Assembly: GCF_044704955.1 (NCBI RefSeq)
Contig: NC_092007.1
Location: forward strand, 3,720,001-3,784,000
Direction: 5' to 3'
Length of the DNA stretch: 64,000 nt
From: Pristiophorus japonicus
Taxonomy: Eukaryota
Below the pieces are notes generated by a model. The model searched no databases, had not been told where the DNA came from, and saw only the letters and a program-made list of their open reading frames with translations. The position numbers and the translations under genes were made by a program. Every line of letters begins with the position of its first letter. Positions within the stretch are counted from its first letter, which is position 1. Positions 1-64,000 of this stretch are shown piece by piece.

Positions 1-1110
1 CAGGACGACTGGAGACCTGCTCTGCTGCATGTGCCAATACATACACACACACTGAAACATACTCTGACTGTCCTCCTTCAATCCTCCTTCCCACAGGACC
101 TCTCTCTATGTGTGATTCATCGTCCTCAATGTGAGCCTCACCACCTCACAGCCTTGTTATTGGCCCGTGCTGTGCCTTCCATGATCTAACTGAACGACAG
201 AACACTCTCCAGGGGATGAATAGCCCACGCCTGTTCCTATGTTCCTTTAAAACTCTCCTGAAACACCACATCTTTGAACAAGCTTTTGCTCATCCCTCCT
301 AATGTTTCCTTAGTTAGCTCGGTGTCCGTGGTGTGAAGCCCCTTGTGCCAATTTTCCAGAAAAAGTCCTATATGTATGCAATTTGTTGATGTTCAGTGAT
401 TGCACTAACAGTAATGTAAGAAGGCCTGTACTGACAAACAATGCAGGAAGTTCACTGGGTGGGCCTGTAGTGGCTGTGACCACCAATGGTGGCTGTATGT
501 TTGCTGCTGGAAAAGCGAAGGTGCCAATGAAAAAAGCACACCTCTTGACGTGTCAATCTGTGTTACTGGGAACACGAATGCACCTCATTTATATTACAAA
601 GCTGTCACCAGAGATGGTCTGACTACAACGGCAGTGCTGTAATATAAATGCAGCAAGAGATTAGAGTCAACTTGTGAGAGAAGCTGCAATTAAAATAGTA
701 AAATACATTTTCCTTATCAGTTAGCAGCCCTTTTAAGTGGGGCAGATGTGTATGAGGAAATCCCACGTTACGGACTATTATATTATTCTCCCCCATTGTT
801 TGATCTGTGCCTTTTTTTTGCCTTGTCTGTAAACTCCTGTGTACTGGTGTTCTGTTCTGATAATTATTGTTTGTAAAGGGATATTAACCAGGCTTTACAA
901 CACATCAAGTCTTATGTGGGAGCCTTATAAACATTCATAAATGCTCAGTGAGGAAAAATAACATTTAAATATTTTCAATCTAAAAATAAATCATGTCCTT
1001 TAACAATTCATGCAGAGGAGTTCTTGTTTGGATTTGCAACTTTTAACCAATGTTGGTATCCACAAAAATAGCTCCGGGTGCTCTGAAATAACAGAAAATA
1101 TTCCCAGTGC

Positions 1111-1516
1111 ACCTCATTCAGGTCTCCCCTCAGCCTCCTCTGTTCCAAAGAAAACAAACCCAGCCTATCCAATCTTTCCTCGTCGCTAAAATTCTCCAGT
1201 CCCGGCAACGTCCTCGTAAATCTCCTCTGTACCCTCTCCAGTGCAATCACATCCTTCCTGTAATATGGTGACCAGAACTGCACGCAGTACTCCAGCTGTG
1301 GCCTAACTAGTGTTTTATACATTTCAAGCATAACCCCCCTGCTCTTGTATTCTATGCCTCGGCTAATAAAGGCAAGTATTCCATATGCCTTCTTAACCAC
1401 CTTATCTAGCTGGCCTGCTACCTTCAGGGATCTGTGGACCTGCACTCCAAGGTCCCTTTGTTTCTCTGCACTTCTCAGTGTCCTACCATTTGATGTGTAT
1501 TCCCTCGCCTTGCCTT
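1111..1516 (-). mobile_element. CR1-type LINE 3' ORF2 fragment
   Basis: Translation RDLGVQVHRSLKV...LVRPQLEYCVQFWSPY...ALERVQRRFTR is the typical CR1 ORF2 C-terminus. Confidence 0.9.
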
Positions 1517-1838
1517 CATGTTGGATCACAGGGTCCATGCCTCGATCTCATAGCCCCGCACTCCACGTGAACCCACGGCTCATCGCTCCCCGGTGGTCCA
1601 GATTGGGACCCATTTCTCCACCCGCAGAGTGGACTGCTTGGCCCCTCCCCTTTGAAGAAGAGGAGGGGCCTGTCTATGCGGCAGGGCTCCGCCCCCCCGC
1701 TCACTGAACCATTCTGATCCCTCCAGCCTTGCAGAGCAGGTGGAGCGCGATATTTTCTCAACCTGCCCTGCCACCTTCAGCGATCTGTGCAAATATCCCC
1801 AGGTCTCTCTGTTCATGCACCCCCTGTAGGATTGTACC

Positions 1839-2189
1839 TGTTAGATCTCTTAATTTTCAATGAAATACGAACTCCGATTGTAGTTTTAATGTAACTTTAT
1901 TTTGGCAGCAGCAACAAGCTTCTGGCTTTAAGCCAGGCCTTTGTCCTTCTGAGACCACATGGTCAAAATGGCTATACTTATACCTGGTGCAATTTACAGA
2001 AAAGAACTCACCTTCTTTGACCTTATTGTCTCAATTAATAGCCTTTTAACCTTTTAATTGGCTCGCTACCCAAGGTCCTTAAATGTCAAGTTGATTGATG
2101 ACTTAATGCAATGTGCTCAGTCGCACGTAAACATGGGAGTCTGTGTTTTCTCAACCTGTCTAAATGCAGCCTGTTTGAATTCTCTATCA
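1839..2189 (-). repeat. 3' LTR of ERV
   Basis: About 13 mismatches to 7478-7828 by manual alignment; minus-strand TATAA-like and AATAAA motifs. Confidence 0.95.
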
Positions 2190-2209
2190 ATCCATCCTTT
2201 GATTCTTTC
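2190..2209 (-). promoter_or_regulatory. Polypurine tract
   Basis: Purine-rich GAAAGAATCAAAGGATGGAT immediately before the 3' LTR on the minus strand. Confidence 0.6.
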
Positions 2210-2552
2210 ACAAACTGAATATAAAACATCAGGTATCACTGGTTAAACATTCTGCAAAATAATTCCATTTATGTTAATAGAGTTTCCTTCAAAAATTTGT
2301 TGATGTGTTTTGCCACATGTCCGGACCAGTAGATTCCACACAAATTTACACCAACCAGAGTTCCATCGTGGCCATAATGCAAGTCTGGTTTTAGTAGGTT
2401 AATTAACTTTATTCCAATTTAATCCAAATCAATATCTTAATTCAACCAGTAAACAACCTTCCCTTAAGCATAACATACCCCTGTGCCACGTACAGACGGT
2501 CTGCTGGGACCTGCAAGATGTCTCACCTGCGGGGCAGCAGATACAGCCACCT

Positions 2553-5500
2553 GGTCGTTGACCTAATGCTACATAGCACCATTGGTAGTGCCTGGGGCCA
2601 TGGTGTTCCTTCTTGGTGATATTTGGCAAGCCGTTGTTTCAGAGTTCAATTCATTCACTCTACTTGTCCTGATGATTGTGGATGATAAGGACAGTGTAAA
2701 TCCCACGTAATGTTCAGTAACCTACAGACTTCTTTGCAGACAGCACCTGTGAAGTGTGTTCCCTGATCTGAGTCAATGCTACTCGGGACTTCCCATCGGG
2801 GAATGTAATCCTTACACAAGACCTTTGCAGTGTGATTGGCTGTGGCTCTTTTAGTTGGGACAGCTTCTACCCATCTAGAGAATCTGTTGACCATGACAAG
2901 AATGTTAGTGTATCCTTGGCATGAGGGAAGAGATATATAATCAACCTGCAGGTGCTGGAATGGTCCGACAGGGGCAGGGGGCCTCAGCTGGGGCATTACC
3001 GTGATGGGTCCAGAATTATTTTTCTGGCAGACCACACAGCGGTCTGCTACCAGCTGGGCGTGTTTTTTAAATCCCCGACCTAACCAGCTTTTCTGGAACC
3101 GTGCCATCATCTGTTGTGAGGCCAAGTGTCCCCACGAGTGGATCTGTTGGGCTAAAAAAGGCATAAGCGCTTATGGCGCGACTGGCTTGTCGGTAACTCT
3201 TTGTCTCCAGACACCATCTTCGCATAGCTTAATTCCTGCCTCAATCTATGTCCATTTTTCCTCTCGGGAGCACTCACCTTGCATTGTTTGAAGGTCTCGT
3301 GTCAGAGTCCTGAGTGCTTTCAATCTGTACATCTGTGTTGGTTCTTCTGGGGGAACGCCCTGTGAGGCGGCATCTTTAGCTGCCTGGTCGGCTAGGGCAT
3401 TTCCCTGTGCTTCCATGGTATTTTCCTTGGTATGGGCCTTACACTTCAGGATGGACACTTCCTGAGGTAATTGTATGGCCTCTAGTAAGTCTCGGACTTC
3501 TTTTCCATTTCGGATACGTGTACCAGCAGCAGTGAGGAATCCTATTTTCTGCCATAACAGACCAAAGTCGTGAGCGACTCCAAAAGCATAACGCAAATCT
3601 GTGTACACATTAGCTGTCTGTCCTTCTGCTATTCAACATGCTTCTGACAGGGCCCGTAACTCGGCCTGTTGTGCTGACGTTCCTGAGGGTAAACATCCTT
3701 TTGCCACTAAGGTTGTAACTGCCCATCTTGCTTTTCTAGTACCATTGTCAATAAAGGAGGAACCATCTGTAAACAGGATGAGGTCTGGGTTGTGCAGAGG
3801 CTCCTCTGCTGCTAAGGCTGCTTCTTCTGTTTCTTTTAAAATCTCCACGCAGTCATGCTCTTCACATTCTCCCCCCTCTTGCTCCCTCAATTCTGACATC
3901 GGGAGCATAGTTGCGGGATTAACTGGGCTGGCCCGGACGATATGGAGATTAGGAGCTTCCAAAACTGCTGTCCAGCGGGTCCATCTAGCTGCCGTCACCT
4001 GAGACATTCTTTTCAAAGACAGCAAAGCATGTACGGTGTGGGGACACTAGACAATCAGCTTTTGGTCGAGGACTAGACCCGCAGTGATCATTACCGCTCG
4101 ACATGTAGCTTCCATGGCCCTTAGGCAACTTTCCCATCCGAGGGCTACCGCATCCAGTTTTGCCGAATAATAGCCAATAGGTCTTTGCCGATCACCATGT
4201 TCTTGTGTCAGTATAGCTTTCATATATCCTTCTTTCTCATGAACAAACAGGGTAAATGGTTTACCACTGTCGGGGATTCCCAGAGCCGGTGCCGAACACA
4301 AAGCCTTTTTCAAACTCAGGAAGGCCTCTTGCTGTTCTTTAGTGAGGGTGATGGCTTCTTTAGAGGCACGTTTCCCTTTAAAATATCATTCAGTGGCTGA
4401 GCAAGCTGTGTGAAGGAGTCAATCCAATTTCTGTTAAAGTTACACAATCCCAAAAAAGACCTTAGTTCCTGAATAGTGGTGGGTTTTTTAGCAGCCCGAA
4501 TGGCTGCAGTTCTATCCTGGGTAAGTTCTCTCTTTCCTTGTGAAGTCTTTAGTCCCAGGTACACAACCTCTTGGGATATTTGTGCTTTGTCGATGCTGGC
4601 TTTATGTCCTTTCAGCCGCAGGTGATCCAGCAAAGCTCGTAAATCTTGTTCATGCTGGTCTTCCGTGTTTGAAGCTAGCAGGATAGCATCTACATATTGG
4701 ATGACTGTGGATGACAGGGGAGGTAATTCTCGCAAATGGCTTTGTAAAGCCATGTGGAATACTGTAGGGCTGTTGTGGAAACCCTGCGGTGACCGGGTCC
4801 AAGTATACTGTTGTCCTTGGACTGTGAAAGCAAACCACTGTCGAACCTCCAGTGCCAGAGGCACCGACCAAAATCCGTTGGCCATATCTATAACCGAGAA
4901 ATATTTATGTTCCGGTTTGAGGGCATTAAAAATGGTGGAGGGATCTGCGACCAAAGGAGCTTTTTGATCAATACACTGATTAGCTTTCCTATAATCGACA
5001 GTCAAACGCCAAGTCTCATTAGATTTCTGTACCGGCCACACGGGGCTATTGGAGGAGCTATGCGTTTTAATAAGCACCCCTTGTTTCTCCAATTGCTGAA
5101 TAACCGGTAAGATTCCCGCGATGGCAGTTGGACTGATGGGATACTGTTTAGTGCATGGAGGCTTGGTCCCTGTAAATGATGCAGGCTCCATCTGGAGTCG
5201 GCCACAATCGTTCTTATCTTTAGCCCATATCGGGTGTTCCTTCAATTCTTCTTTCTTCAAAGTTCTAATTGACCATGTCACCTGACCATCCTCAAAATGC
5301 AACGATGAATCTACTTGGATTAGAACGTCCATGCCCAAATGGGGTTGATCTACTGGGCCTATCCAGACTGGCGTGGTTAGTTTATGTGGACCCAGCCCTA
5401 TAAGTACCGGTGTTGTCCTTTTAATTTCCATTTTATGGCCCCCAACTCCATAGGCTGTACGTGCCCTACCATCCAACGGTAAAATGTCTCCATATTGTAG

Positions 5501-5640
5501 AGGTAAGCATGTTAATTCCGCCCCGTGTCTAAAAGACAGTCCACATCCTTATCGCCCACCCTCACAGTTATATATAGCCCGTCTCCCCTTTGTTGTTTTA
5601 GTGCGAGGAGGGGGGCCAGTGTGGGCTCTAATCGTTTTTT
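2553..5640 (-). pseudogene. pol: Retroviral pro-pol (protease, RT, RNase H, integrase), disrupted
   Basis: PR LLDTG; RT IDMANGFWSVPL, PQGFHNSP, YVDA (mutated YVDD); RH FTDGSS...SAQQAEL; IN HHCC, LQVDY, SDQGTHF, HPQSSGQVE. Split by several stops and frameshifts. Confidence 0.93.
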
Positions 5641-7190
5641 GCTATCCCAAGTAACTCCTTCTGTTGTTGTATTGTCAGTCGCTTAAATGCTTCTATGAGG
5701 TCATTATCTTGTGACAAGCCTGGTTTGTTGGCTGAATTGTATCCCTGGCTGCGTCCTCTTCCCCGGCCACGACCTTGCTGTTTTGCCCTGCACGTCTTGG
5801 CCCAGTGACCTTCTTTCCCACAATAATGAAATTTTCCGGGTAATTTTCCAAATGTCTGTTTATCGGAATCCTGGGATTTCCATCCCACAGCCTGCAGGGC
5901 TCGGACTTTAGCTCCCATATCCCGATCTAATTGGTTACAATGAACCACCAATGCTGCAAAGGTAGTTCCTCTACCTTCCCAGTCCGGTAACACTACCTTC
6001 AGCATTTTGGACAGTTCTGGCATTAGACCTGCTACGAAAGCTGCTTTCAGGGGTCCAAACACTTGTTCATCCATTTCCTCATCCGTATTATTCATACCCG
6101 AATGTTCTAGCCACGCGCATCTAAACCGCTCGCCATACTCCAGGACCTCCTCTGTTCCTTTCTTTTGGCAGCCTGCAATTTTTCCCCAGTCTGTCTTAGC
6201 TGGACTGAAGGTTTGCAGCCAGTGTTTAATCGCCTCCCACCCTGCGTTTAATTCTTGCTCATCCTTCCCCAAAGCTTCTTCTACCTTGTCGTACAATTTT
6301 CTTCCCTGTGTTTTTGGCACCATTATGGTCAAAATTTGCACTCCGTCCCAGGGATGAAGTTGATATATATTTCTTAAGCGGTTCAATTGGTCCCACGTTT
6401 TTGCTCCCCCTTTCTTTGGATTGGGCAACTCCTTGGACCATTTATCAATTTTCTCTGGGTCTGCCGGATCATGAACTAAGTATTCTGCATACACCCTTCT
6501 CTTTGTTTTTTTGGTTCCGCCCTCATCCGCAGTCTCTTCTGATTTGACTACAATTCCTCTTTTTAAAAATGGGGCAAAGTGCACCCCTAATTCTTCATCC
6601 TCCGACCCTGTATTGTCGGAGGATTCAGAATCCGTATCTATTCCTCGGTCGTGTCTTCGGGTTTGCGCTTTTAATTTATCCAAACATGGGTACCCTGGGA
6701 ATTGACCGATACATTTTCCTTTTCCTATTACTGTCTCTTGACCTAATGATTTTTTCCATTCTTTAATTTCACCTTTAAGATCTTTAACTCCCGCTTCCAG
6801 CTTTTCAAGTTCAAGCTTTTTCTGTCGCAGCTGCGCACAAACAGCTTGCAATTGATCCTTTGCACTGGTCAGTTCTTGATCATTTTGGGAACACATTATA
6901 ATTTCATTCCGCTTTTGGATCTTTCCCATAATGGCTAGGGACCATCTCGTTCGCTCTTTATTTTTCATATGGGTCGTTTTTCCCCAGACCCTTTTAATCT
7001 CGTCCAAGGACCATTGTCCTTTGGAGGTTCCGTACTTTTGTTCGATCTTATTACAGGTTTTAGATAAGTTGAATTGTTGCTCTATGTATTCTTTCAACTG
7101 TTGGAGGATTTCATCTATCGAAACCTCAGGTGGTGCCTGTCCACCTTTAACCGTTGTAGGCAATTCTTTGCTCTTATCTCCTGCTGCCAT
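5628..7190 (-). CDS. gag: Retroviral Gag, open 520-aa ORF
   Basis: Follows the PBS/leader; coiled-coil region, MHR-like CQKKGTEEVLEYGERF, zinc knuckle (F)HYCGKEGHWAKTC, RG-rich tail. Confidence 0.9.
   Translation of the reverse strand: MAAGDKSKELPTTVKGGQAPPEVSIDEILQQLKEYIEQQFNLSKTCNKIEQKYGTSKGQWSLDEIKRVWGKTTHMKNKERTRWSLAIMGKIQKRNEIIMCSQNDQELTSAKDQLQAVCAQLRQKKLELEKLEAGVKDLKGEIKEWKKSLGQETVIGKGKCIGQFPGYPCLDKLKAQTRRHDRGIDTDSESSDNTGSEDEELGVHFAPFLKRGIVVKSEETADEGGTKKTKRRVYAEYLVHDPADPEKIDKWSKELPNPKKGGAKTWDQLNRLRNIYQLHPWDGVQILTIMVPKTQGRKLYDKVEEALGKDEQELNAGWEAIKHWLQTFSPAKTDWGKIAGCQKKGTEEVLEYGERFRCAWLEHSGMNNTDEEMDEQVFGPLKAAFVAGLMPELSKMLKVVLPDWEGRGTTFAALVVHCNQLDRDMGAKVRALQAVGWKSQDSDKQTFGKLPGKFHYCGKEGHWAKTCRAKQQGRGRGRGRSQGYNSANKPGLSQDNDLIEAFKRLTIQQQKELLGIAKND
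5634..5640 (-). promoter_or_regulatory. -1 ribosomal frameshift heptamer A AAA AAC at the gag-pro junction
   Basis: Gag ends GCA AAA AAC GAT TAG. The -1 frame reads RLEPTLAPLLALKQQRGDGLYITVRVGDKDVDCLLDTG; the read-through frame hits TAA after 9 codons. Confidence 0.85.
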
Positions 7191-7455
7191 AATACTGATT
7201 TCTTTACTGGGGTCTCGAGTCGTAGGCTTTCCAGCCGATCAGTAGGTTGGTGATTAATTAACTAACACACCGCCGAACTTAGACGTCTATGGGACCTCGA
7301 GCCGACTACCAACCGGAGGGTTCGCAAACTGGAGGCTTTCGGAATCGCGTAGAAGGCGAGGCAAATTTAGACTTTTGACCGAGGACTTTTATAAAGAGGA
7401 GTCCTTACCTCAGTATGTAGGTCCGATGTCCAAAATTCAGTTTCTTCCCTTAGCG

Positions 7456-7473
7456 ATCGTGTTCATGACGCCA
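7456..7473 (-). promoter_or_regulatory. Primer binding site, best match tRNA-Ser(CGA)
   Basis: TGGCGTCATGAACACGAT, 4 nt after the 5' LTR; 16/18 match to the complement of the vertebrate tRNA-Ser(CGA) 3' end as recalled (TGGCGTCACGAACAGGAT). Confidence 0.75.
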
Positions 7474-7477
7474 AAAT

Positions 7478-7828
7478 TGTTAGATCTTTTAATTTCCACT
7501 GAAATACAAACTCTGATTGTAGTTTTAATGTAACTTTATTTTGGCAGCAGCAACAAGCTTCTGGCTTTAAGCCAGGCCTTTGTCCTTCTGAGACCACATG
7601 GTCAAAATGGCTGTACGTATACCTGGTGCAATTTACAGAAAAGAACTTGCCTTCTTTGACCTTATTGGCTCAATTAATAGTCTTTTAACCTTTTAATTGG
7701 CTCACTACCCAAGGTCCTAAAATGTCAAGTTGATTGATGACTTAATGCAATGTGCTCAGTCGCACGTAAACATGGGAGTCTGTGTTTTCTCAACCTGTCT
7801 AAATGCAGCCTGTTTGAATTCTCTATCA
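7478..7828 (-). repeat. 5' LTR of ERV
   Basis: Direct repeat of 1839-2189, followed on the minus strand by the PBS. Confidence 0.95.
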
Positions 7829-7833
7829 GTACC

Positions 7834-8010
7834 CTTTAGTTTATATTGCCTCTCCTCATTCTTCCCCACCAAAATGTATCACTTCGCACATTTCTGCTTT
7901 AAACTCCATCTGCCACGTATCTGCCCATTCCACCCGCTTCTCTCTGTCCGCTTGGTCTGTCACTCTCCTCCTCACTGTCACTATCCGTCCAAGTTTGGTG
8001 TCATCTGCCA
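7834..8010 (-). mobile_element. CR1 fragment, host of the ERV (other half about 1750-1838)
   Basis: ADDTKLG and CEVIHFG-type coding remnants on the minus strand. Confidence 0.75.
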
Positions 8011-8026
8011 TTTCTTTCTATTCCAG

Positions 8027-8326
8027 ATACGCTTCCAAAGCCCACGATGTCTGTGGACCCACCCTCGGTTGTAGTGACGGTAGGGGAGGGGATTCAGATT
8101 ACCTGCATCACCAGCTACCCAGCCCACAGGTTCCACTTGTACAAAGAAGGTCACAGCGATATTATTGACACACGGCATGTCACAGGCTCCGAGGGGTCAG
8201 TCACATTCCCCATCACAGACCTCGAGCCCACGGATGGAGAAGCCTACATATGTGTCTTTGAGAAAACGGTGAAAGAGAGAGTATATATCGCACCCCTCAG
8301 TGACCCGGTGCAGGTAACTGTGACAG
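8027..8326 (+). CDS. Ig C2-type domain exon of an LRC-like (LILR/GPVI/CHIR-like) receptor
   Basis: ttccag acceptor, 300-bp phase-1/phase-1 exon, gtgggt donor. DTLPKPTMSVDPPSVVVTVGEGIQITC...FHLYKEG...FPI...AYIC...SDPVQVTVTG. Confidence 0.88.
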
Positions 8327-8454
8327 GTGGGTGACATGTCGTTACCGGACTTCGTTCCTTGTTACCCCGGCAACAAAGGGTTCTTGGTCCTGTCACAATA
8401 ACTTCCATGTGACTCGTGCCTCGGTGGTTATTCAACAGCAAGCTTCAACATCCA

Positions 8455-9140
8455 TGTCAACCGTGGCTCAGTGGGCAGCACCCTCGGCTCTGGGTCAGCA
8501 GGTTGTAGGTTCAGGTCCCACTCCAGGGACTTGAGCACATAAATCTAGGAGGGGCAGTACTGAGGGAGTGCCGCATTGTCACAGGGGCAGTACTGAGGGT
8601 GTGCTGTACTGTCACAGCGGCAGTAGAGGGAGTGCTGTACTGTCACGGGCAGTACTGAGGGAGTGCCGCAATGTCAGAGGGGCAGTACTGAGGGAGTGCC
8701 GCAATGTCGAGGGGCAGGACTGAGGGAGTGCCACACTGTCGAAGGGGCAGTACTGAACGAGTGCCGCATTGTCACAGGGGCAGTACTGAGGGAGTGCTGT
8801 ACTGTCACAGGGGCAGTACTGAGGGAGTGCTGTACAGTCGGAGGGGCAATATTGAGGGAGCGCCGCACTGTCAGAGGAGCAGTACTGAGGGAGCACTGCA
8901 CTGTGGGAGGGGCAGTACTGAGGGAACGCCGCACTGTGGGAGGGGCAGTATTAGGGAGCGCCACAATGTCGGAGGGGTAGTACTGAGGAAACGCCGCACT
9001 GTGGGAGGGGCAGTGCTCCCTCAGTACTGCACTGGGAGTGTCAACCTAGATTTATGTGCTCAAGTCTCTGGAGTGGGACTTGAACCCACAACCTTCTGAC
9101 TCAGAGGTGAGTGTGCTACCCACTGAGCCACGGCTGACAC
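8455..9140. repeat. Two inverted SacSINE1-like tRNA heads flanking a ~33-bp minisatellite
   Basis: Head at 8455-8550 (+) is the reverse complement of about 9045-9140; about 13 copies of GGGGCAGTACTGAGGGAGTGCCGCACTGTCaga lie between them. Confidence 0.85.
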
Positions 9141-9239
9141 CATATTCTGAAGAAATTCAAACCGATGTTTAACTGTATATCTGGGGCTTGCTAGCATATC
9201 CAACCCAAGAATGATAATGTGCTGCTTGTAAAGATTGCG

Positions 9240-12208
9240 GAAAGTGTTAAATGTTGGTGTTGGGAGAAATTGACGTGTCCTCGTACAGGAAACACAGGGA
9301 GTTAGTGGCAGGAACAGCCAGCAATTAGGGAGGCAAATGGCATGTTTGCCTTTATTGTAAGTGGAATGAAGTCGAAGAGTAAAGGGGGCCGAAATTCAGC
9401 CTCCCGAAAAGGCCCCTTACCGGGGGAGTGGAGCGGCCATGGATTTGCAGCCGATTGACAGCCGCCAGCCAAATTCACCGCGGGGGGATTTTCCGGCGGT
9501 CCCCACTTCTGCCGACCATCCTAAATGTGTCATCAATGGGCGCACCGCCGATCTCCGTATCTCCGGCCGAATTCACCTGTGACATTCTCCGTCCGGCCGT
9601 GCGGTGCCCCCGACAGCTTTGTGAGGAAGGATATACCTGCCTTGGAAGTGGTGCAACGGAGGTTCACCAGACTGATTCCTGGGATGAGAGGGTTGTCTTA
9701 TGAGGAGTGATTGAGCAGAATGGGCCCATACTCTCCGGAGTTTAGAAGAATGAAACAGAGAAAATAGGTGCAGGAGTAGGCCATTCGGCCCTTCGAGCCT
9801 GCACCGCCATTCAATATGGTCATGGCAGATCAACTTCAGTACCCCACTCCTGCTTTCTCTCCATACCCCTTGATCCCTTTAGCCATAAGGGCCACATCTA
9901 ACTCCCTTTTGAATATGTCCAACGAACTGGACTCAACAACTTTCTGCGGTAGAGAATTCCACAGGTTCACAATTCTCTGGGTGAAAAAGTTTCTCCTCAT
10001 CTCGGCCCTAGATGGCTTACCCCTTATCCTTAGACTGTGACCCTTGGTTCTGGACTTTCCCAACATCGGGAACATTCTTCCTGCATCTAACCTGTCCAGT
10101 CCCGTCATAATTTTATATGTTTCTATGAGATCCCCTCTCATTCTTCTAAACTCCAATAAGCCTAGTCGATCCAGTCTTTCTTCATATGTCAGTCCTGCCA
10201 TTCCGGGAATCAGTCTGGTGAACCTTCGCTGCACTCCCTCAATTGGAAGAATGTCCTTCCTCAGATTAAGAGACCAAACTGAACACAATATTCCAGGTGA
10301 GGTCTCACCAAGGCCCTGTACAACTGCAGTAAGACCTCCCTGCTCCTATACTCAAATCCCCTCGCTATGAAGGCCAGCATGCCATTTGCTTTCTTTACTG
10401 CCTGCTGTACCTGCATGCCGACTTTCAGTGACTGATGTACCATGACACCCAGGTCACGTTGCACCTCCCCTTTTACTCATCTGTCACCATTCAGATAATA
10501 ATCTGCCTTCCTGTTTTTGCCTCTAAAGTGGATAACCTCAAATTTATCCACATTATATTGCATCTGCCATGCATTTGCCCATTCACCTAACCTGTCCAAG
10601 TCAACCTGCAGCTTCCTAGCATCCTCCTCACAGCCCACACTGTCACCCAGCTTAGTGTCATCTGCAAACTTGGAGATATTACATTCAATTCCTTCGTCCA
10701 AATCATTAATGTATATTGTAAATAGCTTGGGTCCCAGCACTGAACCTTGCGGCACCCCACTAGTCACTGCCTGCCATTCTGAAAAGGGCCCTTTTATTCC
10801 CACTCTTTGCTTCCTGTCTGCCAACCAGTTCTCTATCCACGTCAGTACATTACCCCCAATACCATGTGCCTTAATTTTGCACACTAATCTCTTGTGTGGG
10901 ACCTTGTCAAAAGCCTTTTGAAAGTCCAAATACACCACATCCACTGGTTCTCCCTTGTCCACTCTACTAGTTACATCCTCAAAAAACTATAGAAGATTTG
11001 TCAAGCATGATTTCCCTTTCATATATCCATGCTGACTTGGACCGATCCTGTCACTGCTTTCCAAATGCGCTGCTATTACATCTTTAATCAGTGATTCCAA
11101 CATTTTCCCCACCACCAATTCTCTGTTTTCTCTCTTCCCTCCTTTTTTAAAAAGTGGGGTTACATTAACTACCCTCCAATCCATAGGTACTGATCCAGAG
11201 TCCATGGAATTTTGGAAAATGACCACCAATGCATCTATTATTCCTAGGGCCACTTCCTTAAGTACTCTGAGATGCAGACTATCAGCCCCTGGGGATTTAT
11301 CGGCCTTCAGTCCCATTGGTTTCCCTAACACCATTTCCTGACTAATAAGGATTTCCCTCAGTTCCTCCTTCTTGCTAGACCCTCAGTCCCCTAGTATTTT
11401 CGAGAGGTTATTCGTGTCTTCCTCAGGGAAGACAGAACCAAAGTATTTGTTCAATTGTCTGCCATTTCTTTGTTCCCCATTATGAATTCACCTGTTTCTG
11501 ACTGCAAGGGACCTACATTCGTCTTCACTAATCTTTTTCTCTTCACATATCTATAGAAGCTTTTGCAGTCAGTTTTTATGTTCCCTGCAAGCTTACTCAT
11601 AATCTATTTCCCCCCTCCTAATTAAACCCTTAGTCCTCCTCTGCTGAGTTTTAAATTTCTCCCAGTCCTCAGGTTTGCTGCTTTTTCTGGCCAATTTATA
11701 TGCCTCTTCCTTGGATTTAACACTATCACTAATTTCCCTTGTTAGCCACGGTTGAGCCACCTTTCCTGCTTTATTTTTACGCCAGACAGGGATGTACAAT
11801 AGTTGTAATTCATCCATGTGATCTTTAAATGAGAAGAGATCTGATTGAAACATACAAGATTCTGAGGGGGATTGACAGGGTAGATGCTGAGAGGATGTTT
11901 CCCGGGGCTGGAGAGTCTAGAACCAGGGGACACAGTCTCAGGATAAGGAGTCAGCCATTTAGGACTGAGATGAGGAGAATTTTCTTCACTCAGAGGGTGG
12001 TGAATCTTTGGAATTCTCTGCCCCAGTGGGCTGTGGAGGCTCAGGACTGAGATCGATAGATTTTTGGATATTAAAGTAATCGAGGGATATGGGGATCGGG
12101 CGGGAAAGTGGAGTTGAGGTCGAAGATCAGCCGTGATCTCATTGAATGGCGGAGCAGGCTTGAGGGGCTGAATGGCTGACTCCTACTCCTAATTCTTATG
12201 TTCTCTTA
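9240..12208 (+). mobile_element. CR1 3' part, interrupted by a GC-rich insert (about 9385-9615) and an antisense CR1
   Basis: RKDIPALEVVQRRFTRLIPGM... stops at gaagaatga and resumes at 11828 with MRRDLIETYKIL and a TTCTTATG tail. Confidence 0.8.
9754..11827 (-). mobile_element. 5'-truncated CR1 (HER1-like) LINE
   Basis: RT motifs DFQKAFDKV, GVPQGSVLGP, FADDTKL; candidate TSD AATGA (9749-9753 / 11828-11832). Confidence 0.92.
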
Positions 12209-12258
12209 TGTTTTGGGATTTAATATTCAGTCCCGTGTCTGTGCCTGTCCCATTGCAG

Positions 12259-12561
12259 ATACACTCCCAAGGGCCGGTATTTCCATCGATCCGGAATCTG
12301 GTGTGGTGGGCTGAGGGAAGCCCTTTCACATTACCTGCACAAGCCCCGTGCTCCTCCGCTCGGGGGGCCGGTTTGTCTTATACCGAAATGGCACGGAGAA
12401 TCCCACAGAGGCTCAGGATGTGTCTGGATCTGACCACTCGGCCTTCTTCCCCCTCACGGGCAACAACCAGACCCGGAACTACACCTGTGCCTACGGAAGG
12501 ACGGTCAAAGGGAGAGTGTATCTCTCGCCCCGCAGTGTCACGCTGCAGGTAACAGTGACAG
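12259..12561 (+). pseudogene. Second Ig C2-type exon of the LRC-like receptor, with in-frame TGA at 12312-12314
   Basis: ttgcag acceptor, 303 bp phase 1/1, gtgag donor. DTLPRAGISIDPESGVVG*GKPFHITC...FVLYRNG...NYTCAY...SPRSVTLQVTVTG. Confidence 0.85.
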
Positions 12562-12585
12562 GTGAGCCCCACTTCATGCATTGAT

Positions 12586-14116
12586 GGGAAAGGACAGGAT
12601 TACAGAGTGAGTGTGTACACATGGGGGAAGGTTAGAGAGGATTACAGAGTGAGTGTGTACACGTGGGGGGAAGGTTAGAGAGGATTACAGAGTGAGTGTG
12701 TACACGTGGGGGGAAGGTTAGACAGGATTACAGAGTGAGTGTGTACACGTGAGGGGAAGATTAGAGAGGATTACAGAGTGAGTGTGTACACGTGGGGGGA
12801 AGGTTAGAGAGGATTACAGAGTGAGTGTGTACACGTGAGGGGAAGGTTAGACAGGATTACAGAGTGAATGTGTACACGTGAGGGGAAGGTTAGACAGGAT
12901 TACAGAGTGAGTGTGTACACGTGACGGGAAGGTTAGACAGGATTACAGAGTGAGTGTATACACGTGAGGGGAAGGTTAGACAGGATTACAGAGTGAGTGT
13001 ATACACATGAGGGGAAGGTTAGAGAGGATTACAGAGTGAGTGTGTACACGTGGGGGGAAGGTTTGACAGGATTACAGAGTGAGTGTGTACACATGAGGGG
13101 AAGGGTAGAGAGGATTACAGAGTGAGTGTGTACACGTGAGGGGAAGATTAGACAGGATTACAGAGTGAATGTATACACGTGAGGGGAAGGTTAGACAGGA
13201 TTACAGAGTGAGTGTATACACGTGAGGGAAAGGTTAGAGAGGATTACAGAGTGAGTGTGTACACGTGGGGGGAAGGTTAGACAGGATTATAGAGTGCGTG
13301 TGTACATGTGGGGGAAAGGTGAGACAGGATTACACTGTGAGTGTGTACTCGTGGGGGAAAGGTTAGACAGGATTACAGAGTGAGTGTGTACATGTGGGGG
13401 GAAGATTAGACAGGATTACAGAGTGAGTGTGTATACGTGAGGGGAAGTTTAGACAGGATTACACAGTGAGTGTGTATACGTGAGGGAAAGGTTAGAGAGG
13501 ATTACAGAGTGAGTGTGTACACGTGAGGGGAAGTTTAGACAGGATTATACAATGAGTGTGTACACGTGGGGGAAAGGTTAGGCAAGATTACAGAGTGAGT
13601 GTGTACACATGGGGGAAAGGTGAGACAGGATTACAGAGTGAGTGTGTACACATGGGGGGAAGGTTAGACAGGATGACAGAGTGAGTGTGTACACGTGGGG
13701 GGAAGGTTAGAGACGACTACAGAATGAGTGTGTACACGTGGGGGGAAGGTTAGAGAGGATTACACAGTGAGTGTGTACACGTGAGGGGAAGGTTAGACAG
13801 GATTACGCAGTGAGTGTGTACACGTGGGGGGAAGGTTGGAGAGGATTACAGAGTGAGTGTGTACATGTGGGGGGAAGGTTAGACAGGATTACACTGTGAG
13901 TGTGTACATGTGGGGGAAAGATTAGACAGGATTACAGAGTGAGTGTGTACACGTGGGGGGAAGGTTAGAGAGGATTACACAGTGAGTGTGTACACGTGAG
14001 AGGAAGGTTAGAGAGGATTACAGAGTGAGTGTGTACACGTGGGGGGAAGGTTAGACAAGATTACAGAGTGAGTGTGTACACGTGGGGGAAAGGTTAAACA
14101 GGATTACAGAGTGAGC
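12586..14116. repeat. 43-bp minisatellite, about 35 copies
   Basis: Unit GTGTACACGTGGGGGGAAGGTTAGAGAGGATTACAGAGTGAGT. Confidence 0.97.
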
Positions 14117-14186
14117 CAATCATTGTATCTGCCGTGAGGTGCAGGAATATTACCCATCAACGTTCTCTCTTTCTATAACCCTCTAG

Positions 14187-14392
14187 GAACTTACACACCT
14201 TCAGTTTTAATCCCAATCTGCGTGTGTCTCACCGCATGTGTCCTGTTAGCTACTCTGATTATCCTGGGGATCGAGTGCAGAGCTGTAAAGACCAAGAAAG
14301 GTCATGCCGGTACGATTCCGGAGTTGCTGAACCTCCGCAATTGTTCCTCTGGGAATAAAGTCAGAAGGGAAGTGATGTTGCTTTTGCCATAG
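14187..14392 (+). CDS. Transmembrane exon of the LRC-like receptor (3' end uncertain)
   Basis: Pyrimidine tract + ctctag acceptor; phase 1 gives GTYTPSVLIPICVCLTACVLLATLIILGIECRAVKTKK..., stop at 14390-14392 if unspliced. Confidence 0.7.
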
Positions 14393-14659
14393 TGCTGTAA
14401 ATATGTATTTGTTTTCTCATTATAAAGTATGGACACTCTAACTAAAGGCTGACCCAGTGTCGAGAATCAGAGTGCGTACAATGTTCCCCTTCACCATATA
14501 ACGCCGAAATCCGGCATATTATTCCCTCACTGATCCTCAGTGCAAGGGAGGGGGCAGTAAAGGCAGCAAAGGGGGGAGGCTTGAGGGGGAACCTCACAAA
14601 ACATGACCCAGTGGTGAATAACGACAGCATGAAACACCGTCAGATCGGACAATCCCAAA

Positions 14660-15860
14660 TTCAGGAGAAAGTTGTGATGAACCTGTATAAAACACTGGTT
14701 CGTCCCTAACTGGAGCATTGTGTCCAATTCTGGGCAGCACACTTTAGGAAGAATGTGAAGGCCTTAGAGAGGGTGCAGAGCAAGGTTTACAAGAATGGTC
14801 CCAGGGATGAGGGACTTTAGTGACGTGGAGAGACTGGAGAAGCTGGGGTTGTTCTCCTTAGAGCAGAGAAGGTTAAGGGGAGATTAAGAACATAAGAAAT
14901 AGGAGCCTGCTCCGCCATTTAATATGATCATGGTTGATCCGATCATGGACTCAGGTCCACTTCCCTGCCCGATCCCCATAACCCCTTATCAGTTAAGAAA
15001 CTGTCTATTTCTGTCTTAAATTTATTCAATGACCCAGCTTCCCCAGCTCTCTGAGGCAGCGAATTCCAGTTTTACAACCCTGTGAGAGAAGAAATTCCTC
15101 CTCATCTCAGTTTTAAATGGCGGTCCTTATTCTAAGATCATGCCCTCTAGTTCTAGTCTCCCCCATCAGTGGAAACATCCTCTCTGCATCCACCTTGTCA
15201 AGTCCCCTCATAATCTTATACATTTCGATAAGATCACCTCTCATTCTTCTGAATTCCAATGAGTAGAGGCCTCTGGGGTAGAGAATTCCAAAGATTCACC
15301 ACTCTCTGAGTGAAGATGTTTCTCCTCATCTCCGTCCTAAATGACCGACCCTTTATCCTGAGACTGTGACCCCTGGTTCTAGACTCCCCAGCCCCAGGAA
15401 ACATCCTCCCTGATTCTACCCTGCCAAGCACTGTAAGAATTATGCCTGTTTCAATGAGATCACCTCTCATTCTTCTAAACGCTAGAGAATATCGGCCTAG
15501 TCTGCTCAATCTCTCCTCATAGGGCAATCCCCCCATCCCAGGAATCAGTCTGGTGAACCTTTGTTGCACTCCCTCTATGGCAAGTATATCCTTCCTTAGG
15601 TAAGGAGACCAAAATTGCGCACAATACTCCAGGTGTGGTCTCACCAGGGCCCTGTATATTTCCAGTAAGATGTCTTTAGTCTTATACTCAAATCCTCTTG
15701 TAATAAAGGCCAACATACCATTTGCTTTCCTAATTGTTTGCTGTACCTGCAGGTTAACTTTCAGTGATTGGTGTACAAGGACATCCAGGTCCCTCTGAAC
15801 ACCAAAATTTCCCAATCTCCCACCGTTTAAAAAATACTCTGCTTTTCTATTTCTATTCTA
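14660..15860. mobile_element. Patchwork of CR1 3' fragments (14660-14885 +, 14886-15265 -, 15265-15860 -)
   Basis: LVRPHLEYC, RRMRGDLIET motifs and AAGAACAT tails. Confidence 0.85.
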
Positions 15861-18800
15861 AGCGGCAGTATTATACCACTAGAACCCCTCAATGGTGGTC
15901 TCTGGACCTGCCGCAGGCACCTTATCACGTGACCCTAGCATACGATCTCAGTGGAAAGAATCAGGACCTGCAGAACTTTTATCAGGATCACGAAGGGGAA
16001 GTGAAGGAAATTCTATTAAGGGCTAGAGTGACTGGACCAGAATGGAAGGCAGATTTTGTGGAAATGGATAAGAATCTGTGGAGACAGCAACCAACAGTGG
16101 CACCACATATTACTCGTGAAGTATTATCTCCCCACCACACTAAAGATTTAGGAGTTATGGTGTGCCAGGCTATAGACGAGGCTGACCCTACCAGCAGGGA
16201 TTTGCAGATTGTAAAACATGACCGAACAGTCCAATTCCACGGGGACCCCGAGAATGTCTTAACGACTCTGCAGCATCATACTGGCACTGACATACCTGAC
16301 TATGTGGATCCTCATGTGTGGGCAGAGGACCCCTCCCAAGTGGGTTATACTCCCATTGATCCGATTGAGATCCCAGTGCAGGGCAATGTGGACTGGCCCT
16401 CTATCCGACAGTACCTACTGAAACCATAGGCAATACCAAGTATCCACCAACTGATTAAGGGGCTAGTGGAACAGGGGATTTTGGTCCAATGCCAGTCCCC
16501 GTGTAATACTCCTATACTGGCAGTCCCGAAGCCAGGCAAGCCAAATGAATACTGTTTAGTTCAAGACCTTCGAGCTATCAATGCTATCGTCCAGCCCCTA
16601 CACGCTCTGGTTCCCAACCCAGCACAGATACTGTCATTAATCCCAGCAAACGCCAAGATCTTCGCTATAATAGACCTTCAACATGCCTTCTTCACTTTGC
16701 CACTAGCCCAGGCAAGTCAGTACCTATTCGCCTTCACTTACCAGGGACAGCAATATACCTGGACTAGACTTCCCCAAGGGTTCATCCACTCCCCGACCTT
16801 ATTCTCAAGGTGCCTGCAGAAACAGTTACAGTCCCTCACGCTGACTAAGGGATGCACTTTGATTCAGTATGTGGACGATTTACTGGTTGCCAGCGCAGAT
16901 GAACCAAGTAATCAGGAGAATGCTAATCAGTTACTGAATTACTTGTCCTCCCTGGGATACATAGTTTCCCCATCAAAGGTCAAAATTGGCCAGTCTCAAG
17001 TCAAGTTCCTTGGGATAATTCTATCAGGCACCCACCGAGCTTTGGAGGCTAGCCGAGTCGAACCAATTTGCCAGTTTCCAGTCCCTAGCACAGCTAAACA
17101 AATGCGGCAGTGGTTGGGGATGATCAATTACTGCAGATCCTGGATCCCTAATGTTGCCCTGATGACTAAGCACCTCACACCGTATACAAATAAGGAAGGC
17201 AGCTTTGAAATAAAAGCCGCAGATGTCCAAGCCTTTAAGGAACTAAAGACAGCCCTGCTGCAAGCTCCGGCTTTGGGCCGGCTTCTCTATGACCGGCCCT
17301 TTCAATTGTATTGTACAATCCTCAGAAACACGGGGATAAGCATAGGCCTGTTGCCTACTACTCTTCCAAAATAGACCCCGTTGCCTTGGGGCACCCTGTA
17401 TGTACTCAAATATTAACCGCCATCTACAATAGCCTCCAATCAGCTGCCAACATTACCCTCCAGCAGGATATTGTTGTGTACACCTCTCACTCCGTTGCTG
17501 CCCTCCTGAGCCAACTGCCGACTCAACACCTTACCATGGCCAGACAAAGCAGATATGAGATCTACTTACTAAATAATCCAAAGCTGACCTTTCGGCACTG
17601 TACTGCCATTAATCCGGCCTGTTTTCTTACTGAGCCACCCCAAGATGAGGAAGAACCCAGTCATGGTTGTTTATCTTTAATTCAAGAGGCCTCATCGGTC
17701 AGGGAAGATTTAGTTGATGTACCAATGGATGACCCAGACTGTATTATGTATGTTGACGGAAGTTTTTCTATTAATCGAGAAGGTACACGAATCTCAGGAT
17801 ACGCCATAGTAAACCAGGAGAATCAGGTCTTGGAATCTGCCGCCTTTGAAACCGCCTATTCTGCCCAACAAGCTGAACTATTCACCCTCACCCGAGCCTG
17901 TATCTTGGCCAAAGACCTCAAAGTCAATATCTATACCGACTCTAGGTATGCCTTTGGGGTAGCCCATGATTTTGGACAATTATGGAAAAATAGGGGATTC
18001 CTAACCTCACAGGGGAATGAGATATCCCATATGCAACTAGTATCTGATTTGTTGCAAGCCCTCATGCTCCCCAAGCACATTGCCATTGTTAAATGTACCG
18101 CCCAAACCACCGGAAAATCCCCGGTTGATATAGGGAACCACTGTGCTGACAAAGAGGCTAAACAGGCCTCTCGTGAACATCATATGTTAGTGCCCAGAAT
18201 GATGAGTCAGACTAAAATTCCTGCGAAGGATAAGTTAGCCTCGGAAAAACCAATGCCAACCATCCAAGATGTCATTAAAGCACAGGAGGATGCTCCTGAA
18301 AAAGAAAAACTGTTGTGGAGAAATTATGGATGTACTTATGACAATGTTTCTAAACTCTGGACCACTCCCGCGGAACAGACTTGCTTGTCTGACGAGTTGG
18401 CTCTATGGGTTATTGAATGTATGCATTTTGCTACTCATTGTGGAGCAAGAACCATGAGTGACACACTTTTGGCTACTTGGTGGCACCCTAGACTCCAGGC
18501 GCTCGCCCAGAACATCAGTAGTCGTTGCCTGGTTTGCCAGCAACATAATCCAGGGAAGGGAGTCCCCTGTGATTGGGGTAAAACGCCCTTACCCGAAGGT
18601 CCCTTTGAGACATTGCAATTGGACTATATTGAGTTGCAAAGAATTCAGTGTTACAAATATGTGTTAGTAATAGTAGATATATTTAGCAAATGGATTGAAG
18701 CCTACCCTACCCTGGACAATAAGGCTCAAACTGTTGTTAAGGTGTTAATGAGGGAAATTGTTCCTAGATATGGAATCCCAGCTCGACTGAGTTCTGATAA

Positions 18801-19391
18801 TGGCCCTCACTTTATTGGCCAAGTTAACAAACAATTCTTTTCCCAGATGCGCATTAATCAGCAGCTGCATTGTGCCTACCGACCCCAAGCTGCGGGACTG
18901 GTTGAACGTGCTCATCAAACTCTTAAAACCAAGCTTGCAAAACTGGTAGCATCAACCGGACTCAATTGGCTCAAACTCCTTCCCATAGCCCTATTCCAGA
19001 TTCGAACCACTCCGACCAGCACGGCTAGATTGACACCTGCTGAGGTCATTTATGGTAGGCCCCTTAGGACCCCCTGGAATCAGAATGTCCCCTCCACTGT
19101 CCAATTTCACCACATGACTGAGGAAATGACCACCTATGTTCTTTCTCTGACACAAGCTCTGCGACTAGCTCACAACCAGGTTCGAGAGGCTCACCTCGAC
19201 TCCCAGTTTTACCCGAATCGTCTCTCGTGGTACCAGGGAAGTATGTCCTGATTAAGAAATGGATTCGGAAGGGATTAGAGCCACGATGGGAGGGGCCTTT
19301 TCAGGTGTTACTCACTACCCCCACTACAGCCAATGTTGAGGGGAAAAGTGCCTGGGTTCACCTGCACCACTGCAAGCTCACCACCCTCTAA
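15861..19391 (+). pseudogene. pol: Epsilon-like (class I) ERV pol: 2H-phosphoesterase-like domain, RT, RNase H, integrase
   Basis: IDLQHAFF, LPQGFIHSP, QYVDDLL; YVDGS, SAQQAEL, YTDSRYAFG; LQLDY, SDNGPHF, PQAAGLVER; GPF domain WEGPFQVLLTTPT. Stop at 16427 and frameshifts near 17320 and 19210. Confidence 0.93.
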
Positions 19392-19622
19392 CAAACCTAT
19401 GTTTCTGGTTATTCTAATTCCTGTTTCAGTTCCAGATTTCCTCTTCTCCATTGCTGAACAAGGCCGTCGACATCCTAATTGGAACGTGGACCAGTTTGAA
19501 CTTTTACCCGCAGTGATAGACAGCCAGCTACACTGACGGTGACCTGAGAAGAGAGACGGGAAAACTGAACTCTTTTAATCAGCAAAATAATTGGACTATT
19601 TATTTGAATCCTGAGCCATAAG

Positions 19623-19895
19623 ATGAAACTGTGTCTGTGTGCCACAGTCTGTATAATAGTGTTGATATATGACAGTTTCGGCGCATGGGAGGGGAGACAG
19701 AGGCGAGAAATCCATGTAAACACCTTTTTGTACATGTCTTATGTTTATGCGCAAAATGGGCACTTTTCTAGATGCTGGGTGTGTTCACATATCCCTATAC
19801 ATTCCAAAGGGGGAATTCCTTTGCGCCCCATTCCACTAACCCTAACTGAGACTGTCAGATGGATTCAGAGCCAGACTATCACAAGAGGAGGGGGG
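19623..19895 (+). pseudogene. env: Retroviral env N-terminus, truncated by CR1
   Basis: Signal peptide MKLCLCATVCIIVLIYDSFG, RQRR, then CWVC (CXXC) and GIPLRPIP; lies just after pol and a ttcag acceptor near 19429. Confidence 0.8.
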
Positions 19896-19909
19896 CAATG
19901 CAAATACGA

Positions 19910-20460
19910 CAAATTTTAGTGTCGTCTGCAAACTTCTTAATCATACTCCCTATATTCAAATCTAAATCGTTGATGTATACGACAAAAAGCGAGGGTCCCA
20001 GTACTGAGCCCTGCGGAACCCCACTGGAAACATCCTTCCAGTCACAAAAACAACCATCAACCATTACACTTTGCTTCCTACCTCCAAGTCAATTTCGGAT
20101 CCAACTTGCCACTTTGCCCTGGATCCATTGGGTTTTAATCTTCTTGACCAGTCTACCATGTGGGACCTTATCAGGAGGTTTGCTAAAGTCCATATACACT
20201 GCATCGTATGCACTACCCTCATCAACCCTTTAGGTTACCTCCTCAAAAAAATTCAATCAGGTTAGACAAACAAGATCTTCCCTTAACAAATCCTTGCTGA
20301 CTGTCCCTAATTAATTCCTGCCTTTCCAAATGTAGATTTATCCTGTCTTTCAGGATTTTTTTCAATAATTTTCCCACCACTGAGGTTAGGCTGACATGCC
20401 TATAATTATTCAGCTATCCCTTTCTCCCTTCGTAAACAAATCTAAATCGTTGATATATAC
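19910..20460 (-). mobile_element. CR1 RT fragment
   Basis: SGVPQGSVLGP, FADDTKI. Confidence 0.85.
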
Positions 20461-20559
20461 CAACCTTCTGACTCAGACAAGAGTGCTACCTACTGAGCCA
20501 CGGCAGACAGAATGCTAGGTCTATCGTAAAAGAATGCAAATTCTATTGCCCATCGTAGC

Positions 20560-21205
20560 AACACAGGTTAGCAAGCCATAAAAAAGCAAACCAAGCACTA
20601 TGGGTTATTTCTGGAGGGATTGCATTGAAAGTAGAGAAGTAATGCTAAACCTGTATCAAACCATGGTTAGACCACACTTGGAGCACTGCATACAGTTCTG
20701 GTCACCGTAGTATAAAAAGGATTTAGAGGCACAGGAGAAAGTGCAAAAAATAATAAGGCTAGGTTGATACTAGAAATGAAAGTATATACCTATGAGTAAA
20801 GGATGGACAGGCTGGAATTCTTTTGTCTTGAAAAGAAAAGGCTGAGGGGTTATCTAGTAGGGGTTCTTAAAATTATGAAAGGATTTGATAGAGTAGATAC
20901 AGAGAGAGTGTTTCCAGTTGTGGGGAAGAACAAAACGAGAGGACATCAATATAACATAGTCACCAAGTAATCAAATAGGGAATTCAGAAGGAACTTTGTT
21001 ACCCAGAGAGTGGTGAGAATGTGGAACTTGCCACCATGGGAAGTGGTTGAAGCGAATAGTATCGATGCATTTAAAGGGAGGCTAGATAACCTTATGATAA
21101 GGGAATAGAGCGTTGTGCTCATAGCGTTAGAAGAGGAAAAATGGGAGGCGGCTTGAGTCGAGCATAAACGCCGGTATGGACTGGTTGGGCACAATGACCT
21201 GTGTC
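20560..21205 (+). mobile_element. Old CR1 3' fragment
   Basis: Degenerate VRPHLEHC...FWSP motif and 3' UTR. Confidence 0.75.
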
Positions 21206-22656
21206 GAATAGTCCACGTAATTGTTCCATTATTTTGTTGCTGAGGGCTAATGGGCCATCAGGCATTATTAGCCAGCTAGATTGTATTACTTTTAAGTTAT
21301 AATTAAAATTGGTTCATTGTAACTCTTTCATGGTATCTATTGCATGTGATTGGTCTAGGGAGATCTGTATCTAGAAAATTACTCAGTTAGGCTAACTTGC
21401 GGAAAGCATTACGGGCGAAGGCATTGAGGATGGCTGCGATCACTGTGAAACAAAATAGCTGGAAGATACATCAATGAGTTCTATGAGTAAACAGTCCAGA
21501 AAGCAGATATGGAGAATAGGAACTGTAATCACACAGGACAGATAAGGTCAGAACAGGTGAAGAAACACAGCAGGTGAGGGAGCAGGTACAATGCAGGTCA
21601 GCTGTGCTTGTTTTCTAATTGTATAAATTTATGATTTTTATTACACGTAGATGCCCTGTGCTGCAAACAGCAACAACTTGTATTTATATAGCGCCTTTAA
21701 TGTAGTGAAACATGAGTATTATGAGATAAAAAAATTTGACACCCAGCCACATAAGTAGAAATTGCACAGACCTAAACCTATTCAACACCTCGCTCTGTGC
21801 ACTCAGCCAATGGTATTGAGGCTGCAGGCAGTGCTACTGCCAACTGCTGCTGTTCACTGAACTATGGCTGCAAGTTTTCCCTTGAATCGCTTAACGCAGG
21901 ACCGCTGAGTTTTGCATATTATGGTAGAGATAAGCACCCTGAATGCTAATCAAGAGGTTCTAAAACACGGCCTGAATTCGTGGTCCCTGCGAGTGTATAC
22001 GAAGTGTGCATGTCCCTGTAGGGGCCCCACAAGCTCTAGGTTTAGATATCCGAATTGCATTCGCCTAGACCTGGAATTTGCAATTTGTCAAGAATCCTCC
22101 AAACAGATCACACGCATCCGGAGGTAAGACGTAAGGCCTGCTTTTATCAGCGTGAGACTTTAAAAGTACAGAAAAATATATATTTATTAAATAATGTAAA
22201 CATTTTAAATGAGACAAGTTTATTTTTGGAAGCTTTAAAGTAGGTAAATTTATTTTTCCAAAAATTATTATTTTTTAAAAATTAATTAAATTCATTTTTA
22301 TTCATTTGACATATCTGATGGTTTAAAAAAAATATTTTTAGTGTTTGTTTTTTGGGGGTAATCCCATTCATAGTTATGATGATTCCGTATGTACAGAACT
22401 CACCCTAAGTATGAATGGAGATTCGCTAATTTGCTCGGTTAGATACGCTACTTGGATAGGTGGGCATTTAGGCAGGCCTTCGCATAGAGGGTCAGGACCA
22501 CGAATCTCTCAACATCCCGGACCACCAGATGCTTTCGTAGAGATTTTTGAGGTCGGAGGCCTCGACCCGAAAATTTCTGGGCCAGAATAGTGTCCCGACG
22601 TTCCCCATTTCAAAAGACACGGGCTTCGATATTGGGATGTCGATCGCGGTTAGTCA

Positions 22657-23558
22657 CTATTTAAACAATTGGACAACCCGTGTCAGCGGATATTTCAACA
22701 CATTTTTCACCTCCTCTCTGAACATACGTTGAGTCGCCGCATAGATGCATGTGTTTGTGCAACAACTTAGGAGCAGGAGCATGTACCCGGCTTCCTGCAG
22801 GATGTAGACAGGGTCGTCATAACCGGTGTAGGCATAGGTATTTGTGACCCGATAATACACAAAATGCACGATAAACGTCATCCACAAGAGAATGAAACTG
22901 CCGGAAATGGTGAAGAGTAAAATTATGGATTTCCTTCGGTTCTCCAACTCCGGGTCCTTGGGATTTTCCCGGTTGTTTTTGTGACGGAGAGCTTTGCGTG
23001 ATCTGTTGGCCACGACAATGCATCTTACAGTCAGGGCATTGAGCAGCAGGATCAGAAAGAATGGGAGGAATGGGGTAGCAATACAATTAAAGGAAGAATA
23101 TATTATCCACAAAGGTGCGGTATAAAAGATGGATTTCGTGTGGCAATACCAAGGCACCTCGCCAATTACGTATAGGGGTTCAAATTTGAAATACCAGGGT
23201 ATGTTTTGCAAACAGCCGAGAATAAACACCATCCCCACCACTGCGGTTGCCAGTTCCTTTGTGCAGTATTTCCTCTTCAGCTTCTGGCAGCAGATGGCGA
23301 GGAACCGATCAAAGGTGAACGCAACCGTCAGCCAGACGGAAATGTCCCTGCTCGCGTAAATGAGGACGATTTTCAGGCTGCATATCGGGGTGGTCGACAT
23401 GTAGCTGCCTGGGAAGTAGATGCCGACGATGCGATTTAGAACCACGCCGGTGATAATGACCAGTAGATCTGCCACAGCCATGCCCACCAGGTAGCGAGTG
23501 ATGCATTCGGAGAGGCCGCACTTTCCACGGGACAGGGCCACAATCGCCACCAGGTTTG
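22657..23558 (-). CDS. GPR139/GPR142-like class A GPCR, gene 1, exon 2
   Basis: ttttcag acceptor; TM2 MAVADLL, TM3 FTFDRF, TM7 NTCIY; 902 bp. Confidence 0.92.
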
Positions 23559-23639
23559 CTGAAAATAAACAGGTTAAAATAAAAGGGAACTGACCCATCT
23601 ATTCTTGACATAAAATTCACGTCTTTAGCATATATTTGC

Positions 23640-24545
23640 CTGGATCGACCTTCCCTCCATCATAATGTCAGAAGTGGGGATGTTTGCTGAAGAGTGCACA
23701 GTGTTCAGTTCCATTCGCAACTCCACAGATAATGAAGAATGCAGCAAGACCTGGACGACATTCAGGCTTAGGCTAATAAGCGGCAAATAACATTCGCGCC
23801 ACACAAGTGCCAGTCAATGACTATCTCCAACAAGCGAGAGTCTAACCAATGCCCCTCGACATTCAACGGTATTGCCATCACCAAATCTCCCACCATCAAT
23901 ATCCTGGGGGTCACCATTGGCCAGAAACTTAACTGGACTAGCCAGATAAATACTGTGGTGAAAAGAGGAGGTCAGAGGCTGGGTATTCTGTGACGAGTCT
24001 CTGACCGCCTGACTCCCCAAAGCCTTTCCACCATCGACAAGGCACAAGTCAGGAGTGTGATGGGATACTCTCCACTTGCCTGGATGAGTGCAGCTCCAAC
24101 AACACTCAAGAAGCTAAAAACAAATCAGGGCAAAACAGCCCTCTTGATTGCCTCCCCATCCACCACTTTAAAGATTAACTCCCTCCATCGAGTCTTCAGT
24201 CTGTACCATCTACAAGATGCAGTGCAGCAACTCGCCAAGGCTTCTTCGGCAGCATGTCCCAAACCCACAACCTCGACCACCTTGAAGGACAAGGGCAGCA
24301 GGTGAATGCAAACACCACAACCTCCCTGTTCCCCTCCGAGTCACACACCATCCTGATTTTGAAATATATCACTGTTGCAACATTCAAAGTCCCGGAACTC
24401 CCCCCATAACAGCAGTGTAGCACCTTCACCACATGGACTGCAGCAGTTCAAGAACACGGCTCACCACCACCTTCTCAATGGGCAATTAGGGATGGGCAAT
24501 AAAAGCTGGCCTAGCCAGTGATGCCCACATCCCAGGAACAAACAA
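23640..24545 (+). mobile_element. CR1/L2-group LINE 3' fragment (paralogous pieces at 37565-38470 and 57050-57505)
   Basis: Degenerate FADD, YKAQVRSVMEYSPLAW; tail gcaattagggatgggcaataaa. Confidence 0.75.
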
Positions 24546-24949
24546 AAAAAATCTATGACAATCTAGTTGATCTTGCCCAGAATTTTTTTAAATTTCAAAA
24601 TATACTTTATTCATATAAAAATTTGAACAGTATATTCAAAAGCAGTTCAGTACATTTAACAGCGAGAATAATGGCCAATTAGTTGATATTCACATCACAT
24701 TAATTAATTCTATGTTGATTCCATTTGTGAAAACTGCAATACCGCACCCCTGTGGAGGAGCAGGGTATCTCTGACAGTAACTTTGAGGATTTACGAGGTT
24801 AGCTGCGCATCTGCTGATGATAGGTGCTGCTGTCAGTTTTACACAGTGTTAACGGTGAGCAAATTCGTGGCCACTTTTTGAATGGTTTTGCAGAATCAAT
24901 CACATTTCGGAAAGCGGGAGAAGTTGAAAAGTGGACAATGGGAAGTAAG

Positions 24950-25570
24950 ACATGTATTTATATAGCGCAATTCACGACCACCGGACATATAAAAACACTT
25001 TACAGCCAATGAAATACATTTGAATTGTAGTCACCGTTGTAAAGTGGCAGCCAATGTATGCATAGAAAGCTCCCATCAATGTGATAATAACTGTTTTTGG
25101 TATATTGATTGAGGGATAAATATTGACCCAGGACACCAGAGATATCTCCATTCCTCTTCTTCAAAATAATGCCATGGGATCTATTATGTCCACCTGATAG
25201 AGCACACAGGAGCTCGGTTTTTGGTTTCATCAGAAAGACGGCACATCTGGCAGTGCAGCAGTTCCTGAGTACTGTCTCTCCGACATTACCGTGCTCTCTC
25301 AGTACTGACCCTCCGAAATGCAGCACTCCCTCAGTACCGCCCCTCCGACAGTGCAGCGCTCCCTCAGTACTGCCCCTCTAACAGTGCAGTGCTTCCTCAG
25401 TGCTGCCCCTCTGACAGTGTGGCACTCCCTCAGTACTGCCCCTCTGACAGTGTGGTGCTCCCTCAGTACAGTCCCTCCGACAGTGCGGCGCTCCCTCAGT
25501 ACTGCCACTCCTACTCGAACCCACAACCTACTGATTCAGAGGGTAGTGTTTTACCCACAGAGCCACAGCT
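24950..25570 (-). mobile_element. SacSINE1/DeuSINE-like SINE with internal 33-bp tandem expansion (duplicate at 40270-40900)
   Basis: tRNA-like head, CAGTACTGAGGGAG repeats, Deu-like body, gcgctatataaat tail. Confidence 0.75.
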
Positions 25571-25992
25571 GAGTTGCTTGGAGCTGAATGCCTTGCGTGC
25601 ACTCGATACAATTGCACATATGCTTCTGAGAGACAACTCACAGCTATGTCTTCCACTCTGTCCAACTCGCTGCAACTCATGGAATCTTCAAACAAAGCAA
25701 TAGTGAATACAGTTTTGTGAGCATTCCCACTGCTTGGTGCCGAACCTTGTTTCATGGTTTAGAATAATTAGGATTATTGCTTACATTGGAAAAAAAAATA
25801 AGTTTCTAAAATCTAAACATGTTAAATAAGTTAAATAAATTCAGCATGATTTGTGCACTGGACTGCACTATTGAATCGTGAACTCTCTCAGAAGTAAGGC
25901 TAGGCAGTGGCTCAAACACCAGATATGCAGTAAGTGCAATCAATCATTTAATCATTGTTTTGCATAATTAATATGAGACTGCAATGACTTAC

Positions 25993-26062
25993 CAGGAATA
26001 CCGACAGCAGCGAGAACCGGGTAGTAAATAGCATACAGCAGACCACTTACAGGTTCATGCAT
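25993..26062 (-). CDS. GPCR gene 1, exon 1
   Basis: MHEPVSGLLYAIYYPVLAAVGIP + G|gtaagt; 70 bp, splices in frame to exon 2 to give 323 aa. Confidence 0.9.
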
Positions 26063-28639
26063 CTTCTGTCAGAAGTGCTGATACCTGATGCTCGTGGAAA
26101 CGATCATTCTGAGAAGCAAAGTACCTCTGCTATATACATCAGCAACCACCCCACGGGACAATTGGGCATTAATTAACATCATTACTGTAACTTCATTGCT
26201 ACATAGTGCCATTATTTACTTCATTGCTGTTATCTTGCTGACATTCATCTTGGCAAATCCCACCCTTGATTCAATACTATTTCCTTGGGTTGTCAGATAT
26301 GCTACTAGCTTCCTCTACTGTAAACACTGAAGGAAAGTAATTATTAACATGTCCACCATTTCCTTATTTTCAGTTACATTAACACCGCTATCAGTTTTCA
26401 AGGGGCACACTTTACTCCTGATTACCCTCTTCTTTCTAATATAATTGTTTAAAAATTATGTTGATTTTGATAAAAATTTAAAGTAACTTTTCATACTCTC
26501 TTTTTGTAGCTCTTACTATCTGTGTTTACACAAGATTACATTGGATTATTACAGTGAGAATAAGGGGTTGATAGTTGCATGCTTCTGTTTTGTTACTTGT
26601 CATACCTGGTTAGAATGCAGTCAGGCTCCATGCCCCATTGTTAAACACATCCAGGCATAATTATCTTATTTTGAAGCTGTTTCACTGTTACAAGGTGGCT
26701 TATGTCATGTTTTATGTGCAGGCAATCATAGCCAAATTCTCAGTCTGCTCATTTGTATGTAGGCTTCTCTGGGAGAGCACTGATACATGCATATATGTAT
26801 AAATGAAGAGCTAGTTTGTGTAATATGATCGCTTGCAAGATAAGCAGCACTATATGTTATGGTTTTGGAAAATAACTGATTTGGTCAGATTTTCAAAACT
26901 TACAAACCAACCCCTCCCTTCCATTCAGTGAATAATAAGTCAGCATGATGAATCCTATCTTGCAAAATGTGCATGCAAATGATAGACAGAACTCAGTAAC
27001 ATTTTAGCCTTGTCACTAACATCAACAGATTTCTGGTAGAAAATCCCACTATGCTATGTTCAATTACTTTGTCATAACATCTTCCTGATATGCCTCATTG
27101 ATAACATTTTCCTTAAGTTGTTCTGCAGAAATAACTTTTGGGTACAGTTTATGGAGAGTCATAGCCATATCCCATTCACTTTTCCTTTAAATTATTACAG
27201 ATCTCTTGGGCCTTATTATAAACATCTTATGTATCTTCAAGTTCCATTATGGAGAAACTTCTCCCGATATTGTCTTTTCCAGAGCTTCCATTCGTTCTGG
27301 CAGTTTAATACTGGGTCAAATAATGAACTAGTTTCCAGGATTTAAACTTGACGATTGCCTGTATGTTAATAACCTGGTAACCCAGAGCAAACGTAGACTC
27401 AAAAAGGGAAGAATCTACCGAACAACCTCCTTTGATTTTTTTTAACAAGTAACATTCCAAGTGGATAGTGGAAAGCTCTGTAACATAGTGCTCCCATGAT
27501 TCCAAAAAGCATTTGATAAAGGTGCACTTGAATCATTGCTAGTTAAAGTCAAAGCAGTGAGGATTGAGAATACAATTTGGGAATAGATTTTAAAACATTG
27601 GTTGAAAGGTAGAAAGTACTGGGTATTTGCTAAAGGAGTTATGGTGGGGCGGGGGGTAGAATTTGTTAGAATTCCCAAACTTCTAGAATGTGACAATATG
27701 AGCTTTTGATAATTGTGTTAATCATAATCAAAAATTTGCAGGTCTCCAGTCGTCTTGGTTAACCCTTGCCACTGAATCAAGACCTAGCTCTGTCAAGCCC
27801 GTGTGGCATTAAAAAGATCCACACAAAGGCATCTTCCACCCTTCAGGATGTAGTTCAGGACCTGGAATTTTAGGTCCTTCATTGGAACACCATGAACTTA
27901 TCCTTTTTTTGTTTGTAAGTCATCCTCGTTTAAAGGAATTGCCTGTGATGACATTGGATATACAGTTCAGAGACAGGCCATTTATCCCAACCAGTCCATG
28001 CTGCATTTATGCTCCACTCGAGCCTTCTCCCATCTTTCCTCATCTAAACCTATCCGCTTAACCCTCTATTTCCTTCTCCCTCATATGCTTGTATAGCCTC
28101 CCCTTAAATGCATCGATACTATTCACCTCAACCACTCCCAGTAGTAGCGAGTTCCACATTCTCACCACTCTGGGTGAAGAATTTTCTCCAGAATTCCCTA
28201 TTGGATTTCTTGAAAACTTTTCGTCTTTGTATCTCTCCCAGTTACCAGCATCTGTGCTATTTTGTGCTTCTTTGTATGCTTGATCTTTTCATTTCATGTT
28301 GTCACTTACTTCTATTTGCCACCCATGGCTGCATTTGGCAAGCAGAGCTTTTGCCCCTTAATGGCATAAACTGGTCCTGCATCATTTTAAATTCCTTTTT
28401 GAAGTGCTGCCACCAATCTTCTGTCGATTCACCCATTATCAAAGTTTGGCTAGTCATATACAATCAGTGGGAGCGAAAGTCCGGATTACCTGAATACCTC
28501 ACTGTTTGTTTTGCACCGTCTGTGAGAATAGCACATGGGCTGCGTTAAAAGTTCAAATGGTACGATGTGTAAGAGTCATTCAGCCATATATGGATGTGTG
28601 TACTTGATAACTCTGTGTAGGTTTTATTACAGCAATAAA

Positions 28640-30490
28640 ACATAAGAACATTAGAACATAAGAAATAGGAGCAGGAGTAGGCCATATGGCCACTCCAGCC
28701 TGCTCCACCATTTAATACAATCTTGGCTGATCCAATCATGGACTCAGGTCCACTTTCCTGACCGCTTCACATAACCCCTTATTCCCTTATTGGTTAAGAA
28801 ACTGTCTATCTCTGTCTTAAATTTATTCAATGTCCCAGCTTCCACAGTTCTCTGAGACAGCGAATTCCACAAATTTACAACCCTCTGAGAGAAGAAATGC
28901 CACCTCATCTCAGTTTTTAATGGCGGCCCATTATTCTAAGATTATGCCCCCTAATTCTAGTCTACTACATCAGTGGAAACATTCTCTCTGCATCCATCAT
29001 TGGCGAGCACCCTCAGCGGTTTGTTGAACGATAAGGGGATAAGGGGTTATGGGCAGCGGGCAGTGAAGGTGGAGCTAAGTCCACGATCAGATCAGCCATG
29101 ATCTTAATGAATGGCGGAGCAGGCTCGAGGGGCCATATGGCCAACTCCTGTTCCTATTTCTTATGTTCTTGTGTTCTTATAATCATACCTTTTGATAAGA
29201 TCACATCTCAATCTTCTGAATTCCAATGAGTAGAGGCCCAACATACTCAATCATTCCTCATAATTCAACCCACTCATCTCCGGAATCAACCAAGTGAACC
29301 TGCTCTGAACTGCCTCCAAAGCAAGTATAACTTTTCGTAAATATGGAAAACAAAACTGCACACAGTATTCCAGATGTGGCCTCACCAAGACCCTATATAA
29401 CTGTTGCAAGACTTCCCTGCTTTTATTCTCCATCCCCTTTGCAATAAAGGCCAAAATACCATTGGCCTTCCTGATCTCTTGCTGTACCTGCATATTAACC
29501 TTTTGTTTTTGACGCATAAATACCTCCAGGTCCCGCTGTGCTGCAGCACTTTGCAATCATTCTCCATTTAAATAATAACTTGGTCTTTGATTTTTTTCTG
29601 ACAAAGTGCATGATCACACACTTTCCAACATTGTACTCCATCTGCCAATTTTGTGCCCACTCAGTTAGCCTGCCTATGTCCTTTTGCAGATATTTTAGTG
29701 TCCTCCTCACACATTGCTTTTCCCCCCATCATTGTATCATCAGCAAACCTGGCTACGTTACACTGTCCCTTCTTTCTAGTCGTTAATATAGATTGTAAAT
29801 AGTTGGGATCCCAGCACTGATTCCTGTGGCACTCCACTAGTTACTGATTGCCAACCCAAGAGTGAACCATTTATCCCAAATTCTCTGTTCGTTAGCCAAC
29901 CCTCCATGCATGCTAATATATTACCCCCAACCCCGTGAACTTTTATCTTGTGCAGTAACCATTTATGTGGCAGCTTGTCAAATACCTTCTGGAAGGACAA
30001 ATGCACCACATCCACTGGTTCCCTTTATCCACCCTCTTCATTACATCCTCAAATAATTCCCACAAATTTTTCAAAGATGACTTCCCCTTCATAAATCCAT
30101 GCTGACTGCCTGACCAAATTGTGTTTTTCCAAATGTCATGCTGCTACTTCTTTAATAATGGAGTCCAACATTTTCGCAAATGCAGATATTCGGCTAACTG
30201 ATCTATAGTTTCCTGTTTTTTGTCTGTCTCCTTTTTTAAATAGGGACATTTAATTTGCAATTATCCAATCTGCTGGGACCTCGCCCGAATCCAGGGAATT
30301 TTGGTAAATTACAACCAGTGCATCCACTATCCCTGTCACTACTTCTGTTAAGATCCTAGGATGCAAGCCATCAGGTCCAGGGGATTTATCTGCCTTTAGT
30401 CCCATTATCTTACTGAGTACTACCTCCGTAGTGATTGTGTTAAGTTCCTCCCCCCCCTCGCCCCCATAGTCTCTTGTTGACTATGCACTG
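28640..30490 (-). mobile_element. CR1 LINE with a short sense-strand CR1 tail inserted (about 29020-29175); duplicate at 44000-45860
   Basis: KADKS.GPDG.HPRIL, GVPQGSVLG, LVRPHLEYC. Confidence 0.88.
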
Positions 30491-30959
30491 TTTCAGGAGA
30501 GTTGGGTACCTGGTTGTTTAGTTTTTTTGATATTCAGTGGCATTTGCATGCATCCTTTGATGTACCATGATTTATTGTTAATACGCATGGAATGTACTGA
30601 TCAAAGGGAATAGCTAGTATGTCTCATGTCTAAGCAGTTAGCATACACTGGTCTTTTGAACTGTGTGCCCCAGTAGATCTCAAACTGGTTTTGTGCAGTA
30701 TGAAGTTTCAATAAAGACCTGATCCTGCATTACTACAACTGGGTGCCTGTATAACCTGATGTTTAAAGCAACTAAATGGAAAAGATCAAGAAAAAGGAAA
30801 GTCCCACAGAATTCAGTAATCATGACCTGTGACTCCTCCTGATGTTATCGACACGGGTGGATATTGACTCACAAGATGAGTCACCAACACTTTGTTGCTG
30901 AATGCTGATCAGGTTTAATGCATATCGAATGCTACTTAGCATCAATGGTAACAACAAAA

Positions 30960-31660
30960 CAACAATTTGTATTTAGATAGCACCGTTAACATAGTGAACC
31001 ATTCCAAGGCACGTCACAGGAGTATTGTAAGATAACATTTTGACACTGAGCCACGTAAGGAGAAATCAAGGCAGATGACCAAAAGCTTGGTTGAAGAGGT
31101 AGGTTTTAAGGAACGTCTTAAAGGAGCGATAGGTAGAAAATGGAAAGGTTTTAGGCATGGGTTCCAGAACTTAGGACCGAGGCAGCAGAAGGCACGGCCA
31201 CCAATCGTTGAGCATTTATAATCAGGGATGTTTAAGAAGCCATAATTAGAGGAGCACGGATATCTCATGGGTTTCTGTGGCTGGAAGAGATTACAAAGAT
31301 AGGGCGGGGCGAGGAGGACATGGAGGGATTTGAAACCAAGTATGATAATTTTGGAATCGAAACGTTGCTAAACCGGCAGCCAACATAGGTCAGCGAGCAC
31401 AGGGGGTGATGGGTGAATGAGACTTGGTGCCAGTTTGACACGGGCAGCCGAGTATTGAATGACATCAAGTTTACATAGGGTAGAATGTGGTGGGGCGCGG
31501 CCAAGTGTGCATTAGAATAGTCAAGTCCAGAGGTAACAAGGATGAGGGTTTCAGCAGCGGATGAACTGAGGCAGGGGCGGAAACGAGCAATGTTATAGAG
31601 GTGGAACTAGGGGATCGTAGTGATCGCATGGAGATGTGGTCAGTAGCTCATTGCAGGGCA
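30960..31660 (-). mobile_element. L2-type LINE 3' fragment (duplicate at 46380-47080)
   Basis: LADLYWLPVKQ...FKSLH...PPYLCNLLQ; GGRAF.CLGPK.WN. Confidence 0.75.
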
Positions 31661-32164
31661 CAAAGATGACAAACCATTGATGGTAAAGTTAAGAAGAGGA
31701 TGAAGGAGCAGGAGGATAATTATTCAATAGTGGGATTTTGTTTCACATAGATCTGTTTTTGTGAAACTGGCTTAATTTCATTGCAATGGGTCGAGCTGTA
31801 AGAGAACCAGCTGCTTCGTATTTAATGGTGCTTTACACCAAATTTCTAGGCTAATAGCTTCAGCCCTCCCCATATTCACATTCGTCCTCCTTAAATTACA
31901 TGGTATTTCAGCTACATTTTATAACACGTGATCTTCTCCCCATCAAGGAACTGCCCCAGCTCACTGTTGAAGGTAAGTAAAGAGTCTCGACTCACTGTAC
32001 GAACCTGTAACTTCTTCTGTAGATCTATTATCCTCTGATAAATGAAGAACCATTGAACATCTAAGCTAGCCATAACATTGTACAACCTATATACACGTCC
32101 CTGGCCCCCTTGAACCTATCAAATTGAACTAATCTTCTCGTATGATAACAGTACATTCCTTCAA

Positions 32165-32760
32165 CTAGAATTGAAAAGTAGGGAAGTTATGCTAAACATG
32201 TATCGAACCTTGGTTAGACCACACTTGAGGTGCTGCGTACACTTGTGGTCGCCATAATATAAAAAGGAGATAGAGGCACTGCAGAGGGTGCAGAGAAGAT
32301 TTACAAGGAAAATACCAGAAATGTGAGTATACATATCAGGAAAGGATGACCTGGCTGGACCTCTTTTCTCTTGAAAAACAAAGGCTTGGGATGACCTAAC
32401 AGAGGTCTTTAAAATTAAGAAAGGTTATGATAGATTAGATACAGTGAGAATGTTTCCGCTTGTGGGGAAGAGGAAAACTAGAGGCCATCAATAAAAGATA
32501 GTCAGCAAGAAATCCAATCGGTAATTCAGAAGAAACTTCTTTACCTGGAGAGTGGTGAGAATATTCAACTCATTACCACAGAGAGTGGTTGAAGCAAATA
32601 GTATAGGCATTTAAGCGGTGGTTAAATGAGCCACATGAGGGAAAAGGGAATTGAGGGTTATGCGGATATATTTAAATGAGAAAAGAGGGGAGAAGGCTCA
32701 AGTGCAGCGTAAACGTTGGCATGCACTTGTTGGGCCGAATTCAGTTTTGTATATCCTACG
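32165..32760 (+). mobile_element. Old CR1 3' fragment (duplicate at 47580-48170)
   Basis: Degenerate YRTLVRPHL motif and 3' UTR. Confidence 0.75.
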
Positions 32761-33167
32761 TAAACTATTGAATATATTTCTATCAAATCACCCAAAGGTT
32801 ATGCACCAGTAAAATGATTAAAGCAGCCTGGAGGAGATTACAGAGGTAGGGTGGGTCGAGGAGGCCATGGAGGGATTTGAAAATAAGGGAGAGAATTTTG
32901 AAATTGAGACATTGCTAAGCCTCCAAGAAAGGTATCTTTTGCATGTCCCTGATGGGCGTTATACATAAATTAAAGACTTTCCATGTATCACTGACCAATA
33001 TGCCCTCGAACGTGTTAAATACCAATTGTACGATTTGTGCAAGTACTGGCGCTTAAAGCATTAACCCTTCCAGCTGCATGATAACACAAATCGGCCCAGT
33101 GTCAGGAAAGAATGAATTCAATGTATAAAAGAGAATGTTCGTGACAACCATACAAAAAGGTGGATGG

Positions 33168-33396
33168 AAACATAGAAACATAGAAACATAGAAAATAGGT
33201 GCAGGAGTAAGGCATTCGGCCCTTCTAGCTGCATCGCCATTCAATGAGTTCATGGCTGAACATGCAACTTCAGTACCCCATTCCTGCTTTCTCGCCATAC
33301 CCCTTGATCCCCCTAGTAGTAAGGACTTCATTGAACTCGTTTTTGAATATATTTAGTGAATTGTCTAACTCCTTTTTGAATATATTTAGTGAATTG
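33168..33396 (-). mobile_element. Short young CR1 3' end with a small internal duplication
   Basis: (AAACATAG)n tail, GIKGYGEKAGMGY, repeated tttttgaatatatttagtgaattg. Confidence 0.8.
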
Positions 33397-33610
33397 ATGG
33401 AAAGGAAGCTGAAAGAGATTGGGAGAGAGCAGAGAGGGTAAATCTGAGAATTTACAGAAGTGTAAAGCAAAGAATATAACAAAAAAGAAAATGCCAAACC
33501 GGAGTAACAGTTCACAATGAGATTTCAAGCTGAGAAAGTCTAGCCAGAGACAGAATGTGTCGCACTGGTATGTAAGATTTAAATAGACTTGTGAATCAGG
33601 GGCGTCAAGG

Positions 33611-33885
33611 TGTTATGTATGTATCTTTGAGCATGCTCACAGGTTTGTGGGGCTGTTGCACTGTGAGTGGCTTAGCCAGTCATGTGATGTTCACAAGCCT
33701 CAATAAAACCCCAGTTAATTGAGTCTAGGTTCTCCACGATGAGGTATGCAGTTATGAGCCTAGTGGATGAACCAATGGCGTTCAGTTTGATTGTTGAACC
33801 TTTGCTAAAAAACCAACCAGTTCTTTACAGCAAATGTGTAGCTTTTAATTCTTAAGCAAAGAACCCACGAAGCAAATACACCACA
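33611..33885 (+). mobile_element. Solo LTR
   Basis: TG...CA, internal AATAAA, perfect TSD CAAGG (33606-33610 / 33886-33890) inside a CR1 tail. Confidence 0.85.
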
Positions 33886-34589
33886 CAAGGGTTATAGGAA
33901 ACAGGCAATAAAGTGGAGTTGATGTCAAGATGAGATCAGCCATGATATTATTGAATGGCGGAGCAGTCTTGAGGGGCTGTGTGATCGACTCCTGCTCCTA
34001 TTTCTTATGTTCTTATGAATTTGATTGGCTCTAGTCCACAAAAAGATGCACAAGTTGGAGGCAAGAGAGGCAACCAACCCAGGAGGAACTGAATGCTACA
34101 ACTAAAGATGGAAATTCACCACAGTGATGTTGCATGAAGTGACCTTGTGTCATCAGAGAAAAACATGCCCATCAACTCAATGGTGCAAATGCAGCAGGTC
34201 GAGTTGTATTAGATCATGGAATGTAATCATCGTTAGAAGTTACGAGCTTATCAGCAATGTACTAAGTAAGGATGTAACAAATACAATAGAATTACTATTC
34301 TAAGATTCTGTCGGCTATACACGAGCGTAACTGTGACCAAAGCTTGCAGACTCGTTGGCAGTCCTGGACATTTAATCTAATTCTAATTTTGTGGTAAGTA
34401 ACCCCAACTGATGTTGAAATGGTGACACACGCGAGCCATCTTTGTAACCTAATATTTATTAATCCATGATTGAAAACATTTTCTTCTTGTGTGCATTCAA
34501 TGTTTATTATTGAAATATGGCTACTTTTATTATCAAAACCTTTTATAAATACATTTTCATTCATAATTTTGTTGGCTGACGTTTTTGTA

Positions 34590-35030
34590 TTTGTTCCTGG
34601 GATGTGGGCATCGCTGGCAAAGCCGGGATTTATTGCCCGTCCCTAACTGCCCTTGAGAAATAGGTGGCAAGCCGCCTTCTTGAACCACTTGTTGTTTTTT
34701 GTAGCGCTTTGTTACAACTGAGTGTCTCACTAGACCACTTCAGAGGACAGTTAAGAGTCAACCACATTGGCTGTGGGTCTGGAGTCACATAGAGGCCATA
34801 TTGGATAAGGACGGCAGATTTCCTGCCCTAAATGACATGAGTGAACCCGATGGATTTTTATGAAAATCCGGTAGTTTCATGGTCACCATTACTGACACTA
34901 GCTTTTTAATTCCGGATTTATTTAGTTAACTGAATTTAAATTCCCCAGCTGCCAGGGTGAGATTTGAACTCACGGCCCTGGATTATTAGTCCAGGCTTCT
35001 GGATTACTAGTTCACTAACATAACCACTGA
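34590..35030 (-). mobile_element. tRNA-derived SINE with LINE-derived tail (related copy at 49630-50080)
   Basis: A/B-box-like head (cagtggtt...gttcaaatc); 3' tail shared with the LINE at 23640-24545. Confidence 0.7.
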
Positions 35031-36581
35031 GCAAGGATGTTCCCACAAATGATTTGAAAAGCGTTGATTAACTCTGCATTCAGTGCGACAGCCTGCATCC
35101 TGCAAAGAGGTGTTGGTTTACGTAATAGATTCGAGTAAGTTGTGCCGGTTCACTTAAAACAGTTCAAGCAAGCTTGCAATATGGTAATTCCGAGATACAG
35201 GAAACTCCCTGCCAACTATTCGACGAAGTGTGAAGGTTTTGTTGGCTGCCCTTTATTTAAGATTCTGTTATGGGTTGTAACAGGAGCAGCAAAGTTGCTG
35301 GCACAGAATCTCCAAATTTCCGAAGGACCAATTGTGGGAAACATTTACTAGAATCCTTATTATTTTTAATTACATTAACCCGTATCTCAGACTGGAAACA
35401 TTATCAAGTCTCGCAGGATATCTAAACCTAGAGCTTGCGGGGCCCCTACAGGGACATGCACACCTCGTACACACTCGCAGGGACCACGAATTCAGACCCT
35501 GTTTTAGAACCTCTTGATTAGCATTCAGGGTGCTCATCTCTTTAACTGTTTTATTACACTTTTAAAGCCAAGTCTTTGTCTTTTTGTGAGATAATTATGG
35601 TAAAAGTCGGTTTCGACTGACAGGTTGGAAGTCGCCGAATGTAATTTCACACAAAATTGCACAGACCTTAACCTATTCAACACCTCGCTCTGTGCACTCA
35701 GCCAATGGTATTGAGGCTGCAGGCAGTCTTACTGCCAACTGCTACTGTTCACTGAACTATGGCTGCAAGATTTCCCTTGAATCACTTAACGCAGCACCGC
35801 TGAGTTTTACATATTATGGTAGAGATAAGCACACTGAATGCTAATCAAGAGGTTCTAAAACACGGCCTGAATTCGTGGTCCCTGCGAGTGTGTACGAGGT
35901 GTGCATGTCCCTGTAGGGGCCCCGCAAGCTCGAGGTTTAGATATCCGAATTGCATGCGCCTAGACCTGGAATTTGCAATTTGTCAAGAATCCTCTAAATA
36001 GATCACACGCATCCGGAGGTAAGACGTAAGGCCTGCTTTTATCAGCGTGAGGCTTTAAAAGTACAGAAAAATATATATTTGTTAAATAATTTAAACATTT
36101 TAAATAAGACAAGTTTATTTTTTAGAACTTTTAAAATAGGTACATTTATTTTTCCAAAAAAAAAAATAATTTTTTGAGTCCATTTTTATTCATTTCACAT
36201 TTCTGATGGTTTTGAAAAATGTATTTTTAGTGTTTGTTTTTTGGGGGTATTCCCATTCATAGTTATGATGATTCCGTATTTACAGAACTCACCCTAAGTA
36301 TGAATGGGGATTTGCTAATTTGCTCGGTTGGGCGGTCCACATGATCCCAGTGATGCGTACGAAAGTCATACGCTGCTCGGATTGGTGTGCATCTATGCAG
36401 GCCTTCGCATAGAGGGTCAGGACCGCGAATCTCTCAACATCCCGGACCACCAGGTGCTTTCGTAGAGATTTTTGAGGTCGGAGGCGTCGGCCCAAAAATT
36501 TCTGGGCCAGAATAGTGTCCCTACGTTCCCCATTTCAAAAGACACGGGCTTCGATATTGGGATGTCGATCGCGGTTAGTCA

Positions 36582-37483
36582 CTATTTAAACAATTGGACA
36601 ACCCGTGTCAGCGGATATTTCAACACATTTTTCACCTCCTCTCTGAACATACGTTGAGTCGCCGAATAGATGCATGTGTTTGTGCAGCAACTCAGGAGCA
36701 GGAGCATGTACCCGACTTCCTGCAGGATGTAGACAGGGTCGTCGTAACCGGTGTAGGCATAGGTATTTGTGACCCGATAATACACAAAATGCACGGTAAA
36801 CGTCATCCACAAGAGAATGAAACTGCCGGAAATGGTGAAGAGTAAAATGATGGATTTCCTTCGGTTCTCCAACTCCGGGTCCTTGGGATTTTCCCGGTTG
36901 TTTTTGTGACGGAGAGCTTTGCGTGATCTGTTGGCCACGACAATACATCTTACAGTCAGGGCATTGGGCAGCAGGATCAGAAAGAATGGGAGGAATGGGG
37001 TAGCAATACAATTAAAGGAAGAATATATTATCCACAAAGGTGCGGTATAAAAGGTGGATTTCGTGTGGCAATACCAAGGCACCTCGTCAATTACGTATAG
37101 GGGTTCAAATTTGAAATACCAGGGTATGTTTTGCAAACAGCCGAGAATAAACACCATCCGCACCACCGCGGTTGCAAGTTCCTTTGTGCAGTATTTCCTC
37201 TTCAGCTTCTGGCAGCAGATGGCGAGGAACCGATCAAAAGTGAACGCAACCGTCAGCCAGACGGAAATGTCCCTGCTCGCGTAAATGAGGACGATTTTCA
37301 GGCTGCATATCGGGGTGGTCGACATGTAGCTGCCTGGGAAGTAGATGCCGACGATGCGATTTAGAACCACGCCGGTGATAATGACCAGTAGATCTGCCAC
37401 AGCCATGCCCACCAGGTAGCGAGTGATGCATTCGGAGAGGCCGCACTTTCCACGGGACAGGGCCACAATCGCCACCATGTTTG
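36582..37483 (-). CDS. GPR139/GPR142-like GPCR, gene 2, exon 2
   Basis: About 98% identical to gene 1 exon 2; open frame. Confidence 0.92.
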
Positions 37484-40400
37484 CTGAAAATAAACAGGTT
37501 AAAATAAAAGGGAACTGACCCATTTATTCTTGACATAAAATTCACGTCTTTAGCATATATTTGCCTGGATCGACCTTCCCTCTATCATAATGTCAGAAGT
37601 GGGGATGTTTGCTGAAGAGTGCACAGTGTTTAGTTCCATTCGCAACTCCACAGATAATGAAGAATGCAGCAAGACCTGTACGACATTCAGGCTTAGGCTA
37701 ATAAGCGGCAAGTAACATTCGCACCACACAAGTGCCAGTCACAGACTATCTCCAACAAGCGAGAGTCTTACCAATGCCCCTCGACATTCAACAGTATTAC
37801 CATCGCCAAATCCCCCACCATCAATGTCCTTGGGGTCACGATTGGCCAGAAACTTAACTGGACTAGCCAGATAAATACTGTGGTGACAAGAGGAGGTCAG
37901 AGGCTGAGTATTCTGCGACGAGTCTCTGGCCTCCTGACTCCCCAAATCCTTTCCACCATCTACAAGGCACAAGTGAGGAGTGTGATGGGATACTCTCCAC
38001 TTGCCTGGATGAGTGCAGCTCCAGTAACAGTCAAGAAGCTCAAAACCATTCAGGGCAAAACAGCCCTCTTGATTGCCTCCCCATCCACCACTGTAAAGAT
38101 TAACTCCCTCCATCGTGTCTTCAGTCTGTACCATCTACAAGATGCAGTGCAGCAACTCGCCAAGGCTTCTTCGGCAGCATGTCCCAAACCCACGACCTCT
38201 ACCACCTAGAAGGACAAGGGCAGCAGGTGAATGCAAACACCACAACCTCCCCATTCCCCTCCGAGTCACACACCATCCTGATTTCGAAATATATCACCGT
38301 TGCAACATTCAAAGTCCCGGAACTCCCCCACTAACAGCACTGTGGGAGCACCTTCACCACATGGACTGCAGGAGTTCAAGAACACGGCTCACCACCACCT
38401 TCTCAAGGGCAATTAGGGATGGGCAATAAAAACTGGCCTAGCCAGCGATGCCCACATCCCAGGAACAAACAAAAAAAATCTATGACAATCTAGTTGACCT
38501 TGCCAGAATTTTTTTAAATTTCAAAATATGCTTTATTCATATAAAAATTTGAACAGTGCATTCAAAAGCAGTTCAGTACATTTAGCTGCGGTCAGCAATC
38601 CCATACACTACATTTGGGTGCTGACGGCAGTTCCGTTCGATACAGTTCCTTGCTTTTCATTTCAAGTACAATTCGGCACAATACGGGATACATTGTAGTA
38701 CATTCAACAAATAGTTGACCTTGCCCAGAACACTACAACCCATAGGACACGTCCTGCGATGAAATCTCCGTATAGTTCCAAAGACTTTCCCCCACTGCGG
38801 GTGCTCCTCACCACATGTCTGACTCTGTGGCTGTCTGACTGACAGAGCTTCATTGCTATGATTAATTGAGAACTCCGTTATTGTCATATCATGGGTCTAC
38901 CAAAAGTGAAGAAGACAAAACAATTGGACCTTTGTCTTTTTTTTCTCAGGTTCCTACAACAGAAATCTACATGAACCATTCAACTCTGTTCTTACACAGA
39001 ACTTCCCTGAAGTTAATTCCTCCCCTCTGCCCTTTCCCTGGCCTGCACTTGCTTATAATCTGTTACATTTCTAACTTTTTCCAGTTCTGACGGAAGGTCA
39101 TCGACCAAAAACGTCAGCACTCTGTTTCTCTCTCCACAGACGCTATCTGACTTGCTGAGTACTTCTCGAAATTTATGTTTTTATTCCAGATTTCCCGCAT
39201 ACACAGTATTTTGTTTTTCAAAAGTGTTCTGACAGTTTCAGTTGCTGAAAGCTTGCAACGAATCAAATACTTTCAAAAATCGACAGTGGTTCAGAATAAC
39301 ATGAAACGTATACAAATCTGCAGATTGGTAATGAATATAATCATTTGCAGTGTGTTTGGAGGCATTTATATTGCCAGCGCTGGCTGTCGCTATTGTTTCC
39401 AGCTTAATATAGAGAAGCAGGTGAAAGTAATAGGCAATTATGTGTCAAATAACGCACTACACCATTATATAATCCAATAATGGCTCGGAATTTGCGGTCA
39501 GCAGTAAAGGGCCACGCACGCCATTGACCGGAAAAAAAAGTATCCCTCAAAGTTTTAGCGGGCTCTATAGCGCACAGTTCCTCTATTATGATATCAGTTT
39601 GAATTTGTTGCCTTTTTCAGGGCGCCGGTTAATCCAGTAACAGGACAGGCAGCTCACATGCTGATTCGCCAATCCGATTGTAGAATTCTCAGGAATTAAA
39701 AAGTTAAAAAAAACCCTACATTTAAATCATTGTGCAGAAAGTGATATGAAGATTGAGACTATTCATGGGATTAAGGGAGAAACTTATATATCAAACTTAA
39801 AAAAAATGCAATTTTAAAAAAATCTGCAATATTTTAAATTTTATTCTGAAGGAATGAGAATCCACATTTATAAAATTAGTGTTGTTACTGCCAGTGAAGT
39901 TTTTCAGCAGTAATTATTAGCACACCATTAAAGGCTCAGTTACTCCTGAATGAACAAGGCATAACCTATTCATAGGTCTACACAGCGAGAATAATGGCCA
40001 ATTAGTTGATATTCACATCACATTAATTAATTCTATGTTGATTCCATTTGTGAAAACTGCAATACCGCACCCCTGTGGAGGAGCAGCGTATCTCTGACAG
40101 TAACTTTGAGGATTTACGAGTTTAGCTGCGTATCTGCTGAAGATCGGTGCTGCTGTCAGTTTTACACAGTGTTAACGGTGAGCAAATTCGTGGCCACTTT
40201 TTGAATGGTTTTGCAGAATCAATCACGTTTCGGAAAGCGGGAGAAGATGAAAAGTGGACAATGGGAAGAAAGACATGGATTTATATAGCGCCATTCACGA
40301 CCACCAGATATATACAAACACTTTAAAGCCAATTAAATACTTTTGAATTGTAGTCACCGTTGTAAAGTGGGAAACGTGGCAGCCAATTTATGCATAGAAA

Positions 40401-41325
40401 GCTCCCATCAATGTGATAATGACTGTTTTTGGTATATTGATTGAGGGATAAGTATTGACCCAGGACACCAGAGATAACTCCATTACTCTTCTTCAAAATA
40501 GTGCTATGGGATCTATTATGGCCACCTGATAAAGCACACAGGAGCTCGGTTTTAAGTCTCATCCGAAAGACGGCACATCTGGCAGTGCAGCAGTCCCTCA
40601 GTACTGTCTCTCCGACATTACAGTGCTCTCTCAGTGCTGACCCTCCGAAGTGCAGCACTCCCTCAGTACTGCCCCTCCGACAGTGCAGCGCTCCCTCAGT
40701 ACTGCCCCTCCAACAGTGCAGTGCTTCCTCAGTGCTGCCCCTTTGACAGTGTGGCACTCCCTCAGTACTGCCCCTCTGACAGTGTGGTGCTCCCTCAGTA
40801 CAGTCCCTCCGACAGTGCGGCGCTCACTCAGCACTGCCACTCCTACTTGAACCCACAACCTACTGATTCAGAGGGTAGTGTTTTACCCACAGAGCCACAG
40901 CTGAGTTGCTTGGAGCTGAATGCCTTGCGTGCATTCGATACAATTTCACATATGCTTCTGAGAGACAACTCACAGCTATGTCTTCCACTCTGTCCAACTC
41001 GCTACACCTCGTGGAAGCTTCAAACAAAGCAACAGTGAATACAGTTTTGTGAGCATTCCCACTGCTTGGTGCCGAGCCTTGTTTCATGGTTTAGAATAAT
41101 TAGGATTATTGCTTACATTGGAAATAAAAAATAAGTTTCTAAAATCTAAACATGTTAACTAAGTTAAATAAATTCAGCATGATTTGTGCACTGGACTGCA
41201 CTATTGAATCATGAACTATCTCAGAAGCAAGGCTAGGCAGTGGCTCAAACACCAGATATGCAGTAAGTGCAATCAATCATTTAATCATTGTTTTGCATAA
41301 TTAATATGAGACTGCAATGACTTAC

Positions 41326-41395
41326 CAGGAATACCGACAGCAGCGAGAACGGGGTAGTAAATAGCATACAGCAGACCACTTACAGGTTCATGCAT
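41326..41395 (-). CDS. GPCR gene 2, exon 1
   Basis: MHEPVSGLLYAIYYPVLAAVGIP + G|gtaagt. Confidence 0.9.
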
Positions 41396-44300
41396 CTTCT
41401 GTCAGAAGTGCTGATACCTGATGCTCGTGGAAACGATCATTCTGAGAAACCAAGTGCCTCTGCTATATACATCAGCAACCACCCCACGGGACAATTGGGC
41501 ATTAATTAACATCATTACTGTAACATCATTGCTACATAGTGACATTATTTACTTCATTGCTGTTATCTTGCTGACATTCATCTTGGCAAATCCCACCCTT
41601 GATTCAATACTATTTCCTTGGGTTGTCAGATATGCTACTAGCTTCCTCTACTGTAAACACTGAAGGAAAGTAATTATTAACATGTCCACCATTTCCTTAT
41701 TTTCAGTTACATTAACACCACTATCAGTTTTCAAGGGGCACACTATACTCCTGATTACCCTCTTCTTTCTAATATAATTGTTTAAAAATTATGTTGATTT
41801 TGATAAAAATTTAAAGTAACTTTTCATACTCTCTTTTTGTAGCTCGTACTATCTGTGTTTACACAAGATTACGTTGGATTATTACAGTGAGAATAAGGGG
41901 TTGACAGTTGCATGCTTCTGTTTTGTTACTTGTTATACCTGGTTAGAATGCAGTCAGGCTCCATGCCCCATTGCTAAAACACATCCAGGCATAATTATCT
42001 TATTTTGAAGTTGTTTCACTGTTACAAGGTGGCTTATGTCATGTTTTATGTGCAGGCAATCATAGCCAAATTCTCAGTCTGCTCATTTGTATGTAGGCTT
42101 CTCTGGGAGAGCACTGATACATGCATATATGTGTAAATAAAGAGCTAGTTTGAGTAATACGATCGCTTGCAAGATAAGCAGCACTATATGTTATGGTTTT
42201 GGAAAATAACTGATTTGGTCTGATTCTCAAAACTTACCAACCAATCCCTCCCTTCCATTTAGTGAATAATAAGTCAGCATGATGAATCCTATCTTGCAAA
42301 ATGTGCATGCAAATGATAGACAGAACTCAGTAACATTTTAGCCTTGACACTAACATCAACAGATTTCTGGTAGCAAATCCCACTATGCTATGTTCAATTA
42401 CTTTGTCATAACATCTTCCTGATATGCCTCATGGATAACATTTTCCTTAAGTTGTTCTGTAGAAATAACTTTTGGGTACAGTTTATGGAGAGTCATAGCC
42501 ATATCCTGTTCACTTTTCCTTTAAATTATTACAGATCTCTTGGGCCTTATTATAAACATCTTGTGTATCTTCAAGTTCCATTATGGAGAAACTTCTCCCT
42601 ATATTGTCTTTTCCAGAGCTTCCAGTCCTTCTGGCAGTTTAATACTGGGTCAAATAATGAATTAGTTTCCAGGTTTTAAACTTGAGGATTGCCTGTATGT
42701 TAATAACCTGGTAACCCAGAGCAAACATAGATTCAAAAAGGGAAGAATCTACCGAACAACCTCCTTTGATTTTTTTTAATAAGTAGCATTCCAAGTGGAT
42801 AGTGGAAAGCTCTGTAACATGGTGCACCTAGGATTCCAAAAAGCATTTGATAAAGGTGCACTTGAATCATTGCTAGTTAAAGTCAAAGCAGTGAGGATTG
42901 AGAATACAATTTGGGAATAGATTTTAAAACATTGGTTGAAAGGTAGAAAGTACTGGGTATTTGCTAAAGGAGTTATAGGGGGGGGGGTAGAATTTGTTAG
43001 AATTCCCAAACTTCTAGAATGTGACAATATGAGCTTTTGATAATTGTGTTAATCATAATCAAAAATTTGCAGGTCTCCAGTCATCTTGGTTAATCCTTGG
43101 TTAATCTGAACCAAGATCTAGCTCTGTCAAGCCCGTGTGGCGGCTGGTGTGCAACAGCCACCACACATTAAAAAGATCCACACAAAGGCATCTTCCACCC
43201 TTCAGGATGTAGTTCAGGACCTGGAATTTTAGGTCCTTCATTGGAACACCATGAACTTATCCTTTTTTTGTGTGTAAGTCATCCTCGTTTCGAGGGACTG
43301 CCTGTGATGACATTGGATATACAGTTCAGAGACAGGCCATTTATCCCAACCAGTCCATGCTGCATTTATGCTCCACTCGAGCCTTCTCCCGTCTTTCCTC
43401 ATCTAAATCTATCCACATAACCCTCTAGTTCCTTCTCCCTCATATGCTTGTATAGCCTCCCCTTAAATGCATCGAAAGTATTCACCTCAACCACTTCCAG
43501 TCGTAGCGAGTTCCACATTCTCACCACTCTCTGGGTGAAGAATTTTCTCCAGAATTCCCTATTGGATTTCTTGAAAACTTTTCGTCTTTGTATCTCTCCC
43601 AGTTACCAGCATCTGTGCTATTTTGTGCTTCTTTGTATGCTTGATCTTTTAGTTTCCTGTTGTCACTTACTTCTATTTGCCACCCATGGCTGCATTTGGC
43701 AAGCAGAGCTTTTGCTCCTTAGTGGCATAAACCGGTCCTGCATCATTTTAAATTCCTTTTTGAAGTGCTGCCACCAATCTTCTGTCGATTCACCCATTAT
43801 CAAAGTTTGGCTAGTCATATACAATCAGTGGGAGTGAAAGTTCGTATTACCTGAATACCTCACTGTTTGTTTTGCACCGTCTGTGAGAATAGCACACGGG
43901 CTGCGTTAAAAGTTCAAATGGTACGATGCGTAAGAGTCATTCAGCCATATATGGATGTGTGTACTTGATAACTCTGTGTCGGTTTCATTACAGCAATAAA
44001 ACATAGGAACATTAGAACATAAGAAATAGGAGCAGGAGTCGGCCATATGGCCACTCCAGCCTGCTCCACCATTTAATACAATCTTGGCTGATCCAATCAT
44101 GGACTCAGGTCCACTTTCCTGCCCGCTTCCCATAACTCCTTATTCCCTTATCGGTTAAGAAACTGTCTATCTCTGTCTTAAATTTATTCAATTTCCCAGC
44201 TTCCACAGTTCTCTGAGACAGCGAATTCCACAGATTTACAACCCTCTGAGAGAAGAAATTCCACCTCATCTCAGTTTTTAATGGCGGCCCCTTATTCTAA

Positions 44301-47300
44301 GATTATGCCCCCTAGTTCTAGTCTCCTACATCAGTGGAAACATTTTCTCTGTATCCATCTTGGTGAGCACCCTCAACGGTTTGTTGAACGATAAGAGGAT
44401 AAGGGCTTATGGGCAGCGGGCGGGGAAGTGGAGCTGAGTCCATGATCGGATCAGCCATGATCTTAATGAATGGTGGAGCAGGATCCAGGGGCCGTATGGC
44501 CTACTCCTGTTCCTATTTCTTATGTTCTTGTGTTCCTATAATCATACCTTTCGATAAGATCACCTCTCAATCTTCTGAATTCCAATGAGTAGAGGCCCAA
44601 ACTATTCAACCATTCCTCATAAGTCAACCCCCTCATCTCCGAATCAACCAAGTGAACCTACTCTGAACTGCCTACAAAGCAAGTATATCCTTTCGTAAAT
44701 ATGGAAACCAAAACTGTACGCAGTATTCCAGATGTGGCCTCACCAATACCCTATATAACTGCAGCAAGACTTCCCTGCTTTTATTCTCCATCCCCTTTGC
44801 AATAAAGGCCAAGATACCATTGGCCTTCCTGATCACTTGCTGTACCTGCATATTAACCTTTTGTTTTTGATGCATAAATACCTCCAGGTCCCGCTGTGCT
44901 GCAGCACTTTGCAATCTTTCTCCATTTAAATAATAACTTGGTCTTTGATTTTTTTTCTTTCAAAGTGCATGATCTCACACTTTCCAACATTGTACTCCAT
45001 CTGCCAATTTTGTGCCCACACATTTAGCCTGTCTATGTCCTTTTGCAGATATTTTAGTGTCCTCCTCACACATTGCTTTTCCCTCCATCTTTGTATCATC
45101 AGCAAACCTGGCTACCTTACACTCTCCCTTCTTTCTAGTCATTAATATAGATTGTAAATAGTTGGGATCCCAGCACTGATCCCTGTGGCACTCCACTAGT
45201 TACTGATTGCCAACCCAAGAGAGAACCATTTATCCCAAATTCTCTGTTCGTTAGCCAATCCTCCATCCATGCTAATATATTACCCCCAACCCCGTGAACT
45301 TTTATCTTGTGCAGTAACCATTTATGTGGCACCTTGTCAAATACCTTCTGGAAGTACAAATGCACCACATCCACTGGTTCCCCTTTATCCACCCTCTTCA
45401 TTACATCCTCAAATAATTCCCACACATTTTTCAAAGATGACTTCCCCTTCATAAATCCATGCTGACTGCCTGACCAAATTATGTTTTTCCAAATGTCATG
45501 CTGCTACTTCTTTAATAATGGAGTCCAACATTTTCGCAAATGCAGATATTCGGCTACCTGATCTATAGTTTCCTGCTTTTTGTCTGTCTCCTTTTTTAAA
45601 TAGGGATATTTAATTTGCAATTATCCAATCTGCTGGGACCTCCCCCGAATCCAGGGAATTTTGGTAAATTACAACCAGTGCATCCACTATCCCTGTCGAT
45701 ACTTCTGTTAAGATCCTAGGATGCAAGCCATCAGGTCCAGTGGATTTATCTGCCTTTAGTCCCATTATCTTACTGAGTACTACCTTCGTAGTGATTGTGA
45801 TTGTGTTAAGTTCCTCCCCTCCCCTTGCCCCCATAGTCTCTTGTTGACTATCCACTGTTTCAGGAGAGTTGGGTACCTGGTTGTTTAGTTTTTTTGATAT
45901 TCAGTGGCATTTGCATGCATCCTTTGATGTACCATGATTTATTGTTAATACGCATGAAATGTACTGATCAAAGGGACAACCTAGTATGTGGAATGTAATG
46001 CATCGGATCGTTTGTTTCTGAAAAGAAGCTAGCATAAACTGGAATCATGTCTCAGCAGTTAGCATACACTGGTCTTTTGAACTGTGTGCCCCAGTAGATC
46101 TCAAACTGGTTTTGTGCAGTATGAAGTTTCAATAAAGACCTGATCCTGCATTACTACAACTGGGTGCCTGTATAACCTGATGTTTAAAGCAACTAAATGG
46201 AAAAGATCAAGAAAAAAGGAAAGTCCCACAGAATTCAGTAATCCTGACCTGTGACTCCTCCTGATGTTATCGACACGGGTGGATATTGACTCACAAGATG
46301 AGTCACCAACACTTTGTTGCTGAATGCTGATCGGGTTTAATGCATATCGAATGCTACTTAGCATCAATGGTAACAAAAAAACAACAACTTGCATTTAGAT
46401 AGCACCGTTAACATAGTGAACCTTTCCAAGGCATGTCACAGGAGTATTATAAGATAACATTTTGACACTGAGCCACGTAAGGAGAAATCAAGGCAGATGA
46501 CCAAAAGCTTGGTTGAAGAGGTAGGTTTTAAAGGGCCTCTTAAAGGAGCGAGAGGTAGAAAGATGGAAAGGTTTTAGGCATGGGTTCCAGAACTTAGGAC
46601 CTAGGCAGCAGAAGGCACAGCCACTAATGGTTGAGCATTTATAATCAGGGATATTTAAGAGGCCATAATTAGAGGAGCACGGTTATCTCATGGGTTTCTG
46701 TGGCTGGAGGAGATTACAAAGATAGGGCGGGGCGAGGAGGACATGGAGGGATTTGAAAACAAGTATGATAAATTTGGAATCGAAACATTGCTTAACCGGC
46801 AGCCAATATAGGTCAGCGAGCACAGAGGGTGATGGGTGAATGGGACTTGGTGCCAGTTTGACACGGGAAGCCGAGTATTGAATGACATCAAGTTTACATA
46901 GGGTAGAATGTGGGGGGACGGCCAAGTGTGCATTAGAATAGTCAAGTCCAGAGGTAACAAGGATGCGGGTTTCAGCAGCGTATGAACTGAGGCAGGGGCG
47001 GAAACGAGCAATGTTATGGAGGTGGAACTAGGCGATCTTAGTGATCGCATGGAGATGTGGTCAGTAGCTCATTGCAGGGCACAAAGATGACAAACCATTG
47101 TTGGTAAAGTTAAGAAGAGGATGAAGGAGCAGGAGGATAATTATTCAATCGTGGGATTTTGTTTCACATAGATCTGTTTTTGTGAAACTGGCTTAATTTC
47201 ATTGCAATGGGTCCAGCTGTAAGAGAACCAGCTGCTTCGTATTTAATGGTGCTTTACACCAAATTTCTAGGCTAATAGCTTCAGTCCTCTCCATATTCAC

Positions 47301-50209
47301 ATTGGTCCTCCTTAAATTACATGGTATTTCAGCTACATTTTATAACACGTGAACTTCTCCCCATCAAGGAACTACCCCAGCTCACTGTTGAAGGTAAGCA
47401 AAGAGTCGAGAGTCACTGTACGAACCTGTAACTTCTTCCGTAGATCTACTATCCTCTGATAAATGAAGAACCATTGAACATCTGAGCTAGCCATAACATT
47501 GTACAACCTATATACAAGTCCCCTGGCCCCCTTGAATCTATCAAATTGAACTAATGAAAACAGTATATTCCCTCAACTCGAATTGAAAAGTAGGGAAGTT
47601 ATGCTAAACATGTATGAACCTTGGTTCGACCACACTTGAGGTGCTGCATACACTTGTGGTCGCCATAATATAAAAAGGAGATAGAGGCACTGCAGAGGAT
47701 GCGGAGAATATTTATAAGGAAAATACCAGAAATGCGAGTATACATATCAGGAATGGATGACCTGGCTGGACCTCTTTTCTCTTGAAAAACAAATGCTTGG
47801 GATGACCTAATAGAGGTCTTTAAAATTAAGAAAGGTTATGATAGATTAGATACAGTGAAAATGTTTTCGCTTGTGGGGAAGAGCATAACTAGAGGCCATC
47901 AATATAAGATAGTCGGCAAGAAATCCAATCGGGAATTCAGAAGAAACTTCTTTACCTGGAGAGTGGTGAGAATATTCAACTCATTACCACAGAGAGTGAT
48001 TGAAGCAAATAGTATAGGCATTTAAGCGGTGGCTAAATGAGCCATATGAGGGAAAAGGGAATAGAGGGTTATGCAGATAGATTTAAATGAGAAAATAGGG
48101 GAGGAGGCTCAAGTGGACCGTAAACGTTGGCATGCACTTGTTGGGCCGAATTCAGTTCGTATATCCTACGTAAACTATTGAATATATTTCTATCAAATCA
48201 CCCAAAGGCTGTGCACCAGTAAAATGATTAAAGCAGCCTGTTAACACTATCCAAGTAAGTAAGGCTGTTTAAGTTGGGGTTTAATTTCTCTGCGCCTTTG
48301 CCAAACCCTATATATGGCCCACCATATGAGCAGATCTAAACTGAACACATGATTCTAACCTCTCACCATTAGTCTCGTAACGTCTTTAGAAAATTCGAAC
48401 AAATTAGTAAGATACTACCTTCTTTCCCAGAAGCCATATTGTACGGCTCTGATAATGTCTTCTCTGTCCAGGTGATCACAAAGAGCATCTATTATCATCC
48501 ATTCCAGTATCATGCCGACAACTGATGTCAAACTAATGGGCCTGCAATTTCTTGGATATGACTTTTTAAATCTGGCACTAAACTTGCACCATTCCAGTTT
48601 CAGGGAAGAGTCCCAAACACCAGTGAGTGGTTAAATATTGGGGAGATGGGGGGGGGGATGGAATTGAGGTGGGATTTCCTAAATTCAGTGTGACGCCCCT
48701 GAGCTCAGGTAGGGTGCAGAATATTGCGCTCCACTTTCCCCGTGGCGCATGGGCGGAGCGGAAATGTTCAGTGTGTGGCGCGGCACCTCGCGATGGGACA
48801 CGTAGCACCGCCCCATACACAAGGGCCCTTCTCTTCATTAAAGCCAAGCTGCTGGCTCTGTTGGGGGGAGAAACGAGTCCCTGCCTAGACCACCAGGGAG
48901 TGGTGTGCTGTGGTATCAGCCCGGAACTCAAGCAGAGCGCCAGGCTGGAATATCGCGGCACGGACCCCACGATTCAACAGCGAGCCGTAAATCAGAGATT
49001 TTTAAATTCTGAAATTGCCACCTCTCTTTAAATGTCGTCCCATGACTACAGGCAGCCCGCAGAGCTTCAGGGGCACTACCAAATGTTCGCTCTGGGACGA
49101 AAACGGGCCGCTGTGCACGGTGATGATGTCGTTATGGCTGGCGCAGCGGAGCGGGGCAGAACTGGCTACTGCGGTTGTTAAACTCACCCACAATTTTGCA
49201 ATAGTTGTTAGTGGTGCCGCATCCAGTCAAAGACATTTGCACCTGATTATCGCCCCTGGGGGCACTAACGGGCGGAACGAATGCCCCGAATTTCTCCCTG
49301 GTTCTTGCAAATCACGTGCCTTAGCTCTTTAAACATTCCTGGACCAGCAGCCCAATGCATTTCATTATTCTATCTAAAATGACACCCTCAATCATTTTCG
49401 TACTTAAGATTTTCTCCTATACATGGCAACCGAGAAGTGGCAGATGACCATTCTTTACTGAAGTGAAAATTGATAGGAAGTAAGCATTTAACACCAATGG
49501 ACTTTGGCAGTCCTTCTAAATCTGCCAAAAGGCATCTTTCAATGTGCCAGTACAGTCTTTAATGGACCCCTTGACATCTAACATGGCTGCAACAATTATG
49601 CAAAGGAATGTGTTGCATTCATATTATTTTATTTATTTGTTCATGGGATGTGGGCATTGCTGGCAAGGCTGGTGTTTATTGTCCGTCCCTAATTGCCCTT
49701 GAGAAATAGGTGGTGAGCTGACTTCTTGAACCATTGTTGCCTTTTGCAATATTTTGTTACAACTGAGTGGCTTGCTAGACCATTTAAGAGGGCAGTTAAG
49801 AGTCTACCACATTGCTGTGGGTCTAGAGTCACATATTATCCAAACCGGCTAAGGACAGCAGATTTCGTTCCCCAAAGGACATGAGTGAACCAGATGCGGT
49901 TTTACGACAAACTGGTAGATTCATGGCCACCATTACTTATGTTAGCTTTTAATTCCAGGTTTATTGTATTCACTGAATTTAAATTCCCCAGCTGCCTTTT
50001 TGGGATTTGAGCTCGCACCTCCAGCTCATTACTCCAGGCCTCTGGATGACGTATCCAGTAACATAAAGACTATGCTACTGTTCCAATGATATAGCACCCT
50101 ATCACCTCCAGGAAGTTCCCGAAACGCATCTGAAGTGGAGTGACTTTTGTTACTTATGCAACAGGTGGCAGGGCAAGATATCTGAACAGAAAATCAAATG
50201 CATCGTCAG

Positions 50210-50500
50210 TTTACCTACGTGTTTGTTGGGTTGTATTTGTTGTGGTAAGGAAGGCTGACTGAAGTGCATAGACCATAAACAGGTCTAGGCAGCGGGCGGT
50301 TGAGGGGGTTGTCCAGCCCGACTGCCTGCCTCTCTGCCGTGGCCACGTTCGCGCCAGGGTGCTCCTGGAGATGGAGCAAGCGGTGCCCACTGGTACGCTC
50401 GAGGCCTTCCATGAGAGGTGGGCACCGGAGGGAGTGGAAGATGTCATCACCCCCGGAAACCAATTTGGCATTTGATTTGTATGGTTTTATTTAATAATTT
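50210..50500 (+). mobile_element. L1/Tx1-type LINE 3' end, degenerate
   Basis: RSRQRAVEGVVQPDCLPL.RGHVRARV.LE.EQAV..GTLEAF.ERWAPEG resembles Tx1-type ORF2 C-termini. Confidence 0.55.
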
Positions 50501-50654
50501 TAGATTGTTTGCAGTGTCTCGTTGTTGTGCTCCTTTAACAAGTGCGCACTTGAATTGTATAATTTAAAACAGTTGACGTGCACAGAGAGTTGTCTACTTT
50601 GATCTGGATAGTGAATCACCATAAGCCACGGATTAAAGCAGGTCACTTCTTGCA

Positions 50655-51330
50655 AACATGCAGGTACAGAAAGCAGTTAGGAAGGCAAATGGTATGTTGG
50701 CCGTCATTGCAAGAGGATTTGAGTACAGGAGCAAGGATGTCTTACTACAGTTATACATGGCCTTGGTGAGATGACACCTGGAATATTGTGTGCAGTTTTG
50801 GTCTCCTTACCTAAGAAGGGATATACTTGCCATAGAGACAGTGCAGCGAAGGTTCACCAGAATGATTCCTGGGATGGCAGGACTGTGGTATGAGGAGAGA
50901 TAGGGTTGACAAGGCCTTTATTCACAAGAGTTTAGAAGTATGAGAGGTGATCTCATTGAAACGTATAACATTCTGATGGGGTTGGACAGACTGGATGCGG
51001 GGAGGATGCTTCCCCTAGCTGGGAAGTCGAGAACAAGGGGTCACAGTGTCAGGATGCGGGGTAGTAAATTTAGGACCGAGACGAGGAGAAATGTTTTCAC
51101 TCAGAGGGTGGTGAACCTGTGGAATTCTCTACCACAGAAGGCTGTGGAGGCCAAGTCACTGAATATATTTAAGAAGGAGATAGATTTATAGACACAAAAT
51201 GCATCATGGGGTATGGGGAAAAAGAGGGAATATAGTGTTGAGATAGAGTATCAGCCACAATCATATTGAATGGCAGTGCAGGCTAGAAGGGCCGAATGGC
51301 CTACTACTGCTCCTATTTTCTATGTTTGCT
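50655..51330 (+). mobile_element. CR1 3' fragment
   Basis: MRGDLIETYNILMGLDRLDAGRM...VVNLWNSLP. Confidence 0.88.
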
Positions 51331-51500
51331 CTGCATGACTCATTAACGATGCCATGACAAATTTTGATTGTCTGTTTGAACACTCCAACATCGTATTGAA
51401 TAAATCAATAAGATGCATCTCTTCTAAAGTTCTTTGTTCAAGTGACTAATTAGTATCAGTGATGATCTCACCTAATCTTCTCACTGGAGACTTCCAAAAT

Positions 51501-51510
51501 TATATATAAA
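51501..51510 (+). promoter_or_regulatory. Candidate TATA box of GPCR gene 3
   Basis: TATATATAAA about 80 bp upstream of the ATG; genes 1 and 2 have a TATATA at a similar offset. Confidence 0.5.
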
Positions 51511-51587
51511 GGATCCCTTGAGTGTTTCACAGAGATAGTGGGAGTTGCTGTCTCCAGCACCAACAGAGTTGTCGCTTCTACCAGAAA

Positions 51588-51657
51588 ATGCATGAACCAG
51601 TAACAGATCAGGTGTACCTTATTTTCTATCCAGTTCTCGGCGCTGTTGGTATCCCAG
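51588..51657 (+). CDS. GPCR gene 3, exon 1
   Basis: MHEPVTDQVYLIFYPVLGAVGIP + G|gtaagt; 70 bp. Confidence 0.9.
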
Positions 51658-51679
51658 GTAAGTTATAGTATTATATACA

Positions 51680-54600
51680 GAAAAAGCTGAAAATCTCAGC
51701 AGGTCAGGCAGCATCTGTGAAGACGTTTTGGGACTGTGACCCTTCACCAGAACTGGAAAAGTTTGAGATGTTGCCTCCCTTGTGCAAGGGTCAAGGATGT
51801 CTCGGAGCGGCTAGGTGGAGTGTGAACAGCCAGTTGTCATGGTGCATATAGGTACCAACGATATGGTTAACAAAATGGGATGAGGTCCTACAAGCTGAAT
51901 TTAGGCAGCTAGGATTTAAATTAAAAAGTAGGACCTTAAAGGTAGTAATCTCAGGATTGATACCAGTGCCACGTGCTAGTCAGAGTAGTAATCGCAGGAT
52001 AGCTCAGATGAATACATGGCTTGAGGTGTGGTGCAGAAGGGAGGGATTCAAATTCCTGGGACATTGGAACCGGTTCTGTTGGAGGTGGGACGAGTACAAA
52101 TCGAACGGTCTGCACCTGGGCAAGACCGGAACCAATGTCCTAGGGGGAGTGTTTGCTCGTGCTGTTGGGCAAGGGTTAAACTAATATGGCAGGGGGAAAG
52201 GAACCAATGTAGGCAGACAGAGGGAAGTAGAATGGGGGCGGAAGCAAAAGATAGAAAGAAGAAAAGTAAAAGTAGAGGGCAGAGAAACCCAAGGCAAAAA
52301 TCAAAAAGGGCCACATTACAGCAACATTCTAAAGGGGTAAAGTGTTTTGAAAGACAAGCCTGAAGGCTCTGTGCCTCAATGCGAGGAGTATTCATAATTA
52401 GGTGGATGAATTAACTGCGCAGGCAGCAGTTAATGAATATGATATAATTGGCATCACGGAGACATGGCTCCAGGGTGACCAAGGCTGGGAACTCGACATC
52501 CAGGGGTATTCAACATTCAGAAAGGATAGACAGAAAGGAAAAGGGGGTGGGATAGCGTTGCTGGTTAAAGAGGAAATTAATGCAATAGTAAGGAAGGACA
52601 TTAACTTGGATGATGTTGAATCTGTATGGGTGGAGGTGCAGAATACCAAAGGGCAGAAAACACCAGTGGGAGTTGTGTACAGACCACCAAACAGTAGTAG
52701 TGAGGTTGGGGACAGCATCAAACAAGGAATTGGGGGTGTGTGCAATAAAGGTACAGCAGTTATCATGGGCAACTTTAATCTACATATTGATTGGGCTAAA
52801 CAAACTGCTAGCAATATAGTGGAGGAGGATTTCTTGGAGTGTATTAGTGATGTTTTCTAGACCAATATGTCGAGGAACCAACTAGAGGTCTAGGCATCCT
52901 AGACTGGGTGATGTGTAATGAGAAAGGACTAATTAGCAATCTTGTTGTGCGAGGTCTCTTGGAAAAGAGTGACCATAATATGGTAGAATTCTTTATTAAG
53001 ATGGAGAGTGACACAGTTAATTCAGAGACTTGGTTCGTGAACTTGAGGAAAGGTAACTTCGATGGTATGAGATGTGAATTGGCCAGAATAAACTGGCGAA
53101 TGATACTTAAAGGGTTGACGATGGCTAGGCAATGGCAAACATTTAAAGGTCGCGTGGATGAACTTCAACAATTGAACGTCCCTCTCTGCAGTAAAAATAA
53201 AATGGTGAAGGTGACTCAACCGTGGCTAACAAGGGAAATTAAGGATCGTGTTAAATCCAAGGAAGAGGCATATAAAGTGATCAGAAAAAGCAGCAAACCT
53301 GAGGACTGGGAGAAATTTAGAATTCAGCAGACGAGGCCAAAAGGTTTAATTAGGAGGGGGGAAATAGAGTATGAGAGGAAACCTGCTGGGAAGATAAAAA
53401 CTGACTGCAAAAGTTTCTATGGATAAGTGAAGAGAAAAAGATTAGTGAAGACAAACATAGGTCCCTTGCAGTCAGCTGAATTTATAATGGGGAACAAAGA
53501 CATGACAGACCAGTTGAACAAATACTTTGATTCTGTCTTCACGAAGGAAGACACAAATAACCTTCTGGAAATACTAGAGGATCGAGGGTCTAGTAAGAAG
53601 GAGGAACTGAAGGAAATCCTTATTAGGTGGGAAATTGTGTTAGGGCAATTGAAGGGATTGAAGGCCGATAAATCCCCAGGGACTGATAGTCTGCATCCCA
53701 GAGTACTTAAGGAAGTTGCCCTAGAAAAAGTATTGGTGATCATTTTGCAACAGTCTATCGACTCTGGATTTGTTCCTATGGACTGGAGGGTAGCTAATGT
53801 AACACCACTTTTTAAAAAAGGAGGGAGAGAGAAACTGGGTAATTATCGACCGGTTAGCCTGACATCAATAGTGGGGAAAATGTTGGAATCAATTATTATG
53901 AAATAGCAGTGCATTTGGAAAGCAGTGACAGGATCGGACCAAGTCAGCATGGATTTATGAAAGGGAAATCAAGCTTGATAAATCTTCTAGAATTTTTTGA
54001 GGATGTAATTAGTAGCGCGTGGTGTACTTGGAATTTCAAAAGGCTTTTGACAAGGTCCCACACAAGAGATTGGTGTGTAAAATTAATGTACATGGTATTG
54101 GAGGTAATATACTGATGTGGATAGAGAACTGGTTGGCAGACAGGAAGCAGAGGGTCGGGATTAATGGGCCCTGTTCAGAATGGCAGGCAGTGACTAGTGG
54201 GGTGCTGCAGGGTTCACTGCTGGCACACCAGCTATTTACAATATGCATCAATGATTTGGATGAAGGAATTGAGTGTAATATCTCCAATCTTTCAGATGAC
54301 ACTAAGCTGGGTGGCGATGTGAGCTGTGAGGAGGATGTTAAGTGGCTGAGGGTGACTTGGACAGATTAGGTGAGTGGCTAATGCATGGCATATACAGTAT
54401 AATGTGGATAAATGAGGTTATCCACTTTAGTGGCAAAAACACAAATGTAGCATATTATCTGAATGGTGGCAGATTAGGAAACGGGGAGGTGCAAAGAGAC
54501 CTGGGTGTCATGGTACATCAGTCATAGAAAGATAGCAAGCAGGTACAGCAGATGGTGAAGAAGGCAAATGGTATGGTATGCTGGCCTTCATAGCTAGGGA

Positions 54601-55730
54601 ATTTGAGTACAGGAGCAGGGAGGGCTTACTGCAGTTGTACAGGGCCTTAGTGAGGCCTCAGCTGGAATATTGTGTTCAGTTTTGGTCTCCTAATCTGAGA
54701 AAAGGACGTTCTTGCTATTGAGGGAGTGCAGCGAAGGTTCACCAGACTGATTCCTGGGATGGCAGGACTGACTTATAAGGAGATACTGGATAAGTTGGGC
54801 CTGGATTCACTGGAGTTTAGAAGGATGAGAGGGATTCTCATAGAAACGTATAAAAGTCTGATGGGACTGGACAGGTTAGATGCAGGAATAATGTTTCCGA
54901 TGTTGGGGAAGTCCAGAACCAGGGGACACAGTCTAATGATAAGGGGTAAGCCATACAGGATGAGACAAGGAGAAACGTCTTCACTCAGAGTTGTTAACCT
55001 GTGGAATTCTCCACCACAGAGAGTTGTTGATGCCAGTTCATTGGATGTATTCAAGAGGGAGTTCGATATGGCCCCTACGGCTAAAGGGATCAAGGGGTAT
55101 GGAGAGAAAGCAGGAAAGGGGTACTGAGGTGAGTGATCAGCCATGATCTTATTGAATGGCGGTACAGGTTCGAAGGGCCGACTGGCTTATTCTGGCACCT
55201 ATTTTCTATGTTTCTATGTTTCTATGTAACAGATTCTTAAGTAAGTGCAGAGGCAATGAAAGTAGGAGGGCAGGGAAGAAAATAAGAGACTGTCTGTGAT
55301 AGGGTGGAAGGCAGGAATGATGTTAGAGGAAAAAGATTGATGAAAGGATGAAATTACATGTTATTGGCACAAGTTAGAAAACAATAGCTGGGGTGTGAAT
55401 GGCGGAATCATCACCAGCTGCCATGGGTAAGAGAGAAAAAAAATAAAGTGGAAAGAGGAAAAAATATGGGCAGAGGATATGGTCTGAAGTAGTTGAAATT
55501 GATGAGTCCGGAAGGCTGTAAATTGCCTAAATGAAAGACAAGGTGCTGTTCCTCGAGCTTGCGTTGAGCTTCATCAGAATCTGTCCCATCTCAGACTTTT
55601 CCAGTTGTGAGGAAGGGTCGGAGCCCCGAAACGTTAACTCTGTTTCTCTCAACAGATTGTGCCTCACCCGCTGAGATTTCCAGCATTTTCTGTTGTTGTT
55701 TCATATTCTAGCATCTGCATTATTTTGCTT
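51680..55730 (-). mobile_element. Penelope-like element 3' end with inverted terminal repeats, split by a CR1
   Basis: 51680-51765 is inverted relative to 55590-55700; the minus strand near 55490-55575 reads EAQRKLEEQHLVFHLGNLQPSGL (GIY-YIG C-terminus). Confidence 0.65.
51770..55226 (+). mobile_element. Long CR1 LINE (ORF1 esterase part + complete but decayed ORF2) in the GPCR gene 3 intron
   Basis: GTND...GLHL, APE IGITETW...SDHN, RT motifs, (TTTCTATG)n tail; multiple stops. Confidence 0.93.
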
Positions 55731-56104
55731 TTGTAATTTATGATATTGTCGGATTTCTCATTATGAAAGACATTGTTTAACTGCCCCGTGCTGTTAAAAC
55801 GTCTCCAATATCATAAGCTCACTGCATTTGTGTATTTGCTAAGTAAACATCTCTTGTGTGGTAGGTGTTTAATTAACAGCGTGTTCTGCATTATGTCTTA
55901 AGTTTACATTTCACATTGGACGTTGTATTTTGATGATGTAGTAATATAGTTGCCTCTCCAAAATAAACAATGTTATCATTTCATTTTGTTTCACTTTTGA
56001 CTTCCACTTGTGGTGCAGAGTCGTGCATAGGGCTAGCTCATAACAGCAAAATTCCTCTGGGTGCAGATAACTGTTCACCATGGGTTCAACAATCATGATG
56101 CTTG

Positions 56105-56405
56105 AAACATAGAAACATAGAAAATAGGTGCAGGAGTAGGCCATTCGGCCCTTCGAGCCTGCACCGCCATTCAATAAGATCATGGCTGATCATTCTCTCA
56201 GTACGCCTTTCCTGCTTTCTCTCCATACCCCTTGATCCCCTTTAGCCATAATGGCCATATCTAACTCCCTCTTGAATATATCCAATGAACTGGCATTAAC
56301 AACTCTCTGTGGCAGGGAATTCGACAGGTTAACAACTCCATGAGTGAAGAAGTTTCTCCTCCTCTCAGTCCTAAATGGCCTACGCCTTATCCTAAGTCTA
56401 TGTCC
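56105..56405 (-). mobile_element. CR1 3' end abutting a SacSINE1-like SINE (56410-56800)
   Basis: AAACATAG tail; Deu-like SINE body follows. Confidence 0.75.
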
Positions 56406-57679
56406 CCTTTCACGACCACCGGATGTCTCAATGCATTTTAAAGCCAATGAAGTACTTTTGGAGTGTAGCCACTGTTGTAATATGGGAATTGCGGCAGCCA
56501 ACTTGTCGCAGAGCAAACTTCCATCAAACAACAATGCGATAAATGAACAGATGACCTGTTTTTTTAAATGTTGATTGAGGTCTAAATATTGGCCCCAGGA
56601 CACCAGGGATAACTCGCCTGCTCTTCTTTGAAATAGTGTCATTGCATTCTTTACGTCCATTTGAGAGAAGACTCTGTTTAATGTCTCTTCTGAAAGACGG
56701 CATCTCCGAAAGTGGAATTCACTCTCAGCACTGCAGTGGAGTGCCAGCCTACAGTTATGTCCTCAAGTTCCTGAAGTGGGACTTGAACCCACAGCCTCCT
56801 CACCCAGAGAAGATTTCAGTCCATTTCACTAATTCATTGCTTGTTGCTAACAGTTACTTTGGCACCTCAAATGTTCTTATTCCTTTGAAGCTGTTTCACA
56901 TTATTAATTACATTCAATAATATAGAATTTACAACACAGAAAAAGGCATTTCATACCAACTATGCCACTTTTATGCTCTAAACGAGCCTCACCCCTCTCA
57001 TAAATTGTAAACTATTTCTGCATATTCTTATGCTTCATATTCTATCCAGGCCACTTGCCTCGATGTTTGCTGCTCCAACAATACCCAAGAAGCTTGACAC
57101 CATCCAAAACAAAGACGCCTGCTTGACTGACACCCCATCTACCACCTTCAACATTCACTTCCTCCACCCCCGACACACCGTGTCTGCAGCATGCACCCTC
57201 TATAAGATGCACTGCAGCACCTCATAAAGCCATGACCTCTACCGCCTAGAAGGACAAGTGCAGCAGGAGCACAGGAACACCATCACCAGCTAATTCCCCT
57301 CCAAGTCACACACCATCCTGACATGGAAGTGTATCACTATTCCTTCATTATCGCTGGGTCAAAATCCTAGAACTCCCTCCTTAACAACAATGTGGGAGCA
57401 CCTTTGCCACACGGGACTGCAACGGTTCAGGAAGGCAGCTGACCATAACCTTCTCAAGGATAATTAGGGATAGGCAATAAATGCTGGCCTTGCCAATGAT
57501 CCCAGGAAAGTAAAAACATATTTTATTTGACATTGACTCGATGCAGATAATGCCTCCTTATTTCTGAGTGTTTTCTTTTTCTTTTGAATCTTTGCATTTA
57601 TAAGAAAATGCTGATATAGGTGAAAAGATCGATGTACATTGCTCACTGTGACAACATAACACTGAGATGGCTGTGGGGT

Positions 57680-58065
57680 GATCTAATCGAGGTCATCAAA
57701 ATGATAAAGCTTTGATAGAGTGGATGCAGAGAAAATGTTTCCACTTGAGAGGAAGAGCAAAACTTGAGTCCAAAAATATAAGATAGTCACCAAAAAATCC
57801 AATAGGAAATTCAGGAGAAACTTCCTTACACTGAGTGGTGAGAATGTGGAACTCGCTACCACAGGGAGGGGTTGAGGCGAATAGTATCGAGGCATTTAAG
57901 GGGAGGCTGGACAAGCATATGAGGGAGAAGGGAATAGAGGGTTATGCTGATAAATTTACACGAGCAAAGACAGGAGGAGGCTCGAGTGGAACGTAAATGC
58001 CAGCATGGATTGGTTGCGTCGAATAGCCTGTTTCTCTGTCATATTTCCAATGCAATCCTGTGTAA
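57680..58065 (+). mobile_element. Old CR1 3' end
   Basis: Similar to 20850-21200 and 63470-63820. Confidence 0.7.
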
Positions 58066-58149
58066 TAGTTTAACCACGTGCTTTGCAGATTGACGCTTTT
58101 CTGGAAATGCCGCCAATAACAATATCCGTTTTTTAACCCATTGCGGCAG

Positions 58150-59051
58150 TTAACTTAGTGGCAATAGTGATCCTGTCTCGAGGAAAGTGCGGTCTCTCCA
58201 GATGCATCAGTTGCTACCTGGTCTCCATGGCAACGGCGGATCTACTGGTCGTTCTCACCAGCGTGGTGTGGAGCCGGATAATTGGCGTTTATTTCCCAGC
58301 CAGCTTCCTGTCCATCACGCCACTGTGTCGCCTCAAAACTGCCCTGATTTACGCCGCCAAAGACAGCTCAGTCTGGTTAACTGTTGCTTTCACCTTTGAT
58401 CGATATGTGGCAATTTGCTGCCAGAAGTTGAAAACCATATATTGCACCAAGCAAACGGCAAGTGGGATGGTGGGGGCGGTCTTTGCTCTGAGCTGTTTGC
58501 GAAACATCCCCTGGTACTTTGCCTTTAAACCTCTGTATTTCATTGACAATGTACCCTGGTATTGCACCTTCGAATCTAGCTTTTATTCTTCACCCGCATG
58601 GAGAGCATTTTCCTTCCTGAACCATATTTTAACCCCGTTTGTTCCGCTGATTTTGATTGCCCTATTCAACGTACTGACCGTGAAGCATATCTTTGTGGCC
58701 AATCAAATCCGCAAAGCTCTCCATGGCCACAAGAATGGCGATATTGAGAATGATCCCGAGCTGAAGACTCGCAGAAAATCCATCATTTTACTTCTTACTA
58801 TATCAGGCAGTTTTATCCTGTTGTGGATGACTTTTGCTGTGCATTACTTGTACCATCGAATTACAAACACGTATAACTACACAGGCTCCGACGACCCTAT
58901 ATATATTCTCCAGGAAGCTGGGTACATGCTCCTACTTTTGAGCTGCTGCACGAACACATGCATTTATGCAGTGACCCAGACTAAATTCAGAGAGGAGTTG
59001 AAGAATTTAGTGAAATATCCAGTGGTGTTAATTGTGAAATTGTTTAAATAG
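58150..59051 (+). CDS. GPR139/GPR142-like GPCR, gene 3, exon 2
   Basis: cggcag acceptor; FTFDRY, NTCIY; 902 bp, 323 aa with exon 1; AATAAA at 59128-59133. Confidence 0.92.
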
Positions 59052-60622
59052 TGTGAAAGTAATAGAGACACTAATATTGACACATATTCATGGCATAGTG
59101 TCTCTTTAAGACTGAACATGTTCCATTAATAAACTTGTAGACTGGGCATATACTTGGCAAATGAAGTTCAAAACACATAAACTGAGGTATTACATTTTGG
59201 TAGGAAGAATAGGGAGGTCACTTATTGCTTGGAGGGTGCGAGTCTGGGTGGGGTAGATGAACAAAGGGATCTCGGAGTACAAATACACAAATTATTAAAC
59301 TTGCAACACAGGCCAACAATGTCATAAAAAAGCAAACCAAGCACTCGGGTTTATTCGAGAGGGATAGAATTGAAAAGTAGTGAAGTTATGTTAAACCTGT
59401 ATCGAACCTTGGTTCGACCACACTTGGAGCACTGTGTACAGTTCTGCTTGCCATATTATAAACAGGATATAGAGGCACTGGATAGGGTGCAGAGACGAGT
59501 TACAGGGATGATACCAGAAATGCGAGGGTGTACATATCAGGAAAGGATCAACAGACTGGATCTCTTTTCTCTCGAAAAAGGAAGGCTGAGGGGATGACTT
59601 AACATAGAAACATAGAAACATAGAAAATAGGTGCAGGAGTAGGCCATTCGGCCCTTCTAGCCTGCACCACCATTCAATGAGTTCATGGCTGAACATTCAA
59701 CTTCAGTACCCCATTCCTGCTTTCTCGCCATACCCCTTGATCCCCCTAGCAGTAAGGACCTCATCTAACTCCTTTTTGAATATATTTAGTGAATTGGCCT
59801 CAACAACTTTCTGTGGTAGAGAATTCCACAGGTTCACCACTCTCTGGGTGAAGAAGTTCCTCCGCATCTCGGTCCTAAATGGCTTACCCCTTATCCTTAG
59901 ACTGTGACCCCTGGTTCTGGACTTCCCCAACATTGGGAACATTCTTCCTGCATCTAACCTGTCTAACCCCGTCAGAATTTTATATGTTTCTATGAGGTCC
60001 CCTCTCATTCTTCTGAACTCCAGTGAATACAAGCCCAGTTGATCCAGTCTTTCTTGATAGGTCAGTCCCGCCATCCCGGGAATCAGTCTGGTGAACCTTC
60101 GCTGCACTCCCTCAATAGCAAGAATGTCCTTCCTCAGGTTAGGAGACCAAAACCGTACACAATACTCCAGGTGTGGCCTCACCAATGCCCTGTACAACTG
60201 TAGCAACACCTCCCTGCCCCTGTACTCAAATCCCCTTGCTATGAAGGCCAACATGCCATTTGCTTTCTTAACCGCCTGCTGCACCTGCATGCCAACCTTC
60301 AATGACTGATGTACCATGACACCCAGGTCTCTTTGCACCTCCCCTTTTCCTAATCTGTCACCATTCAGATAATAGTCTGTCTCTCTGTTTTTACCACCAA
60401 AGTGGATAACCTCACATTTATCCACATTATACTTCATCTGCCATGCATTTGCCCACTCACCTAACCTATCCAAGTCGCTCTGCAGCCTCACAGCATCCTC
60501 CTCGCAGCTCACACTGCCACCCAACTTAGTGTCATCCGCAAATTTGGAGATACTACATTTAATCCCCTCATCTAAATCATTAATGTACAGTGTAAACAGC
60601 TGGGGCCCCAGCTGAGAATGAC

Positions 60623-61384
60623 GTGAGTATCACGTGTAGCGAGTTGGTCTTACCGCAGGAGAAGGGTCCACAGCCAGCGAGGGAATGGAAGACCAGCAGG
60701 AAGAGTAGTGCAAGGAAGGTAGTGCAGGGGTCCCCTGTGGTCATCCCACTGCAAAACAGATACACTGCTTTGAGTGCTGTTGAGGGGGATGACTCATCAG
60801 GAGTGGGCAGCAGCAGCCAAGTTCATGGCACCGTGGCTGGCTCTGTTGCACAGGAGGGCAGGAAAAAGAGTGGGCGAGCGATAGTGATAGGGGATTCAAT
60901 TGTAAGGGGAATAGATAGGCGTTTCTGCGGCCGCAACCGAGACTCCAGGATGGTATGTTGCCTCCCTGGTGCAAGGGTCAAGGATGTCTGGGAGCGGGTG
61001 CAGGACATTCTAAAAAGGGAGGGAGAACAGCCAGTTGTCGTGGTGCACGTTGGTACCAATGACATAGGTAAAAAAAGGGATGAGTTCCTACGAAATGAAT
61101 TTAAGGAGCTAGGAGCTAAATTAAAAAGTAGGACCTCAAAAGTAGTAATCTCGGGATTGCTACCAATGCCACGTGCTAGTCAGAGTAGGAATCGCAGGAT
61201 AGCTCAGATGAATACGTGGCTTGAGCAATGGTGCAGCAGGGAGGGATTCAAATTCCTGGGGCATTGGAACCGGTTCTGGGGGAGGTGGGACCAGTACAAT
61301 CCGGACGGTCTGCACCTGGGCAGAATCGGAACCAATGTCCTCGGGGGAGTGTTTGCTAGTGCTGTTGGGGAGGAGTTAAACTAA
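60623..61384 (+). CDS. CR1 ORF1 SGNH/GDSL esterase domain (5'-truncated)
   Basis: IVIGDSIVRG, VHVGTND, DGLHL. Confidence 0.88.
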   Translation: MSITCSELVLPQEKGPQPAREWKTSRKSSARKVVQGSPVVIPLQNRYTALSAVEGDDSSGVGSSSQVHGTVAGSVAQEGRKKSGRAIVIGDSIVRGIDRRFCGRNRDSRMVCCLPGARVKDVWERVQDILKREGEQPVVVVHVGTNDIGKKRDEFLRNEFKELGAKLKSRTSKVVISGLLPMPRASQSRNRRIAQMNTWLEQWCSREGFKFLGHWNRFWGRWDQYNPDGLHLGRIGTNVLGGVFASAVGEELN

Positions 61385-61461
61385 TATGGCAGGGGGATGG
61401 GAACCAATGCAGGGAGATAGAGGGAAACAAAAAGGCGGCAAAAAAAAAAGACAGAAAGGAG

Positions 61462-63466
61462 ATGAGGAAAAGTGGAGGGCAGAGAAACCCAAGGCAAAGA
61501 ACAAAAAGGGCCATTGTACAGCAAAATTCTAAAAGGACAGAGGGTGTTAAAAAAACAAGCCTAAAGGCTTTGTGTCTTAATGCAAGGAGTATCCGCAATA
61601 AGGTGGATGAATTAACTGTGCAAATAGATGTTAACAAATATGATGTGATTGGGATTACGGAGACGTGGCTCCAGGATGAGCAGGGCTGGGAACTCAACAT
61701 CCAGGGGTATTCAACATTCAGGAAGGATAGAATAAAAGGAAAAGGAGGTGGGGTAGCATTGCTGGTTAAGGAGGAGATTAAGGCAATAGTTAGGAAGGAC
61801 ATTAGCTTGGATGATGTGGAATCTATATGGGTAGAGCTGCAGAACACCAAAGGGCAAAAAACGTTAGTGGGAGTTGTGTACAGACCTCCAAACAGTAGTA
61901 GTGATGTTGGGGAGGGCATCAAACAGGAAATTAGGGGTGCGTGCAATAAAGGTGCAGCAGTTATAATGGGTGACTTTAATATGCACATAGATTGGGCTAA
62001 CCAAACTGGAAGCAATACGGTGGAGGAGGATTTTCTGGAGTGCATAAGGGATGGTTTTTTAGACCAATATGTCGAGGAACCAACTAGGGGGGAGGCCATC
62101 TTAGACTGGGTGTTATGTAATGAGAAAGGATTAATTAGCAATCTCGTTGTGCGAGGCCCCTTGGGGAAGAGTGACCATAATATGGTGGAATTCTGCATTA
62201 GGATGGAGAATGAAACAGTTAATTCAGAGACCATGGTCCAGAACTTAAAGAAGGCTAACTTTGAAGGTATGAGGCGTGAATTGGCTGAGATGGATTGGCG
62301 AATGATACTTAAGGGGTTGACTGTGGATGGGCAATGGCAGACATTTAGAGACCGCATGGATGAACTACAACAATTGTACATTCCTGTCTGGCATAGAAAT
62401 AAAAAAGGGAAGGTGGCTCAACCGTGGCTATCAAGGGAAATCAGGGATAGTATTAAAGCCAAGGAAGTGGCATACAAATTGGCCAGAAATAGCAGCGAAC
62501 CTGGGGACTGGGAGAAATTTAGAACTCAGCAGAGGAGGACAAAGGGTTTGATTAGGGCAGGGAAAATGGAGTATGAGAAGAAGCTTGCAGGGAACATTAA
62601 GACGGATTGCAAAAGTTTCTATAGATATGTAAAGAGAAAAAGGTTAGTAAAGACAAACGTAGGTCCCCTGCAGTCAGAATCAGGGGAAGTCATAACGGGG
62701 AACAAAGAAATGGCGGACCAATTGAACAAGTACTTTGGTTCGGTATTCACGAAGGAGGACACGAACAACCTTCCGGTTATAAAAGGGGTCGGGGGGTCTA
62801 GTAAGGAGGAGGAACTGAGGGAAATCCTTATTAGCCGGGAAATTGTGTTGGGGAAATTGATGGGATTGAAGGCCGATAAATCCCCAGGGCCTGATGGACT
62901 GCATCCCAGAGTACTTAAGGAGGTGGCCTTGGAAATAGTGGATGCGTTGACAGTCATTTTCCAACATTCCATTGACTCTGGATCAGTTCCTATGGAGTGG
63001 AGGGTAGCCAATGTAACCCCACTTTTTAAAAAAGGAGGGAGAGAGAAAACAGGGAATTATAGACCGGTCAGCCTGACATCGCTAGTGGGTAAAATGATGG
63101 AATCAATTATTAAGGATGTCATAGCAGTGCATTTGGAAAGAGGTGACATGATAGGTCCAAGTCAGCATGGATTTGTGAAAGGGAAATCATGCTTGACAAA
63201 TCTTCTGGAATTTTTTGAGGATGTTTCCAGTAGAGTGGATAAGGGAGAACCAGTTGATGTGGTATATTTGGACTTTCAGAAGGCGTTCGACAAGGTCCCA
63301 CACAAGAGATTAATGTGCAAAGTTAGAGCACATGGGATTGGGGATAGTGTACTGACATGGATTGAGAACTGGTTGTCAGACAGGAAGCAAAGAGTAGGAG
63401 TAAATGGGTACTTTTCAGAATGGCAGGCAGTGACTAGTGGGGTACCGCAAGGTTCTGTGCTGGGAT
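61462..63466 (+). CDS. CR1 ORF2 N-terminal part (AP endonuclease + first half of RT)
   Basis: LNARS, IGITETW, GDFN, SDHN, NYRPVSL, DFQKAFDKV; no stops. Confidence 0.9.
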
Positions 63467-64000
63467 GTGTTTAACATTGTGAAAAGTTTTGATAGAGTGG
63501 ATACAGAGAGAATGTGGAGAAGAGCATAATTAGAGCCCATCAATATAAGATAGTCACCAAGAAATCCAATAGGGAATTCAGAAGGAGCTTCTTTACCAAG
63601 AGTGCCGTGAGAATGTGAAACTTGCTGCCACAGGGTGTGGTTGATGTGAATAGTATAGATACAGTTAAGGGGAAGCTGGACAAGCATATGAGGGAGAAGG
63701 GAATAGAGGGTTATGCTGATAGATGTCGATGAGGAAAGAAGGGAGGAGGCTCGAGTGGATTATAAACACTGGCATGGATTGGTTGGGCCAAATGGCCTGT
63801 TTCTGTATATCATATGTAATCCTATTGGGGAAAAATGGTTTGGGGCAATAGCGAATTGGCAGATCGCTTTTAAAACTGCTGGTACTCCTCCAATTGTTTG
63901 CACAGTTGATCTTTTAGGTCCTGAGAGACCTTGGTGTTCTTATAGTTCCCGTTGGTGCAGTTGATTTGTACTTCCTTCAAAACAAATGTGTTTCGCATAT

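Follow-up and report, generated by a model that had tools for sequence, protein, structure and literature searches.

A likely dead or dying activating receptor copy in a large shark paired-receptor family with probable kinship to tetrapod LRC receptors

Receptor exons and lesions in and around the window

The window, the whole 64,000-nucleotide stretch of Pristiophorus japonicus DNA analysed here, comprises positions 3720001–3784000 of C33, a 13.6-Mb contig in a 5.9-Gb genome, and carries the 3′ half of a receptor gene with three immunoglobulin (Ig) domains. On its forward strand, the Ig exon at 8027–8326 is 300 bp long, with AG/GT borders, phase 1-1 and an open frame, and encodes a C2 domain of leukocyte receptor complex (LRC) type. 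The LPKP...FHLYKEG...SDP signature that an earlier note had recognized in this exon was confirmed. The next Ig exon, at 12259–12561 on the same strand (303 bp, phase 1-1), is 42% identical to the first (E 9e-12), in agreement with the homology claimed for the pair. These two exons were the only family-profile matches inside the window (E 9e-35 and 1e-27; the next was at E 0.47). Upstream of the window, C33 holds a leader exon at 3709668–3709698, a 33-bp mini-exon at 3718106–3718138 and a further Ig exon, D1, at 3718794–3719093; the two Ig exons in the window are D2 and D3. The earlier note had described two phase-1 Ig exons of about 300 bp and a transmembrane (TM) exon. All three are real, but D1 and the leader exons upstream had been missed, the second Ig exon contains a TGA, and the TM exon likely ends at 14309.

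The second leader exon of LRC genes is 36 bp, and the 33 bp found here is not a match. The coding part of the leader exon is 31 bp, and the signal peptide is divided over two exons (31 + 33 bp). A split signal peptide is described as typical of the LRC in the accessible part of PMC3601082, and occurs in FcR-like genes too according to that of PMC2413239, where only some Xenopus genes follow the FcR-like leader rule of 30/21 bp.

The membrane exon, at 14187–14309 on the forward strand, is of the activating type. It was the top scorer among six candidates in the interval 12560–64000, scored Z 7–11 in all four comparisons with shark activating-type helices (0 of 500 shuffles reached as high), and shares 49% identity with exons located downstream of Ig exons on C36 and C37. 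A donor after 14309 gives an exon of 123 bp, equal in length and phase to the related C36 exon, and the exon likely ends there and not at the TAG at 14392. The exon has no counterpart in a paralogue on C4260, which suggested a chance hydrophobic stretch; the likeness to C36 and C37 and the helix comparisons ruled this out. The window helix has Cys at the site of an Arg that is present in the C36/C37 exon and in three of four named shark proteins, and C36 and C37 hold intact Arg helices. An NxxR motif (Asn at −3) was found in none of the six shark helices, four of which have Arg, one His and one, the window copy, Cys. When shark and tetrapod activating helices were compared, the scores (Z 0.3–4.6) overlapped those of the control (Z up to 4.9). 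Contigs of runs X1, X3 and X5 contain a second version of the membrane exon with 14–17 differences, in which the Arg is present and the AG acceptor is absent. Run X3 contains both versions, and the assembly only one copy. The final small cytoplasmic exon of the window gene was looked for and not found.

Within D3 (87.5% identity to the paralogue's D3, which is open), an in-frame TGA lies at 12312–12314 (forward strand), where the paralogue reads CGA. DNA contigs of X1 and X3, two runs of one sample, carry the TGA without mismatch, ruling out a sequencing or assembly error. When leader, D1, D2 and D3 are spliced, 239 codons precede the stop; the part of D3 after it still has OSCAR as its best PDB match (E 0.0028). 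The premature stop and the upstream D1 rule out an intact two-domain receptor. The leader, D1, D2 and every Ig-exon splice site are intact.

The intron between D1 and D2 contains a retrovirus-like element of about 6 kb on the reverse strand (1839–7828), with two 351-bp LTRs at 1839–2189 and 7478–7828 that are 96.3% identical, a 5-bp target duplication on its flanks and a gag-like frame at 5631–7238 with a zinc-knuckle match (E 0.018). The paralogue keeps the empty site.

Two CpG-type changes and the retroviral insertion are consistent with decay of the window copy. A selection test over three domains (pN 0.051, pS 0.044) was uninformative. Most likely, the window gene is a dead or dying activating copy.

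A paralogue of the opposite type and the extent of the family

The C4260 paralogue encodes, exon for exon, P. japonicus UniRef proteins that bear the automatic names OSCAR, IGSF1-like and LILRA2, and is 80–88% identical to the window gene over the three Ig domains. Its protein P0002 has three Ig domains and a helix without charged residues, and the tail bears one canonical ITIM plus a second tyrosine motif; predicted isoforms of the paralogue omit either D3 (P0003) or the membrane exon. The paralogue is unlikely to be a plain allele of the window gene, as its 3′ exons were unmatched in the 174 kb of C33 compared. The two genes form an activating/inhibitory pair.

In X5, X6 and X7, which are three samples from one study, contigs end at the edges of the D2 exon; all three have overhangs that match the start of D3, and X5 and X6 also have overhangs that match the end of D1. 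These contigs carry paralogue-type letters, indicating D1–D2–D3 splicing of the paralogue type, and X5 and X6 read C at 12312. This splicing is established for the paralogue type only. Because these are different samples, silence of the window allele does not follow from them.

Pairing extends beyond these two genes. Among 14 shark proteins scanned, seven had a helix followed by an ITIM-like tail and four an activating-type helix (three with Arg, one with His), so that the family comprises paired activating and ITIM-bearing forms. An exon search with one domain recovered 60 family exons among 150 scored candidates, and a search with another domain 147 among 150. At E up to 0.001, family matches formed at least 51 clusters on 42 contigs of the genome. 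A 19-domain profile retrieved 27 proteins from 7,997 candidates: 15 from sharks (five species), 10 from tetrapods, one from a teleost and one unnamed. All ten tetrapod proteins are named LILR, IGSF1-like or DM43-like, and four shark members bear the automatic name FCRL5. The family is large in P. japonicus and present in four other sharks.

Kinship and genomic position

Sequence searches and fold comparisons both led to the LRC. For D2, 58 of the 60 best PDB sequence matches were named LRC proteins; the other two were antibody chains, one of which carries a LILRB1 insert. A structural model of D2 (pLDDT 90.4) was used for the structure search that the earlier note had proposed as a check. Among 50 fold matches, the best 10 were LRC domains (Z 12.3–14.4, rmsd 1.9–2.6, 91–96 residues aligned), and Foldseek placed LRC domains at ranks 1–11. 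Outside the LRC, Z was 10.6 for Fc-gamma-RI, 10.3 for FCRLA and 9.7 for FCRL5; PECAM-1, at Z 12.0, was level with ranks 7–10 of the list. As a control, an FCRL-type domain at 58.2 Mb on C19 had 23 PDB matches, of which 21 were FcR/FCRL chains and none was an LRC chain, showing that the genome holds both types and that the search separates them. The best matches of the shark family domains were not FcR/FCRL, either by sequence or by fold. In family profile searches, FCRL5 ranked 7th and 2nd, the margin in the Atlas comparison was 0.96 versus 0.95, and family domains had weak matches to Pfam Ig_C19orf38. Taken together, it is well supported by sequence and predicted fold that the family is closest to LRC proteins.

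The trees, a second check proposed in the earlier note, gave a more qualified answer. In an 88-row tree, in which the paralogue's D3 was used in place of the broken window D3, 296 of 300 bootstrap trees placed D1, D2 and D3 on the tetrapod LRC side, against all outgroups, if other rows were ignored, but a split including all 34 shark rows appeared in only 24 of 300. A 36-row subset tree joined the shark family to the tetrapod LRC domains with 86/93 support, which was not starred, while the AU test failed to reject a grouping of the shark family with FCRL (p 0.397) or of tetrapod LRC with FCRL (p 0.163). The tetrapod LRC domains formed a clade of their own (95/70 and 100/98), and none was matched one-to-one by a shark domain. 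The tetrapod rows were chosen by their likeness to the shark profile; tetrapod FCRL, teleost LITR, HIDE1, IGSF1, A1BG and TARM1 rows were absent, and the outgroup labels were checked by PDB comparison with a single domain from each of three groups (CEACAM, FCRL and CD22). Such trees favour LRC kinship and leave an FCRL grouping unrejected.

PRPF31, CNOT3 and NDUFA3 border the LRC genes in mammals, according to the accessible part of PMC6557307. In P. japonicus, the three occur together on the 0.9-Mb scaffold C1860, from about 706 kb onward, at 789–799 kb and at 881 kb, respectively. The same scaffold carries two family Ig exons at 593609–604935 (593.6 and 604.7 kb), which the family profile scores at 75 and 40 bits; the distance is 101 kb to the first PRPF31 exon detected and 184 kb to CNOT3. 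These exons cluster with two domain subtypes of the family (100/95 and 90/93), and a profile of their subfamily matches PirB, FCRL5 and LILRs. The D1 exon of C1860 alone had no protein match in one search and a weak LILRA6 match (E 0.44) in another, and a membrane exon for this gene was searched for and not found. No further family exons were found at 470001–540000 or 740001–870000 of C1860 (430 of its 900 kb were read) or in the extra C19 stretches.

A second CNOT3, 66–85% identical per exon alignment, lies on C19, with two more family exons 207 kb away; C19 carries FCRL-type exons as well. No more than 0.43% of the genome lies 250 kb or less from a family match, giving a chance of 2e-5 for both CNOT3 copies, or 2e-3 if each were ten times likelier through shared gene-dense regions; this is a rough post hoc estimate. 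Tweety, SAC3, BORG and tRNA-endonuclease matches, which likely mark TTYH1, LENG8, CDC42EP5 and TSEN34, lie on scaffolds of about 160 kb, on which no family exon was reported. RPS9 searches of the genome were blank, and RPL28 and TMC family matches were on neither C33 nor C1860. LRC marker matches lie on unplaced scaffolds of 0.16–0.9 Mb, and none is on C33. Synteny with the LRC flanking genes, which the earlier note had also suggested as a check, is seen for the family member by PRPF31–CNOT3–NDUFA3; the window copy is beside no marker that could be located. The window copy sits amid CEACAM/CD22-like genes: C33 carries many other Ig exons, and those tested match CEA and CD22 best. CEACAM and CD22 map to human 19q13, which is a loose hint only.

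Interpretation and comparison with known receptor systems

In our reading, the window gene is probably a dead or dying activating copy within a large family of paired shark receptors that likely corresponds to the LRC receptors of tetrapods (LILR, KIR, OSCAR, CHIR). The earlier note had proposed a shark LRC-like family member. Sequence, fold, the paired forms and the C1860 linkage speak for this, but the copy itself is broken, the AU test leaves the FCRL grouping standing and the NxxR motif is absent. In the accessible part of PMC6557307, LRC receptors with ITIMs inhibit through phosphatases and those with Arg activate through an ITAM adaptor. By analogy with this biology, intact shark members would be leukocyte surface receptors whose near-identical outer domains may share their ligands; the ITIM in the tail of the long-tailed form would attract SHP-type phosphatases, and the form with a short tail would use its Arg to dock on an FcR-gamma/CD3-zeta-type ITAM adaptor. 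An FcR-gamma gene was not found in the genome searches, which gave one CD247-like adaptor exon only, and an ITAM search was blank and uninformative. The window allele would yield a truncated, decay-prone message ending after 239 codons and, with no Arg, would not signal. Its state would reflect the birth-and-death turnover known from activating LRC genes.

The family might instead have radiated within sharks from an old C2 domain to which the LRC and Fc-receptor clusters both trace back, LRC-like in its working without being the specific counterpart. The unrejected AU alternatives, the separate clade of tetrapod LRC domains with no shark one-to-one partner and the spread of members over 42 contigs, including C19 with its FCRL-type exons, are all consistent with this, as is the occurrence of NxxR-type charged helices in the Xenopus FCRL and SLAM families (PMC4536121, accessible part), by which such helices are not LRC-specific. 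We nevertheless consider a radiation of this kind unlikely: the matches of the separate shark FCRL-type domain are to FcR/FCRL and to no LRC chain, LRC stands about 2–4 Z units above FcR chains in the fold ranking, and one member adjoins PRPF31–CNOT3–NDUFA3. More doubtful still is a living decoy, either a secreted two-domain protein ending at the TGA or a membrane form that skips D3 and binds ligand without signalling. LILRA3 and LAIR2 are precedents for decoys, the leader, D1, D2 and the Ig-exon splice sites are intact, and the paralogue has predicted isoforms without D3 or without the membrane exon. All Ig exons are phase 1-1, so that skipping of D3 would bypass the TGA, as in P0003. Against a decoy, the TGA lies about 250 bases ahead of the next junction, a position that normally triggers decay of the message; the two CpG-type changes and the insertion are in keeping with decay, the search for the last small cytoplasmic exon was negative, and the exon-bounded contigs carry paralogue-type letters, though they come from other samples.

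Somewhat better placed than either of these, but still rather improbable, is a polymorphic locus at which the assembled allele is broken and another haplotype encodes a working activating receptor. The Arg-bearing version of the membrane exon in contigs of X1, X3 and X5, with both versions in X3 and a single copy in the assembly, would fit such a locus. However, the Arg version has lost the AG acceptor at 14185, although an in-frame CAG 18 bases on might serve, and its contigs in X5 continue into the intron. Polymorphism would, in any case, be compatible with a dead or dying activating copy as the explanation of the assembled allele.

Wang et al. in 2021 reportedly described LRC- and FcR-like regions in fish, which may bear on novelty. 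We found no published description of this shark family in the literature searched, with most subscription papers outside its scope. The accessible part of a 2014 survey gives no LRC homologues in sharks and places the origin at the base of bony fish (PMC4016189), while that of a 2019 study calls the origin of the LRC family unclear and leaves sharks unmentioned (PMC6557307). The accessible text of PMC8302630 puts the LRC region on a proto-gnathostome microchromosome with shark receptors unnamed. Novelty is limited by the automatic LRC names in databases and by a 2014 table of elephant shark OSCAR co-orthologues, in which one gene with 13 paralogues stands against human OSCAR with seven (PMC3964593, supplement table IX.6). 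The LRC likeness of the family, together with a member beside the flanking genes of the mammalian cluster, argues that receptors of this kind probably go back to the first jawed vertebrates; a large paired shark family with LRC-type domains and marker linkage would move the LRC origin back to that point. It would also provide candidate receptors with which NK-like and myeloid cells of sharks may sense MHC, Ig or collagen. The window copy, as a broken member only, illustrates pairing and the turnover of activating copies. A fuller scenario can be offered tentatively. Paired LRC-type receptors and their linkage to CNOT3, PRPF31 and NDUFA3 may have existed in the jawed-vertebrate ancestor, the linkage predating the duplication into two CNOT3 loci, and sharks may later have spread the family over dozens of loci. 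As LRC-type genes lie beside both CNOT3 copies, one of them on a chromosome bearing FCRL-type exons, the LRC and Fc-receptor clusters would then be sister descendants of one receptor cluster.

Among known systems, the activating LRC receptors (LILRA, OSCAR, GPVI, Fc-alpha-RI, NCR1 and Xenopus ILR1-4) are the best sequence and fold matches of the shark family. They share with it C2 Ig exons of about 300 bp in phase 1 and a split leader and, with its intact members, a short tail and an Arg at the start of the helix. The shark family differs in having no NxxR, in its 33-bp mini-exon and in the lack of one-to-one orthology in trees, and the window copy differs further by its stop and its Cys for Arg. 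LILRA/LILRB, PIR-A/PIR-B and chicken CHIR-A/CHIR-B likewise combine near-identical ectodomains with unrelated activating or ITIM-bearing 3′ halves, and have many copies, pseudo-exons and turnover; instead of one complex, however, the shark family occupies at least 51 clusters distributed over 42 contigs. The FCRL and Fc-gamma receptors, including Xenopus XFL, have C2 domains, a split leader and paired forms in common with the shark family, and FCRL5 ranks high in profile searches. In contrast, a distinct shark FCRL-type domain exists, the fold Z is 2–4 lower than for the LRC, and FCRL/FcR leader exons are 30/21 bp against 31/33 in the window gene. HIDE1 (C19orf38), IGSF1, A1BG and TARM1 are linked to the family by the weak Pfam Ig_C19orf38 matches and as Atlas neighbours at 0.93–0.96, but the window gene is set apart from them by its three domains and its activating-type helix.

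Surroundings and variant of the membrane exon

The membrane exon of the window's gene (14187-14309) carries Cys in place of Arg. In sequencing runs X1 and X3 (both DNA from one sample) and X5, an alternative version of this exon was found (window 14014-14500), in which the Arg is present and the AG acceptor is missing. This version is not in the assembly and is possibly the other haplotype. Most of the intron between D3 and the membrane exon is taken up by a 1.5-kb tandem repeat (window about 12590-14110).

A further retroviral element, with a 652-aa frame encoding RNase H and integrase (17293-19248, plus strand), lies 3 kb 3' of the membrane exon. The window also holds a segmental duplication (22443-32830 versus 36368-48240, 95-96% identity), each copy of which includes one of two near-identical, intronless class A GPCR genes of 313 aa each (22660-23598 and 36585-37523, minus strand).

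Family clusters and spare exons

On its contig, the window is surrounded by Ig exons that resemble those of CEACAM and CD22/Siglec and form large arrays (G000:C33:1.7-5.5 Mb and 11.5-13.6 Mb). Whole family clusters recur in near-identical form on different contigs, including C36 (3.79-3.84 Mb) and C37 (20.52-20.57 Mb), and C438 holds three copies, reflecting either recent duplication or assembly redundancy. The intact ITIM-bearing paralogue on scaffold C4260 has two exons in duplicate: a leader exon whose extra copy has a broken donor (9197-13082), and D3, whose extra copy lacks the normal donor (37659-38034). A spare mini-exon is likewise present upstream in the window's gene.

LRC markers and FCRL-type exons

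The 160 kb scaffold C4231 showed SAC3_GANP, BORG_CEP and tRNA-endonuclease matches, likely corresponding to LENG8-CDC42EP5-TSEN34; its tRNA-endonuclease exons were found again on C1733 and C1820. A second, diverged CNOT3 gene (C19:99209924-99218605) lies 207 kb from family Ig exons. On chromosome C19, family genes occur at 48.6-52.4 Mb and again at 99.4 Mb, and FCRL/Fc-gamma-RI-type exons at 57.9-58.2 Mb (L154, L190-L196). In a 2014 survey (PMC4016189), sharks yielded no FCRL.

Adaptor exon and teleost relative

The only membrane exon of the zeta/FcR-gamma family found in the genome (C11:77265267-77265353) looks CD247-like. Among teleosts, the Fundulus diaphanus protein P0031 combines an SRCR domain with two Ig domains, which scored 54 and 31 bits against the shark profile and fell on the tree's LRC-like side.

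Follow-up and report, generated by a model that had tools for sequence, protein, structure and literature searches.

INTRODUCTION

Few retroviruses carry an additional enzyme within Pol, dUTPase being the familiar case. Domains of the 2H phosphoesterase type are already known from fish retroviruses. They are reported from some retroviruses, including walleye dermal sarcoma virus (PMC9503650, citing Mazumder 2002), for which readthrough into Pol has been predicted (PMC3185560), and teleost epsilon-like endogenous retroviruses (ERVs) are reported to be able to encode a CNPase or a macro domain (PMC4977317, citing Basta 2009). A full-text literature search, with most subscription papers outside its scope, returned neither a functional test of the domain nor a report of it from sharks. 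Nor did a term search of the main texts find the domain mentioned in papers that treat the ERVs of sharks, anurans, zebrafish, and jawless fish.

Here, we describe such a domain from the shark Pristiophorus japonicus. It lies in a 64,000-nucleotide stretch of genomic DNA (GCF_044704955.1 NC_092007.1:3720001-3784000), which we call the window and number from its first letter. An original prediction, made from the sequence of the window, held that a retroviral Pol here carries a 2H domain of a kind noted in fish retroviruses, and that this domain might antagonize OAS-RNase L or cGAS-STING. The link to fish retroviruses agrees with the literature above (PMC9503650, PMC4977317) and with our structural searches, in which walleye polyproteins are the top viral matches.

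RESULTS

The window holds a dead fragment of an epsilon-like retrovirus

The ERV fragment occupies positions 15859 to 19890 of the plus strand and comprises the 2H domain, reverse transcriptase (RT), RNase H, integrase, and the start of env. Its 5' edge, at about 15859, is abrupt, and LINE-related fragments abut it at 15234 to 15857. The 64-kb window contains no LTR, gag, or protease belonging to the fragment. The CNPase-like 2H domain, as delimited by the predicted model and its structural match to mouse CNPase, spans residues 1 to 140 of the frame (15863 to 16282, plus strand). Its two motifs share a single open frame (15758 to 16429, plus strand) upstream of RT. Motif 1, PYHVTLAYD, has its His codon (CAC) at 15926, and motif 2, APHITREV...KDLGVMV, has its His codon (CAT) at 16106, a spacing of 180 nucleotides or 60 codons. 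In the predicted model, H-V-T-L (15926 to 15937, plus strand) begins strand 22 to 28 and H-I-T-R (16106 to 16117, plus strand) begins strand 82 to 87, and motif 2 is followed by a helix at residues 93 to 106 (D-L-G-V-M-V...; 16139 to 16180, plus strand). Both motifs are therefore present where the original prediction had placed them. A pattern describing the pair, drawn up post hoc after inspection of the sequence, was also found in 7 of 20,000 shuffles of the 146-amino-acid frame; stronger evidence for the motif pair comes from its conservation in homologs and from the model, which is predicted to fold as a 2H domain.

Downstream on the plus strand lie RT with its YVDD motif (16316 to 17374; Pfam RVT_1, E 6.6e-31; start set by the match to MLV RT) and the RT connection, RNase H, and integrase zinc finger and core (17293 to 19251; Pfam RT_RNaseH, RNase_H, Integrase_H2C2, and rve). 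The integrase C-terminal domain follows in a different frame (19122 to 19391, plus strand; MLVIN_C, E 2.3e-16). Judging by its position, a frame at 19608 to 19890 (plus strand) with a signal-peptide-like stretch is probably the truncated start of env. Pfam gave no informative match for this frame, and the DNA match to other copies of the element runs on to 19870. RT is interrupted by a stop codon (16427 to 16429) between the 2H domain and most of RT and by a 28-nucleotide gap near 17321, and integrase contains an additional frame change. The codon at 16043 carries a private substitution at a position that is invariant in all 26 homologous rows from other species that span it. The description of both HxT motifs as intact thus holds for the motifs themselves and fails for the copy as a whole, which is a dead fragment that cannot make the domain product.

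An immunoglobulin-superfamily gene may flank the fragment or hold it in one of its introns. An Ig-like exon with splice-site-like ends is found at 12260 to 12560 (plus strand; weak Pfam match to Ig_C19orf38, E 0.13) and precedes a tandem array (12593 to 14115) in which a 43-bp unit is repeated about 35 times. Elsewhere in the window, a segmental duplication (21759 to 32830 and 35654 to 48240) is mostly 95 to 96% identical between its copies, and each copy includes a single-exon rhodopsin-family GPCR gene on the minus strand (22657 to 23598 and about 36585 to 37523); a third GPCR frame is located at 58137 to 59048 (plus strand). Two further retroelements are present. One, at 4319 to 7238 (minus strand), has two long frames of 536 amino acids (no Pfam match) and 410 amino acids (with an RT domain), and the other, at 60596 to 63471 (plus strand), is a LINE with a GDSL-esterase-type ORF1 and an endonuclease-RT ORF2.

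The domain belongs to Pol in other copies of the element

At least 150 scored matches to the domain, among 2,803 candidates, are present in the 5.9-Gb genome. The protease motif LIDTGA lies in frame 92 to 93 amino acids upstream of the domain in 21 of 29 other top loci, and a TGA that we read as the gag stop codon lies 122 codons upstream in 20 of these 29. The domain is thus positioned between protease and RT, and Pol is likely made by readthrough. Loci chosen by RT alone carry the domain in 28 of 29 cases. That the domain is part of a retroviral Pol is confirmed by these copies, in which it is in frame with both protease and RT.

Among structural chains, RT matches those of MLV type (E 5e-67), foamy type (E 1e-37), and HIV-2 (E 1e-13), and TLV_coat, a TLV-type transmembrane envelope, was found in another copy of the element. 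On the basis of its MLV-type RT, MLVIN_C, TGA junction, and TLV_coat, we classify the element as an epsilon-like (class I) ERV, the link to the walleye viruses being structural only.

Both motifs are shared by elasmobranch and teleost relatives

The nearest named relative, from Heptranchias perlo, is 45% identical in the domain, 72% in RT, and 82% in part of integrase, in keeping with a cartilaginous-fish host. A full HMMER search gave 14 matches, with skate, catshark, devil ray, catfish, and cichlid as named hosts, and profile searches yielded a second cichlid Pol and further catfish frames. A repetitive algal protein among the HMMER matches (P0007) was dropped as spurious, and three skate near-copies (P0017, P0019, and P0020) were excluded from the alignment. 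The remaining 28 outside rows include 11 from one catfish and several near-copies. The order of protease, domain, and RT recurs in the skate and cichlid proteins. Natural forms of the domain occur in skate XP_055501356.1 and cichlid XP_065327540.1.

All 25 outside rows that span motif 1 have H-x-T, and 25 of 27 have H-x-T/S at motif 2, with Ala at the Thr/Ser position in none of the 27. Also kept are Y-D after motif 1, one Trp, and L-G after motif 2. Both histidines and the motif-1 Thr persist from elasmobranch to teleost rows at 21 to 55% identity, and the teleost forms carry an extra N-terminal stretch that is absent in the elasmobranch form.

The predicted fold is closest to that of CNPase

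An AlphaFold2 model built with 32 natural sequences has a pLDDT of 91 to 97 over residues 11 to 140; each His starts a strand, and a helix follows motif 2. With Foldseek against the PDB, ranks 1 to 49 among the matches listed are vertebrate CNPase/RICH (best E 2e-5), and rank 50 is a fungal RNA kinase entry. VIA-align against 48,161 chains places mouse CNPase first (Z 13.5, rmsd 3.8, 139 aligned residues, residues 3 to 141), followed by drCPDase (6.7), rotavirus VP3 (6.4 and 6.2), and the Arabidopsis Appr>p CPDase (5.8), and further down by Acb1 (5.6), MHV NS2 (5.4), penguinpox cGAMP phosphodiesterase (5.0), and AKAP18 (4.8). By their titles, 12 of the 13 chains with Z of at least 5 are 2H enzymes. 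The comparison with CNPase, AKAP7, NS2, and Acb1 that accompanied the original prediction thus returns a predicted 2H fold nearest to CNPase, and the two motifs and their conservation in outside rows likewise support a domain of the 2H phosphoesterase type.

A library of viral structures, searched with a query that carried about 45 amino acids of RT besides the domain, ranks walleye epidermal hyperplasia virus 1 first (E 3.3e-7), an unnamed 1,072-amino-acid entry second, and walleye dermal sarcoma virus third (E 1.4e-5). The walleye entries are tabled as 'Envelope polyprotein', and from their length and fit we read them as Pol. Acb1 and VP3 are at ranks 39 (E 0.12) and 41 (E 0.13).

Sequence identity to CNPase is 10 to 15%. 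Pfam assigned a 2H family to none of the 32 aligned members, a PDB sequence search with the domain gave no match, a PF05881 search of the genome found the host CNPase gene only, and tblastn against phages produced a chance-level match only. ESM Atlas features of both the domain and a cichlid homolog give low-scoring matches to tRNA_lig_CPD and further 2H families. When the domain is aligned by profile to the host CNPase exon, motif 2 and the following helix segment pair with their counterparts in the exon, but the match is weak (probability 1 to 2%; score 17.7 versus 17.3 for the best of 100 shuffles). The host CNPase exon was not ranked by hmmsearch among 1,391 frames, and a profile comparison with an AKAP7-like exon was null. 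The predicted model clearly points to a CNPase-clade 2H fold, so that the domain would be CNPase-like by fold rather than a member of the Pfam CNPase family. The helix after motif 2 is likely the counterpart of CNPase helix alpha7, a helix that vertebrate CNPases reportedly keep and other 2H enzymes lack (PMC4643303).

The fold bears directly on the two immune targets of the original prediction. In the first case, the domain would be a 2',5'-phosphodiesterase that, in the manner of coronavirus NS2 and rotavirus VP3, removes 2-5A and thereby blocks RNase L. Both viral enzymes belong to the same superfamily (VP3, Z 6.4 and 6.2; NS2, Z 5.4), a cluster of OAS genes is present in the host genome (about five OAS-like genes at G000:C8:218.42-218.60 Mb; a total of 16 exon matches, of which one is on C1), and chimaera OASa together with RNase L is reported to have slowed yeast growth (PMC10400998). 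However, NS2, VP3, and AKAP18 score below half of the CNPase value (Z 4.8 to 6.4). A weak, exon-wise search of the genome for the KEN domain turned up no RNase L gene but two loci, both of which we take to be IRE1-like. Retroviral Pol products are made in small amounts. The known 2-5A cleavers are placed in the eukaryotic-viral LigT group (bioRxiv 10.1101/2021.06.16.448777), whereas our domain lies much nearer to CNPase. Elements of teleosts retain the domain with both motifs, yet ray-finned fish have reportedly lost OASa and RNase L (PMC10400998). We therefore regard cleavage of 2-5A as quite unlikely.

The second target would have the domain degrade 2'3'-cGAMP, or another cyclic dinucleotide arising from cGAS sensing of reverse-transcribed DNA, as do Acb1 and the poxviral phosphodiesterase. 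A retrovirus makes cytosolic DNA, and cGAS-STING, unlike OAS-RNase L, is present in teleosts. Acb1 and the penguinpox enzyme share the fold, and an Acb1 cluster appears, with weak scores, among the Atlas matches for the domain. Yet both enzymes also fall below half of the CNPase score, and Acb1 is far down the viral library. In addition, NS2, NS4b, VP3, and AKAP7 are reported to have left cGAMP uncut (bioRxiv 10.1101/2021.06.16.448777), so the superfamily label does not imply cGAMP activity, and we consider this reading still less likely than the first. An immune antagonist is thus possible and not favored: the shared superfamily speaks for it, but the predicted fold sits with CNPase (Z 13.5 versus 4.8 to 6.4).

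Hydrolysis of ADP-ribose 1'',2''-cyclic phosphate, alongside the macro domains of some fish retroviruses, is a further candidate activity. Genes for a CNPase and for a macro domain have both been described from epsilon-like ERVs of teleosts (PMC4977317), a link of viral 2H and macro domains to ADP-ribose derivatives has been drawn (PMC9503650), and the Arabidopsis Appr>p CPDase is among the fold matches. That enzyme nevertheless scores far below CNPase, and neither the Pol frames of the window nor the full-length skate and cichlid Pol proteins have a match to a macro domain. This is the least probable of the activities considered.

The domain evolved under purifying selection and outlasted the motif-2 Thr

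Selection was assessed on loci picked by RT, independently of the score of the domain itself, and as net divergence between groups of copies, to which 62 of 78 loci were assigned. The net nonsynonymous/synonymous ratios between groups are 0.07, 0.16, and 0.16 for the domain, compared to 0.11 to 0.16 for protease and 0.08 to 0.19 for RT, and shared variants in the RT-picked loci give 0.11 for the domain. The domain evolved under purifying selection, as did protease and RT.

The third residue of motif 2 varies among 78 distinct loci (Thr in 45, Ala in 30, and Ile in 3); the loci were chosen by score, and such counts are not genome-wide frequencies. Conservation of the HxT motifs across copies, which the original prediction had put forward as a check, is consequently found for the histidines and not for this residue. 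Among the first 50 loci, 49 have H-x-T at motif 1, and motif 2 reads H-x-T in 23 and H-I-A in 23. The 29 RT-picked loci, 5 of which are shared with the first set, have H-x-T at motif 1 in 27 and at motif 2 in 23. A midpoint-rooted tree, built on the 570 columns common to the copies, is ladder-like and has Thr on the outer branches, in agreement with the outside homologs. The Ala state sits within a single derived subtree (35 rows) and requires three changes. It arose in RT-bearing copies, as 12 Ala copies hold RT and the RT-less copies nest inside the Ala subtree.

The RT-less subfamily is represented by 18 distinct copies among 25 lower-ranked loci that were fetched (L032, L035, L037, L038, L040-L045, L048-L050, and L095-L099). 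These share deletions of RT (window-equivalent 16434 to 17575) and of part of integrase (18790 to 19126), have gag deleted upstream, and retain protease and the 2H segment in elements of about 7 kb. Paired LTRs were recognized in 6 of 8 long stretches and are 98.5 to 99.5% identical. The subfamily is young and likely non-autonomous, being copied by helper elements.

Relaxation of constraint is confined to the step that leads to the RT-less group, where the ratio for the domain is 0.82 (bootstrap 0.21 to 5.4, few changes), whereas the step to the Ala lineage shows none (0.16). All 18 RT-less copies are also altered at one more position that is invariant elsewhere. We had considered that these copies kept the domain for its usefulness and rejected the idea, given this ratio, the change at the invariant position in 18 of 18, and the deletion of gag.

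Since 30 of the 78 copies, including the 18 of the RT-less subfamily, have H-I-A, the motif-2 Thr is dispensable for spread within the genome. What the change means for catalysis depends on the enzyme taken as a guide. The T311A substitution is reported to inactivate CNPase (PMC4643303), while the equivalent change is described as harmless in E. coli ThpR (PMC4201822) and in yeast Trl1 and as partly harmful in Candida Trl1 (PMC7145591). If the domain behaves like CNPase T311A, Ala would be near-inactivating in these 30 copies.

The unrelaxed constraint at the Ala step fits a structural role as well. On this reading, the domain would serve Gag-Pro-Pol largely without catalysis, as a folded spacer or as a module for binding. 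One such module would be a decoy related to the CNPase of the host, a protein for which binding to lentiviral Gag and a block to assembly have been reported (PMC5434554). Constraint that outlasted the Thr-to-Ala change is what such a role would produce, as is the persistence of 12 Ala copies with RT and the spread of 18 more without it. On the other hand, both histidines and the motif-1 Thr are kept from elasmobranchs to teleosts, as catalytic residues are, and Ala is absent from the motif-2 Thr/Ser position in every outside row that spans it. We judge a mainly non-catalytic role unlikely.

DISCUSSION

We consider it fairly probable, from the analogy to CNPase and the predicted fold, that this part of Pol acts as a 2',3'-cyclic phosphodiesterase and is taken into the virion. 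Readthrough of the stop codon would make it part of Gag-Pro-Pol, with which it would be packaged and from which protease might cut it free. By analogy to CNPase and ThpR, its two histidines would serve as acid and base and convert a 2',3'-cyclic phosphate to a 2'-phosphate and a free 3'-OH. Likely substrates would be broken RNA ends, whether of the primer tRNA or of a genome that has been nicked, or else cyclic nucleotides that host ribonucleases leave behind. The purpose is the least certain step and may be to heal or mask RNA ends left by host ribonucleases. Such ends have been described as stimulating RIG-I/MDA5, NLRP3, and TLR8 (bioRxiv 10.1101/2021.06.16.448777). A common fold does not by itself establish function, and one feature argues against a CNPase-type function: the residue after the motif-2 Thr is not hydrophobic but Arg in the window copy, whereas the outside rows mostly have Leu at this fourth position. 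The 2'-phosphate beside the 3'-OH might also still hinder priming. The predicted activity seems to have been useful but not essential, as a later lineage was able to spread after Ala had replaced the motif-2 Thr.

A broader and more tentative proposal, which we hold to be doubtful though worth stating, is that epsilon-like retroviruses bring along an enzyme for healing RNA ends, namely a CNPase packaged in the virion to open 2',3'-cyclic phosphate ends. This enzyme would date from before the split between sharks and bony fish or would have jumped between them. Where nucleases have damaged the primer tRNA or the RNA genome, it would restore the 3'-OH and hide the ends from innate sensors. Finally, it would be needed for infection and not for germ-line copying. 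An enzyme needed only for infection would account for the loss, in the latest-spreading lineage, of the motif-2 Thr and then of RT.

The present analysis adds to the fish retroviral domains the assignment to the CNPase clade, the argument from teleosts, and the Thr-to-Ala and RT-less lineages. This narrows the candidates: by its predicted fold, the domain is better suited to chemistry on 2',3'-cyclic phosphates than on 2-5A, and its occurrence in teleosts speaks against RNase L being the general target. With its Thr, Ala, and RT-less copies, the genome holds a natural series that dates the loss of constraint on the domain.

Comparison with known systems

The fish epsilon-like retroviruses are similar in having the same fold in the walleye polyproteins and, in a cichlid Pol, the same domain order and motifs. 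They differ in that the host here is a cartilaginous fish, in that one derived lineage has H-I-A at motif 2, and in the N-terminal stretch peculiar to the teleost forms.

Vertebrate CNPase and the fungal tRNA ligase CPD share with the shark domain a pair of H-x-T motifs, each placed where a strand begins, and a helix that follows the second motif, and CNPase is the best structural match, covering the whole domain of the predicted model. CNPase is larger, however, at about 215 amino acids with motifs 79 amino acids apart (H230/H309), compared to about 140 and 60 in the shark domain, which also lacks the PNK-like N-terminal domain of CNPase and shares little of its sequence.

The eukaryotic-viral LigT 2',5'-phosphoesterases (MHV NS2, MERS NS4b, rotavirus VP3-CTD, and AKAP7) resemble the shark domain in belonging to the 2H superfamily and in being borne by RNA viruses, but they form another subgroup whose structural matches extend over 98 to 110 aligned residues. 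Acb1 (140 amino acids) and the poxviral cGAMP phosphodiesterase are likewise small viral 2H domains of similar size, but they are encoded by stand-alone genes, whereas the shark domain sits in a Pol polyprotein.
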